In this document: positions 1 through 64,000 of the stretch, piece by piece
Layout of the letters: each line of letters begins with the position of its first letter
Numbering within the stretch: the stretch's first letter is position 1
Assembly: GCA_964019335.1 (NCBI GenBank)
Contig: OZ025666.1
Location: 310,001 to 374,000 of the forward strand
Direction: 5' to 3'
DNA: 64,000 nucleotides
DNA from: Diplonema japonicum
Taxonomy: Eukaryota; Protista; Euglenozoa: Diplonemea
Notes under the pieces: model-generated
The model's input: only the letters and a program-made list of their open reading frames with translations
The model's database searches: none
Told to the model about the DNA's origin: nothing
Made by a program: the position numbers and the translations under genes

Positions 1-701
1 TGGAATAGGCCGTATTAACCACCACATTTGTTTTTTTGTGGTATTTTTTTTTCTCCTTTTTTTTTTCCCCTTCTCTTCAAAATATCGACACCCGCAAATA
101 CCAATCAGTTATTTTGTCGATATTCAAATTCTTTACGCAAATTTCCCCCTCCATTTGTATGCTCATATTTTGGCCCAATAATGGCAAAGTCTTCATCTTC
201 CGTGCCATTTATACATTTTATATCTCATGGGGGGGTCTTCTTTTTTTTTTCTTCATTCTTCCGTGGGGCAGTAGTTTTCATCTTTTTTTTAGTGCCCCAT
301 TCCCTTTCTTTGAGTACTCCCTTATCTTGCTTCTAAGTACCTTATTTATTTTTCTCCCCCCCGTTCTTCATTTACTTTTACAAACACCAGCAATGCACAC
401 GCAAAACAAAAGCAAAACAAAAAAAAAAAAAAAAAAAAAAACATTTCTTACTCTTACCTTTTTTTTTCTTTTCTTTTTTTTTTTCCCTTATACCCTCCTC
501 TTCATACTATTATTACTTCAATTTTTTTTTGAAAAAAAAAAAAATTCTTTTGTAATAAAAACCAATGCAATATTTTATAAAAAAAATCATCTTCAGGGCG
601 GAAAGCAAAAAAAAAAAAAGATAAAAAACGGAAAAAAATAACAATATAAAAAAAAAAAAAAGAAGAGACAGATTTCCGTCCGTCCGCAAAGTATGATGTA
701 G

Positions 702-3700
702 ATGCACAGCAAGGGGGTTACGGGGCCTTGTGAAATGGCGGAAAGGCAGCTTAGGAAAGAATTGTCGCAAAGATGTGAAGGGTCAAACGAACTGTATAAG
801 GCTGTTGAGAACGTGTGTAAAGGAGCCGACGAAGGACTGCTTCGGTCGGGCTTAAGGCTGTTGGATGACTTAGCTGAGAAGGATGAGTGCTGGAGGGTAG
901 TCTTCTCTCGGTGCTTAGCCAAGAAGTTTGCATATTTGCTTAAATCAGTCGGGTGTGGCACTCCTACCGATTTCAACAGTTTATTCGAGCGCTATCTATC
1001 CCAAGCACTCCCCACCCTCCCTGCCTCCCCGTACCTCGCCCCGTACCTTGTTGAGCTTAGACGCGACCACCCGTCTCTCACGCATGATGTAAAGCAAGCC
1101 ATCAAACGCATTCCCCGCGACGCCTCACGGCTCCCCACCCTCTCATTTGACTATTCTCACCTCACCATCGACACCTACCCCGCGGGCAGGAAAAAAGGCC
1201 AATGGGTCACACTCGGCCGTGGCGCCATATGCACTGTCATCTCCGCCACTTTCCTCCGCAAGCCCGTCGCCATCAAGGAATGGCAGGTCCCCGACACCAC
1301 CAAGCAAGCAGTCGTTGCGAAGCTTCACGGAGAAGTGCTCGCACTGGAGCACCTATGCCACATCAACCTGGCCGCTGTCTATGGTGTTGTGCACGATGCC
1401 AACGGCGAGCCACCGCAGGGCCTCACTGCAGACGTGGGCATCCTGACAGACAGGGTGCAGATGACATTGGGCGACCTCCTCTTCGAGGAAGACCCCATGC
1501 CTTTAGACAAGCTGCTGGCCATTTGTGTGGAAGCGGCAGCAGGCACAGTTTATCTGCACCAGTGCTCCATCCATGCCAACATCAAGCCCAGCAACGTGGG
1601 TCTCACCATGACAGGCTCTGTCAAGCTTCTCGACTACGGCCCGTGGCGCAACCCTGACCACGACTGGGCAGCACCTGAGGTCGTACGCGGTCAAGCGCTG
1701 CTTCTGTCAGACGTCTACAGCTGGGCTGCCATCTGCCTGTCGGGCATATCTCAGCAACGACCACGGAAGGGCCAAAGCGGTGTGATCCCTGAACGGTCTT
1801 CGTCAGGTGACGTTGTGAGTTCTGGTATGAGCGCGCTCCTGTCGGAGTGCCTCTCCGAAACTCCCACGCTGCGGCCGAACATGGCCGACTGCTACAAGAG
1901 AGCCACCATGTCGCATGGCGACAACGAGGGCCACCGCCCTCATCAAATGCAACCAGAAGACACTCAGCAGCAGCTTGAAGCTGTGCCGCTCCCTGAAGAG
2001 AGGTACATCCCGATGACGTCTCTCCGGTCACAGGACACATGGGAGGTCATTGGTGAAGGCTCCTTTGGGCAGGTGTATAAGACAGTCTTCGAGCCCATGC
2101 AGGACGTGGTCGCGGTCAAGGAGCTGTTGATCGACCCCGACACAGAGACACAAAAGAAGCTGCAGCGAAAGCTCCATTTCCACAAAGAGATTGTCAATCT
2201 GCACACGCTTCGGGTGAACCAAGTCCTCAACTTCTATGGTTGGACGGCCGACTCGACGGGGCGGTTATTCATGGTCACCGAGTACTGCGCCAGGGGGCAC
2301 CTGAAGGGCGTCCTTGACAGTGAAAGAAGGAGCGCTGAGATGACACCGAAAGACTGGGGCCACATGAGCCTGGATGTAGGGCTCACGATAGCCCAATCCT
2401 TAACGCTCATCCACTCGAAGGACTGGGTGCACTTAGACGTTGCTGCAAGGAATGTGCTCGTGACGGCATGGGGCCAGTACAAACTGTCTGATGTCGGACT
2501 GCTAACTAAGGTGAATGGCCCTGCGCCAGTGATCGCAATACCATGGTCGCCGCCCGAGGCGCTCCGTGCCAAGGCTTACGAGCGCGTTGCCACCGTGTAC
2601 CACGACATGTGGTCTTTTGGAGTACTCCTGTACGAGGTCCTCAACAAGGGCCCAGCACCCTTTGAAGAGCTTCGCATCACATGTACCTCCGATCAGGACT
2701 GGCTGGACTCGTTGGTGAAATCCGTAGTCTCTGGTGTGAAACCCCTTCCTCCAGTGACTGTGGCACAGGACCCGCTCTGCAAAGCCATTTGGGACACTGT
2801 CATCGTTCCTTGCAGGTCTATGGCCCCCAGCAAGCGACCCACAATGAAGGAGGTGATCCAAACTATTGTGGACCTACGCGGCAGTTCCTGCGCGTCAGAG
2901 GTGAGCAGCCCCGTGACTAGCGGCGGCCCTACTGTGTGTACCACTGAAATGAACATATATGGAGGCGATGCGGTGGTGTACGGAGGTGATACGGCACCCG
3001 AGAGGGAAGCTACGGGAAGCAGCAGAGATCACACTGAAGGCTCTGAAATAGGGGACACCCTGACACGTGTGCTGATATCAAGACCGCGACCGTGTCCTAG
3101 AAGGAAGTTCACTGATTGTTTTGAGATGTCTAAAAGGCTGTACTCGGAGTTTCCATGCGAGTGGGCCACCCTCATCCAGCAGTGGACAGAACAAGAAATG
3201 TGGAGCGCAGCGTACCAGATGACCAACTGGGAGAGTGTGGGAGGGAAGATATGGCCCTCACCAGTTCTTCACGCCGCTTTGAAGAATGCGGAGCTCATTG
3301 CAAAGAGACACTGCGCAGGCACACCTCTATCGACGTTCCTTCCCGTTTACATGTACACGGCAGAACTGTACCTCCCTGCAGTGTGGTGTTGGTACGACGC
3401 AGATGTGAAGCTGTGGAAGCGTCTCGACGAGGTGGACGAATTGGAGGCAGCGGCGCTGACCCTCAGGTCACAGTCGGGAGGGCATGCCGAAGTCACTATC
3501 CCGAAGTGCCTTGGACGGCTAAAAAGAAGCCAAACCGAGCAGATATGGCTTTTGGCACCTAGTGCAAGCTACGAGCAGCTATGCGGGATCACGAGATACG
3601 ACATAGGGATGATCCCTGTCATGCGGTACGAGAACGCACAGAGGGGGAACCCCGTGCTGTCGCCATTGTACGACTCGGCCATGTGGTGCATGCAGCCGGG

Positions 3701-6700
3701 GAGCCAGTCTTTTTGCCCACCGCCTGGTATCCTAGAATACATCTATTCACGGTCACCTGACCAGACCCTGCAGGGCAACACGTTAGTACGGGTGAATGGT
3801 AAAGATGGTGTGCTTGTGGACGGGAAGGTGCTTGTAGATGGGGTGGCGGTGCCAAGCTGCCAAGCTCAAAATGCTACAGAAACATTCCCGGAGGGCGGCG
3901 GGTCGTGGAAGGTCGTGCCATGCGAAACAGAAGCGATAGCCGGTGTGAAGGAGCAACTGAGGGAACTTGCACTGCAGCGCAGCGCCGTCAACGACGAGGT
4001 TAACAAGAAGATCCTTGAGGCACTCAACGGCAGCCGGAACCTCAAGGCCATCGCTGCAATAAAACTGGGGACGGGCAGCATGGAGGAGATTCTTGATTAC
4101 TACCCGCCTGCCGACGAAGTGTTGAAAAGCTTGGAAGTGCAGTACCTCACTGTGGACTGTGGAGGCATGTCCGAAAAGTACCTCCTTTCCCTCTCAGGGC
4201 ACCCCATGCTCGTTGCCGTGGTGAGTAACATGCAGCAGGTGCAGCTTGTCGACTGCGTCAGCAGGTTCGTTGCCTCTTCAAAGGAGCAGATCTACGACTT
4301 TGAGAACAAAGCTTGCATCAGAGACCACGAGAAGCTATCACTGGACGGGACAGCATCGGCTACAATCACACCAGGCCCAACAGAAGACGACATCAGTGGG
4401 AAGTATCTGCACCTCCCTGGTGTTCCTACTAGGTTCTGCTGTGACGACACGGGGTACATGCTGTCCAAGGAATCTGGCAAGTGGGTGGCTACCAAAGACG
4501 GAGACGAAATTTCCGTGGAGGCCAGTCGCATCGACCACGAGTGGTGTGTGTCGCCTGTGTACTACATCAACCTGTGTGTCAAGGCCCTCCTCCACGCCAT
4601 CGACCAGATACCTTTTTGTACCCCTGCCGCTGCTTACTACCGGTGCATCCCTGAGACGTTCCTCAAGCAATACGAAGACAACACTGTTCTTGTGTATCCT
4701 GGTCTGGCTTCCTTCAGTAGTGTCCGTGAGCCGCAGTCAGTGACATCCGAGCACTCTCTATTTGGAATCTCTTGCAAGGGCACCACTTTCAAAGACCTTT
4801 CACCATTGTCGAGGTTTCAGCGTGATGAGGAGGTCATTGCGCCGCCTGGTACTACCTTCAAGCTAGTTCGTTCCCAACCGACAATCGACCTCAAGATCGT
4901 TCCTCCGAGAGAAGCAAGCAAAATGATAGTCAGAAGCAGGTTGATGGACCTTCCCACTGGCTGCTCATGGGCGGAGCGTGTCGTGTTCAAGACATTACAC
5001 GCCTTGGACGGCGAAGGGCGCCTCGACCTGTCGCTGAAGACTGTCAATGATGGGATGACACCTGACAGGTGGCAGTTCTGGATTGCTGCACCGCCATCCG
5101 TGGACACCGAACCTGATTGCCCAATCACCCCTTCCTTTCAATGGAATGAAGTAGGCCATGAGCTAACAAGCATTGTAGATGCATGGTGGGCTGTCGCGAC
5201 GGAGGGCGAGGCCCCTTTAGAGGAGACATCGGATCTCACGGAGGACATCACGCGAGTGCTTGGTCAGGAGGAGACGGAATTTGCAACGTACTTCACGTTC
5301 ATGACAGAGATGATGGTGACACCTAAGCAGGAAGACACTTTTGTGCTAGAGATCACAGGGCTTGACTTCGGTGCTGATGGAGGTGCCCTGCGTGTCACTT
5401 TCCGCAAACGCAAAGGTCGAGGCTGCCTTGCGATAGGAGTCAGCGGCGCTAAGTTCCTCGCAGAGCTGATCAGTTTAAACATCCCGCTGTCAAGGATCTC
5501 CCTGCAGTACAACGCTCTGGGAATGGACGGTGCGGAGGCTTTGCTGCATGGGTTGCGCACCAACAAGCATGTTGTCGAGGTATCCCTTATGTCTGCTGAC
5601 GAGGAGGGTATCCCTGAAGATGTTTTGGAAGCCCTGCGGCTTAGGACGCTGCTTAACTGGGCACCCGCGCAGCTCACGGACTACCTATGGGTATGCACAT
5701 CATTACAATTGTTACACACCCCCAGGATGCCAAACCGAGCATAGTCGGGAAGGCGCTGTGGGACGTGCACCTTTGGGAATGCGATTTAAGCAAAATAGCA
5801 GAGCGAGAGCCCGGTCACGCAAGGGAGCTGGTCTCACGATGGTACGAGGCAAGAACAGATGAGCGTACTAAGGACTGGGCGCTGGTCGTGCCGCATGATT
5901 GTCACGGTGGGAGCTATTTGCATCTCGCAGCAGCGGCTGACTGGTGCAGGATGCCTTGGCGGGACATGACACTGCCTTTGAAGGCGATCGAGACCCTAGC
6001 ACGGCACACCTACAAGATCAACCAGCGGGACTCGAAGGGGATGTCTGCGCTGCACTACGCGGCTATGAACCTCAGGTATGCCACCACACGCATTGTTATC
6101 CACACAGCGACATCACGGCACAAATCATCACGTCGCTCATGTCAAAGGGAGCCGACCCGTGGTGCAAGGACAACGTCTTGGACACCCCGATGCACAAGGC
6201 AGCGCGGTCTGGCACACCAGAGGCTTTGCAGCAGATCATCGAGAGCGCACCTGAAAGCGAGACGACGGAGAGCATCAACGCGCTGAACAGGTTCGGGCAC
6301 ACGATTCTAATGGCAGCCGCAATGTATGCAAACAAAAGATCGACGCCAACACCCTCACAGGAACACGCGTTTCAACACCGCAAGCGGCACGCAGATTATA
6401 CAACAGCTTGTCAGCAAGGGGTGCACACTTGATGCTCGGGATCGTGACCGGCGAACAGCGCTACATCACGCGGCGTCATTCGGGTGCAGGAAGATCGTAA
6501 TCGAGCTGGCGACCCTGGGGGCAGACGTCGACACAATGGACAGCTCGATGCAGAGCGTCATCATGCTGGTGGCAAGGTATGCACACCACGCTTGCACATT
6601 GCATACAAAAACAGCAACAAGCGGTTCAATACTACAGAAGGTGTCAAGGTAGTGAAGGCTCTCGTGGCAGGCGGTGTGTCCGTGTGCAACAGAGTTAACG

Positions 6701-7662
6701 GCGAGCTGCCTGTTGTCGTGGCTTCTGCGAACCACCAAAGCGAGATTATCCCCGAGCTGATCCCCAGCGACTTGTCGCTGCTGACAGACGATGAGCTTAC
6801 TGTGTTGCTGAACAGTGCAGCACGCTACGGGCACCCTTGCGTCGTGAAGGCAGTCCTGGCGCAGACGGGCATGCAAGAAGTGATTTGGCGGTTGGACGGC
6901 AGGAGGGCATCGATCTTACACAAATGCGCGAAGAACAGCAACTACGACACAGCAGAGGGGCTACAGTTGTTGGAGATGCTGAACTGCCCGCAGCTTGACG
7001 TCAATGAAGGCAACGAGAGCGGGCGGACACCATTGTGGTACGCGGCCAACGCAGGGCATTGCACGCTGTCGGAGTACTTTTTGAAAATGGGCAGCAACGT
7101 GTCCCTGAAGGACAAGATAGGGAACAACCCTGTGCACGAGGCGACGAACTACGTCAACTGCCTGCAGACTATTCTAAACTCCGAGCACGTAAACAAGCAG
7201 CAGCTAGTGACAGCGATCAAAGAGAACAGCAAGAGGAATTACACACCACTGAAGCTCGCAATATGCAACGACATGTGCTGGTGCGACACGGGCCGTGCCT
7301 GTATAGAGACAATGCTAACCCTCGCAGAGCTACGCGATGGCGATGGCGCTCTGACTACAGCTTTCCTACAACGACTGCAGGAGAAGAAACTACGTGATTC
7401 CCTCCCGTTAGACGATGCTAAACTGACGCTACAAATGCTCAAAGCACACAACATGCCTCCCATCGATAACGAGTCCTTCATCAGGTACTATGACGTGGGC
7501 CTCGACGAGATGCTGAAGGACTGGAGCAAAAATGGAATACAGTACTTCAGGCAGGACTCTCTCAAGATGGATCTCCAAAGAGACCACACATGCACCACCT
7601 GCACCAACGACTCTTTGCAACGGCATTGGACACCTTGGGACGAGGATATTGTCGCTGATTGA
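702..7662 (+). CDS. Multidomain protein: pseudokinase + TK/TKL-like kinase + ART-like ADP-ribosyltransferase + LRR + ankyrin repeats. Exons 702(or 735)-5690, 5726-6075, 6108-6323, 6361-6576, 6615-7662
   Basis: Four GTATGC..CAG introns of 32-38 nt join ORFs 702, 5687, 5944, 6326 and 6484 in frame. Motifs: GRGAIC/VAIK/HANIKPSN/DYG; GEGSFG/VAVK/HLDVAARN/DVG/PWSPPE; YYR..ASFSS..DEEV; LQYNALG..GA..L; GMSALHYA, DTPMHKAA, RTALHHAA, GRTPLWYAA. Confidence 0.85.
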
Positions 7663-7830
7663 AAAACGAGCGGGTAGAAGAAAAAAAAGAAGAAAAACAA
7701 GAGAGAGAGAAAGAAAAAAGAAGAAGTGTGTAGAGTTCTCTTTTTTTTTTTCTTTCTTCTTCTCTTCTTCCTTTTTTTCCCCCCCCCTCTCGTTTTCTTG
7801 ATACTAACAAAAAAAAGGGGAAAACAGGAA

Positions 7831-8472
7831 ATGGGAAAGCTAGACTATTCGAAATGGGACAAGGTGGGGGAGTCCGAAGACGAAGCTGAACAAGAAGACA
7901 AAACCCACAGAACGAATCTGTACAGGTCATTGCAGAAGGAGAGCCAGGAGCTTTTCGATTATGCAAGCGCAGGGGCTCTGGAGGAGGTGAAGCAAGCACT
8001 GAGGAGAGGTGCATTCATTGACAGCAAACTGCCACAGAACGGGAACACGGCTCTTCATATGAGTTTGTGGCTACAGCACGGCAACGTGGCAGAGTACCTT
8101 ATTGAGAACGGGGCCGATTTAGAGGTGAAGGACAATGATGGCCTTCGACCGTTGCACACGGCTGCCTGGGCTGCCTTTGAAGGTGATTTTGACATGGCCC
8201 GTCTTCTCTTGTCTAAGAAGGTCAATATCGAGCCGGTCTCAGCATCAGGGAATACCCCTCTTCACCTTGCATCAACAGCAAGCCCCAAAATCGTTTCCCT
8301 GTTCCTCGAAGCAGGTTGCAACCCCCTCCTCAAAAACAACGACGGGCAGACCCCGAGGGAGTACTCTCTCAAGAAGGGCTTCGGGGCCTCGATGAAACGC
8401 AAACAGTGGGAAGGTCTGATCGAAGAACTCGAGAAGGCGGAGGCGAAATGGGTTGCCAAAACAGCCAAATAG
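7831..8472 (+). CDS. Ankyrin-repeat protein with N-terminal DYSKWD motif
   Basis: GNTALH, GLRPLH, GNTPLH repeats; first ATG after the low-complexity leader is at 7831. Confidence 0.85.
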   Translation: MGKLDYSKWDKVGESEDEAEQEDKTHRTNLYRSLQKESQELFDYASAGALEEVKQALRRGAFIDSKLPQNGNTALHMSLWLQHGNVAEYLIENGADLEVKDNDGLRPLHTAAWAAFEGDFDMARLLLSKKVNIEPVSASGNTPLHLASTASPKIVSLFLEAGCNPLLKNNDGQTPREYSLKKGFGASMKRKQWEGLIEELEKAEAKWVAKTAK

Positions 8473-8587
8473 ATAAAAGAAAATACAGTCTGTCCCCCCA
8501 ATTTTTTTTCTTTTTTTTTCCCTGGAATAAAAATTTTATAAATTAAAAAAAAGGCTGGTGACAAAAAAAAGAAAGAAGGTTAAACTC

Positions 8588-10619
8588 ATGGCGTCACGCT
8601 CGGCGTCTCTCGACAAGTGTTTCTACTCTTGGGACCTTGACAAGAAAGAGGGTAAGATCCCGATTGATGAAATAAGCAGAGTGCTGGTGACGTTTCGCAG
8701 TGAACGGGCAAAAGAAATGTGCGCGTGTTGGGTCGAAATGACGGCCAAGGTGTACGAGGTGAAGGCGGCCCTGCGAAAGGCAAGCTTGCGAGGCGGCGAA
8801 AAAAGATACCTACAGCCCGAAGACCTCAAGAAACACCTCGTCCAGCAGGTCTTGTGCAGCACTGATATGTGCGGACCGCTGGGTGGCGACCTCGACTGGG
8901 ACAGATACATGGTTGTTGTGAAGATCGAGGACGACCCAGAAACGCACGTAAAGCCCCCCGCATCACTCTTCACCATTAACATTCAGGAAATATCGCCTAT
9001 AATTCTGCCGGACGTAGAAAAGAAAATCGTTCAAATTTTGAACGACGCAAAAGAAAGTGAAACCGAAGCAATCGTCGTCAGCACCGTTAACATAACCAGC
9101 CCTCCCGTATCTGTCGACGGTCTTTCGAAGAACGAAGCAAGAAAAGCGTTGTTGGAGATTACCTCGCCTTTGAAGGCAGGGGAGTTCGAGAACTTCACGA
9201 CCCACATCCTGGCGACGCTGGACTTCGTTTACGACATCTCGCAGCACAACCAACGCAACAGAATGATGTGGGAACTTTTTAAAATATGGGACTCAAAGGA
9301 CCACGGGTATGTTGATGCATCTGACTTCATCCGTCGGGTGTCTAATGTGAAACACGTTCAAGACCGTAGCCATATTAATGTGCAGAAACTTGTCGAACAG
9401 GGTAATGTGTCCACAGATGACATTTCCCTGACTCGTTTTAAAGCGTTGATGTGTAAGATACTATCGGAGTGCTCGGAGGTTGAAGTGGACAACACGATCC
9501 GCACATTACGTCGGCAGCTTGAGAGTGATGAGGACACCAAGGATAACCGTTATGCAGTATGCCGCCATCTTCGCAGCGAAGCCGAGCAGCAGTTGAAACG
9601 CGATGAAAGGCTGATGCAAATGGCGGAACGCCGCTCTTCATTTTCCTGTTCTGTTCGGGAAGCTGCCAAGCGCGACATAGCATTGTTCAGAAAGAACCGG
9701 CTTGAATCGAAGAAGAAACATGCTTTCGACTCGATCAGCTTCGACGATATTGCAGTCCTGCTCGACACTTCTATCGCACCCCCTGCCACACGCTTGACTT
9801 ACGAAAGGGTTGCTTCCTCTGTATGCATTCTCGTTGATATCTCACCTGTCACGGCTGATGGTAGAGTTGAGTACTGGGCAGCCTTTCAAGAGGCACTGCG
9901 GTCGAACATGGTGGATGTTCTCACCTTGATTCACGATATCAACGTTGGCAGCCTGTCGCATGTCCGTGTTTGTAGGTGTATGACTGTGTTGCAAGAGAGT
10001 TCTAACCCAAGCCACCTTCTTTCGTTGTCTTGGTTCCTTTCTGCTCTTGTTGAGTGGTGCAGAGCGTGTTGTGAGTTGGCGTGCCTTCAATATAACTGGG
10101 AATGGCCGCCGCCGCCATTGCAGTCCTCCGCAGCAGGGCCCTCGACAGGCAACCCCCGTCCCCCTGCCAGCTCTTCCAACTCGTCTGCTGTGCGGTCTCT
10201 TAAATACCGTACACCTGGAAAATCGTGTGAAACATCGCAGTACCAACCTGCAATGCACAAAGACGTGCCCGAGTCTCCTTTTCGTGCTTCGAACCTTTTT
10301 GCACGCAAGCGTAGGCCCAAGGGTCCTTCGTGGGCTCAGTTCGCAGAGAAGCAAGCGGCAAGCCTTTCCCGGCAGAGGTCCGCTGACAAGCTCTACAGCG
10401 ACACCAAAGAGGAAGAGCTCATCTTCCCCACTCACTTCACGGAGGTTAACATCTCGCAGTACAAGACGCTAAGCTGTCTGAATGAATCTCTGGGCCTTCC
10501 CCAACCCGGCATCGAACATTACAGCACCTACTCCGAATCGGTATGCATGGTCACGACAACGCCATTCACACACACACACACACACACAGGTTTCACAGCC
10601 TTATTGGAGCGACTTCTAG
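8588..10619 (+). CDS. Hypothetical protein with EF-hand-like motif. Exons 8588-10540, 10590-10619
   Basis: LFKIWDSKDHGYVDASDF is EF-hand-like; a 49-nt GTATGC..(CA)n..CAG intron at 10541-10589 leads to TAG at 10617-10619. Confidence 0.7.
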
Positions 10620-10786
10620 CCGACTGGGACTCCCCTCTCTCACTCATTATTACCCCAACACTGCCTCACCAACTCCATCTCACTTCATGTTCTCCTTTTC
10701 CAAGGGGAAACGGGTTTTGTAAATTTCATTTTTATTGTGCCCCGGGGTGGGGGTTTCTGAGCAAAAAAGAGGCATGCAGGATCAAG

Positions 10787-12190
10787 ATGGGGCAGCGGTT
10801 GAGTGGCCTGGATGGGTTCCGCGAACTGCCTGTTGAGTTGACGCAAGCGACGGTGGGCGGGGGGTTCCTGACAATGGTAGCGAGCGTGGTGGCGCTGGTG
10901 TTGTTCTACTTCGAGGCGGGGGAGTTCATGAACGAGGTTACACGGTCAGAGGTGGTGATGGACACCACGCAGAACGAGATGCTGCAAATACGCTTCGACA
11001 TCATTTTCTACGACCTAGCGTGCGAGTACGTCAATGTGGGCGTAAGGGACTCCTTCGGAACAGAAAGGTTCAACATAGAAAAAAACATAAAAAAACACAC
11101 CATTGACCACGAAGGCAGACAAGGTGCCGCATACACCGCGGAGGAGCTCCTCCACCTCGATCAAGAAGACCTGACCCCTGAGGAACGTGCCGAAGTGGAC
11201 AGCGACTGGACATCCTCGACAGCTATGATGCACCACGACTTTGCACGCGTAGTGGATTCGCACGATTTCACGATCGTGCTTTTCTACGCACGGGCAACGA
11301 AGGCGTTCCCGAACATGAAGTGCACACCATGCAAGAAGCTCAGGCCTGTTTGGGACACCTTTGAGACCAAGGTTAACGGCAGGAAACACTCGATGATCAC
11401 CCGCGCGATTCAAATTAACTGCGCCGAGTACAACCTTGAGTGCATCGAGCAGAAGGTAACGACACTGCCAACCATTCGGCTCTTCAGACGCGGCGTCGAT
11501 GCCTTGCGAAGCTACGCGATGTTCAAGCCCGAGGAGGCAACAGTGGAAAGTTTAATGGAGTTCGTCGAGAAAAAAGAAGCCGAAGCCAGTAAAACAGCAT
11601 ATGCCGGGTATCAAATACACGAATACTTCCCAACCGGGTGCAGGGTAGACGGGACCGTTGAGGTTTCAAGAGTCCCAGGGAGCTTGCACTTTGAAGCCGT
11701 GAATGGCCCGTTGGACAATATCAACTTTGCGACGACAAATGTATCGCATCGAGTGGTGCATATGGCGTTTCAGCAGCCTGGAGACAGAATGGCGAAAGGG
11801 GCAACGGGAGTTGAGGGTTTCGATGGGCTTCATCCCATTGATGGGAGGGACTTCGTGGTGCACAAGTTTCATGAAGCGCCGCATCACTTCTTAACCGTCG
11901 TTGCCACGAACTACGCGTTGGATAACAAAGGGATTTACGCTGATTTTAGATCGAGGGCTTTGCCTCTCAAGGTGTACCAAATGACACATCAAAGCAGGAC
12001 AGCCAGAACGCGTCGAGATGCCATTCCGTCCGCGCGATTTAATTACGACCTCTCGCCTGTCGAGGTCAAGCTCACCACTGTACGAGGCAGGGAGTGGTAC
12101 GACTTTTTTACAACTATTTTCGCTGTTGTCGGTGGGACTTATTCCGTGGCGGCTCTGCTGACTGGAGGCCTTCAAAATATCAGGTATTGA
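10787..12190 (+). CDS. ERGIC/Erv41-Erv46 family protein with internal thioredoxin domain (PDI-C-like)
   Basis: LDGFR..ATVGGG plus TM N-terminus, CTPC thioredoxin motif, GCRVDG..RVPGSLHF, FNYDLSP and C-terminal TM. Confidence 0.85.
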   Translation: MGQRLSGLDGFRELPVELTQATVGGGFLTMVASVVALVLFYFEAGEFMNEVTRSEVVMDTTQNEMLQIRFDIIFYDLACEYVNVGVRDSFGTERFNIEKNIKKHTIDHEGRQGAAYTAEELLHLDQEDLTPEERAEVDSDWTSSTAMMHHDFARVVDSHDFTIVLFYARATKAFPNMKCTPCKKLRPVWDTFETKVNGRKHSMITRAIQINCAEYNLECIEQKVTTLPTIRLFRRGVDALRSYAMFKPEEATVESLMEFVEKKEAEASKTAYAGYQIHEYFPTGCRVDGTVEVSRVPGSLHFEAVNGPLDNINFATTNVSHRVVHMAFQQPGDRMAKGATGVEGFDGLHPIDGRDFVVHKFHEAPHHFLTVVATNYALDNKGIYADFRSRALPLKVYQMTHQSRTARTRRDAIPSARFNYDLSPVEVKLTTVRGREWYDFFTTIFAVVGGTYSVAALLTGGLQNIRY

Positions 12191-12490
12191 AGTGGGGGAG
12201 AAAAAAGAAGAAAAAAAACACCAACATAGATCGGCCATTCTGTAAACTGTAAACTCTTTTTTTTTTTTATTGTTTCTTTTTACCCCGCGGCGATGATTGA
12301 ATTTTGAATATATATATTTTTTTTTTTCCCCGATTTTTGTGCCCATGTTTTGGCGGCCGAAGGGTTTTAAAAAGTTTTTTTTTATATTATTATTTTTTAC
12401 CCCACCGAAAAAACAAAAAAAGAATTCAAACTTTTTTTAAAAAAAGGAGAGGCGGGAGGTGGGGGGGACAAAAAAAAAAGAAAAAAGAAA

Positions 12491-13811
12491 ATGGCGAAGG
12501 TCATCGAATCAATGGCGACATCGGGGAAGGTGTCTGCCTTCCCTTTCTGGTTGAGGAAGTACCCCACGGACACGAACATGCTCAACTGCCCGAATAACAT
12601 ACCAAGGGAGACATTTGAGGGCTACCCCTCAGTACTGAAGCGGGCCTTCAGCAGGGCAAACGAGCACGCCGACGAGACAAGAATACTGAACAATCGACCT
12701 TACTTTTTGAAGTACCGGCGGCACACTACCGACACCGGGTCCCTGCCCATGCAGGTGGTCGGGTTGGTGGGGCACTTGAAGACCTTTGAAAACCACCTTA
12801 CAAAAATCGACGACAAGTACATGAAGAAGGAACACATGAACAAGCGTAATGTTCTGAACCGACAGCTGCAGAAGCTCCGCGTTGAGGACTTCCCATCTTA
12901 CTGGAGGTTGATGCAGGACTTTCAACTGTGGGGAGAGGTCAGACAGAAACACCAGGGAATGATAGATTTAGGCGCATTCATGCAATCAGGCCCCGATGCA
13001 AAGTCAAAGGTATCCGTTGGGGGTCTTTTTTTTTTTTGTTTCCAATATTTTCTGAACAACACATTAGACCGCATTTGTAGAGTCCTATGTCGACCCTGAG
13101 ATGCTGTATGGGTGTGAAGAGACAGGGGAGTCACGATTCGCCGTGTCAAAAAGACTGGGGAAAATATATCAAGCAGGGCTTCAGGTGTACGTGAAGGACG
13201 CTCAGGACGGGTTGTGGAAGCTCGCAGAGATCATCAAGAGCAACCCAGAGAGTAAGACCTGCGAAGTTGTACTTCTCGCCGTTAACGATATTATCCCTAA
13301 CCAACACTGGGACGATATTAAACCCTTCGATTTGTATTCAACCAGCAGAGCGATGGCCGCAGAGGACCCCATCAGGGGCGAGGAGGCCGAGGCCAAATCT
13401 CGAGAAACCTATTTCGAAAACCTCAAACAAACGGACCCCACACGTTACGAGCAGGAATGGTACCAACATATCTGTAATAAGTATGTAGGAAGAAAAAAAA
13501 AAAAAAAAAAAAAAAAAAACTAGATACTACGATGGCAAGGCGCCTACTGGTTCCTTCCGAGGCTGGCGGCAGCGCTTCATGCTTTGGGATCCTCAAACTA
13601 CCTCCAAGAAGCGTGTGCGATGGGTCAAGGGTCTTTCTAAGTACATGCAACGTCGCGTTTACCTTGGGTATGATGTTTTGAATTTAGACAAAAAAAAAAA
13701 AAAAAAAAAAAAAGGTACCCTGTTCGCCACGAGGTGTTCAGCCGAGGAAAGGACGGCAAAGAGGAACCGTGGTGGGTGCAGTCCCTCCCAGTCGGCGCGA
13801 AGATAAAGTAG
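12491..13811 (+). CDS. MRPS15: Mitochondrial ribosomal protein uS15-like with long C-terminal extension. Exons 12491-13009, 13068-13480, 13524-13667, 13715-13811
   Basis: RRHTTDTGSLPMQV..HL..KR..L..LR..D..Y..L is the uS15 pattern; three GT-AG introns keep the frame open to TAG at 13811. Confidence 0.7.
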
Positions 13812-13912
13812 GGGGGAAAAAAAAAGAAGAGAAAAGTGTTTTTTTTACCCTCCCTTCATTTTTTGTTGATAACACCACCCCCCCCCCCCCCATTTAGTAT
13901 AAGAATAAATAC

Positions 13913-14284
13913 ATGGATGCGGTGTCCTTGCTGTCTCCGCAGTCAAGGGGGTTCTCTGATACAACGATAACTGCCTCGACTATTGAGATCAGACGGTTGA
14001 CAGAACAGGTGAAAGTGTTGGACAGTGCAAATCTAGCTCTGATGAAGCGAAACGACACAATGAGGCGGCTACACGAGGCAGAGATAAAGCGGATACGAGT
14101 AGAAGCATGCGACACCCTTCTCGCTTCCCAAACACGAACGACTGAGCTTGAAAACCAGCTGAAGGCGTGCGAAAACGAAAAGCAAGCGAGGGAAGTCGCC
14201 AGGATACGGAGCGGCCCTGCGGCCAACCACTTCATAAGGAAGATCGCAGAGCTGGAGGCTGAGATCTTGGAGCTGCGGAAGTAG
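13913..14284 (+). CDS. Short coiled-coil hypothetical protein
   Basis: 123-aa ORF with heptad-like composition between low-complexity spacers. Confidence 0.55.
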   Translation: MDAVSLLSPQSRGFSDTTITASTIEIRRLTEQVKVLDSANLALMKRNDTMRRLHEAEIKRIRVEACDTLLASQTRTTELENQLKACENEKQAREVARIRSGPAANHFIRKIAELEAEILELRK

Positions 14285-14453
14285 AATTTTTTTTGTCTGT
14301 TTTTTTTTTTTTTTCTTCTTCTTCATTCTCTCTCTGTTGTATGTATATTAGATGATAGTACCGTTATCATTCTTGAAATAGTTGTCTCAAACACTCCCCT
14401 TATCCAACCAAGGCGAGAGGCGCGAAAAAAAGTCCTCTCAAGCATGCACAGCA

Positions 14454-16520
14454 ATGGACCTGCCATGTGCGAACAACAGCATACAGTCCACGTACTACAC
14501 GACCAGCGTGTCGCTGGAAGAAAGCTGTCAAATAGTACCGCCTTTGATGTCCGATGCCGCTGAGGGTGTGGTGTTGCTACGGTTAAACAACATGCTTGCA
14601 GGCACCAAGGTGGACTCCGATGCGATCAGGTGGTGTGTGCAGATGATCGGCCGTGTGCCTCACAACGACAAGATCGTCACGGCCGTCCTCCGCGTCATCG
14701 AGAAGTCGCCAGAAGCCGTCCCACGAGGCGAGAACTCCTTCTGCTGCCCTGTGTGCAACCTCCTCTCCGTACACCTCAAGAAGCCAGGCTTCCAAGCAAA
14801 AAGCATGTCCGTCATCGACACCGCCCTTGTGCGCGAGGAAGGCACAAAGAAGCTCGAGCTCACAAAGAGCCTCGTCTCAGAGTGCAACATACTGCAAAGC
14901 GTGATAGCGACCCTCGAGCACCACATGGACAACGCCGCTGTGGTGCTGAAGGCGGTCACGCTTCTGAGAACTATCGTTCTCGTCGACGAGGAGTACCCCT
15001 CCATGCTCATCGATATAGGTGGTAGCAGCACATTTATAAAGCTCTTCAACCGCTACCGCACTTCCGTGTCGGTGGTCCCTGAAGCCCTCCTTGTTATCGA
15101 AGCTATCGCCGAAATCCCTTCGCTCGCTGCTACCCTTTTCGAAGAAGGCCACATGGGTATCCTCCTGTCCGTGCACCTTGCGCAGCCCATGCAGCCTACG
15201 CTGGCATTAGAGATGATATGTTCCGCCATGGCCACCAACTACGACTACCTGCAGTACGTCATCAAAGGCCCCGAGATCCCCGATGATCTATCTGTGCTGC
15301 CGCTGCCCAGTTCCCGTTCAGACGGGACGGGCATCATCGCCTCGAAGAAGATAGAAGAAGTCGAGCAGGTTGTGATCAGCTGCAGCCATGAAGATACGGT
15401 CGTTGAGGGCCTGAACCTGCTGCACAGGCTGGCCTTCAACCCGTCGCACGTCGCGCTCATCAACGTGGAGGAGGTGCTTGGGACGTTCACCCGTTTCAAT
15501 GGGTCGCCTTTGATCATTAGCTCAGCATGTGCAGCTCTGCACCGCCCCGCCCCCGCAAGTACCAGCCTCATCGTGAGGTGGCACAACATGACGCAAATCA
15601 TGGATGCCCTTGGAGCCCACATCGTCTACGGGCAGTCCGAGCCTGCAGCGGTTATCCTGTCGCTGCTCACGAAGCTGCTCCTATGCACAGACGAGACGGT
15701 GCAGTTCCTGCGGCCTGCTGGTGTCAAGACGGTACTCTATACAATGCTGTACATGCACACGGAGCCTACTGTCCTCTTGCATGCATCAGCTGTGATGGCG
15801 TTGCTATGCTCCGACTTGAAGCTTCGCGAGGAGTTTGCAAAGATGGCGAGCGAAGTGCAGGAAAACGCACCTGCCAAGACCGCACTGGATGTCTTGGTAA
15901 CGTCCTTGCGGCTGTATTCGTACAATAAAGTGTTGCAGTCGTTGCTGTGTCTGCTGCTGAAGGCTGCGTGTTCGATGTGCACAAAGTGCACAAATGCTGT
16001 TTTGAAAGGTGGGGAGGGGCTTCTTAAGAAGATATTGCAAAGTGGCGTGGAGGCAAAGTGCGTGCCGTTACAGCTAGCAGCAGCAGGGTGGGCCAGGGCG
16101 ATGGCGTCGACGGCTGACAACACAGAGCAGATAGCAAGCAAACAAGGGTTGGAGTTCCTTCTGGACACAGCCCACATCTACGGAAAGGTGAAGGACAGCG
16201 GGAACGGACTGCTGTCTGAGATGGTGCTGTTCGAGGCAGCACTGTCCGTCATTAGGTTGTCCATCACGAACGACGATATACGCGACCGGCTGGCGAGGCT
16301 TCTTCGCGAGTCGAACAAAGGATTCAGCGACCCTGAACTGATGCGCGTCTCGTGGAACGGCACATTCCTGCTATCCAACCAACCACCTGCAAAAGGCACC
16401 ACAGGGATGGTCTGGCTGGAACAATGGACAAAATACGTGCCAGAGATAGAGCAAGACCTCTCTAAGAGCGAGATCGTAGTCGGGTACAAGGATTTCGTAG
16501 TTGGATTAGGGTTCAAGTAA
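14454..16520 (+). CDS. ARM/HEAT-like helical repeat protein
   Basis: Long Leu/Val/Ala-rich ORF with ARM-like helices (e.g. ILQSVIATLEHHMDNAAVVLKAVTLLRTI); start codon uncertain. Confidence 0.7.
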   Translation: MDLPCANNSIQSTYYTTSVSLEESCQIVPPLMSDAAEGVVLLRLNNMLAGTKVDSDAIRWCVQMIGRVPHNDKIVTAVLRVIEKSPEAVPRGENSFCCPVCNLLSVHLKKPGFQAKSMSVIDTALVREEGTKKLELTKSLVSECNILQSVIATLEHHMDNAAVVLKAVTLLRTIVLVDEEYPSMLIDIGGSSTFIKLFNRYRTSVSVVPEALLVIEAIAEIPSLAATLFEEGHMGILLSVHLAQPMQPTLALEMICSAMATNYDYLQYVIKGPEIPDDLSVLPLPSSRSDGTGIIASKKIEEVEQVVISCSHEDTVVEGLNLLHRLAFNPSHVALINVEEVLGTFTRFNGSPLIISSACAALHRPAPASTSLIVRWHNMTQIMDALGAHIVYGQSEPAAVILSLLTKLLLCTDETVQFLRPAGVKTVLYTMLYMHTEPTVLLHASAVMALLCSDLKLREEFAKMASEVQENAPAKTALDVLVTSLRLYSYNKVLQSLLCLLLKAACSMCTKCTNAVLKGGEGLLKKILQSGVEAKCVPLQLAAAGWARAMASTADNTEQIASKQGLEFLLDTAHIYGKVKDSGNGLLSEMVLFEAALSVIRLSITNDDIRDRLARLLRESNKGFSDPELMRVSWNGTFLLSNQPPAKGTTGMVWLEQWTKYVPEIEQDLSKSEIVVGYKDFVVGLGFK

Positions 16521-16638
16521 CCACCCCCCCTTTTTTTTATTGTCCTGTACTTTGAATTTTATATTTATCTTGACCCGCAGGGAAAGTACCGGTAAACCGA
16601 AAGAAAAGGAGGTAAGAGAAAAAAAAAGGGGGGGGGGG

Positions 16639-17454
16639 ATGACGCAAGACCAAGGTATCGGCATGTTCCCGCAGCTGTTGGGGGTGTCGCAATTTCTTGA
16701 AAGCCACCCGGCAGTAACGGACGTAAAATTTTTCGACAAGGCAGGTGTGACAAAGGCGGCGGTGGCGAAGTGGGAGCTTTCGAATCAGCCCTTCCAGCTG
16801 CCTGAAGATCTGGCGTCATTCCTGGCGATTTCCGACGGCCTCCTTCTGAAATGGAGCATTCTACTAAACAGGTCACCCATACAAGGCATAGGGAACACAC
16901 ACATAAACTCCCTCGCGCAAATAACTAGGTACGATGACCAAAGCATCGAAGAAGGCAAAACTGCATTTGTACTGGACGGTACCCCTTCTATGTACGGTAA
17001 AGTCTGCCTTCTTTACGAGAAGGACCGTCCGTACTCGCCTTCGATATGGTTCCAGTCGTTATCGTGCTCATGGCACTTTGTTGCCCACACATTTACTGAT
17101 TATTTCCGGCTTCTGATCATGCATTTGGGGCTCCCTGGGTGGTGCCACACGTACACGGAAACAGGTCTTCCTAATGTAACTGAAGAATGGTTTGGGTTCC
17201 TGTCGCCAGAGCGCTTCCACATCGATCGCTTGAAGGGGTACAGAAGTAAGAACCAGAAGCAACCTCCTCTTGTAGATATTGAAAAACTAAGCGAATGTCT
17301 CGACAAAGGCACCACAGCGTTGTCAGGAACAACAAGCTCTAAGAACGATGATCTGCATCAGCATCAACAGACCAATGGAAAGCTGCCACCAGGCGGAGGA
17401 GGAGACAAAAAGAGACGGCATAACTCGTACTCTTACGGTAGCATGAAGGGTTAA
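16639..17454 (+). CDS. TPGS2: Tubulin polyglutamylase complex subunit 2-like (SMI1/KNR4-like fold)
   Basis: LPEDL..F..SDGLLLKW, GKVCLLY, IWFQ..SWHFVA.TFTDYFRLLI.HLGLPGW. Confidence 0.8.
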   Translation: MTQDQGIGMFPQLLGVSQFLESHPAVTDVKFFDKAGVTKAAVAKWELSNQPFQLPEDLASFLAISDGLLLKWSILLNRSPIQGIGNTHINSLAQITRYDDQSIEEGKTAFVLDGTPSMYGKVCLLYEKDRPYSPSIWFQSLSCSWHFVAHTFTDYFRLLIMHLGLPGWCHTYTETGLPNVTEEWFGFLSPERFHIDRLKGYRSKNQKQPPLVDIEKLSECLDKGTTALSGTTSSKNDDLHQHQQTNGKLPPGGGGDKKRRHNSYSYGSMKG

Positions 17455-17767
17455 GTAAATATAATTTTTCTGTTCTTAGTCCTCCCCCATGTGCGTTTTT
17501 TTTTTTATAATTCTTCTTGCAAGTGAGTGTATTACTTGCATTATTTGATACCGCCCACTTTCCTTTCCTTTTCTTTTCTTTCTTATGTTGGTTCTTCTTA
17601 TCCCTCGAAGTGGGGTATGGTCTTTTACATCTTGTCAACAATTGTGGGGAGGGGTTAAAAAAAAATCAGGTAGCGGCAAATATTCTCCCCAGAAATGGGC
17701 AATTGTTTACAACTTTTTTGATCCCCTGGGGGAAGGGGGGGGGGGTAAATAATAAATCGAGACAAAA

Positions 17768-18107
17768 GCCTGCCCATTTCCCCGTTGTTGTATTCTGTTT
17801 TTTAACATTGGCATCGAACGGGAGTTCTGGCAGCGCGAGAAGAGATATAGCAGGGCTTGTAAAAAAAAGCTAATAAATAAAATAAATGCCAGCCTATTTC
17901 CCCGTAGTTGTGTAGCGTGTTTACATTTGGCACTGCGGGAGTTCAAGCTAATGCGAGATAGTATCAATATTCTTTTCACCAGGGAACAAAAGGATGGGCA
18001 ACAACAAAAAAAAAAAAAAAAAAAAAAAAAAAAAGCGAGCCCATTTCCCCGTCGGTGTGTACCATCTTAATATGGCATCCGGTGGGAGTTCTGGCTGCGC
18101 GAGATCT
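17768..18107 (+). ncRNA. Three diverged copies of a single-hairpin AGA-box (H/ACA-like) snoRNA candidate at 17768-17843, 17888-17961, 18035-18107
   Basis: Shared GCCYATTTCCCCG...GGGAGTTC..GC..GCG-AGA; lower stems CTGCC/GGCAG vs AGCC/GGCT; 14 nt from the upper stem to AGA. Confidence 0.6.
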
Positions 18108-18225
18108 CCAAAACATTGTTGCTATTTCTTTTTTTTTTGGCGGGCCGTTGCTAACCACTTCGTTCCTATCATAGTGAATTTTTTTTTCTTCAAAATCAAT
18201 ATACACAGTGAGGATCGGGGGTGTA

Positions 18226-18579
18226 ATGCCGTACCCTGTTAAGTACATGGGCACGCCGCCTTACCTGCTTCGCAAGTTGGAAAGCAAGAGAAGAAAAGGA
18301 CAAGCAGACTACGAGAAGCCCAAGCCGCATCTCGCCTGCGCTACGAGCTGCATGTGGTGTGGCAGAGTCGTGAAGCTTCCCTTTTCAACTGACGCACTCC
18401 AAACATGCCCCTACTGCCGTGGAAAGGTGGACCCCCATACCACTGCTGAACTGTGGACGCCCAGTCCAGTTTCTGCGTGCAACCCCAGCCGCCTTGCATC
18501 GACAAGACGCCCATCGCTGTCTGTCTTAAGTGACGCGACACCCTCGAAGGCCCCCACTGAGGTGTCCTACATGCTATGA
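18226..18579 (+). CDS. Small zinc-ribbon protein
   Basis: CMWCG..(13)..CPYC pair in a 117-aa ORF. Confidence 0.5.
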   Translation: MPYPVKYMGTPPYLLRKLESKRRKGQADYEKPKPHLACATSCMWCGRVVKLPFSTDALQTCPYCRGKVDPHTTAELWTPSPVSACNPSRLASTRRPSLSVLSDATPSKAPTEVSYML

Positions 18580-18688
18580 TGTCTTTTTACAAAGGCACTG
18601 TTTGTTTGTATTCGGCACAACACGCACCAGCGAGTCAGAATTTCTCAAATCAGATTTCTGTTTTTCTTTTTAACAAAAAAAGAAAAAA

Positions 18689-21600
18689 ATGTCACGCGCG
18701 CTCTTGTGCGTGCTGTCCCTCGGGACGGCAGCTGCTCTTCAAACATGCCCACTCAACTTCGTGGGGAACGTGAAGCAGTTCGTGGTGGAGCAGGAGAACG
18801 GGAAGAACCGCAGGACGGTCCCTGCTGTGGAGAGGGCGATGACAGCGAAGGAGTTCTACGACTTCAACTCTTGGAGCAGCCACACCGGGTTTGAGAAGGC
18901 TGGTGTCTCGAACATGTTCCTGTACAGGGACCTGAACCACCCCGACCACCTGTCCTTCTTCTGGACCAGCGGGATCGACCACCCCCACGGCAACCAGCCC
19001 ACCGCTTCTGTCGACGGTCTCATCAGCGGCATCCCCGATGGGGTCACCATTGCTGAAATGGACGACAGGTCTGATGAGTTTGACTGGACCACCAGCAGCA
19101 CAATGGGTGTCATCGACCACAACCAGATCACCTCTGGGACCAGGAACATCGGTTGCCGTTGGAGGTTCGCCGAGAACACCGACGGCGGTGCCATCGAAGG
19201 GCTTCCCACGAACCTGAACTGGGAGATGAAGATGACCACGAAGTTCCACTTCGGGATCGACACCTGGTCCTTCCACTTCGGCGACGGGTCCACCGCACAG
19301 GACATGGACCCCTCCGAGCCTGTGTACCTTCGCCCTGTGGTGACGACTGTGGACACCGGTGTTGCCCCCTACCCCGGGACGGCAGGGAAGGAGACCTTCT
19401 GCACCCTTGTGAAGTCCGACAACGATGGGGAGCAGCTGACCTACACCTTCAGTTGGGGCGACGATACCCCCGACACCGTTGTGACGAAGACGGAAGGAAA
19501 CCTTGCCTGTGCCGAGCACGACTTCTGCGGTCCCGTGTCGGCGACCTGTGGTGGGACGGCACCCCGCAAGGTGCGTGTGTTTGCGAAGGGGTCCGGTTGC
19601 AGCGCCGTCCACAAGATCCTTGCGGATGAGGAGATCGGGACCTGCCCGCCGCTCAACTTCGTGGGGGACGTGAAGCAGTTCGTGGTGGAGCAGGAGAACG
19701 GGAAGAACCGCAGGACGGTCCCTGCTGTGGAGAGGGCGATGACAGCGAAGCAGTTCTACGACTTCAACTCTGTGAGCGCGCACACCGGACTTGAGAAGGC
19801 TAAGACCTCGAACATGTTCCTGTACAGGGATCTCATGAACCCCGACCACCTGTCCTTCTTCTGGATCCACGGTATTGACCACCCCGAGGGGAACCAGCCT
19901 GAGTCCGACGTCGACGCTCTCATCACTGGGATCCCGAGTGGTGTCACCATTGCGCAGAGCGACGACAGGACGGCCGAGTGGGACTGGACCAGCAGCAACA
20001 AGCTCGGGGACATCACCCACAACGGCGAGAACATCGGCGGGCACTGGTGGTTCAACCAGAACACAGACGGCGGTGCTCTTGACGGTTTCCCCACGAACCT
20101 GAACTGGGAGATTAAGATCCAAGCGAACTTCATCAGGGGGATCGACACCTGGTCCTTCCTCTTCGGCGACGGGTCCCTGCAGCAGGACATGGACATGAGC
20201 GAGCCTGTGTACCTTCGCCCTGTGGTGACCTCTGTGGATCTTGGTGTGGCCCCTTACCCTCAGGTGGCTGGTGCCGAGACCTTCTGCACCCTCGTGGAGT
20301 CCATCACACAGGAGCAGCTGACCTACACCTTCAAGTGGGGCGACGAGACCCCCGACACCGTTGTGACTGGACCTGCTGGCCATGTTACCTGTGCGTCGCA
20401 CGACTTCTGCGGTCCCGTGTCGGCGACCTGTGGTGGGACGGCACCCCGCAAGGTGCGTGTGTTCGTCTCGAAGTCCGGTTGCAGCACCGTCCACAAGATC
20501 CTTGCGGATGAGGAGATCGGGACCTGCCCGCCGCTCAACTTCGTGGGGGACGTGAAGCAGTTCGTGGTGGAGCAGGAGAACGGGAAGAACCGCAGGACGG
20601 TCCCTGCTGTGGAGAGGGCGATGACAGCGAAGCAGTTCTACGACTTCGACTCTTGGAGCGCGCACACAGGGTTTGAGAAGGCTGGGACCTCGAACATGTT
20701 CCTGTACAGGGACCTGAACCACCCCCACCACCTGTCCTTCTTCTGGATCCACGGTATCGACCACCCCCAGGGGAACCAGCCTGAGTCCGACGTCGACGCC
20801 CTCATCACCGGGATCCCGAGTGGTGTCACCATTGCGCAGAGCGACGACAGGACGGCCGAGTGGGACTGGACCAGCAGCAACAAGCTCGGGGACATCACCC
20901 ACAACGGCGGGAACATCGGCGGGCACTGGTGGTTCAACCAGAACACAGACGGCGGTGCTCTTGACGGTTTCCCCACAAACCTGAACTGGGAGATTAAGAT
21001 CCAAGCGAACTTCATCAGGGGGATCGACACCTGGTCCTTCCACTTCGGCGACGGGTCCCTGCAGCAGGACATGGACATGAGCGAGCCTGTGTACCTTCGC
21101 CCTGTGGTGACCTCTGTGGATCTTGGTGTGGCCCCTTACCCGACTGTGGCCGGTCCTGAGACCTTCTGCACCCTCGTGGAGTCCATCACACAGGAGCAGC
21201 TGACCTACACCTTCAAGTGGGGCGACAACACCCCCGACACCGTTGTGACTGGACCTGCTGGGAGCCTTGCCTGTGCAACACACAACTTCTGCGGAGCCAT
21301 CTCGCAGACCTGTGGTGGGACGGCACCCCGCAAGGTGCGTGTGTTCGTGAAGAAGACGGGCTGCGTGGAGATGGACAGGATCCTTGCAGACGAGAAGGTG
21401 GACGATGTGACCTGCGGGAACCACGAGGGCGTGAAGGTGAGCATCGAGGGGGCCACCGTTGCGGGCAACGATGTGAACGGGGAGATGGAGTTCAGCAACA
21501 GCGAGGCGGTGCTGACGAAGATCCCCGAGAACATGAGGGAGATGCAGGTTCACACCCCTGCTGCCATTCCCAAGGACACCACCATCACCCTCAGCTGCTG

Positions 21601-21928
21601 CGGGACTGAGGTCTGCGAGTTCATCGTGTCACACTACCACTGCCCTCCGTGCTCGGGGAAGGTGAACGGTGGCTTCCCCGCCCTACTCCCTCTGTCTGGG
21701 TTCGAGTCGGCCTCCTGCGCTCCCAAGTGGGGGTTGGCAGAGCAGAAGATGGTGTCGTACAGGGTTCAGGTGGATGCGGGGGCCTCTCTGGTCCTTCCCG
21801 AGACCACCGAGGAGGCCACATCCTTCGTTATCTTCAGCAAGGTTGGTGAGCTGGCGGACCCGTGGTGCCAGAAACCTAAGAAGTTTGGGTGTGGCGGTCC
21901 CTGTCCTCCTTCTAAGTGCACGTGTTAA
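18689..21928 (+). CDS. Secreted protein with three ~294-300 aa repeats (unknown beta-rich domain + PKD-like domain) and a Cys-rich C-terminal domain
   Basis: Signal peptide MSRALLCVLSLGTAAA; repeat starts near 18749, 19649 and 20531; YTFxWGDxTPD is PKD-like; intronless, very high GC3. Confidence 0.85.
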   Translation: MSRALLCVLSLGTAAALQTCPLNFVGNVKQFVVEQENGKNRRTVPAVERAMTAKEFYDFNSWSSHTGFEKAGVSNMFLYRDLNHPDHLSFFWTSGIDHPHGNQPTASVDGLISGIPDGVTIAEMDDRSDEFDWTTSSTMGVIDHNQITSGTRNIGCRWRFAENTDGGAIEGLPTNLNWEMKMTTKFHFGIDTWSFHFGDGSTAQDMDPSEPVYLRPVVTTVDTGVAPYPGTAGKETFCTLVKSDNDGEQLTYTFSWGDDTPDTVVTKTEGNLACAEHDFCGPVSATCGGTAPRKVRVFAKGSGCSAVHKILADEEIGTCPPLNFVGDVKQFVVEQENGKNRRTVPAVERAMTAKQFYDFNSVSAHTGLEKAKTSNMFLYRDLMNPDHLSFFWIHGIDHPEGNQPESDVDALITGIPSGVTIAQSDDRTAEWDWTSSNKLGDITHNGENIGGHWWFNQNTDGGALDGFPTNLNWEIKIQANFIRGIDTWSFLFGDGSLQQDMDMSEPVYLRPVVTSVDLGVAPYPQVAGAETFCTLVESITQEQLTYTFKWGDETPDTVVTGPAGHVTCASHDFCGPVSATCGGTAPRKVRVFVSKSGCSTVHKILADEEIGTCPPLNFVGDVKQFVVEQENGKNRRTVPAVERAMTAKQFYDFDSWSAHTGFEKAGTSNMFLYRDLNHPHHLSFFWIHGIDHPQGNQPESDVDALITGIPSGVTIAQSDDRTAEWDWTSSNKLGDITHNGGNIGGHWWFNQNTDGGALDGFPTNLNWEIKIQANFIRGIDTWSFHFGDGSLQQDMDMSEPVYLRPVVTSVDLGVAPYPTVAGPETFCTLVESITQEQLTYTFKWGDNTPDTVVTGPAGSLACATHNFCGAISQTCGGTAPRKVRVFVKKTGCVEMDRILADEKVDDVTCGNHEGVKVSIEGATVAGNDVNGEMEFSNSEAVLTKIPENMREMQVHTPAAIPKDTTITLSCCGTEVCEFIVSHYHCPPCSGKVNGGFPALLPLSGFESASCAPKWGLAEQKMVSYRVQVDAGASLVLPETTEEATSFVIFSKVGELADPWCQKPKKFGCGGPCPPSKCTC

Positions 21929-23175
21929 GGTAAGAAAAAAAAAAGAAAAAAGAAAAGCCTCTATTGTTTTCCCTCTTCTTCATTCCTTTTTGCTCCCCTT
22001 TTTTTATTGTTGCTCTCTCTGTTTTTTTTTTTATTGTTGCTCTCTCTCGCAAGAAAGCGAAGGTCTCTGGCCCACTATCAAATGCAACGTGTCCGAAGGC
22101 AGCATCTGAAGGGGTTAAGTTGAGATCAGGAACATTAGTGACAGACAAACAAGAAATAGAAAAAAAAAAAAAAAAAGAATACTGTAAATCCTCTTTTAAC
22201 CTTATCCAGAATGAAGAAAAAAAAAAAAAAAAAAAAGAACAATTCGACTCCCGAACTCGTGTTTTCGGAGGTCGATTTAAGGACAAATCAAATCAATGGT
22301 TTTTGATAGGAAAAAAAAACTTCAGTCTTTTAGATCGCTAGGTGGCGCTAAGAGAATTACAGGAACTATTCTCGCATTCTTCTTCTTCTTCTTCCTCCCC
22401 CCCCCCCCCCCTCCTCCTCGTTTCATTTTCTTTCACTTTATATATGCTGAACTAGGGCGTTTTCGACTCTGGGAATGAAATGAGGAGCGTAATTGCGAGG
22501 AAGAAGGGGAAGAAAAAAAGAAAGAAAAACCCACCAATCCCCCAAAGATATATTTATATATGAGAATTAGCCTTTTTTTAAAAAAATATTTTATTCTCTC
22601 CATTTGCATTCCCCCTCGGGACCAAAGAACACACGTGGTCCCTTTTATTTTCTTGTTTTTTTTTCCCTCCCTCTTTTTTTTTGGAGTTTAAAACATCTAT
22701 ACTTTGATAATTGTCGTTGCTGCAAAGAATTTTTAATCGTGCGTTACAACTTCTTTTTCCGCAAAGGTCTTTTTTTAAAAAGAAGTTTAAAATAAATAAA
22801 AGTTGTTGCACAATAGATATCTAGTGGCTATTACAAAACAGAGCAAACCAGAGTGAATAGTTTGTTTTCTCCATTTTCATCTCTTACCTTTCTATTTTTT
22901 GTTTTTATTCTTTTTCTTCTTTATTCAATGGGAAAAAACAAATCTTTTTATTTTTGTTTTATTTTGTCTACCCTGCCAATGTGGTGCTTTTAAACCCCCT
23001 GGTCCATCGTGAACATGAAAAGATTTTAATTGTTTCCCTATTTCCATTCCTCTCCCTCCTTTGTTTTGAATTTCTTATTTTTTTATTTTGATTAATTGAG
23101 CTTGAATTTCTGTACCTGTGGGGGGGGGGGGGGGGGGGGGGGGAGAAACGCACCCTGCACAGGACCAGGAGGAAG

Positions 23176-24375
23176 ATGAGCGGTGTGAAAAGATGGTCCG
23201 CAAGAGCGGCCAAGGAGTCGGGTGGTGTCGGTGCAAAACTGTGGCCCGAGATGCTGGCGCTATCGAGCGCCGAGGGTGTGGCGAATCTCGGGCAAGGGTA
23301 CCCAGACTACGCAGGGAACGAATTCGCACTCCAAGCAGCACACAGAGCACTGGACTCGCCTGTGGTGAACCAGTACTCCGGCATAGGAGGCCTGCCCGTT
23401 CTGAACAAAGCTGTGTCCGACTACTACCAAGCGGTCTACGGTGGCGAGAAGCTTGACCCTGCGAAGGAAGTATGCGTCCTAACCTCAGCTACGGAGGGGC
23501 TCATCTCCTCAACACTGGGGCTCATCGACGAGGGTGATGAGGTGGTCATCTTCGAACCCTTCTTCCCGTGGTACCTGCCGTCCGTCCGCATGGCGGGTGG
23601 TGTCCCTAAGGTAGTGGAGCTGAAGGCGCCTGGGTTCGAAGTCTTGGAAGAGGACTTGGCGAAGGTGTTCTCCGAGAAGACGAAGATGGTGCTGCTGAAC
23701 ACACCGCACAACCCAACAGGGCACGTCCTCAAGCGGGCGGAACTGGAGCTTGTCGCGGCGTACTGCAAGAAGTACGATGTAATCTGCGTGAGCGACGAAG
23801 TATACGAAGCACAGGTGTTCACAGGCGCGGAGCATGTCCGCATTACTGACTTGGAAGGGATGCGCGAGCGCACGGTGACGGTGAGCGGCTCGTCAAAAAT
23901 GCTCTCCCTGACGGGGTGGCGCATAGGGTGGGCGTATGGACCGGAGGACCTTGTCGCAGCCATTCGCACGGTGCACTCCTTCACGACATATTGCGCCCCT
24001 GCACCCTTGCAGCTTGCAGTGGCAGAGACTCTGCAGCATTGCATCGAGACAAACGACTTCAAGTTTGACGGTGTGGCTGAGCTCTACAGGGGTAACTGGG
24101 AGCTTCTTGCCGATGCGTTAACCAAGTTGGGTGCCACTGTGTGCCCTGCACAGGGTGGGTACTTCCTTGTGGCCGATATAGCTTACTCTGGAATGTCTGA
24201 TATCGAGTTTGTGCGCTGGCTGGCAAAGGAGAAGAAAGTTGGCGCTGTTCCCCTTGCGATGTTCTTCAGCCCCGGACCTGAGGGCGAGCTCACACACCGC
24301 ACTCTTGTCCGCTTTGCTATTTGTAAAGAGCGGGCTTCTATTGAGAGAGCTTGCCGCCACATCCTTCAGGCTTGA
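23176..24375 (+). CDS. Class I/II PLP aminotransferase (kynurenine aminotransferase/glutamine transaminase K/YbdL-like)
   Basis: NLGQGYPD, NQY, LNTPHNPTG, SDEVY, SSKMLSLTGWRIGW, RFAICK. Confidence 0.9.
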   Translation: MSGVKRWSARAAKESGGVGAKLWPEMLALSSAEGVANLGQGYPDYAGNEFALQAAHRALDSPVVNQYSGIGGLPVLNKAVSDYYQAVYGGEKLDPAKEVCVLTSATEGLISSTLGLIDEGDEVVIFEPFFPWYLPSVRMAGGVPKVVELKAPGFEVLEEDLAKVFSEKTKMVLLNTPHNPTGHVLKRAELELVAAYCKKYDVICVSDEVYEAQVFTGAEHVRITDLEGMRERTVTVSGSSKMLSLTGWRIGWAYGPEDLVAAIRTVHSFTTYCAPAPLQLAVAETLQHCIETNDFKFDGVAELYRGNWELLADALTKLGATVCPAQGGYFLVADIAYSGMSDIEFVRWLAKEKKVGAVPLAMFFSPGPEGELTHRTLVRFAICKERASIERACRHILQA

Positions 24376-24914
24376 AAGTGCTGGAGGTAATGAGCTTTGG
24401 GATTATGTTGTCTTTATTTTTTTTTTATTTCTTTTTTATTTATTTATTTATTTATTTTTATTTTTGCTCTCAGGGGCGAAAAAATAAAAAATGAAAACAA
24501 AAAAAAAAAAGAAGAAAGAAAAACCTACCACTGTGGCGTGTTTCCCCCCAACCTCAAAAAACCTCCCCTTTTTTTCTTTTGTTTCTCCTTTTTCGTTCTT
24601 CCCACTGGGGAGAGAAAGTGGGGGGAAAAAAAAAGAGAAAAAAAAAACAAAAAACCAAAAAAACGTGATGCATTACACTGACCGCAGTTGCTACCTCTTT
24701 TTCTTTTTTGCATCACTACGGCAGAACCTCTCCCCCCCCCCCCCCCCCCCGAAGTATTCTTTTCCTTGTTTTTTTTTTTCTTCCTTTTTTTCTCCTCATC
24801 CATTTCACGCAACAATACACAGGAAAATATATTTTTTCACACCGGGGAAAAAAAAAAAAAAAAAAAAAAAAAGAAGAAGAAAACGGAATTATCAAAAAGA
24901 ATATAAGATAAACA

Positions 24915-26158
24915 ATGTCCATCCGTATCGATCTTGCGAACACTTCCGATGCTGCTTACTCCGAGCAGGTCGGGCTACCTGAAGTAGTGTCCGGACTGGT
25001 GGAGGAAGTCGTTTTGAAGAAGCCCGAAAAGTATTTAAAAAAAAAAAAAAAAAAAAAAAAATCAGAACCGAACTGACCGAAGTAATGGGGTCGATTCTGG
25101 GAGCTGAGAAGCCGCCTGTCGCGGGGAAATTCTTGAACAGGGTGGGCAACACACCCTTGGTGGAAATCCCGTCCCCGAACCCGTTGGTGAAGATTTACGC
25201 AAAGTGCGAGTTCATGAACCCCACCGGTTCCATCAAGGACAGAATCGCAGAACACATCCTGAACTCTGCTGAGAAGACGGGAACGGTGAAGAAGGGTACG
25301 ACGGTGGTGGCAGCGTCGTCAGGGAACACTGGATCGGCGATTGCAATGGCGTGTTCGTCAAGGGGTTACAAATGCAAAATCTTCACGAACAGCAAGTGCT
25401 CGGAGGAGAAGATTAACGCTGTGAGGGCGTACGGTGGTGAGATCGTTGTGGGCCCCACCGGTATCCCTGCAGACCACCCCGATCACTACCAAAACCTTGC
25501 TCTCGCTGCCGCCGCAGAGCCCAACTCATACGACGTCGACCAATACGACAACGCAGCAAACCCTGAAGCTTACTACTTGTCTCTCGGCCCTGAAATCTGG
25601 GAACAAACCAAAGGAGAGGTCACACACTTCGTCGCTGCTGGCAGTACCGGTGGTACCATCTCCGGTGTCGGCAGATATCTCAAGGAACAACAAACCGGTG
25701 TTCAGGTAATTCTCGCCGACCCTCACGGTTCCTGTTTCTCCGACTTCTACCGCGAGGGGACCCACAACGGTGCCACGTCGTTCCTTGTCGAGGGTGTCGG
25801 GAAGGATTCGATTCCCGGGGCGATGGATTTCAAGCTTGTTGATTACGCGATTCAGATTTCCGACTCACAAGCGATTAAATGCTGCCACACCCTCGCGCAA
25901 GAGGAGGGTATGCTTGTGGGTGGCTCGTCTGGTCTTAACGTTGCTGCGGCACAGGAGATTGCTAAGACTTTGACAAAGCCTTCCACCATTGTGACCATCT
26001 GCCCTGACACCGGGCTGAAGTACCTGTCGAAGTACTACAATGCAGACTGGCTGGAGAAGCAGGGGGTTTTCCTCGACGAGGAACGCTTCACAAACACAAA
26101 GAGATACCAGAAACCCGTTGTCCATGGTCCTGAGATGAAACACGCTTCCCTGAAGTAG
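24915..26158 (+). CDS. CBS: Cystathionine beta-synthase/cysteine synthase family enzyme. Exons 24915-25030, 25066-26158
   Basis: GNTPLV, KCEFMNPTGSIKDR, SSGNTG, GSTGGTISG, VEGVG; a 35-nt GT-polyA-CAG intron joins the upstream exon in frame. Confidence 0.85.
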
Positions 26159-27900
26159 AGTGAATAAATTTTTTTTATTTGTTGAAAACAAAACGTATTT
26201 TTTTTTTTTTTATTACATCGATGTCATTTTTTTTTTTTGATCAGAATGGTTTTTTTTTTTTTTATTCTTTTCTATTTATTTTTATCTGGATTTTAAAAAA
26301 AAGGGGGGGGGGAGATGTGTGTTAGAACATTTCAAACAAGGGGGAGAAATGTGTGGTAGGATAAAGAAAAAATAATATGGGGGAAGGGTAAAAAAAAAAA
26401 AAAAAAAAGAGGAAGAAAGGAAAAGAAGACAAAAAAGGCATGTAAAAAAAAGAAGAAAAAAAAACCCCTTTGCGATGTGATGCTTCTAGAAAGATTATGA
26501 AAAAAAAATGGGAAAAAAGAAAAGAAACCATCTTTTTTCCCCCCCCTTTTTTTTTTCTAGATTCTGCAATGCGTGATAATGCCTTTGGAGCCAAGCTTTT
26601 ATCCCTCTATTCCCACCCCCTTTTTTTTTTGAATTCACACTTCACACTTTTCTCTTCATCCTTGTTTGTTTACAGGCAATTCGTTGGATTTGTCTTTGTC
26701 ATCAGTGGCCTCCATCTCCCTCCATATGTCGTTTTATTTCCCCCTCCCTTCTTTGCTTCTTCTTTATTTTTCCCCCCTCCAAGAATATGACTCTCTCCGC
26801 CAAAAGAAAAAAGAAGGGGAAAAAAAAAAAAAAAAAAAAAAAACCGGAATAATCACTGCATTATTCTGAGCAGTATTCGAGGGGAGGAGTGGAAAAAAAA
26901 GAGGGGAGGGGGAAAAGTGCTTGAATGAGCATATTGTTTTTCTTTTATGTAGAAAAAAAAAAAAGAAATGCAATAAGAAGTGGATCACCGCGAACCATTA
27001 AACTTTCTTATCGTGGATGAGGGGGGGGAAAAAAACGAGAAGAAGGAAGAAAAAAAAAAAAGAAAAGAGGGAGTCATAAGAACCTCACCCCGCCCCTGTT
27101 CCCATTCTCCCAGAAAAGAGATTTTTTTTTCTTCCGAACGGTTGTCTTCTTCTTTTTATTTTTTTCTCTTCTCCTTTCTTTTTTATTTTTTTTAAAATGC
27201 CTCCGCGTGCAGGAAAAAAAAAAAGAAAATAATGGGGAGGGAAGAGAAGAAAAAAAAAAAAACACAAAATAAAAAGAAACACAAACATATCACTCTGCGT
27301 ACCCGATTTTTTTTCTTTTTATTTTATTTTTTAAAAAAAGAAAAACGAAAGTAGAGTGGCAAAAAAAAAAAAAGAAGAGATTTGAGAAAGGTGGAAAAAA
27401 AGAGGGGAAAAGATATTAAATAAAAGAGATGGGAAAAGAAAAGAATGTGGCTTTGAGGCAGAGAGCAAAATTCCTTAGCTTTCTCAGGCGTAGGAGGGTA
27501 CATACTCTGGTTCAATGGCTATTCTTATTTATCCTCCCCTTTTCTTTTATTCAGTAATTTCTCTTGCCCCTCCCCCTTTATCGCTCTCCTTTTCCCCCTT
27601 TTTTTGCGACCCTTTCTCCCCATTCCCCAACACACACACACACACACACGCATTCGCCCTTTCCCTAAAAGAACCCCCCCACCCCCCCTTTCCTTCCATT
27701 CACCTGTTCCTTCCTCTCCTTATTTTCATTTTTTTTTTATTTACCCCTCCCTTCTCTTCTCTCTCCCCTTCCCCCCATTCTCATAAGTTTCTTTTTTTTC
27801 CTTTTAGTTTTTTATTCTCTTTTTTCTTCATTAAAATTGCACCAGCGAAAAAAAAAAAAGAAAAAAAAAGGGGGGGGAACCTGCTCATAAAAATATATGA

Positions 27901-28746
27901 ATGCAACCAGTCGATTTGCTACAATGGCAGAATGATCTGCAAAAGAGAGGAGAGGAGCTCGAACGGAGGGAAACAGCTGTAAGGTCGAAGGAGCTCGTGA
28001 GCAGAACGAACGAGAGGGTACAAGACATGGACAAGATAAGACAGGCAGACCAGGGAGGCGGCGTTGAAGTCGTCGTCAGACGGCACATAAGCGAAGGCCT
28101 GGGCTGCTTAATAGACGACGAGAACATCCTCCACGGGGTAAGGACAGGAACACCTGCTGACAAGGCAGGCGCAGGAGGCTGCATCGGACGCAGATTAACC
28201 CACGTGGACGGCGTTCAACTACCTTATGGGGACGACCCTAGCATGGCAATGGGCACCACAGTTATATTGAGATTTTCTGTATACCCACCACCCTCACCAG
28301 TTCCTGTCATTAACGGAGCTGGCTACACACCGCAAGCATCATCACCACTTCGCAGCAGTGGTGTTACAAAAAATATCAAAAAATGTGGGTATTGTGGTGT
28401 GGAGGACACTGACTACTGGTGTCCATGTCACACTGTGTCATACTGCTCGCAAGGGTGTCAAGTGAGGCATTGGAATGCTCATTCGCAGACCTGTACCTCT
28501 GTGGGGAAGTTTTCTGCTCCTAAGAAGTACGCGTCGCCGCCGCCGCCGACCGCATCTTCCCCTTTGCAGATAGGTAGAAATCGTTTTATACCTTCGCAAG
28601 CTTCGCCCCGCCATGTGCATCGTATCCCCCCTGTGCCAGCATTCGTTCTTCCGCAGAAGCATGTTGAGTCGCAGTTGGCTTCCCCTCGTCCTGAAATGAA
28701 TTTTAGGCGTTCTCCTGGTGCTGCGTCGCAGCGGATGGAGTTTTAA
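27901..28746 (+). CDS. MYND zinc-finger protein with coiled coil and PDZ-like segment
   Basis: CGYCG..CPC..VSYCSQGCQVRHW..H..TC; GLG..GV..GTPADKAG..RLTHVDG is PDZ-like. Confidence 0.75.
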   Translation: MQPVDLLQWQNDLQKRGEELERRETAVRSKELVSRTNERVQDMDKIRQADQGGGVEVVVRRHISEGLGCLIDDENILHGVRTGTPADKAGAGGCIGRRLTHVDGVQLPYGDDPSMAMGTTVILRFSVYPPPSPVPVINGAGYTPQASSPLRSSGVTKNIKKCGYCGVEDTDYWCPCHTVSYCSQGCQVRHWNAHSQTCTSVGKFSAPKKYASPPPPTASSPLQIGRNRFIPSQASPRHVHRIPPVPAFVLPQKHVESQLASPRPEMNFRRSPGAASQRMEF

Positions 28747-29357
28747 AAACAAAAAATTGAAAAAAGATTTTAGAGAATGCTTGTATTTAAATATCCTTTT
28801 TGCCCCCCCCCCCATTTCCTCTTTAATGAAGGAAGAAACTTTTTTAAAAAGAAAAAAAGAAAAAGGGAGGGGCGAGGGGTTGGAGCGTCTTTCCGTTTCC
28901 TCTCACTTGTTTCCCCACCCCCCCTTTTTTTTTAAATTATTTCTTTTGTATTAACGATGTTGTATGATCAGCGTGACTGAAAGATGGCATTTTTTTTTTT
29001 TTTGTTGGTTGTTTTGTCGATTTTTACACAATCGACACGGTGCGTGTTTTTCTTTTTTTAAAAAAAAGTTTTTAATTTTTAAAGACTTGTGATGGAGACT
29101 GATGGAAGATTGCATCGTCTCGAATAGGTGTTTGGTTGTTAAAAGGATGAGAACAAAGGTGGCGTCTTACAAGGACCTCCTTTAGCTTCCTCCTTACCTT
29201 CTCTGACACCACTGCTTCTAATAAAAAGAGTTCATTTTCAAAGTCAAAGATGAAGTTATGGACCCCCCTCTTCCTGCTTTTTCCCTTTTCAAAAACCCTA
29301 TGAAACCAATCCTTAAAGAATTTTAAAATCCTCAAAGAGATTTTTTTTGGTTGCGAC

Positions 29358-29388
<31 letters not shown>

Positions 29389-29589
29389 GAAAAAGAAAAA
29401 AACGCGGACCATTTGTGTTTTTTTGTTCCGGGCATAAGGTTCAACCCCCATGACAGATATGATTGTTTTTTTTAAGGGGGCGTCTCACAAAGACTTCCTT
29501 TAACTCATTTTTTTTTTTGTCCCCAATTTTTCTCCTCAATTCATTTCCGGAAATATAAAAGAAAACACAAATAAAAAAAAGAAGTAAAA

Positions 29590-32500
29590 ATGAACAACAG
29601 GCGAGTGATGCTGTGCATGCTGGTGGCTGTCCTGGCGCTCTCTGCACGGGCTGATGAGAAGAGGGGCACGATCGAGGGTCCCGTGATCGGGATCGACCTT
29701 GGGACGACCTACTCCGTGGTGGGTGTGTGGCAGAACGGGCAGGTGGAGATCGTCCCGAACGAGATGGGTAACCGTATCACCCCCTCCGTCGTCGCCTTCA
29801 CTGAGACCGAGCGTCTCATCGGTGACGGTGCCAAGAACCAGATGTCCCAGAACCCCGACAACACCATCTACACCGTGAAGCGTCTTATCGGCCGACTGTT
29901 CTCTGACAAGGTATGTTTGGGAAATGAAAGTACAGGGAAGAAAGAGGGGGAAGGGGAAAGGGAGGGGGGTGGCATGTATTTTTTTTTGGCTTTGTTGATT
30001 GAAACCTGTGATGAGAACAACGACATCAACACTCTCGTTCTTCTGATTTTAGTTATGAAGACAGATGTTCCGTTCATGCTTCTGCAATGCTGAGGATATG
30101 CGACATAATCATTTTTTTCCAAATACCGGAAACACTCCACGGTTGCCCATCTTTTTCCCATGTGGACACAGAAAGACAGAAGCATCCCATTCCTTCACGT
30201 TGTTTCCCAGTTAGTGAAAAGAAGCGGAAAGAGGGAGGCTGAGACACCCGCATTGGAGGGACAGCATTCTGCAAACCTTCACCATTACCCCCCAGGGTAG
30301 CTTTTTGAAGTGTGCTGGAGGGCAAGTTTGGAAGGTGAGAGTGGAAGAGAAGCAGCTGAGGTCTTTTGTGTGGTGGTGAGGAGGGGCAAGAAAACCGACA
30401 TGATGACCACATCATATCCACTAAATTTTCTGATGAAGAGTCTTAAAATCTACAATGTCATAGTTACTCTGATCTCTTTCCGTCCTTTCCCTTTGCTCAC
30501 TTTTTCACCCAGAAAAACAGAACAAGAATAACCCCCCCCCCCCCCCCCCCCCCGCATTTAAGGCAAGGGAATGAAGCATTTAGTCTTGTTTATCCCTAGT
30601 CATTGTGGGGCAGATCCGCAAGCACATCAAGACGGAAGATATAATACCGGAAACACTCCACGGTTGCCCTCTTCCCTTAAGTGGAGGTGATGACCACCAG
30701 ACCCCTGGTTAGATGTTTTCCCCATGTGGGCACAGAAAGACAGAAGCATCCCATTCCTTCACGTTGTTTCCCAGTTAGTGAAAAGAAGCGGAAAGAGGGA
30801 GGCTGAGACACCCGCATTGGTGTAGCTTGATAATTTTCCTTCGGAATGATGAGAAACAAAATTCATAGATCTCGTTCGTCTGAGCAGACTTCCATTTTTT
30901 TGGAGGGCTGCGTGTGACTGATAAGAATTTTCGGCCTTCAAGCTGACCTTATTTTTTGCTGCCCTTCTCACTCTGTTGGCAGCAGGCCTTCACACCCTGT
31001 GATGAGAACAACGACATCAACACTCTCGTTCTTCTGATTTAGTTATGAAGACAGATGTTCCGTTCATGCTTCTGCAATGCTGAGGATATGCGACATAAAT
31101 AAAATAAGGTTCTTTTTCCAAATACCGGAAACACTCCACGGTTGCCCTCTTCCCTTAAGTGGAGGTGACGACCACCAGACCCCTGGTTAGATGTTCTTGT
31201 TTTTCTGAGCATTGATGTGTGGTGCCCAGCTATTTCACCGGTCATTCCCTCTCTTACTAAGGCAGAGAAGTTGTGCAGTGAGGCCTATTCCCCAACATGT
31301 CGAGAAGCATCCTTTCCTTCACGTTGTTTCCCAGTTAGTGAAAAGAAGCGGAAAGAGGGAGGCTGAGATCTCAAGAAGGGGGGCATTCGTTGTACCACCC
31401 ATCCACCCCCCGCATTTAAGGCAAGGGAATGAAGCATTTAGTCTTGTTTATCCCTAGTCATTGTGGGGCAGATCCGCAAGCACACCAAGACGGAAGATAG
31501 AAAACCCTTTTCACCTTCGCAGAAACCCAAAAGAAGGCTCGTCTGATGACAAACCATATTTCTATATTTCACCTCTGACGCTTTGAGGGGTCTGCCCGAA
31601 AGGGTGGGCTCAGTTTGAAAATACGAACTTTTCGTCACACTGACCATGCCATCTACCGTCGGGACCCACTCTTCCCTGTGATGATAATGCACTCCGTTTA
31701 TCTTTGTAGGTTGGGACAACTGAGCACCTCGTGTGTTGAGGATGCTGCATTAGGATTTGTTAATCTAGAATAGACTGAGAAGGAAGACTAAAAGAGAAAA
31801 GCAACGAACAAGGTGGTCACAGCTAGTGGCAGCCCCAGCGACCCTCCATGGATCTGACCACCCGTTCCGACTCACCCAGATAGAGCTACGCCTCATATTC
31901 TCTAAATATCTCCCATCAAAAGTAAAGTTTTCGAAGAAGTGGTTGTTCTTTCCTTTTTTAAATGATGAAAATATATTCTGTCAGTGCTGGCACCAGAGCA
32001 GAGCTGCGGAGGGGTAGCACCCTTTGTGACCATGAGCACATTTTTTATTATCCGCTGCTGAAATGAAAAGAAAGCCTACCCCACGAATACCTGGCAACAA
32101 CAACCACAACCCACCCCCCGCATTTAAGGCAAGGGAATGAAGCATTTAGTCTTGTTTATCCCTAGTCATTGTGGGGCAGATATGGCTTCAGGAGGGCAGC
32201 AGCACAGCCGTGTGATGACCAACACGAGGCATTTGTCTGAACACCTTTTGCGACGATTATAAAAACGTATTCTACCTTAACTTATCGCTGACGTTTGTGT
32301 TGCTGTGCTTGGGCTGATTTCCCTTTTTTTTCCTCTCCTTTTTTTTTTTTTTATTTTGCACCTGTCCCACCGGGGTGCAATTCTGCTGGGCTGAACACCC
32401 CCATGTCCTTCATCAGCGGGAAACACCCCGCAGATCAGTACCTCTAGCACTCGAGGCTGTCCCCCCTTTGTCCAAGATGAAAGAAAAAGGATCTTAGTTT

Positions 32501-34848
32501 TTTGCAATACCACCAGAAACACTCCACGGTTGCCCTCTTCCCTTAAGTGGAGGTGATGACCACCAGACCCCTGGTTAGAGTCTTTGAGAAGGTCGATGTG
32601 GCGTGCATCGTGCATCGTCCCTCGCTATGCCTGCTGAGCGGACATGCCCAGGAGAGTACGTAAGGGGCGAGAGATGTGTGTGTGTGTGGTCCCTGCCACC
32701 AGACCCCTGGTCAGAGGTGAATGAGATATCGACAAGAGTCATCAGGAACTTGTGGCATGATGACAAACCATGTTTAGTGTAGTGCGCATCTGACACCCTC
32801 TCTTGCAGGTGGTGGTTGAGAATACATACATCGGTCTTGACTCGTTTATCAACTGACCTTCCCACCTGCTTTCTTCTTTTTTGGTTCCCAGAGAAGTTCC
32901 AACAAGCTTCAGAGTCTCCGCATGATGATCAGAGAATACAATCCAATGACTGCTGTTTCCATGAGAAGCCATCTTCGGTGACATAAATTGTTTCTTAAAA
33001 ATTTCAAAAAACTGACAAAAACACCAGAACAAGAAAGAAACTTTGAAATTCTAGCCTCCCTCTCTCTCTCTCTCTCTCTCCTTCCCTTGTTTTTATTTAC
33101 TTACTCACAAACACAAACCCCACAGACCGTGCAAAGCGACAAGAAGCTGCTGTCCTACAAGATTGTTCCAGGCTCAAACGGGCACCCGGATGTGAAGGTG
33201 CACTACAAGGGTGAGGACAGGCAGTACACTGCGGAAGAGGTCTCGTCGATGGTGTTGACGAAGATGAAGGGTATTGCCGAGGATTTCCTTGGGAAGGAGG
33301 TGAAGAACGCTGTGGTGACTGTGCCCGCCTACTTCAACGAGGCACAACGTCAGTCGACGAAGGACGCTGGTACGATCGCCGGTTTGAACGTGGTGCGCGT
33401 GATCAACGAGCCGACGGCTGCGGCCATTGCCTACGGGCTGGACAAGAGGGACGAGGGTGAGAAGAACATCCTCGTCTTCGACCTTGGTGGTGGTACCTTC
33501 GATGTGTCGCTCCTCCAGATCGACGACGGCTTCTTCGAGGTGATCGCCACCAATGGTGACACCCACTTGGGTGGTGAGGACTTCGACAACAGGATGGTAT
33601 GGTAAAGAAGAAAGAAAAGGAGGAAAAAAAAAAAAAAAAAAAACCCACCAATCCACACCACAGGTGAAGCACTTCTTGAAGGTGATCCAGAAGAAGCACG
33701 GGAGGGACCTGTCGAAGAACCAGAGGGCCCTCGCCCGTTTGAGGAAGGCCTGTGAGTCGGCGAAGCGTCAGCTCTCCACGCAGCCCGAGGCCCGTGTTGA
33801 GGTGGACGGGTTGGACGAGGGTCTGGACTTCTCGGAGAAGCTGAACCGTGCGAAGTTCGAGGAGCTGAACATGGACCTGTTCAAGGGTACCCTGAACCCC
33901 GTGAAGGCTGTGCTGGCGGACGGGAAGCTGAAGAAGGAGGAGGTGGACGAGATCGTGCTCGTGGGGGGGTCCACCCGTATCCCGAAGATCCAGAACCTCA
34001 TCAAGGACTTCTTCAACGGGAAGGAGCCCAACAAGGGGATCAACCCTGACGAGTCTGTTGCCTACGGTGCGACGGTGCAGGGGGCCGTGATGAGCGGGGA
34101 GGTGAACGAGATCCTCGTGGCGGACGTGGTGTCCCTGTCGCTGGGGATCGAGACCGCTGGGGGGGTGATGACGAAGCTCGTGGAGCGAAACACGCGGATC
34201 CCGACGAAGAAGGCGCAGACCTTCTCGACGTACCAGGACAACCAGCCCGGTGTGAACATCCAGGTCTTCGAGGGGGAGCGTTCGATGACGAAGGACAACA
34301 GGCTTCTCGGGAAGTTCGAGCTGTCGGGGATCCCTCCCGCCCCCCGTGGTGTGCCGCAGATCGAGGTGTCGTTCGAGGTTGACGCGAACGGGATCCTCAC
34401 CGTGGGGGCGGAGGACAAGGCGAGCAACAACAAGGAGGCGATCACGATCGCGAACGACAAGGGAAGGCTCAGCGAGGAGGAGATCGCGAAGATGGTTCGC
34501 GAGGCCGAGGAGTTCCAGGAGGAGGACAAGAAGCTGAAGGAGAGGGTGGAGGCGAAGAACACCCTTGAGTCGACCGCCTACAACCTGAAGAACCAGGTGA
34601 ACGACGACGAGAAGCTCGGCGGGAAGCTCGACGAGGACGACAAGACGGCGATCGAGGAGGCGGTGAAGGAGGCTCTTGACTGGTTGGACGAGAACCCGTC
34701 GGCCGACAAGGAGGAGTACGACGAGCAGCTCCAGAGCCTCCAGAGCATCACCAACCCCATCGTCTCCAAGGTCTACCAGCAGGGCGCCACTGAGGGCGGT
34801 GCTGGCGGCAGTGAGGACCAGGACATGGACGACTCTGACGAGCTCTGA
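29590..34848 (+). CDS. BiP: ER luminal Hsp70 (BiP/GRP78), copy 1. Exons 29590-29910, 33126-33596, 33664-34848
   Basis: Signal peptide, [25 protein letters not shown]-terminal SDEL; phase-0 GTATG..CAG introns of 3215 and 67 nt. Confidence 0.97.
30005..30095 (+). ncRNA. Box C/D snoRNA, double guide: 5.8S UUGmCAG (Gm75-equivalent) and SSU AAGAAmCG
   Basis: CCT-GTGATGA..CTGA-GG. D guide GCTTCTGCAATG and D' guide CTCTCGTTCTT place the D+5 nucleotide on sites recalled as conserved. Copies near 30996, 47749, 49159, 57516, 58504, 63392. Confidence 0.85.
30181..30247 (+). ncRNA. AGA-box snoRNA candidate, target unknown (~12 copies in the window)
   Basis: AGCATCCC..GGGAGGCT stem followed by G-AGA-CAC. 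Confidence 0.65.
30275..30343 (+). ncRNA. AGA-box pseudouridylation guide for LSU CAAACUU-Psi-A-AAUGG
   Basis: ACCTTC/GAAGGT stem; pocket CCATT + AAGTTTG; 14 nt to AGA. Confidence 0.75.
30397..30474 (+). ncRNA. Box C/D snoRNA targeting LSU GUAAmCUAUGAC (yeast Am2256-equivalent)
   Basis: ATGATGA at 30400; guide GTCATAGTTACT immediately before CTGA at 30469 is antisense to AGTAACTATGAC. Confidence 0.88.
30550..30617 (+). ncRNA. AGA-box snoRNA candidate, target unknown (~10 copies)
   Basis: CCCCGCA..TGTGGGG-C-AGA with upper stem AGGGA/TCCCT. Confidence 0.65.
30646..30716 (+). ncRNA. AGA-box pseudouridylation guide for SSU GU-Psi-G-GUGGAG (yeast Psi1290-equivalent); ~15 full copies
   Basis: ACCRG/CTGGT stem; pocket CACTCCAC + ACCA; 15 nt to AGA. 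Confidence 0.75.
30843..30948 (+). ncRNA. Box C/D snoRNA, double guide: SSU ACGAAmCGAGA and LSU UUGAmAGGCCGAA
   Basis: GG-A-ATGATGA..CTGA-CC; guides TCTCGTTCGT and TTCGGCCTTCAAG; copies near 47598, 49006, 51423, 58351, 63239. Confidence 0.85.
31540..31645 (+). ncRNA. Box C/D snoRNA; guides antisense to SSU AGGUGAAAU and GUGACGAAAA
   Basis: TGATGA..ATTTCACCT-CTGA..TTTTCGTCACA-CTGA. Confidence 0.75.
31675..31781 (+). ncRNA. Box C/D snoRNA targeting LSU UGUCmCC (yeast Cm2337-equivalent)
   Basis: GTGATGA at 31678; D' guide GTAGGTTGGGACAA-CTGA; terminal CTGA at 31775. Confidence 0.82.
31957..32064 (+). ncRNA. Box C/D snoRNA targeting SSU UCUGmGUGCCAGCAC (yeast Gm562-equivalent)
   Basis: ATGATGA at 31962; guide GTGCTGGCACCAGA + CAGA D'; CTGA at 32058. 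Confidence 0.82.
32209..32293 (+). ncRNA. Box C/D snoRNA targeting LSU CAAAmUGCCUCG (yeast Am2281-equivalent)
   Basis: CG-T-GTGATGA..CGAGGCATTTGT-CTGA..CTGA-CG. Confidence 0.85.
32371..32437 (+). ncRNA. AGA-box snoRNA candidate
   Basis: Perfect CGGGGTG/CACCCCG stem followed by C-AGA; upper stem CTGCTG/CAGCGG. Confidence 0.7.
32615..32677 (+). ncRNA. AGA-box snoRNA candidate
   Basis: TCGTCCCT/AGGGGCGA stem followed by G-AGA; copies near 35919, 47974, 50778, 60123. Confidence 0.65.
32754..32858 (+). ncRNA. Box C/D snoRNA; D' guide antisense to SSU GCGCACUACACU
   Basis: GG-C-ATGATGA..AGTGTAGTGCGCAT-CTGA..CTGA-CC. Confidence 0.78.
32919..33017 (+). ncRNA. Box C/D snoRNA candidate, guide uncertain
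   Basis: ATGATGA at 32922 and CTGA at 33012; ACAATCCA is antisense to LSU UGGAUUGU. Confidence 0.55.
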
Positions 34849-35039
34849 GCGAGTCGCGGTTCTTTTTTTTTTTTAAACAAAAAAGTAGATGTGTCCTTAA
34901 GTGGGGCTTTTTTGTCTTTTACTTTGAGTAACAATAACTATTCTAAAAAAAAAAACGAATAATAAATGAGAAACCATTCTTTCTTTTACCCTCTTCTCTT
35001 CTTTTCTTTTCAAGTCAAAAATCATCGCAAGCCGCCCCA

Positions 35040-35360
35040 ATGAGCACGCGCGCATCTCTCCGGATGGACAGATACACGACACTTGGCAGGACGCATGTAG
35101 AGCAGAACTCTACATCATCTTTGGATCTCTGATTTTACAAAGAAAGAAGCAAAACAAAAAAAAAAAAAGAAAACGAGTTTCGGTATTTTAAGCGATGTTC
35201 GTAACCTTCTCCTTTCTTTTTCTTATTCATTTGTAACCCTCACGAGTCCCTCCAATAAAGACGCGCGCATCTCTCCGGATGGACAGATACACGCCCATTG
35301 GACGGACGCATGTAGAGCAGAACTCTACATCGTCTTTGGATCTGTGATTTTACAAAGAAA
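35040..35360 (+). repeat. Two copies of a ~100-nt structured element 3' of BiP1 (third copy at 62559-62660, 3' of BiP2)
   Basis: CGCGCATCTCTCCGGATGGACAGATACACG..GGACGCATGTAGAGCAGAACTCTACAT..TTTTACAAAGA; hairpin ATGTAGAG/CTCTACAT. Confidence 0.7.
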
Positions 35361-35599
35361 AAGGCAAAACGAAGTAAAGAAGGTGTCAGAAGAAAATTAT
35401 TCTGGCTTAAGATTTACATAAGGACGATCTGCATTCTAGAACAGTTGTAGTGGTCCTTATGTTTTGTTTTGTTGTATTTGCTTCTGTTCAGTTTCAGTAA
35501 GAGCAAAAAAGAAAAAAAGAAAAAAAAAAAAGAAAAAAAAAGAGCAGCATTTTCCCAGGATTTTATACTGTGTGCACCACAAATGCTAGAAACCGACTT

Positions 35600-35634
<35 letters not shown>

Positions 35635-35754
35635 TAAGCTTCAAGGCTATTAAGAATCTCTTTCTGTTTTCTTTATCGCTTTCCTCTCTTCAATTTACCA
35701 GTTCTCTTCTATCTTGCATTTATTGAATTGATTTTCCTTCATGCTCATTTCACT

Positions 35755-36830
35755 TTTGTTCATGCTTCTGGTTGCAATGCTGAGGCTATGCGACACAATG
35801 ACGTTTACCCAAATACCAGAAACACTCCACGGTTGCCCTCTTCCCTTAAGTGGAGGTGATGACCACCAGACCCCTGGTTAGAGTCTTTGAGAAAGGTCGA
35901 TGTGGCGTGCATCGTGCATCGTCCCTCGCTATGCCTGCTGAGCGGACATGCCCAGGAGAGTACGTAAGGGGCGAGAGATGTGCTGTGGGCGATGCTCTGG
36001 TATGATCATCCCGCGGTGCCTGTCGGGCTGCATTTCGTGCTTGAGAGTGTACGTATGGGATGGGAGAGGGAGGGCCGGTGTGGGGGATTAAATATAGATA
36101 AGATTATACCAGAAACACTCCACGGTTGCCCTCTTCCCTTAAGTGGAGGTGATGACCACCAGACCCCTGGTTAGATGTTTTCCCCATGTGGGCACAGAAA
36201 GACAGAAGCATCCCATTCCTTCACGTTGTTTCCCAGTTAGTGAAAAGAAGCGGAAAGAGGGAGGCTGAGACACCCGCATTCAGGTTGATCATCCCGCGGT
36301 GCCTGTCAGGCTACATTTCGTGCTTGAGAGTGTACGTATGGGATGGGAGAGGGAAACCAGTGTGGGGATTAAATAAATAAGATACCGGACATGACTTTCC
36401 TGCCGTCGACTTTGGCGAACCTCCTGCCAACCACATTGGCTTTCCATGTCCTTGGGGATCACGTCAGTTTCTTCTTGACGGACGTGGCCTGGGACACCTC
36501 CAGGACGTACCTCTGAGACAGGGTGACGTCAGTGTCGCACGAGGCGAGCGCACATTCCAATTCGGCGGCGTTGCCGGTGGCGCTCCTGATCGCCCACCCC
36601 CTGACCGACACGACGCCGAGGTCGCCTGTAGTTCTATTTGACGGAAATCGCGTTGACTCCACTCCATCTGGTTTGAACCCCCCCGCATTTAAGGCAAGGG
36701 AATGAAGTAGTTAGTCTTGTTTATCCCTAGTCATTGTGGGGCAGATATGAATGCCGATTATCAGGCATCAAGTGCATAATGGTAAACCATGTTTAGTACA
36801 GTGTGCATCTGACACCCCGTCTCACAGGGT
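35755..36830 (+). ncRNA. Reshuffled, partly decayed snoRNA sub-cluster downstream of BiP1
   Basis: Copies of intronic modules near 35815, 35919, 36108, 36207, 36680, plus a new duplicated hairpin+AGA module (~36006, ~36288) and decayed C/D copies (~35758, ~36778). Confidence 0.75.
36388..36665 (-). mobile_element. Degenerate fragment resembling the N-terminus of a non-LTR retrotransposon APE endonuclease
   Basis: Minus-strand translation VRGWAIRSATGNAAELECALASCDTDVTLSQ resembles xxWNVRS...EL...L...xDVxxxQE; contains a stop; GC-rich island inside the snoRNA modules. Confidence 0.45.
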
Positions 36831-36923
36831 TCTACACGGAGAACATGAGACGCACAAATTAAAAAAGGAGGGATACAAATACACAATACACACGAGGGGA
36901 AGGAAGAAAAGAAAGTCGCAGCT

Positions 36924-37700
36924 ATGGAACTCTTTTGCAGAACGGCGGACAACGAGCTGCATTGTGTGGAGGTGGAGTACAACTGGACGGTACGGGACCT
37001 GAAGGAGGCCGTCCACAGAATAACGGGAATCAGTTTGGGAAACATAACCCTTCTGCATGAAGGCAACGAGCTGTCCGAAGACGACGAGGATGTGAGCATG
37101 CTGGGGGTGATAGCAGGGGACGTCGTGGAACTGGGAGAAAGCAAGAAAGAAGCGGCAAAACGGATTTTAAAAGAAATGGACACGAAAAGGTGCGTGGGCA
37201 GCATGTTACGCGCAGCAGAGACGGGCGATTTATATCTGATGAAAACGCTCAAAGCAGCGGGGATCAACCCAAACCAGCCTCATAAGAAAGACGGGACGAC
37301 TGCTTTGATGAAGGGTGTTGGCAGCCTCAGCATCGTGGAGTACCTGCTGCATGAAAAGGCTTCTGTCAACGCATGTGACGACCGTGGCAACACTCCTTTG
37401 ATGTTCGCCGTGTGGAGTGGGAACGTCTCAGTCGTACGGTGCCTCATCGAGTGCGGTGCTAGTGTTGAAGTCGTCAACGATGACGGCGACACCCCTGTCG
37501 TCTGGGCGGCCATGAATGGTCACATCTCCATTATGAAACTCCTCCAAACTTCAGGTGCTGCTGCTACCCGAGCTGCCACCGTCCACGCCATCGCCTTCCA
37601 TCAGCACGAAGCCGCCTCTCTCCTTAACATTGCCGCACCCACCACCATCACTACCAAGAGGAAGAAACAGTCGAGGATGAAAAGCATAGTTCCAAAGTAG
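36924..37700 (+). CDS. Ubiquitin-like domain + ankyrin-repeat protein
   Basis: TVRDLKEAV..TGI..L..EG.EL..D..LGV..GD UBL pattern; GTTALM, GNTPLMFA, GDTPV ankyrin repeats. Confidence 0.85.
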   Translation: MELFCRTADNELHCVEVEYNWTVRDLKEAVHRITGISLGNITLLHEGNELSEDDEDVSMLGVIAGDVVELGESKKEAAKRILKEMDTKRCVGSMLRAAETGDLYLMKTLKAAGINPNQPHKKDGTTALMKGVGSLSIVEYLLHEKASVNACDDRGNTPLMFAVWSGNVSVVRCLIECGASVEVVNDDGDTPVVWAAMNGHISIMKLLQTSGAAATRAATVHAIAFHQHEAASLLNIAAPTTITTKRKKQSRMKSIVPK

Positions 37701-37798
37701 AATTAAAGAAAATGTCCGAGGAAGTTTTCTTTTTGAGTTTTTTTTTTCTCTCCTCCCCTACATATTCTGCACAAGAAAAAGACGACCACAAGGAGAAC

Positions 37799-39067
37799 AT
37801 GTCCGAGATGGAGACAGACGGTGTCCCTATATCGCTCGACGTACTGCTGCACCCCACTGCGGTGGTCGGGCCTGATGAGATGAAGGATATAACGGTGCTT
37901 GTTCGGGAGGTCGCGGACAAAATGCTGACCATGTACTCACCCGGGAAGGATGTGCCATACTCACACGTGAAAGGGCTGCGCTTGGCGGTGAAAAGTATCA
38001 AGGTGGACGACGCGCTGGAGCAGGAGGTTGCGAAGTCTGCAGTGAGCACCGTGAATGTGAACATCGCAAAGCTTGCGAGCGACAGGTCGTACATCGAGGG
38101 CGCCGAGGACGTCTTCACCGAAGGCGGTTCGGAGGCAGCAGCGTGCGAAGTGACACCACTCCCGCACACCTCGCTGCTCGGGTTGTGGGAATCACTGTTT
38201 TACGACGAACCTGCACACGACAACATGCGCCACGCGAACTGGTGCGGCAGCGTCAAGCAGTCCCTGATATCGTATTGCAAGACCTCCCTGCTGTTCAGCG
38301 ATTACAAAGTAGACCCGTGCCTCATCACATGGAATAGGGTCTTGTTGTTCCACGGACCTCCAGGGACAGGCAAGACGTCACTTTGTAAAGCGGCTGCTCA
38401 AAAGCTGTCAGTTGCGTTGTCGGAGAGATACAGCACGTCGCAAATGGTGGAAATCAACACGCACTCGTTGTTTAGCAAGTGGTTCAGTGAGTCGGGGAAG
38501 CTGGTGATGAAACTGTTCGCGAGGGTGAAGGAGATGGCGGAGGACGGATCGTGTTTGGTGTTTCTTCTAATTGACGAGGTGGAATCGCTGGCGGCAGCAC
38601 GGAAGGCGGCCTTGTCGTCCAGCGAGCCGAGCGACTCGATCAGAGTAGTTAACGCGCTGCTCACACAGCTGGATGCCATGCGAGCGTACCCCAATGTCAT
38701 CACGCTGTGCACCAGCAACATCACAGAGGCCATCGACCTTGCCTTTGTCGACCGTGCCGACTACAAGCTTTTCCTCGGCAACCCCGGCTACAAGGCACGC
38801 CACCACATTATATCGTCCGCCATCGCAGAGCTCACAGGGAAAGACCTTCTCACAGGCCCTTCTCCAGCACTACAAGACCTTCATCCACTTATAGAACAGC
38901 TTGAATCCTGCTCGGGGCGCCTCCTCCGAAAGCTCCCTTTCCTTGCCTTCACCCAGCTCCCTGCTGCTACCCAAATGGGCGTACCCGTTGTTACCTTTAT
39001 CAAAGCAATGCGACAAGCTGCCGATAAGGAACTGCAAGACAGAAAAAACCTCTCTGAAGGGATGTAG
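37799..39067 (+). CDS. PCH2: Pachytene checkpoint 2 / TRIP13 AAA+ ATPase
   Basis: GLWESL, WNRVLLFHGPPGTGKTSLCKA, EINTHSLFSKWFSESGKLV, LIDEVESL, EPSDSIRVVNALLTQLD, IDLAFVDRAD. Confidence 0.95.
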   Translation: MSEMETDGVPISLDVLLHPTAVVGPDEMKDITVLVREVADKMLTMYSPGKDVPYSHVKGLRLAVKSIKVDDALEQEVAKSAVSTVNVNIAKLASDRSYIEGAEDVFTEGGSEAAACEVTPLPHTSLLGLWESLFYDEPAHDNMRHANWCGSVKQSLISYCKTSLLFSDYKVDPCLITWNRVLLFHGPPGTGKTSLCKAAAQKLSVALSERYSTSQMVEINTHSLFSKWFSESGKLVMKLFARVKEMAEDGSCLVFLLIDEVESLAAARKAALSSSEPSDSIRVVNALLTQLDAMRAYPNVITLCTSNITEAIDLAFVDRADYKLFLGNPGYKARHHIISSAIAELTGKDLLTGPSPALQDLHPLIEQLESCSGRLLRKLPFLAFTQLPAATQMGVPVVTFIKAMRQAADKELQDRKNLSEGM

Positions 39068-39296
39068 ACACGCACGCAACCACACACTCTCTCTCTTAAG
39101 CTTTTGCCATGAAAATAGCTGGCCATGTTGTCCTTTGGCGACGGTCGGTTTAAAAAAAGAAAAAGGAAAAAAAGGGGGGGTCTCAATTAGATAGAATTAT
39201 TAAAGTTTCTCGTTTTTAATGCAGTTGGTCCGATGGCGCTAGCTATTTTGTACAGAAGGATATTACGTCGAGAGAAGAAAAAAAAAGAAAAAAGAA

Positions 39297-41233
39297 ATGC
39301 ATATTGTTTACGTGGCGACGGACGTGTTCGGCTCCAAGCTGAACTATGAGCTGGAGTTCCCCATGCAGCCCACAGTGGCCGAGATGATTAGGGTATGCTA
39401 TTAGCTTTCTTTTGGGCCCATTCAAAAAAAAGTCACAATATTTTCTTTAAACAATGTTTTTTTCCACAGCAAATCGAGACAGTGTTCACCCAAGAGCAAA
39501 TGATGAGGAACCCGGGCACCACACCTTACAAGGTGGCAAAGCTCAATGTTGTCGACGAGGTGACAGAGGACTGGGTGGAGGTCCTTACACAGAGCCAACT
39601 GCGAAACTACTGCCAGGTTTACTCGTTCCAGCCCCACAGCACACAGCTTACGGAGTCTCAGGGACACATCCCCGCAGCTGTCAAGCCGCGTCACTTGCAG
39701 GGAGCCGGGGTTGCTATGGCTGCATCGCCCACGCCCCTCCCCCTACAGCCTGTGACACCCATTCACAATTATACAAGTACCGCTAGCATAGCCGCGTTGC
39801 AGCAGCCGGTTGCACCTGTCTCTCTCCCCGTACACCATTCTACCCCCGGCGTCGCTCAGGTTCGCCTCCTCCCACAGGATGCCTCCCACGACGAGAAGGT
39901 GCGAGCCTGTTTCGAAGGTCTTGACGCAAACGCCAACCGAGTCCTCGAGCTGGACGAGATGAAGCGCGGCTTCCAGATGTTCGGAATGGACTTCACACAG
40001 ACAACCGTCGACGACCTCTTCCGCAAAGGCGACAGGGACGGCGATGGCGTCATTTCTTTCCCTGAATGGCAGCGCTTTGCGGAACTGTACCCGACCATGC
40101 TGGACTCTCTGTACTACAGGCTCAAGTCGCATTGGGAGATTGTTGCCAGCAAAAACGAATTGGACCAGCTGGCAGGCATCGCTCCTCAGATCCAGGTATG
40201 CTGTCTCCTTTAATACATGTTGTGCAGGAACAAGAGCGAGCTGCAAAAGGTGCTTTCGACCAGTGCCAGCTTGACGCCGACGAGTCAGACAGAAGAGTCG
40301 AAGAGATGGTATGGAACTCGTCCTGTCAGCAACACTAATGCAGGACCGTGCCGTCGCCGATGCGCAGCACAGGCAGAGGCTAGCTGAGGAAGGTGCGAGA
40401 GAAATGGTATGTAGACAGCGCACGAAAACATGACCACCGCAACAGAGCCGTGATGTTGAAAGGGCGGAACAGAGGAGGCAGGAGTGCGACAGGCACATGG
40501 CAGGAGAGAGAGAGAGGGAGAGGCAGGCGGTCCTTGCTTCGCAACATGTATGTTATGTTTAGTAAGCAATAAATGTCAACAGTCGGCGAGGGATCTTGAC
40601 AATGCGCAGAGGAAACTTGCGCAGGTGCATTCTGCGATCTCAGAGGCAGAGGCGGCGGAGCGCAGGGCAGCACAGATGCTGGCCGATGCGCAGCGTGAGT
40701 TGCAAAGGCTGCGCGGTGTGGCTGACCAGGCGAATGCAGACGTCGCGATGGCGGCTGACAAGCACAACAAACTGGTGAACGATGTGCCTACCAGGGCACT
40801 GGAGGAACTCAACGCGAGAATGGCACAAGCAGAGGCGGATCTTGCCGCATCCGCTGCAAAAGAACAGGAAATGTTGGCTGCAGCACAAGCACAGGCACAA
40901 CAGACAAGGGACCTACAGAGGGCTCAAGAAGAGGCAGTGGGCAATGCTGCGCTCATCAGGGAACGCCAAGAGCCAGCCAGGCAGAGATGGATCCAAGTCC
41001 AGCGGCAGCTTGAAGATCACCAACGCGACCTCGCAAGCAAAGAAGGAGGCCTCGCACAAGAGATCTCTCAAAAGCGCCTCCTCCACAGTCAAGAGAAGAA
41101 CCTCGTCGAGGAAGAAGTCCGTCTCCGTGAGCAACGTGAGTCCCTTGAGGAGAAGGAAGGAGCTTTGCGACACGCCCACACATCCTTCTTCAAGCCTTCG
41201 AAATCCATCCAAAGACATCACAGCACTTTCTAA
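39297..41233 (+). CDS. BILBO1: BILBO1-like protein A. Exons 39297-39392, 39470-40195, 40228-40308, 40344-40406, 40446-40547, 40583-41233
   Basis: DVFGSKLNYELEFP..P..E, WVEV..QL..YCQ.Y.FQP..ESQ, two EF hands, YPT.LDSLYYR, coiled coil; five phase-0 GTATG introns. Confidence 0.85.
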
Positions 41234-41562
41234 ACATACTCTTGTCAATATCATCCTAACATGTGTGTCTCTTCTTTTTTTTTTTGTTTAGATCTATTAA
41301 AGGTATTCCTTATTTCTCCCCCCCCCCCTTCTATATCCCTGCCTTTTTTTTTTAGCGTTCACTTTTTCTGATGGCCCAATAATCTTTGTGTTATTCTTTG
41401 TTTTCTTTCTCTCTACGATTTCTTTTGTACCTTCTCGTCGTTCGTTTGTATTTCCCTCTTCACAACCCCATTGTCTTTTGTTCTCCCCCTCCCCCCCCCC
41501 CATTATATTGTTTGCTCGTGAGCCTCATCACAGTTCTTTTCTCAAAGCACACGTACACAACA

Positions 41563-43493
41563 ATGCCCTTTACGGTGTGTGTAGCATCCGATGTGTTCGG
41601 GTCGAAGCTTAACTTGGAGCTTGACTTCCCTTACGCCCCGTCGCTGGCTGAGCTGACTGCGGTATGTTCGAGATTGACGCTTTTCATATCTTTCCCCCCC
41701 TGTAGACTTCTGAGGCGACGTTCACTTCGGAGGCGAACGCACGAAGACCCGGGTCCCCTCCCTTCCAAGTTTCTAAGTTCCACGTTGTTGATGCTGTGAC
41801 AGATGACTGGGTAGAAGTGGTGGGCGCCCACCAGTTGAGGCACCAGTGCCAAGTGTACGCCTTCCAGCCGCACAGCACTCGGTACACTGAAAGCCAAGGC
41901 CACATCCCGCCCGCAACGAAGCCCCGTGGCGGTCAAGTTTCGTCTGCTTCCTACAGAGGAGCACCCCTCTCTGCCTCCCCCCTCCCCAGAAACGACCACT
42001 ACTCCTCGCATGCGTCCAGCTACAGCACCGCTGTTCCTGCTGTGCCACCTTCCATGCCCATCCAGATGCCTGTAGTCACCGCTGTGCAGGGTGCGCCCAC
42101 GATGCCCGATAACGCCGCTCACGACGAGAAGGTCCGCATCCTGTTCGAGCAGACGGACGCCAACCACAACCGCGTCATCGAAGTCGAGGAGATGAAGAGG
42201 ATTATGAACCTCGTGCACATGGACTTCTCCGCCCTCACCATCGAGGACCTCTTCAGGAAGGCCGACCTTGACAGGGACAGCGTCATCAACTTCCCCGAGT
42301 GGCAGCGCTTCGCCGAGCTGTACCCAACTCTCTTCGACAGCATGTACTACAGGCTCAAGTCCTACTGGGACCTGCAGGCCAGCGAGGCGCAGGTGGACGC
42401 TGCGAGGCTCCTCCGTGGGCAGTTAGAGGTACATGTGCAAAACTATTGAAAAACATAATAATAGGGCAACGAGCGATCGGCGAAAGATGCCTTCGACAGG
42501 TCGCAGGTTGAGGCAGAGGACGCCGGGAGAAGGTTAGCCGATGCCGACCGCGGTGCACAAGATGCTGCCGGCAGGCAGAGGAACGCTGAGGACGCTGCCC
42601 GCGACGGAGTATGGCGATGTACATGTAACGAGAAAAAAAAAACAGGTGCGCGATGTGGACCAAGCCAAGCAGAACAAGGCCGACAGGGAGAGGGACCTCG
42701 CGGCTGAAAGGGAGCGCGAACGACAGGGCCAGCAGCGCGCGCAAGAAGTATGCGCTTCATTTGTGTTGTTTTCACGTCCAACAAAATAAACACGCAGGCT
42801 GCTCGCGAGCTTGACGGGACTCAGAGAAGGCTAGCTGGGGCACAGCAGGGCCTAGCTGAGGCGGAGGCCGCAGAAAGGAGGGCGGCGCAAGCGCTTCACG
42901 ATGCTCAGCGGGAAAGGGAAAGGCAGCAGGCGCTTGTGGACCAGGCAAGCGGTGACGCAGCCAGAGCGAATGACAGGCACAACCAGCTGATGAACGAGAT
43001 CCCGAGGTCGATAGAGGATGCGTTGGCAAGGCTGCAAGCTGCGGAACAAGCATTGGCTGCAGCTGATGCCCGTCACAGGGAGTTGGGTGCATGTGCTGGA
43101 GACGCTGCGTCGGCAGCTGCGGAGGCAGCCAGACAGAGAGATGAACTGGGGAGGCTGCTGCAGAACCTGCGCGACCGTCAAGAGCCTGCAAGGGCAGCAT
43201 GGTTGGATGCCCAGAGGGGTCTTGAAGACCATGACAGGGCCATCGCTGAGCTGGAGGCCCGCCAGCAACAGGAGCGCGACCAACGTCGTGCTTTGGACGA
43301 GCAAGAAAAGGGTCTCGTGGAACAAGAAGTCCGTCTTCGTGAACAGCGTGAGTCACTCGAGGAGAAGGAAGGCGCACTACGAGACGCGCATAATACTTTC
43401 TTCAACAACGCCACCCGCACCTCCCCAGGCCGGCAGGGATCCCGCTCGCCAGCTCTTGGTGCACGATCCCCCGTGCAGCAGAAGTATGAATAA
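41563..43493 (+). CDS. BILBO1: BILBO1-like protein B. Exons 41563-41661, 41706-42428, 42465-42608, 42646-42747, 42798-43493
   Basis: Same NTD/EF-hand/coiled-coil architecture; GT-AG introns keep the frame. Confidence 0.85.
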
Positions 43494-43636
43494 CTTCCTT
43501 TCCCACACAACAACACCACAGCTACCCTCCTTACGGCAGCAAGGGCTACTACTAGACCTTCCCCCTGCCTTGTATCCTTTGTAACCTCCCACGCATGTAC
43601 TTTATAAATATATTATTGACTTGGTGTTCAATTTAC

Positions 43637-43815
43637 GCCCCACATCTCTAAAACCTGTCTGGTCAATTCTGAACTTGCTCTAAGGGGGCCATAGAGAATT
43701 TCCAAAAGTTGGTTGGGATGGTTTTTCTCAAGAATTCCGCAGTGCGTCGGGAAAAGCCTTGTTTTGAAAAATAGCAGTTTTTTTAGGTACCAGACTGGGT
43801 TTAGAGATATGGGGC
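43637..43815. mobile_element. MITE-like element with 27-bp imperfect terminal inverted repeats
   Basis: GCCCCACATCTCTAAAACCTGTCTGGT vs reverse complement of ACCAGACTGGGTTTAGAGATATGGGGC (24/27); no clear TSD. Confidence 0.6.
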
Positions 43816-44234
43816 AGGTGTCCCTTCTTTTTTTTTTTTTTTTCCCTTTTCCCCCCCACCAGTATGAAGAAAAGGGGAAAATAAAAAGAAACAAAGAAGA
43901 ATTGTATTGGAAAAAAAAAAAAGAAAAAGACCATTAAAAAAAAAAAGAAGAAAGAAATCTCGATCCGAAAAAAAAAACCTTGTGTTTAGTCCCATTTTCA
44001 CACACCCTCTCCAGAGGGCCCCCCCCTTTTTTTCTTTTTGCGTATTCCTCTCTTGATTCCCTTTTTTTGTTTAAGAATCTTTTCCCGTTTGTTGTTCCCC
44101 CCCCCTCTCCCTTCGCACTTGGTATCCTCTTTATATGTGACCCTGTTCTTTTTCTTTCATTCATATTCTCCCTCGTACCTTGTTTTAATTAGCTCTCCAA
44201 GATTACAGCCCGACTCCATTTATATAAAAGAACT

Positions 44235-45701
44235 ATGCCCTACACTGTGTTTGTTGCTAGCGACGTCTTCGGGAGGAAGACGAACCTGGAATTGGAATTC
44301 CCTTTCGCGCCAACTATGGCGGAGCTCACAAATCAGACGGAGGTCGCCTTCAGTGCTGAGCAGAACACCGTCCGTCCAGGGACCAACCAGCCGTACATGG
44401 TGTCCAAGTTCCACATTGTGGACGAAATCTCCGACGACTGGGTGGAGGTCACGGGGGCAAACCAGCTGAGGAACTTCTGCCAGCTGTACTCTTTCCAACC
44501 GCATAGCACCCGATACACTGAAAGCCAGGGGCACATCCCTCCTGCGAAGAAAGGTGTGATGTCATACGGTGGAGCAAACACCAGCCGCTCGCCCACCAGC
44601 CATTCGCCGGGCTGGCAGCAACAGCATGCTTCTTCTGGCCCCTACGGTGCCCCTACCATGCACTCGCCAAGCGGTCCCATGGGCGCATCCCCCACGAACA
44701 GGGGGTACAGCCAGCCCCCCATGAACGGCACCCCCAGCCATAGAAACGGCAGCAAGCTGCCTGAGAACATCGGGCACGACGAGAAGGTGCGCATCGCCTT
44801 CGAGGAGCTTGACGCCAACAAGAACCGTGTTATTGAGCCCGACGAGTTCTCCCGCAGCTTCCGTGTGTGTGGGTTGGAGTTCACCACTGCAACGTGCGAC
44901 GACCTCTTCCACAAGGCAGACTTCGACAAGGACGGGAACATCAACTGGACTGAGTGGCAGCGCTTCTGCGAGCTGTACCCAGCCCTCCTTGACTCCCTCT
45001 ACTACCGCCTCAAGGCACACTGGGAGCACCTCCAAGAGACCGGCAGGATCGACGCCTTCAAAACCCAGAGGCCTAGCCTCGAGGACCGCGAGAGGCAGGC
45101 ACAGCAGGCTCTTGAGCAGGCGCAGCAGGATGCCGATGACCTTGCACGCAGGCAAAACGACGCTGTATGTTGACGAACCAGCAACCACCTAATCAACAGG
45201 ACAACGGTGTGGCCGACGCTCAGGACAGGGCACGCGGAGCTGAAGACGCTGCCAGGGACGGGGTATGTGGGGGGGGTTGAAATGCACATTGCCACAGGCA
45301 CAAGACATCGACAGGGCAAGGCAGAACAAGGCGGACAAGGAAAGGGACCTCCAAAACGAAAAGGAAAGGGAGCGACAGGCGCAGCAGAGGGCGGCAGAGT
45401 CCGGCAGGGAGATGGACGACGCCAACAGGAGAGCCGCAGTGGCGCAGCAGGCGGCCGACCAGGCTGAGGCTGCTGAGAAGAGGGCGCTTGACGCACTTCA
45501 AAACGCGCAGAGGGAAAAGGAAAAGCAGCAGGCGATTGCTGACCAGGCAAAGAGGGATGCGGCGGGAGCACAGGACAGGCACAACCAGATCATTGGGGAC
45601 ATCCCAAGGACCGTGGAGAATGCGAAGGGCGCGCTTACCGATGCAGACCGCGAGATGCAGGCTGCTGAACAGAGGCAGGTGTGTGAAGCATAAAAAGAAA
45701 G

Positions 45702-45737
<36 letters not shown>

Positions 45738-46199
45738 AAAACAGCGTGACCTGAACCAGAAGGCGCACGAGCTGCAGCAGGCTGTCAACGACGCGCAGCG
45801 ACGGAGGGACGAGCTGGCCCGCCAGCTGCAGGCGGCCAAAGACAGGCAGGACCCCAACCGACGTGCGCTCACCGAAGCAAAGAACGCGGTGTCCGACCAC
45901 GACAGACAGGTGTGCCTTGAAGTACCCCTCGGAGTAGGACTCTCCTTTTAAAAAAAAAAAAAAAAATACAGGTTGCTGACATGGAAGAGCGCCTTATTCA
46001 GGAGGATGCCAGAAAGAAGGCCCTTCTCGACGAAGAAAAGAGCATTGTTCAACAGGAGGTTGAGCTCCGCCAGCAGAGGGAGAACCTGGAAGCGAAGGAA
46101 GGCGAGCTGCGGACTGCGCACACCTCGTTCTTTCACGCCGCTGGGAGGCAGTCGCCTGGGAGGTCTCGATCCCCAACTAACGCGTATGGAGGAAGGTAG
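44235..46199 (+). CDS. BILBO1: BILBO1-like protein C. Exons 44235-45164, 45200-45262, 45298-45678, 45745-45909, 45972-46199
   Basis: MPYTVFVASDVFGRKTNLELEFP NTD, EF hands DANKNRVIEPDE and DFDKDGNINWTEW, coiled coil. Confidence 0.87.
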
Positions 46200-47597
46200 G
46201 AAGGGGTAAAATGAAAACACAGTGCATATGGCACCCCTGGGAAGAACGACTACAGGCCTAGCTACTGAGTGAAACACAAGAAGAAGAGGGGAAAAAAAAA
46301 GGGGGAACAAAAAAAAAAATTATAAAAGAAAAAGAGGTAATTTCTTTTTTTCTCTTTTTTCTTCCCCTTCCCCCTGTTTTTTTTTTTTTTTTTTAAATTT
46401 TTATTCTTTTTTTTTTTTACCCCTTTTTCCCGGTTTTTTTTTCTCCATCCTGTTGTATTATTGTTCTGTACCTTGCACTACATTCGTGGTGTTTTTTCTT
46501 TTTTTTTTTTTTTCCTTTCTTTTTTTTTTCCCTCCCTTATATGAACGGGGGAAACAACTTCTGCAACCAGCGTCCGGTTGGGGGGTTGTTCTCTTCCTGT
46601 TGATCCATGTTTGTAATGTTCTCCCCCTCCCCCTGTCCCCATATCCCCTTTTTTATTTTTATTTTCGATCTTTTTTTTTCATATTTTTTTTTGAAAGTGT
46701 TGACGTTGGAAAAACAAAAAAAACAAAAAAAAAGAAGAAAATCCTGCCCCTTCAATGAACACCCATTTTTTTCTTTTTATCTTTTTTTTTTACACCTTGT
46801 TTCTCCCCTTTCTTTTATTAGCGGTAGACACAACGAGGAATTATGATAAGAGTTTCTTTTTTTTTTTTTTTCGCAAACACGTTTACCCCACCCTTCTCAT
46901 ATATTTCCCCCTCCTCTTTTCTTGAAAAGAAAATGAAAAATATTCTCTTCCCCCCCCCCCCCGTCCTTTCTAGACAGGTGGCAAGAAAAGTTTTCAATAT
47001 ATTTTTTTTCCGGTTTCTCCGCTATTTGTTTGTACCCCCCCCCCCCCCTTCCCCTCCCCCACTCCCTGAGAAAAAAAGGAAACTAAAAAAATTCCCTTTT
47101 GGTATTATCCAGCTCCAATGCTTCTGGTCCACTCGAACAAAGGGAGAAGGAAGTTCATATAAGAAAAGACGGGACACGTACAATGGAGGACGAAGAAAAA
47201 AAAAAAAAAAGAAGTAGGGCGAAATTAATTTGGAAGAAAAAAAAAAAAAGACTTTTTTTCATTTTTTTGTGTTGTAATGAGAGAAGGGAGGGTAGGGGGG
47301 GTTGAAAAAAAATGAGAAGGGGAAGAAGAAGGGAAGAAAAAAAACTGCAGCAGGGCTATATCCCCCTCCCTCTCTCCACCCCTCCCCCCAAAGAAGTTAC
47401 TTGTACTCATCGAACCCCCGATACCACTGTTTCCCTTTCCCCTATTTTTTTTTTTTTGAAAGTCGTTCTAGAACTCCACACAACCATAAAGGGCTACACA
47501 CGATGACGTTACCATATAAGGAGAAGATAGGTACGAGAGAAACACGAAGTCTGTACAATACTTCTTGAGTAGAGCGGTCGGGGAACTTGTATTTTCG

Positions 47598-50500
47598 AAA
47601 TGATGAGAAACAAAATTCATAGATCTCGTTCGTCTGAGCAGACTTCCATTTTTTTGGAGGGCTGCGTGTGACTGATTAGAATTTTCGGCCTTCAAGCTGA
47701 CCTTATTTTTGCTGCCCCTCTCACTCTGTTGGCTGCAGGCCTTCACACCCTGTGATGAGAACAACGACATCAACACTCTCGTTCTTCTGATTTAGTTATG
47801 AAGACAGATGTTCCGTTCATGCTTCTGCAATGCTGAGGATATGCGACATAATCATTTTTTACCCCCAAATACCAGAAACACTCCACGGTTGCCCTCTTCC
47901 CTTAAGTGGAGGTGATGACCACCAGACCCCTGGTTAGAGTCTTTGAGAAGGTCGATGTGGCGTGCATCGTGCATCGTCCCTCGCTATGCCTGCTGAGCGG
48001 ACATGCCCAGGAGAGTACGTAAGGGGCGAGAGATGTGCTGTGGTCAAAGCAAGAAAAAGGAGAACTACCAGAAACACTCCACGGTTGCCCTCTTCCCTTA
48101 AGTGGAGGTGATGACCACCAGACCCCTGGTTAGAGGTGAACGAGATATCGACAAGAGTCATCAGGAACTTGTGGCATGATGACAAACCATGTTTAGTGTA
48201 GTGCGCATCTGACACCCCTCTTGCAGGTGGTGGTTGAGAATACATACATCGGTCTAGACTCGTTTATGACTGACCTTCCACATTAGTTATTTCGTTTTTA
48301 AGAGATCATGAACAGACTAGGGTTGGGCGCTTATAACAGAGGACAGAAGCATCCCATTCCTTCACGTTGTTTCCCAGTTAGTGAAAAGAAGCGGAAAGAG
48401 GGAGGCTGAGACACCCGCATTGGAGGGACAGCATTCTGCAAACCTTCACCATTACCCCCCAGGGTAGCTTTTTGAAGTGTGCTGGAGGGCAAGTTTGGAA
48501 GGTGAGAGTGGAAGAGAAGCAGCTGAGGTCTTTGGTGTGGTGGTGAGGAGGGGCAAGAAAACCGACATGATGACCACATCATATCCACTAAATTTTCTGA
48601 TGAAGAGTCTTAAAATCTACAATGTCATAGTTACTCTGATCTCTTTCCGTCCTTTCCCTTTGCTCACTTTTTCACCCAGAAAAACAGAACAAGAATAACC
48701 CCCCCCCCCCCCCCCCGCATTTAAGGCAAGGGAATGAAGCATTTAGTCTTGTTTATCCCTAGTCATTGTGGGGCAGATCCGCAAGCACATCAAGACGGAA
48801 GATATAATACCGGAAACACTCCACGGTTGCCCTCTTCCCTTAAGTGGAGGTGATGACCACCAGACCCCTGGTTAGATGTTTTCCCCATGTGGGCACAGAA
48901 AGACAGAAGCATCCCATTCCTTCACGTTGTTTCCCAGTTAGTGAAAAGAAGCGGAAAGAGGGAGGCTGAGACACCCGCATTGGTGTAGCTTGATAATTTT
49001 CCTTCGGAATGATGAGAAACAAAATTCATAGATCTCGTTCGTCTGAGCAGACTTCCATTTTTTTGGAGGGCTGCGTGTGACTGATAAGAATTTTCGGCCT
49101 TCAAGCTGACCTTATTTTTTGCTGCCCTTCTCACTCTGTTGGCAGCAGGCCTTCACACCCTGTGATGAGAACAACGACATCAACACTCTCGTTCTTCTGA
49201 TTTAGTTATGAAGACAGATGTTCCGTTCATGCTTCTGCAATGCTGAGGATATGCGACATAAATAAAATAAGGTTCTTTTTCCAAATACCGGAAACACTCC
49301 ACGGTTGCCCTCTTCCCTTAAGTGGAGGTGACGACCACCAGACCCCTGGTTAGATGTTCTTGTTTTTCTGAGCATTGATGTGTGGTGCCCAGCTATTTCA
49401 CCGGTCATTCCCTCTCTTACTAAGGCAGAGAAGTTGTGCAGTGAGGCCTATTCCCCAACATGTCGAGAAGCATCCTTTCCTTCACGTTGTTTCCCAGTTA
49501 GTGAAAAGAAGCGGAAAGAGGGAGGCTGAGATCTCAAGAAGGGGGGCATTCGTTGTACCACCCATCCACCCCCCGCATTTAAGGCAAGGGAATGAAGCAT
49601 TTAGTCTTGTTTATCCCTAGTCATTGTGGGGCAGATCCGCAAGCACACCAAGACGGAAGATAGAAAACCCTTTTCACCTTCGCAGAAACCCAAAAGAAGG
49701 CTCGTCTGATGACAAACCATATTTCTATATTTCACCTCTGACGCTTTGAGGGGTCTGCCCGAAAGGGTGGGCTCAGTTTGAAAATACGAACTTTTCGTCA
49801 CACTGACCATGCCATCTACCGTCGGGACCCACTCTTCCCTGTGATGATAATGCACTCCGTTTATCTTTGTAGGTTGGGACAACTGAGCACCTCGTGTGTT
49901 GAGGATGCTGCATTAGGATTTGTTAATCTAGAATAGACTGAGAAGGAAGACTAAAAGAGAAAAGCAACGAACAAGGTGGTCACAGCTAGTGGCAGCCCCA
50001 GCGACCCTCCATGGATCTGACCACCCGTTCCGACTCACCCAGATAGAGCTACGCCTCATATTCTCTAAATATCTCCCATCAAAAGTAAAGTTTTCGAAGA
50101 AGTGGTTGTTCTTTCCTTTTTTAAATGATGAAAATATATTCTGTCAGTGCTGGCACCAGAGCAGAGCTGCGGAGGGGTAGCACCCTTTGTGACCATGAGC
50201 ACATTTTTTATTATCCGCTGCTGAAATGAAAAGAAAGCCTACCCCACGAATACCTGGCAACAACAACCACAACCCACCCCCCGCATTTAAGGCAAGGGAA
50301 TGAAGCATTTAGTCTTGTTTATCCCTAGTCATTGTGGGGCAGATATGGCTTCAGGAGGGCAGCAGCACAGCCGTGTGATGACCAACACGAGGCATTTGTC
50401 TGAACACCTTTTGCGACGATTATAAAAACGTATTCTACCTTAACTTATCGCTGACGTTTGTGTTGCTGTGCTTGGGCTGATTTCCCTTTTTTTTCCTCTC

Positions 50501-51560
50501 CTTTTTTTTTTTTTTATTTTGCACCTGTCCCACCGGGGTGCAATTCTGCTGGGCTGAACACCCCCATGTCCTTCATCAGCGGGAAACACCCCGCAGATCA
50601 GTACCTCTAGCACTCGAGGCTGTCCCCCCTTTGTCCAAGATGAAAGAAAAAGGATCTTAGTTTTTTGCAATACCACCAGAAACACTCCACGGTTGCCCTC
50701 TTCCCTTAAGTGGAGGTGATGACCACCAGACCCCTGGTTAGAGTCTTTGAGAAGGTCGATGTGGCGTGCATCGTGCATCGTCCCTCGCTATGCCTGCTGA
50801 GCGGACATGCCCAGGAGAGTACGTAAGGGGCGAGAGATGTGTGTGTGTGTGGTCCCTGCCACCAGACCCCTGGTCAGAGGTGAATGAGATATCGACAAGA
50901 GTCATCAGGAACTTGTGGCATGATGACAAACCATGTTTAGTGTAGTGCGCATCTGACACCCTCTCTTGCAGGTGGTGGTTGAGAATACATACATCGGTCT
51001 AGACTCGTTTATCAACTGACCTTCCCACCTGCTTTCTTCTTTTTTGGTTCCCAGAGAAGTTCCAACAAGCTTCAGAGTCTCCGCATGATGATCAGAGAAT
51101 ACAATCCAATGACTGCTGTTTCCATGAGAAGCCATCTTCGGTGACATAAATTGTTTCTTAAAATCTTCAAAACTGACAACTGTGGTTTCCATCACTTCCC
51201 CGTTGATGAGGACCAAGCAGTGGAACCGACCTATGAAGAGAGGAAGTGGCCTTTTGGGTCTTGTTAAGTCATAACTTTCCAGACCCCTGGTTAGATGTAT
51301 TCCCCATGTGGGCACAGAAAGACAGAAGCATCCCATTCCTTCACGTTGTTTCCCAGTTAGTGAAAAGAAGCGGAAAGAGGGAGGCTGAGACTTCATAGGG
51401 TGTAACTTGATTTCTTTCCTTCGGAATGATGAGAAACAAAATTCATAGATCTCGTTCGTCTGAGCAGACTTCCATTTTTTGGAGGGCTGCGTGTGACTGA
51501 TAAGAATTTTCGGCCTTCAAGCTGACCTTATTTTTGCTGCCCCTCTCACTCTGTTGGCTG
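47598..51560 (+). ncRNA. Free-standing (host-less) copy of the snoRNA cluster
   Basis: About 48343-51163 is near-identical to BiP intron 30177-33001; extra reordered modules flank it; no BiP exons nearby. Confidence 0.88.
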
Positions 51561-51649
51561 ACATAAATCAATTTTTACCACATTACAAAAAGAAAAAAAA
51601 AGTTGATTGGAAGAAAAAAAGAAGATAGAAAAGAAAAAAAAAAAGAAGA

Positions 51650-52428
51650 ATGCCGCACCCAAGCTTGGAACAGCTAATGGTCGTTGCGAATACTGCAAAG
51701 AAGGATGTCGACAGTGCTTACGAAGGCTACAGGAAGGTGGAAGAGAAATTTGTCGATGTGGGAAATGAGGTAGCAGACGAGGGCGGCATGGGGGTGGTCA
51801 ACAAGGCACTACAAGGCGCGGAAGAGGCCTTAAAGGGAATCGGGTGGGTGGGGTCGGCTGACAGCAACGAAGCGATGATGGCACTACACAAACAACAAGA
51901 GATTCTGAAGAAGGTCGTCGAGAATGCGGAGGCAGACATGACACCCGCAGCGAAAAATCAAACGGAAACCATCCTCCAAGAGGTGAGGAACGACATGAAG
52001 CTGCTCATCAAATGGAGCACAAAGTACCCTAAACATATGAATAAAATATATCTTGAAGATGATGCCGCTGTTTACTTTTCAGATGGCACCTTCTTCACTG
52101 CTGAGGTGCCGATATTTGTTGCGAAGGAGGTGGAAGACGATCCCAGTACGACAGTGGTCACTTTTGCACCCACTTCTTCACCAGTCTACACTGAGGTTGA
52201 GGAGAAGAAGGTTGACAATTGTGCTGATGTGATGCCTCAGGTCACAAACTGGTGCAGAGCGCTGATTGACCGTTTAAAGGTACCGTCGGATAACCTGGTG
52301 TGCATTTTTTTTTTTTTTTCTCGCAAGAAAAAAAAAAAAAAAAAAAAAAACAGGCCGACACCTGGTCCCAACTCTGTCGTTACCTTGGATGTCCCAAAAA
52401 CCTCTGTGAGGTGCTTTTTACAGCTTAA
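51650..52428 (+). CDS. Hypothetical protein. Probable exons 51650-52297, 52354-52428; 3' end uncertain
   Basis: Coding-like ORF with a GT..polyT/polyA..CAG intron. Confidence 0.55.
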
Positions 52429-52751
52429 AATTGTCTACGTGTTTTTTTTTTATTTTCCGAAACTGGCCCAAATGCCTGTAGAGAACGAGAAAAAAAAAAA
52501 AAAAACAGAGGTATCTTAGTCCGTAGTTTCTGCAACGATGGAGGCCTTCACGCCACAGCAGCCTGCCACTTCTATAGCCGCCCTTCTTCGATGAATCAAC
52601 AAAAAAAGGAAGAAAGAAATATCAAAAATTATCAGCCCCCCCCCCCCCCCAAAGAGTTTCCACTCTTTGTGTTTCTTTCTTTCTTTCTTTTATCATGTGA
52701 AACGTTTAGAAGAAGAAAAAGAAAAAAAAAACAGGATTAGGAAAAAAAAAG

Positions 52752-53427
52752 ATGGCGTTTTTGGGTAACCTGTTCAAGAAGAAGAAGACCCCTGAGGAGC
52801 AGATGAGGGAATACAAAAGGAGCATAGATAAGACGATTAGAGAACTCGAGAGGGAGAGGACGAAAATGCAAAACCAAGAGAAAAAGCTGGTTGCGGAGAT
52901 GAGAAAGATGGCGAAGTCCAATCAGACTGAGTCCTTGCGAATTATGGCGAAGGACCTGGTGCGAACAAGGGCATCATGCACGCAGTTTTACAAGATGAAG
53001 GCTCAGATGCAAGCGGTTTCACTGAGGCTGCAGACATTGAATAGCACGGCCGCTATGGCCAAGGCGATGCAGGGTGTTACCAAGTCGATGTATGGGAAAA
53101 AAAAAAAAAAAAAAAAAAAAAAAAGGAAAATGATGAACGCCAAGATGAACATCCCTGCCATGCAAAAGGTCATGATGGAGTTCGAAAAGCAGAATGAGAT
53201 CATGGGCATGAAGTCAGACATGATGGACGACGCCATTGACGATGTCATGAACGATGAGGTCGACGAGGAAGAAGAAACCGAAGCCCTTGTCAACCAGGTG
53301 CTTGACGAAATTGGTCTAGAGTTCAGCTCAAAGGTCGGGGTTGCGAACGACCGTATTGGACCCCAGGAAGAAGCTGCTGGTGAAGATGACGATTTGCAAT
53401 CACGTCTGGACAAGCTAAGGAAATCGT

Positions 53428-53429
<2 letters not shown>
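52752..53429 (+). CDS. VPS2: ESCRT-III subunit VPS2/CHMP2A (Snf7 family). Exons 52752-53089, 53126-53429
   Basis: KTPEE..R..R.LERER..QEKKL..MAK..IMAKDLVRTR..AVSLRLQT; 36-nt in-frame polyA intron; DDLQSRLDKLR C-terminus. Confidence 0.92.
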
Positions 53430-53467
<38 letters not shown>

Positions 53468-53777
53468 CCCAGTGTTTTTTTTCCCCCCTCACTCCCAAGA
53501 TGGTTTCGCTCGGGTTTTCTGTTTCTTCTTTGTTCTTAGGTTGTGAGTTCATTTTTCTTCAGGGTGGTTAAGCTTAGCCTAAGCGATCCTGTCACATACT
53601 GCAGGTTCCTTTCAATGACACTTTTTTTTCTCTCTCTCTTTTGAAGCAAGAGTGGCCCGCTGTGTCGCATACATGGCACCTACTAAAATCGAGACATTTT
53701 TTTTTTTTTTCACATTAAAAAGAAATAAATAAAATAAAATAAAAATAAGTCACCCGTTTTGTTCGCCCAACACCCGT

Positions 53778-53830
<53 letters not shown>

Positions 53831-54396
53831 TATTCAACAAGTACTGCTCAGTTTCTTGTAAAGAGCAAAAAAAAAAAAAAAAAGAAAAGAAATAGTAGTG
53901 GTAGCATGCAGTATTTATCACAGGATCTTTACCGCATGCACGAACAAATGCTAAAAACCGACTCTCTTTTTAAGAATTTTGGCCTTTGTTTACCCTCCTT
54001 TCATGTTTCCACTTACCTTCTTTTAACAAGCCCCTATTTTCACTGTTTTTAGGAGGGAACCAGTTGGCACCCTGGTTATTCTGGCCGAGTGGGTGCATTT
54101 TCATTTCTTTTTTTTTTTTGTCCTCTTTTTCGGTTTTTCTTACAACTACCCCCCTTTTTTTTGTTCTTTTTTTCTTCCATATACTCCTAGCCCCTCCCCC
54201 TTCTTCTTGGGGGGGGAAAAAAAACAACACAAGGGAAAAAAAATGGTTTTTTTTTTTCCTTACTTAGTACCTCTTTCGTTATTTTCTCTGTGAAATATGT
54301 TTTTTTTTTTGAGTTTTTTATTTCCTTAACCCCCCCCACCTCTTTTTCATTTACCCCACACGCAGGTGGTTAGGTTAAGAAAAACTCCCAAAAAAG

Positions 54397-54427
<31 letters not shown>

Positions 54428-54453
54428 AAATACAACAAACGTATGACCTTGTA

Positions 54454-54855
54454 ATGGGCAACAGTAACTGTGGGCTATGTGAGTGTAACGGGTTTCGTGA
54501 GCCTGAAGATCCCTTGGTGGGGGGAGATGACGACGAAGAAATTTCGGAGTTGGAAGAAGAATCGAAAATCATAAACATAGAGAAGGAACTGGTGGTGCCT
54601 GGCACCGACCTAAGGAGGCAGCAGAGGCGGACTGTCCAGGTGCGCCAGGGGAATTCCTTTTACGAGGTGAGCAGCCTGATACTCGACCTCTTCCCCGACA
54701 ACAGCAACACCTTTTCCTTACGAGATAGAAAAGAGCGGATCCTGTTGGCCTCCGTGCAGAGCTCCTCTTACTCGTACGCCAACCTCACGAACGGCGCCAC
54801 CTATAAAATACAGGATGAAACGACGCTCTTCCCAAGCCCGCAATTCCGGGCTTGA
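54454..54855 (+). CDS. Small hypothetical protein with putative N-terminal myristoylation/palmitoylation motif
   Basis: MGNSNCGLC start; 133-aa ORF between low-complexity spacers. Confidence 0.55.
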   Translation: MGNSNCGLCECNGFREPEDPLVGGDDDEEISELEEESKIINIEKELVVPGTDLRRQQRRTVQVRQGNSFYEVSSLILDLFPDNSNTFSLRDRKERILLASVQSSSYSYANLTNGATYKIQDETTLFPSPQFRA

Positions 54856-54953
54856 GAAGAGAGACTTTTTTTTTTTTTTTTTTAATCATCATTCTTTTGT
54901 CCCCCCTCTATTCCACAAAATGAAGAAGAAAAAAAAAAAAAAAAAAAAAAGAA

Positions 54954-55790
54954 ATGCTGCGCAAACCAAGGGTGTATGGGGATATTGATGAAAGCCAAGA
55001 GGTGCACGATGAAATACGGGAGGTGGGCAAAGTGGTAAGAGACGGCATCGCAAGCAGGAAGCATGCCGGGTTCAGTGGGGAGCAAGGCGTGCTCGACGGC
55101 CTGCGGCAACATGGAGCCGCACCAGGCGGGCAGAAAATGATGAACGCAGAAATGAAAGCCGCTCTGTGGTCCATCCAAGAAGGCACCTACGTGACATGGC
55201 GCCGCCCCGACTTACCTGCTAAAGACGACTGTTGCAGAGTGGGCCCGGACACATTGTGCTTCTGCGGCTGCCCTCTAAAGCACCACAACCTATCGAACAG
55301 AAAGGTGAACTGTACTTCGTGCAGATGCCCTTACTACCGGTACATCCCCTCAAGGCCAGAGGAAATCGGTTTCGGGCACCTCACAAGACGCAAGGAGTTT
55401 GACATAACTCAATGGTCTCCAAAATGTCGTTGCAAGCACGGGTCAAAAGAGCACCGCCCTAAATGCAAAGGTTGTGGATGTCCTTCTTATCAATCTGACT
55501 GGGCGTGCCTCGTTTGCGATGGGAAGTGGGAGGACCACGAAACGGTTTTTGAATCTGAAAGCGATCGCCGGCTTTCTGGGAGGACCGTTGGGGACCAATA
55601 TAAGCCCTTGGCGGGTGTCGGTGCAGAGTTTTCCAATATCGTTTTCGGGAAGAAGAATTCCCAGGGCGTACACGTTCTATCCCCACCGAAGACCCGCAAC
55701 CCCAAGCCATCTGTCTCATGCACCTCATGCGGCACCCGCTTCGCATCGCAGACTGCGAAATTCTGCTCCGAATGTGGTGTAAAAAGATGA
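54954..55790 (+). CDS. FAM221: FAM221-family Cys/His-rich protein with C-terminal zinc ribbon
   Basis: RVGP.T.CFCG, YIPSRPEE.G, KCRCKH, CLVCD.KWEDHETVFE.E..R. Confidence 0.75.
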   Translation: MLRKPRVYGDIDESQEVHDEIREVGKVVRDGIASRKHAGFSGEQGVLDGLRQHGAAPGGQKMMNAEMKAALWSIQEGTYVTWRRPDLPAKDDCCRVGPDTLCFCGCPLKHHNLSNRKVNCTSCRCPYYRYIPSRPEEIGFGHLTRRKEFDITQWSPKCRCKHGSKEHRPKCKGCGCPSYQSDWACLVCDGKWEDHETVFESESDRRLSGRTVGDQYKPLAGVGAEFSNIVFGKKNSQGVHVLSPPKTRNPKPSVSCTSCGTRFASQTAKFCSECGVKR

Positions 55791-55824
55791 GTCTTTTGTT
55801 AATTAAATCCACCCCCTCCTCCCC

Positions 55825-56120
55825 CAGGGCTATGCTGGCAAGGAAACGCGTTTCCAAGCATTTTTGTTTTAACAATATTATTGTCGAGACTAAAAACTAG
55901 TTGATGGCAGCGTAATGAGCTATTTTATTAGGTAAAATTCCGCTCGTGCGCACAAACAAATGGAGCGCCAAACTAGTTTTTTTTGAAAATAAGGAAACGG
56001 GAACGGAAACGGAAACGTTTCCTTACTTTGGGGCCGTTTCCTTAAGAAGGGTACGCGTTTCCTTAAGTATCTAAAAAATAAGGAAACGGAAACGTTTCCC
56101 CGTTTCTTGCCAGCATAGCC
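55825..56120. mobile_element. MITE 1 (hAT-like ends) with GGAAACG subterminal repeats
   Basis: TIR GGCTATGCTGGCAAG(G)AAACG / CGTTTCTTGCCAGCATAGCC; left end CAGGG. Confidence 0.75.
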
Positions 56121-56147
56121 GCCGCGCCCCCCCCCCCCCCCCCAGCC

Positions 56148-56808
56148 CTACGTTGTCGGCGTACGCGTACGCAGCAAAATCTGAAAAAGTGCGTACGGCT
56201 GTGCGTACGGCTCCTTACACTTACAGGTACAGGCTACGGGTCAAAGGGCTTACGTTGGACAAGAGGGGCAAATAAAAAAAAATGGGAGTGGGGTACAAAA
56301 ATGGATGGAAGAGAGGGTGGGCGGCAGGCTTCATGCAAACACTTTTACACCCGATTCGTCTCTATCTAGAGACGTTCTCTTCGTCATCAGGATCGGGCGC
56401 CCTGCAGGTCTTCCAACGCCAGTTCAGTTACACGCCAGTAGTCTCTCACAAACTGCGTGCAGGTGAAACTACGTTTGCTGAAGTAGAGTTTGACCTGAAT
56501 TATATCTCTGACAAGAGAATCAGCTTTGTCAAATCTCAATGGCCGATCTTTGGGCTTCCACCTTGAAAGGTGCCCCTTACCCGAGCTCCGTACACCGCAG
56601 GCCTGACCCTAAAGCCTAGTGCCAACAGGTCGCAAGAGAGGCCCTTGAGTATCCCACCACATGCCCAGTGACTATGGCCTTAGGCTTTTCCAAAATGAAT
56701 GCCGTACGCAAAAAATGCGTACGCGTACGCAGCAAAAATAAAAAAAGTGCGTACGGCGTACGTTCGAAATACGCGTACGTACGGCCGTACGCCGATAACG
56801 TAGCCCTA
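56148..56808. mobile_element. MITE 2 (hAT-like ends) with CGTACG subterminal repeats
   Basis: TIR CTACGTTGTCGGCGTAC / GTACGCCGATAACGTAG, right end CCCTA; internal duplicated GTACGCGTACGCAGCAAAA..AAAAAGTGCGTACGGC. Confidence 0.7.
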
Positions 56809-57100
56809 GCCAAGATACTTAAAAGGAATGAAAAAAAAAGAGAATAAAAGAGGTGTGAGCTTATACCCCGTGCTACTTATTCATCTTAAGTTAGCAAAAA
56901 GAAAAAGAAGAAGAAGAAGAAAAAAGAGAGAGAAACAAAAAAAAATAGCTCAATATTTATATTCTTTGGAGTTTTTGTTTCTTTCTTTCCTGCCGCCTCA
57001 CCCTTTTTCCTTTGTATTGCCCGTAAAACTCAAACCCCCCCCCCCCCCACTTTTTGTTCACAGGATTTTTCAGGTTTCCAAAAGAAATACAAAAAAGAAA

Positions 57101-60100
57101 ATGAACAACAGGCGAGTGATGCTGTGCATGCTGGTGGCTGTCCTGGCGCTCTCTGCACGGGCTGATGAGAAGAGGGGCACGATCGAGGGTCCCGTGATCG
57201 GGATCGACCTTGGGACGACCTACTCCGTGGTGGGTGTGTGGCAGAACGGGCAGGTGGAGATCGTCCCGAACGAGATGGGTAACCGTATCACCCCCTCCGT
57301 CGTCGCCTTCACTGAGACCGAGCGTCTCATCGGTGACGGTGCCAAGAACCAGATGTCCCAGAACCCCGACAACACCATCTACACCGTGAAGCGTCTTATC
57401 GGCCGACTGTTCTCTGACAAGGTATGTTTGGGAAATGAAAGTACAGGGAAGAAAGAGGGGGAAGGGGAAAGGGAGGGGGGTGGCATGTATTTTTTTTTGG
57501 CTTTGTTGATTGAAACCTGTGATGAGAACAACGACATCAACACTCTCGTTCTTCTGATTTTAGTTATGAAGACAGATGTTCCGTTCATGCTTCTGCAATG
57601 CTGAGGATATGCGACATAATCATTTTTTTCCAAATACCGGAAACACTCCACGGTTGCCCATCTTTTTCCCATGTGGACACAGAAAGACAGAAGCATCCCA
57701 TTCCTTCACGTTGTTTCCCAGTTAGTGAAAAGAAGCGGAAAGAGGGAGGCTGAGACACCCGCATTGGAGGGACAGCATTCTGCAAACCTTCACCATTACC
57801 CCCCAGGGTAGCTTTTTGAAGTGTGCTGGAGGGCAAGTTTGGAAGGTGAGAGTGGAAGAGAAGCAGCTGAGGTCTTTTGTGTGGTGGTGAGGAGGGGCAA
57901 GAAAACCGACATGATGACCACATCATATCCACTAAATTTTCTGATGAAGAGTCTTAAAATCTACAATGTCATAGTTACTCTGATCTCTTTCCGTCCTTTC
58001 CCTTTGCTCACTTTTTCACCCAGAAAAACAGAACAAGAATAACCCCCCCCCCCCCCCCCCCGCATTTAAGGCAAGGGAATGAAGCATTTAGTCTTGTTTA
58101 TCCCTAGTCATTGTGGGGCAGATCCGCAAGCACATCAAGACGGAAGATATAATACCGGAAACACTCCACGGTTGCCCTCTTCCCTTAAGTGGAGGTGATG
58201 ACCACCAGACCCCTGGTTAGATGTTTTCCCCATGTGGGCACAGAAAGACAGAAGCATCCCATTCCTTCACGTTGTTTCCCAGTTAGTGAAAAGAAGCGGA
58301 AAGAGGGAGGCTGAGACACCCGCATTGGTGTAGCTTGATAATTTTCCTTCGGAATGATGAGAAACAAAATTCATAGATCTCGTTCGTCTGAGCAGACTTC
58401 CATTTTTTTGGAGGGCTGCGTGTGACTGATAAGAATTTTCGGCCTTCAAGCTGACCTTATTTTTTGCTGCCCTTCTCACTCTGTTGGCAGCAGGCCTTCA
58501 CACCCTGTGATGAGAACAACGACATCAACACTCTCGTTCTTCTGATTTAGTTATGAAGACAGATGTTCCGTTCATGCTTCTGCAATGCTGAGGATATGCG
58601 ACATAAATAAAATAAGGTTCTTTTTCCAAATACCGGAAACACTCCACGGTTGCCCTCTTCCCTTAAGTGGAGGTGACGACCACCAGACCCCTGGTTAGAT
58701 GTTCTTGTTTTTCTGAGCATTGATGTGTGGTGCCCAGCTATTTCACCGGTCATTCCCTCTCTTACTAAGGCAGAGAAGTTGTGCAGTGAGGCCTATTCCC
58801 CAACATGTCGAGAAGCATCCTTTCCTTCACGTTGTTTCCCAGTTAGTGAAAAGAAGCGGAAAGAGGGAGGCTGAGATCTCAAGAAGGGGGGCATTCGTTG
58901 TACCACCCATCCACCCCCCGCATTTAAGGCAAGGGAATGAAGCATTTAGTCTTGTTTATCCCTAGTCATTGTGGGGCAGATCCGCAAGCACACCAAGACG
59001 GAAGATAGAAAACCCTTTTCACCTTCGCAGAAACCCAAAAGAAGGCTCGTCTGATGACAAACCATATTTCTATATTTCACCTCTGACGCTTTGAGGGGTC
59101 TGCCCGAAAGGGTGGGCTCAGTTTGAAAATACGAACTTTTCGTCACACTGACCATGCCATCTACCGTCGGGACCCACTCTTCCCTGTGATGATAATGCAC
59201 TCCGTTTATCTTTGTAGGTTGGGACAACTGAGCACCTCGTGTGTTGAGGATGCTGCATTAGGATTTGTTAATCTAGAATAGACTGAGAAGGAAGACTAAA
59301 AGAGAAAAGCAACGAACAAGGTGGTCACAGCTAGTGGCAGCCCCAGCGACCCTCCATGGATCTGACCACCCGTTCCGACTCACCCAGATAGAGCTACGCC
59401 TCATATTCTCTAAATATCTCCCATCAAAAGTAAAGTTTTCGAAGAAGTGGTTGTTCTTTCCTTTTTTAAATGATGAAAATATATTCTGTCAGTGCTGGCA
59501 CCAGAGCAGAGCTGCGGAGGGGTAGCACCCTTTGTGACCATGAGCACATTTTTTATTATCCGCTGCTGAAATGAAAAGAAAGCCTACCCCACGAATACCT
59601 GGCAACAACAACCACAACCCACCCCCCGCATTTAAGGCAAGGGAATGAAGCATTTAGTCTTGTTTATCCCTAGTCATTGTGGGGCAGATATGGCTTCAGG
59701 AGGGCAGCAGCACAGCCGTGTGATGACCAACACGAGGCATTTGTCTGAACACCTTTTGCGACGATTATAAAAACGTATTCTACCTTAACTTATCGCTGAC
59801 GTTTGTGTTGCTGTGCTTGGGCTGATTTCCCTTTTTTTTCCTCTCCTTTTTTTTTTTTTTATTTTGCACCTGTCCCACCGGGGTGCAATTCTGCTGGGCT
59901 GAACACCCCCATGTCCTTCATCAGCGGGAAACACCCCGCAGATCAGTACCTCTAGCACTCGAGGCTGTCCCCCCTTTGTCCAAGATGAAAGAAAAAGGAT
60001 CTTAGTTTTTTGCAATACCACCAGAAACACTCCACGGTTGCCCTCTTCCCTTAAGTGGAGGTGATGACCACCAGACCCCTGGTTAGAGTCTTTGAGAAGG

Positions 60101-62356
60101 TCGATGTGGCGTGCATCGTGCATCGTCCCTCGCTATGCCTGCTGAGCGGACATGCCCAGGAGAGTACGTAAGGGGCGAGAGATGTGTGTGTGTGTGGTCC
60201 CTGCCACCAGACCCCTGGTCAGAGGTGAATGAGATATCGACAAGAGTCATCAGGAACTTGTGGCATGATGACAAACCATGTTTAGTGTAGTGCGCATCTG
60301 ACACCCTCTCTTGCAGGTGGTGGTTGAGAATACATACATCGGTCTAGACTCGTTTATCAACTGACCTTCCCACCTGCTTTCTTCTTTTTTGGTTCCCAGA
60401 GAAGTTCCAACAAGCTTCAGAGTCTCCGCATGATGATCAGAGAATACAATCCAATGACTGCTGTTTCCATGAGAAGCCATCTTCGGTGACATAAATTGTT
60501 TCTTAAAAATTTCAAAAAACTGACAAAAACACCAGAACAAGAAAGAAACTTTGAAATTCTAGCCTCCCTCTCTCTCTCTCTCTCTCTCCTTCCCTTGTTT
60601 TTATTTACTTACTCACAAACACAAACCCCACAGACCGTGCAAAGCGACAAGAAGCTGCTGTCCTACAAGATTGTTCCAGGCTCAAACGGGCACCCGGATG
60701 TGAAGGTGCACTACAAGGGTGAGGACAGGCAGTACACTGCGGAAGAGGTCTCGTCGATGGTGTTGACGAAGATGAAGGGTATTGCCGAGGATTTCCTTGG
60801 GAAGGAGGTGAAGAACGCTGTGGTGACTGTGCCCGCCTACTTCAACGAGGCACAACGTCAGTCGACGAAGGACGCTGGTACGATCGCCGGTTTGAACGTG
60901 GTGCGCGTGATCAACGAGCCGACGGCTGCGGCCATTGCCTACGGGCTGGACAAGAGGGACGAGGGTGAGAAGAACATCCTCGTCTTCGACCTTGGTGGTG
61001 GTACCTTCGATGTGTCGCTCCTCCAGATCGACGACGGCTTCTTCGAGGTGATCGCCACCAATGGTGACACCCACTTGGGTGGTGAGGACTTCGACAACAG
61101 GATGGTATGGTAAAGAAGAAAGAAAAGGAGGAAAAAAAAAAAAAAAAAAAACCCACCAATCCACACCACAGGTGAAGCACTTCTTGAAGGTGATCCAGAA
61201 GAAGCACGGGAGGGACCTGTCGAAGAACCAGAGGGCCCTCGCCCGTTTGAGGAAGGCCTGTGAGTCGGCGAAGCGTCAGCTCTCCACGCAGCCCGAGGCC
61301 CGTGTTGAGGTGGACGGGTTGGACGAGGGTCTGGACTTCTCGGAGAAGCTGAACCGTGCGAAGTTCGAGGAGCTGAACATGGACCTGTTCAAGGGTACCC
61401 TGAACCCCGTGAAGGCTGTGCTGGCGGACGGGAAGCTGAAGAAGGAGGAGGTGGACGAGATCGTGCTCGTGGGGGGGTCCACCCGTATCCCGAAGATCCA
61501 GAACCTCATCAAGGACTTCTTCAACGGGAAGGAGCCCAACAAGGGGATCAACCCTGACGAGTCTGTTGCCTACGGTGCGACGGTGCAGGGGGCCGTGATG
61601 AGCGGGGAGGTGAACGAGATCCTCGTGGCGGACGTGGTGTCCCTGTCGCTGGGGATCGAGACCGCTGGGGGGGTGATGACGAAGCTCGTGGAGCGAAACA
61701 CGCGGATCCCGACGAAGAAGGCGCAGACCTTCTCGACGTACCAGGACAACCAGCCCGGTGTGAACATCCAGGTCTTCGAGGGGGAGCGTTCGATGACGAA
61801 GGACAACAGGCTTCTCGGGAAGTTCGAGCTGTCGGGGATCCCTCCCGCCCCCCGTGGTGTGCCGCAGATCGAGGTGTCGTTCGAGGTTGACGCGAACGGG
61901 ATCCTCACCGTGGGGGCGGAGGACAAGGCGAGCAACAACAAGGAGGCGATCACGATCGCGAACGACAAGGGAAGGCTCAGCGAGGAGGAGATCGCGAAGA
62001 TGGTTCGCGAGGCCGAGGAGTTCCAGGAGGAGGACAAGAAGCTGAAGGAGAGGGTGGAGGCGAAGAACACCCTTGAGTCGACCGCCTACAACCTGAAGAA
62101 CCAGGTGAACGACGACGAGAAGCTCGGCGGGAAGCTCGACGAGGACGACAAGACGGCGATCGAGGAGGCGGTGAAGGAGGCTCTGGGTTGGCTGGACGAG
62201 AACCCGTCGGCCGACAAGGAGGAGTACGACGAGCAGCTCCAGAGCCTCCAGAGCATCACCAACCCCATCGTCTCCAAGGTCTACCAGCAGGGCGCCACTG
62301 AGGGCGGTGCTGGCGGCAGTGAGGACCAGGACATGGGTGACTCTGACGAGCTCTGA
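57101..62356 (+). CDS. BiP: ER luminal Hsp70 (BiP/GRP78), copy 2. Exons 57101-57421, 60634-61104, 61172-62356
   Basis: Near-identical to copy 1; differences near the 3' end (ALGW vs ALDW, MGDSDEL vs MDDSDEL). Confidence 0.97.
57516..60525 (+). ncRNA. Intronic snoRNA cluster in BiP copy 2 intron 1
   Basis: Same module order as 30005-33017. Confidence 0.9.
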
Positions 62357-63041
62357 GCAGGTCGCGGTTCTTTTTTTTAAACGAAAAAGTAGGTGATGCT
62401 GAAAAACTCACCACAAAGAAAAAGTCCTCAAGGGGCTTTTTTGTCTTCTACTTTGAGTAACAATAACTATTCTTTAAAAGAAAATACCCCCATTTTTGTT
62501 TTCACCCTCTTCTCCTTTCTCTTTTCTTTTTCAAGTAGAGTCATCGCAAGTCACCCCAATGAGCACGCGCATCTCTCCGGATGGACAGATACACGCCCAT
62601 TGGACGGACGCATGTAGAGCAGAACTCTACATCGTCTTTGGATCTCTGATTTTACAAAGAAAAAGGCAAAGCAAAGAAAAAGAGGGAGTAAGAAAATAAT
62701 AGTCTTAAAATAAAAGGGGAGCGTTGGCATTGTGTGTGCTGGTTATTTCCTTCTCCAGGTTTCGACCCTTCACTTACCATCAGATATGTTGCTACTTCTT
62801 TCCTCTCTTCAGTTTTACCGTTTCTCTTCTATCTTGAAATTTTTGAAATTGTTATTCTTGCATAGTTTTTTAATGCTCACTTATTTCTTGTTTTTTGGGG
62901 GTTTCCAACCTCCCTGTGTATGTGTAGTTCCTGGTTGTGGTTTGGGGAGACACAAGCGAATGGGAAACCGCCACTGAAATCGAAACTGGCAGTGTCGCTG
63001 TGGGCTGCGGGGATGGAGGATCTGAAAATACATATCCATAT

Positions 63042-63880
63042 ACCAGAAACACTCCACGGTTGCCCTCTTCCCTTAGTGGAGGTGATGACCACCAGACCCC
63101 TGGTTAGATGTTTTCCCCATGTGGGCACAGAAAGAGAGAAGCATCCCATTCCTTCACGTTGTTTCCCAGTTAGTGAAAAGAAGCGGAAAGAGGGAGGCTG
63201 AGACACCCGCATTGGTGTAACTTCAAAAACTTTCCTTCGGAATGATGAGAAACAAAATTCATAGATCTCGTTCGTCTGAGCAGACTTCCATTTTTTTGGA
63301 GGGCTGCGTGTGACTGATAAGAATTTTCGGCCTTCAAGCTGACCTTATTTTTTGCTGCCCCTCTCACTCTGTTGGCAGCAGGCCTTCACACCCTGTGATG
63401 AGAACAACGACATCAACACTCTCGTTCTTCTGATTTTAGTTATGAAGACAGATGTTCCGTTCATGCTTCTGCAATGCTGAGGATATGCGACATAAATAAA
63501 ATAAAGTTCTTTTTCCAAATACCAGAAACACTCCACGGTTGCCCTCTTCCCTTAAGTGGAGGTGACGACCACCAGACCCCTGGTTAGATGTTCCTGTTTT
63601 TCTGAGCATTGATGTGTGGTGCCCAGCTATTTCACCGTTCATTCCCTCTCTTGCTAAGGCAGAGAAATTGTGCAGTGAGGCCTATTCCCCAACATGTCGT
63701 TTATCAACTGACCTTTCCAGGAGTTTCCCGCCTGCTTTTTTCTTTTTCAAGCTGTGTCCTAAGCCCCCATACTTCCACCGCTCCGCATGATGATCAGAGA
63801 ATACAATCCAATGACTGCTGTTTCCATGAGAAGCCATCTTCGGTGACATAAATTGTTTCTTAAAATTTCAAAACTGACAA
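63042..63880 (+). ncRNA. Reshuffled snoRNA sub-cluster downstream of BiP2
   Basis: Modules near 63042, 63140, 63239, 63392, 63521, 63611 (truncated) and 63785. Confidence 0.8.
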
Positions 63881-64000
63881 ACTGTGGTTTTCCGTGTTTT
63901 CTTCAAAGAGTCTTCAGCTGAAGTCATTATTTTCTTTTGCACTCCCATTCTCATTCGTTTCAAAGGCCCTGTCCTGTGTTAGATTACAGCTGCTTTGTCT

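Follow-up and report, generated by a model that had tools for sequence, protein, structure and literature searches.

In a 64-kb window of the Diplonema japonicum genome, the whole stretch of DNA that we analyzed, we confirmed that the first intron of a predicted gene for BiP, the ER-lumenal Hsp70, holds a mixed array of putative box C/D and single-hairpin AGA-box guide RNA genes. This intron is very probably a GT-AG intron hosting guide RNA units on the strand of its own gene, and just one of many interchangeable homes for these modules. On present evidence the array does not reveal a new regulatory principle; it is an ordinary, newly seen kind of intron-hosted snoRNA cluster, without a special link to ER stress.

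The BiP host gene and its first intron

The host gene lies on the + strand and consists of three exons (29590–29910, 33126–33596 and 33664–34848) separated by a first intron of 3215 nt (29911–33125), which hosts the array, and a second of 67 nt (33597–33663). When each exon was translated separately, the Pfam HSP70 profile was contiguous, from position 1 to 599, over all three: exon 1 matches profile positions 1–75 (E 7e-32) and encodes a predicted signal peptide and the start of the ATPase domain, exon 2 matches positions 78–229 (E 1e-75), and exon 3 matches positions 231–599 and ends in ...SDEL followed by the stop codon. A hydrophobic N-terminus precedes the ATPase start, and the C-terminal ...DSDEL is an xDEL-type ER-retention motif. 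With a full Hsp70 domain, a putative signal peptide and an xDEL-type end, the predicted product has the features of BiP.

The start codon is the ATG at 29590 rather than at 29591, and intron 1 is therefore in phase 0. It begins with GTATGT at 29911 and ends with CACAG at 33125, and these ends (5' GTATGT, 3' CAG) agree with the published D. japonicum splice consensus (PMC12621601). The median intron of this organism is 41 nt (PMC12621601), making intron 1 approximately 78 times longer than the median. GT-AG splicing is the rule, and the organism's U2 and U6 snRNAs give full-length matches to the standard Rfam models. A sequence-only reading of the window had proposed a 3.2-kb BiP intron 1; the continuity of the HSP70 profile, the phase and the GTATGT...CAG ends bear this out and confirm 29911–33125, as far as sequence can, as a genuine GT-AG spliceosomal intron between Hsp70/BiP exons.

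Units of the array and their predicted rRNA targets

Intron 1 contains 10 box C/D units of nine kinds and 12 single-hairpin AGA-box units of six kinds, together with two truncated units and two to three conserved blocks outside the C/D and AGA kinds. All 22 full units, and the other features of the array described below, lie on the + strand; the full units represent 15 kinds (9 C/D and 6 AGA), several of which are present two or three times, in line with the approximately 15 different snoRNAs, C/D and AGA-box mixed, that had been expected. The truncated units are the 5' half of an H1 unit (30122–30150, recognized by repeat family D4 and alignment) and the 3' half of another (32684–32715). One conserved block of 143 nt (30253–30395) always lies between H3 and CDb and occurs in eight copies at 99% identity, with a fold z-score of +0.7; an 11-nt match to the LSU 5' end at 30353–30363 was rejected as meaningless, since about four such matches are expected by chance. 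A second block (31207–31308; five copies, no significant fold) is possibly an AGA-box RNA.

The motif TGATGA occurs 13 times on the + strand and twice on the − strand of intron 1, compared with 0.83 expected occurrences (maximum of six in 2000 shuffles), and all 10 C/D units combine a perfect TGATGA with a CTGA 70–100 nt downstream on the same strand, which lies inside the 60–120 nt that separate the C box (RUGAUGA) from the D box (CUGA) in snoRNAs of this class. In a strict terminal-stem test of these units, a clear 2-bp terminal stem was found in CDa only; compact euglenozoan C/D snoRNAs often have no terminal stem. Guides were evaluated by the D+5 rule, according to which the target pairs with the fifth nucleotide upstream of the D or D' box, on the organism's own rRNA and on 200 shuffled rRNAs. 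Antisense elements of this type have 10–21 nt and end beside D or D'; the predicted guides proved complementary to the organism's rRNA. Eight different D/D' guides beat 195–200 of the 200 shuffled rRNAs (0–5 of 200 shuffles were as good), and four further Watson-Crick antisense stretches of 13–15 nt lie upstream of degenerate D' boxes, with a register uncertain by 1 nt.

Both guides of CDa (copy 1, 30005–30095; copy 2, 30996–31085, repeat families D5 and D6, 100% identical) have predicted targets, SSU A1179 (yeast Am974) for the D' guide and 5.8S G74 (human Gm75) for the D guide, with duplexes of 17 bp and 16 bp that were equalled in 0 of 200 shuffles each; CDa also gives weak Rfam matches to SNORD96 and SNORD59 (23–28 bits, below gathering). 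The D guide of CDb (30397–30475) forms a perfect duplex of 12–13 bp (0/200 shuffles) directed to LSU A2329 (yeast Am2256), around which the U residues at +2, +4, +8 and +10 correspond to yeast Psi2258, 2260, 2264 and 2266. CDc (30843–30949) would target SSU A1540 by its D' guide and LSU A1543 by its D guide, with 13 bp each (0/200 and 1/200 shuffles). The D' guide of CDe (31676–31781), predicted to reach LSU C2410 (yeast Cm2337) through 13 bp with one mismatch (5/200 shuffles), is invariant in copies of 89–91% identity in which the D guide varies. CDg (32210–32294) pairs by its D' guide over 15 bp with one mismatch (0/200 shuffles) at LSU A2354 (yeast Am2281), while no target was found for its second, conserved D guide; the D' guide of CDh (32755–32859) forms 14 bp (0/200 shuffles) at SSU G1723, which we take to be the equivalent of yeast Gm1428.

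The remaining C/D kinds carry antisense elements of less certain register. CDd (31541–31646) contains a 15-nt element, invariant across diverged copies, that is complementary to SSU 1099–1113 and crosses a CUGA; its D' register is ambiguous. CDd was considered as U14 and rejected, since the SSU region with which it can pair is another one. The 14-nt guide of CDf (31960–32064) to the SSU 530-loop (607–620) is invariant in 13 variants in which the other guide varies. By strict D+5 its target is G610; the equivalent of yeast Gm562, which the sequence-only reading had named, is G611 and is reached if D' is read one nucleotide earlier, so that the region stands and the exact residue is one nucleotide off. 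CDi (32920–33018) has an invariant 13-nt guide to LSU 2428–2440 upstream of a degenerate D' (AUGA) and a variable D-side region.

The conserved modification sites that the C/D guides had been expected to reach were thus recovered on the organism's own rRNA as 5.8S G74 and LSU A2329, A2354 and C2410 (yeast 2256, 2281 and 2337). Furthermore, the spacing of LSU U2264, A2329, A2354 and C2410 (65, 25 and 56 nt) equals that of yeast 25S positions 2191, 2256, 2281 and 2337, and the identities of neighbouring modified sites agree. No yeast equivalent was confirmed from the yeast table for LSU A1543 (compared with Am1449/Gm1450), LSU A2431, SSU A1540 or SSU 1101, and several second guides gave no target in the organism's rRNA, U2 or U6.

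Trypanosomatid AGA-box RNAs are single hairpins of 57–91 nt with the AGA box 3 nt from the 3' end; stem I has 5–8 bp and is followed by 1–3 unpaired nucleotides before AGA, stem II lies beside the pocket, and the bipartite pocket forms 3–9 bp per side with a target U 13–16 nt upstream of AGA (PMC2613932). Within these ranges, H1–H5 and H7 are 67–74 nt long, their 3' ends being judged from conservation, which breaks off 1–3 nt after AGA when paralogous copies are aligned. Stem I has 5 bp in H1, 7 bp in H2, H4 and H7, and 8 bp in H5, in each case followed by one unpaired nucleotide and AGA, and stem II has 5–7 bp, including G-U pairs in H1. An unrestricted search of the entire intron for AGA-box guides to rRNA gave no separation from shuffled rRNA (20–48 background hits, top scores of 11.5–14.5). 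Only pockets fixed beforehand from structure and conservation, which were then scored against 100 shuffled rRNAs, are informative, and those of H1, H4 and H7 were equalled in no more than one of 100 shuffles.

The pocket of H1 (30645–30716; also 31123–31194 and 32511–32582) comprises 5+8 Watson-Crick bp at 15 nt from AGA (0/100 shuffles) and points to SSU U1504, which on the organism's own rRNA agrees with the Psi1290 equivalent that had been predicted; nearby, C at −10, G at −19 and U at −21 correspond to yeast ac4C1280, Gm1271 and Um1269. H4 (32371–32437) would guide LSU U1027 (yeast Psi960) by a pocket of 7+5 bp at 14 nt (0/100 shuffles); it has a fold z-score of −2.05 and a weak Rfam match to TB8Cs3H1, and its stems, pocket and AGA are retained in copies of 88% identity. 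For H7 (31810–31883), whose block is nearly invariant in 10 variants with differing flanks, a pocket of 6+5 Watson-Crick bp at a distance of 15–16 nt (1/100 shuffles) suggests LSU U3066 (yeast Psi2944) as target, with A at +2, C at +4, C at +15 and U at +31 corresponding to yeast Am2946, Cm2948, Cm2959 and Psi2975. The guide of H2 (30550–30617; also 31408–31475 and 32116–32183) is weak, with 6+4 bp at 14 nt and 19/100 shuffles as good; its fold z-score is −3.5, and its candidate target, LSU U2264 (yeast Psi2191), lies 65 nt from A2329, which is the yeast 2191-to-2256 spacing.

The conserved block of H3 (30178–30247; also 30742–30811 and 31303–31371) ends at AGA+3 in 17 sequence variants, and H5 (32611–32677), likewise a conserved block, has a fold z-score of −2.0. 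For these two no convincing target was found in rRNA, U2 or U6 (explicit-pocket rRNA search: best score of 8.0 for H3, none for H5). Similarly shaped 'AGA-like' RNAs that are independent of Cbf5 exist (PMC2613932), and H3 and H5 could belong to this class. MFE z-scores were not significant for H1, H3 and H7.

Rfam at gathering score gave no match anywhere in the 64-kb window; in E-value mode there were sub-threshold matches only, of 28 bits at most compared with gathering scores of 41–45. A metagenome scan for the CDa double-guide architecture gave no hits.

Copies of the array and rival explanations

The modules recur on the + strand farther along the window. A small set (H1, H5, H1, H3 and a CDa remnant) lies downstream of the BiP gene at 35758–36280; an array copy without surrounding BiP exons occupies 47594–51560, with 48336–51179 being 99.6% identical to 30168–33018; a second BiP gene (57101–62356) has the same array in its intron 1 (57422–60633; 98.4% identity over 5.6 kb); and a further module set downstream of that gene (63040–63699) runs off the window. 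Most ORFs of 180 aa or more are also on the + strand. Of the five BiP genes on the contig, four carry an array in intron 1, which is 1.9–3.4 kb long in these genes (the BiP-2 array is 1.9 kb), and in the fifth, BiP-1, the intron at this codon boundary measures 43 nt. Each module has 4–38 copies on the contig, 87 of 88 genome matches are on the + strand of C19, and shuffling has distributed the modules over at least a dozen arrays of a single chromosome. The near-identical array without BiP exons and the further module sets show that the array is not specific to the BiP intron, and with 4–38 copies of each module guide supply would be independent of splicing this intron.

Paralogous copies keep boxes and targeted guides while losing their flanks, a pattern of selective conservation: 82% of columns are variable in flanks and 38% in untargeted guides, compared with 6.6% in targeted guides and 7.3% in boxes (targeted versus untargeted guides, Fisher p = 3e-9). 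This pattern rests on older copies of 81–91% identity; where copies are young (99–100% identical), part of the conservation is recency.

Transcript evidence came from runs stored as Logan contigs, for which RNA or DNA was inferred from depth profiles; such contigs lose minor variants, and their depth is a poor measure of expression. In two RNA-like runs, exon depth is in the hundreds to thousands compared with an intron depth of 0–60, and low-depth contigs span neighbouring modules. The 5' part of exon 1 that is specific to the BiP-3/4/5 copy type is present in RNA-like contigs at a depth of 507–703, and the 5' UTR and exon 1 of the second BiP gene of the window also lie in an RNA-like contig. 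Among the RNA-like contigs, from which minor variants are dropped, none joins 29910 to 33126 for this copy type, the junction letters being those of the more abundant BiP-1/2 type; that paralogue type is spliced at the same site in a contig that may derive from either BiP-1 or BiP-2. Intron 2 (33597–33663) is spliced in RNA-like contigs, and longer read-through carries paralogue-type letters.

This lack of a junction-spanning contig of the present copy type would fit an orphan exon 1 followed by an intergenic array, with the real gene beginning downstream. We consider such an arrangement scarcely credible, since exon 2 begins at HSP70 profile position 78 without a start codon or signal peptide, exon 1 supplies both profile positions 1–75 and the signal peptide, the short-intron paralogue is spliced at the same site, and three copies show exon 1 at an equal distance and with 100% conservation; it is also present in RNA-like contigs. 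It is also very unlikely that the modules are decaying duplicates of functional snoRNA genes located elsewhere, spread by segmental duplication. The two truncated units (30122–30150 and 32684–32715) and the guide or box deletions in some copies elsewhere (CDg v5, CDc v9) are what decay would produce, but almost every unit of the intron has its full length and has kept its boxes and guides intact, with a sequence that equals, or nearly equals, the variant most frequent on the contig, and a separate 'master' locus does not exist: only one of the 88 genome matches falls outside such arrays on C19.

The sequence-only reading had suggested that the array couples guide supply to BiP transcription and splicing, and hence to ER stress. 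The association is repeated, with intron 1 arrays in four of five BiP paralogues, and vertebrate Hsp70-family genes host snoRNAs (U14 in hsc70; PMC7277114). However, the repetition among BiP genes stems from tandem duplication of gene plus intron (98–100% identity), and the modules, encoded 4–38 times each, also occur downstream of genes and in arrays without BiP exons, including the 99.6% identical one; we therefore find no support for this coupling and regard it as highly improbable. Somewhat less remote, and still unlikely, is the proposal that BiP-3, -4 and -5 are retained mostly as transcription units that host snoRNAs while BiP-1 (and BiP-2) supplies most of the chaperone. BiP-3/4/5 differ from the other copies in signal peptide and by approximately 10% nucleotide divergence in exon 2. 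In favor of the proposal, one paralogue has the 43-nt intron at the same site, and in one RNA-like run (X10) the BiP-1/2-type exon contig has a depth of 4188 compared with 507 for the BiP-3/4/5-specific part of exon 1, contig depth measuring expression poorly. Yet the BiP-3/4/5 frames are intact and 99.4–100% identical, with full HSP70 profile, signal peptide and ...SDEL, and BiP-2, of the highly expressed type, also has a 1.9-kb array.

We therefore favor a GT-AG intron that was probably enlarged from the organism's typical length of approximately 40 nt to 3.2 kb by a same-strand array of guide RNAs, nine C/D kinds for methylation and six euglenozoan-type AGA-box kinds for pseudouridylation. 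We infer that RNA polymerase II would transcribe the array within the BiP pre-mRNA, itself in a one-directional gene cluster, that snoRNP proteins would bind to the box motifs while the intron is nascent or once it has been excised, and that nucleases would trim the spacers, releasing snoRNAs of 65–110 nt that could guide 2'-O-methylation and pseudouridylation at conserved rRNA sites. As arrays are found in four of five BiP introns, between genes and downstream of BiP, the BiP site appears to be tolerated rather than linked to ER stress, and the site may have multiplied as genes were duplicated in tandem and modules were shuffled. A bolder view, which we hold to be possible but doubtful, is that snoRNA modules are shuffling cassettes for which introns of tandemly duplicated genes are safe harbours, with recombination or gene conversion ongoing and host copies possibly kept chiefly as snoRNA carriers. 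Modules are 99–100% identical between arrays while host exons have diverged by approximately 10%; together with lengths of 43 nt and 1.9–3.4 kb at the same site, this would imply ongoing conversion or recombination moving arrays in and out of introns.

Comparison with known snoRNA clusters

The array would account for long introns, which short-read surveys acknowledged they could overlook (PMC12621601), and the occurrence of 43-nt and 1.9–3.4-kb introns at one site in recent paralogues is a natural experiment on intron growth. The locus gives 15 candidate guide RNAs with concrete target sites for diplonemids, a group that ranks among the most abundant heterotrophic protists of the sea, and suggests that diplonemids have single-hairpin AGA-box guides for pseudouridine in common with kinetoplastids and euglenids. 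We found no description of guide snoRNAs for diplonemids in the literature, and neither the genome note for D. japonicum nor the paper on diplonemid introns mentions snoRNAs; to this extent the earlier suggestion that the arrangement may be undescribed stands, but intronic snoRNA clusters as such are established in other groups.

Trypanosomatids have almost no cis-spliced introns, and their clusters are consequently intergenic. Like the array described here, trypanosomatid and Euglena clusters are mixed and repeated, lie on the coding strand of one-directional gene arrays and include AGA-box guides, and they are derived by processing of long polycistronic transcripts (PMC2613932). Unlike in trypanosomatids, several of the D. 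japonicum clusters are inside spliceosomal introns of protein-coding genes. Thus, a euglenozoan with ordinary cis-splicing has reiterated snoRNA clusters in introns as well as between genes, and the intronic placement links trypanosomatid cluster organization to the plant-type intronic cluster.

As predicted here, several snoRNA genes lie on the sense strand of one spliceosomal intron, which is what characterizes an intronic snoRNA cluster. One host gene of such clusters in rice is reportedly an hsp70 gene. Intronic clusters were discovered in rice (Liang et al. 2002, as cited in PMC2780460) and subsequently in Drosophila (PMC2780460), and two are present in Ostreococcus tauri (PMC7671301). 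As here, several snoRNA genes, C/D and H/ACA mixed, follow one another head to tail in a single intron, on its sense strand, and in plants and green algae the snoRNAs are presumed to be freed from a polycistronic precursor (PMC2780460, PMC7671301). In contrast to the plant and algal clusters, the array described here has 22 full units (15 kinds) in one intron, its pseudouridine guides are predicted to be single-hairpin AGA-box RNAs, and the same array is also found outside introns with its modules shuffled among arrays.

The vertebrate hsc70 gene is likewise an Hsp70-family chaperone gene that hosts snoRNAs: its introns contain U14 (SNORD14), the classic example of an intronic snoRNA, which arises by processing of the pre-mRNA intron (PMC7277114). 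No unit of the intron 1 array was identified as U14, and whereas each hsc70 intron holds a single snoRNA and all are of one kind, the intron described here accommodates an entire array. Units of the array share predicted targets with SNORD96, SNORD59 and SNORD74 and with yeast snR54, snR63, snR13, snR64, snR56, snR83, snR8, snR32 and snR37. The likeness to these snoRNAs is confined to boxes and guides, and the pairing of guides within one RNA differs, CDa combining a SNORD59-type with a SNORD96-type guide.

BiP-3 and its first intron

The BiP gene under study, BiP-3 (29590-34848, + strand), opens with an exon (29590-29910) that comprises an ATG and a hydrophobic leader followed by the Hsp70 ATPase domain, and that ends in AAG/GTATGT; the frame resumes past CACAG at 33125 with TVQSDKK. 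The exons were translated one by one, with coverage of the Pfam HSP70 profile taken per exon: exon 1 covers profile positions 1-75, exon 2 (33126-33596, + strand) 78-229 and exon 3 (33664-34848, + strand; C-terminus ...DSDEL) 231-599. From these boundaries and this coverage, intron 1 (29911-33125) is therefore a phase 0 intron of 3215 nt, while intron 2 has 67 nt. The published median intron of D. japonicum is 41 nt, and the ends of intron 1 (5' GTATG, 3' CAG) agree with the published splice consensus (PMC12621601). Thus, the sequence-only reading of this interval as a spliceosomal intron of BiP is borne out by the HSP70 profile and the splice ends, although the ATG lies at 29590, one base before the start that it had implied.

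Upstream of BiP-3, an element of ~35 nt with a GGCGTCTYACAARGACYTCCTTTA core, mostly preceded by GATGAGAAC, occurs twice (29474-29508 and 29148-29190). Its contig depth is ~100-200x single copy in DNA-like sequencing runs and very high in RNA-like runs; it is short, highly repeated and expressed.

Guide units and their predicted rRNA targets

Intron 1 contains 13 TGATGA motifs on the + strand and two on the - strand, against 0.83 expected. Ten units have TGATGA followed by CTGA 70-100 nt downstream and, because CDa occurs twice, these represent nine box C/D kinds (CDa-CDi). The 20 nt preceding each CTGA were scored for antisense complementarity to the SSU, 5.8S and LSU of this organism (191-2260, 2393-2544 and 2750-6229 of the 6825-bp rDNA unit, locus L004), with the fifth nucleotide upstream of the box required to pair. 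Eight different D/D' guides outscored 195-200 of 200 locally shuffled rRNAs, with predicted targets at SSU A1179 (CDa D'), 5.8S G74 (CDa D), LSU A2329 (CDb D), SSU A1540 (CDc D'), LSU A1543 (CDc D), LSU C2410 (CDe D'), LSU A2354 (CDg D') and SSU G1723 (CDh D'). A box-free search added four perfect antisense stretches of 13-15 nt: 15 nt of CDd (31566-31580) to SSU 1099-1113, CDf to the SSU 530-loop (607-620), CDi to LSU 2428-2440, and 32876-32888 to LSU 1038-1050. Overall, 12 different antisense stretches of at least 12 nt were found on the + strand, against ~1 expected, and three on the - strand. The CDd element crosses a canonical CUGA; therefore, what looks like the D' box belongs to the guide itself, and a degenerate box further downstream must serve as the true D'.

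Further observations concern these units and their targets. The D-side of CDh (32839-32848) forms 10 perfect bp with SSU 1740-1749, a segment 17 nt 3' of G1723, the D' target, in a register that is wrong for methylation; this pairing may be accessory, aiding the D' guide. The 530-loop (L004 SSU 613-628) reads GUGCCAGCACCCGCGG where ...CAGCAGCCGCGG is usual, a variant shared with kinetoplastids. A run of ~24 C lies between CDb and the hairpin H2 (30524-30553), and reads are reported cut there. The double-guide architecture of CDa had no match in one metagenome scan.

A blind scan that tested every AGA triplet of the intron against rRNA gave no separation from shuffled rRNA, and the AGA-box hairpins were therefore delimited first via their paralogous copies. 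In the alignments of every kind, the conserved block starts just 5' of the basal stem and ends with AGA plus 1-3 nt. Six kinds were distinguished, H1, H2 and H3 with three copies each and H4, H5 and H7 with one each, and all conform to the trypanosomatid H/ACA-like definition (57-91 nt, stem I of 5-8 bp, 1-3 free nt before AGA, pocket 13-16 nt upstream; PMC2613932). Pockets were then set by structure alone and the best rRNA match was compared with 100 shuffles. Predicted targets were SSU U1504 for H1 (5+8 Watson-Crick bp; 0/100 shuffles as good or better), LSU U1027 for H4 (7+5 bp; 0/100), LSU U3066 for H7 (6+5 bp; 1/100) and LSU U2264 for H2 (6+4 bp; 19/100). For H3 and H5, neither rRNA nor U2 or U6 offered a convincing target, the two snRNAs being full-length Rfam model matches far over gathering scores. 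Only H2, H4 and H5 had significant MFE z-scores; non-significant values are usual where hairpins have open pockets.

Sites were checked against the yeast modification table of PMC8307265. The spacings of LSU 2264, 2329, 2354 and 2410 (65, 25 and 56 nt) are exactly those of yeast 25S Psi2191, Am2256, Am2281 and Cm2337, which makes U2264 the Psi2191 equivalent. Downstream of A2329, U is found at +2, +4, +8 and +10 (yeast Psi2258, 2260, 2264 and 2266) and C at +22 (m5C2278), and SSU A1179 has a U at +25, parallel to yeast Am974 with Psi999. Among the AGA-box targets, the surroundings of yeast Psi1290 (ac4C1280, Gm1271 and Um1269) are mirrored at SSU U1504 by C, G and U at -10, -19 and -21, those of Psi960 (Psi966) at LSU U1027 by U at +6, and those of Psi2944 (Am2946, Cm2948, Cm2959 and Psi2975) at LSU U3066 by A, C, C and U at +2, +4, +15 and +31, respectively. 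Two sub-threshold Rfam matches align the guide for 5.8S G74 to the consensus guide of SNORD96 and the CDe unit to SNORD74. The rRNA sites proposed earlier from consensus rRNA were thus found again on the organism's own rRNA, except that for CDf strict D+5 with CAGA as D' leads to G610, whereas the Gm562 equivalent is G611 by its spacing to yeast Am541 and Um578; either the register is off by one nucleotide, or the D' box is misread.

Paralogous arrays and selective conservation

Within the window, self-comparison revealed a second BiP gene and intron at 57098-62681 (BiP-4; 98.4% identical to BiP-3), and a repeat of the intron interior at 48336-51179 (99.6%) that lies in a 4-kb array (47594-51560) without flanking BiP exons, the nearest ORF starting at 51651. 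Smaller sets of modules follow each BiP gene (35758-36280; 63040 onwards). In the genome (62.5 Mb, 132 contigs), 87 of 88 matches to intron 1 fall within 113-452 kb of the same contig, C19, all 87 on the + strand. There are five BiP genes on C19. Intron 1 has 3215 nt in BiP-3, 3212 nt in BiP-4, 3418 nt in BiP-5 (exon 1 at C19:423426) and 1.92 kb in BiP-2 (exon 1 at C19:280752), where the modules are ordered differently. In BiP-1 (exon 1 at C19:278272), it is 43 nt long (C19:278512-278554; 1458-1499 of locus L009) and sits at the same codon boundary; it likewise begins with GTATGTTT, and its terminus, ...CACAATCACAG, is related. Exon 2 of BiP-1/BiP-2 shares 90% identity with its BiP-3/4/5 counterpart, yet the modules in common are 97-100% identical.

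Other elements were noted in this region. A conserved module of ~95 nt, GATCATCCCGCGGTGCCTGTC...GGCCGGTGTGGG, occurs in arrays outside BiP-3 intron 1 (35990-36085, 36290-36375 and C19:281283-281380) and is probably an additional kind of guide RNA. The BiP-2 intron (C19:282720-282890; ~1300-1480 of locus L008) contains two C/D-like units, CTGATGGCGGTGG...CTGA and CATGATGATTAGC...CTGA, that are absent from BiP-3 intron 1. CGTACG-type palindromic repeats (GCGTACGCGTACG...) lie at 56700-56800, ~300 bp upstream of BiP-4, and a long + strand ORF (18689-21928) includes a ~900-bp internal tandem duplication (18749-21352; 82-88% identity).

Each module has 4-38 copies on C19, some only 76-91% identical. 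In the nine C/D alignments of paralogous copies, the share of variable columns was 82% in the 8-nt flanks, 38% at guide positions without a predicted target, 13% at other internal positions, 7.3% in the boxes and 6.6% in guides with a predicted target (targeted versus untargeted guides, Fisher test, p = 3e-9). Copies that plainly carry deletions account for most changes in targeted guides and boxes. CDe, CDf and CDi each have an invariant targeted guide and a rewritten second guide; similarly, H4 copies at 88% identity retain the two stems, AGA and the two strands of the pocket, with the apical part altered.

Expression and relation to known clusters

Sequencing runs were available as contigs, which lose rare variants, and their RNA or DNA kind was deduced from depth behaviour. 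Runs X10 and X6 are RNA-like (exon depth hundreds to thousands, intron depth 0-60, reads spliced across intron 2), and X1 and X3 are DNA-like. In one X10 contig of 610 nt, exons 1 and 2 of the BiP-1/2 type are spliced together exactly at the position of intron 1, where a DNA contig carries the 43-nt intron. The BiP-3/4/5 type is represented solely by the 5' portion of exon 1 that is specific to it (29587-29723), with depth 507 in X10; X6 has this portion attached to the 5' UTR of BiP-4 (depth 703). Since the junction region is represented by contigs of the more abundant paralogue only, rare variants dropping out, and since the low-depth contigs that span neighbouring modules in RNA-like runs are not assignable to BiP-3 intron 1, removal of this intron and snoRNA processing are what we infer.

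We conclude that BiP-3 intron 1 is a real intron with a real, functional-looking array of predicted rRNA-modification guides. The likeliest mechanism is the standard one: the array would be co-transcribed with its host, within a one-directional gene cluster, snoRNPs would form on the boxes, and the spacers would then be trimmed off. The location in a BiP gene looks incidental, because the same modules occupy many arrays, in and out of introns. The suggestion that guide supply is coupled to ER stress through BiP splicing found no support, and such redundancy weakens it. What remains is mainly evolutionary: a single intron site spans 43 nt in one BiP paralogue but 1.9-3.4 kb in the other four, and modules are kept homogenised across arrays while the host exons diverge.

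Within the literature accessible to our search, we found no description of diplonemid snoRNAs or of intron-hosted clusters in Euglenozoa. Rice, Drosophila and Ostreococcus have snoRNA clusters inside introns (PMC2780460, PMC7671301), vertebrate hsc70 is a host of U14 (PMC7277114), and trypanosomatids and Euglena have mixed, reiterated clusters with AGA-box guides (PMC2613932).
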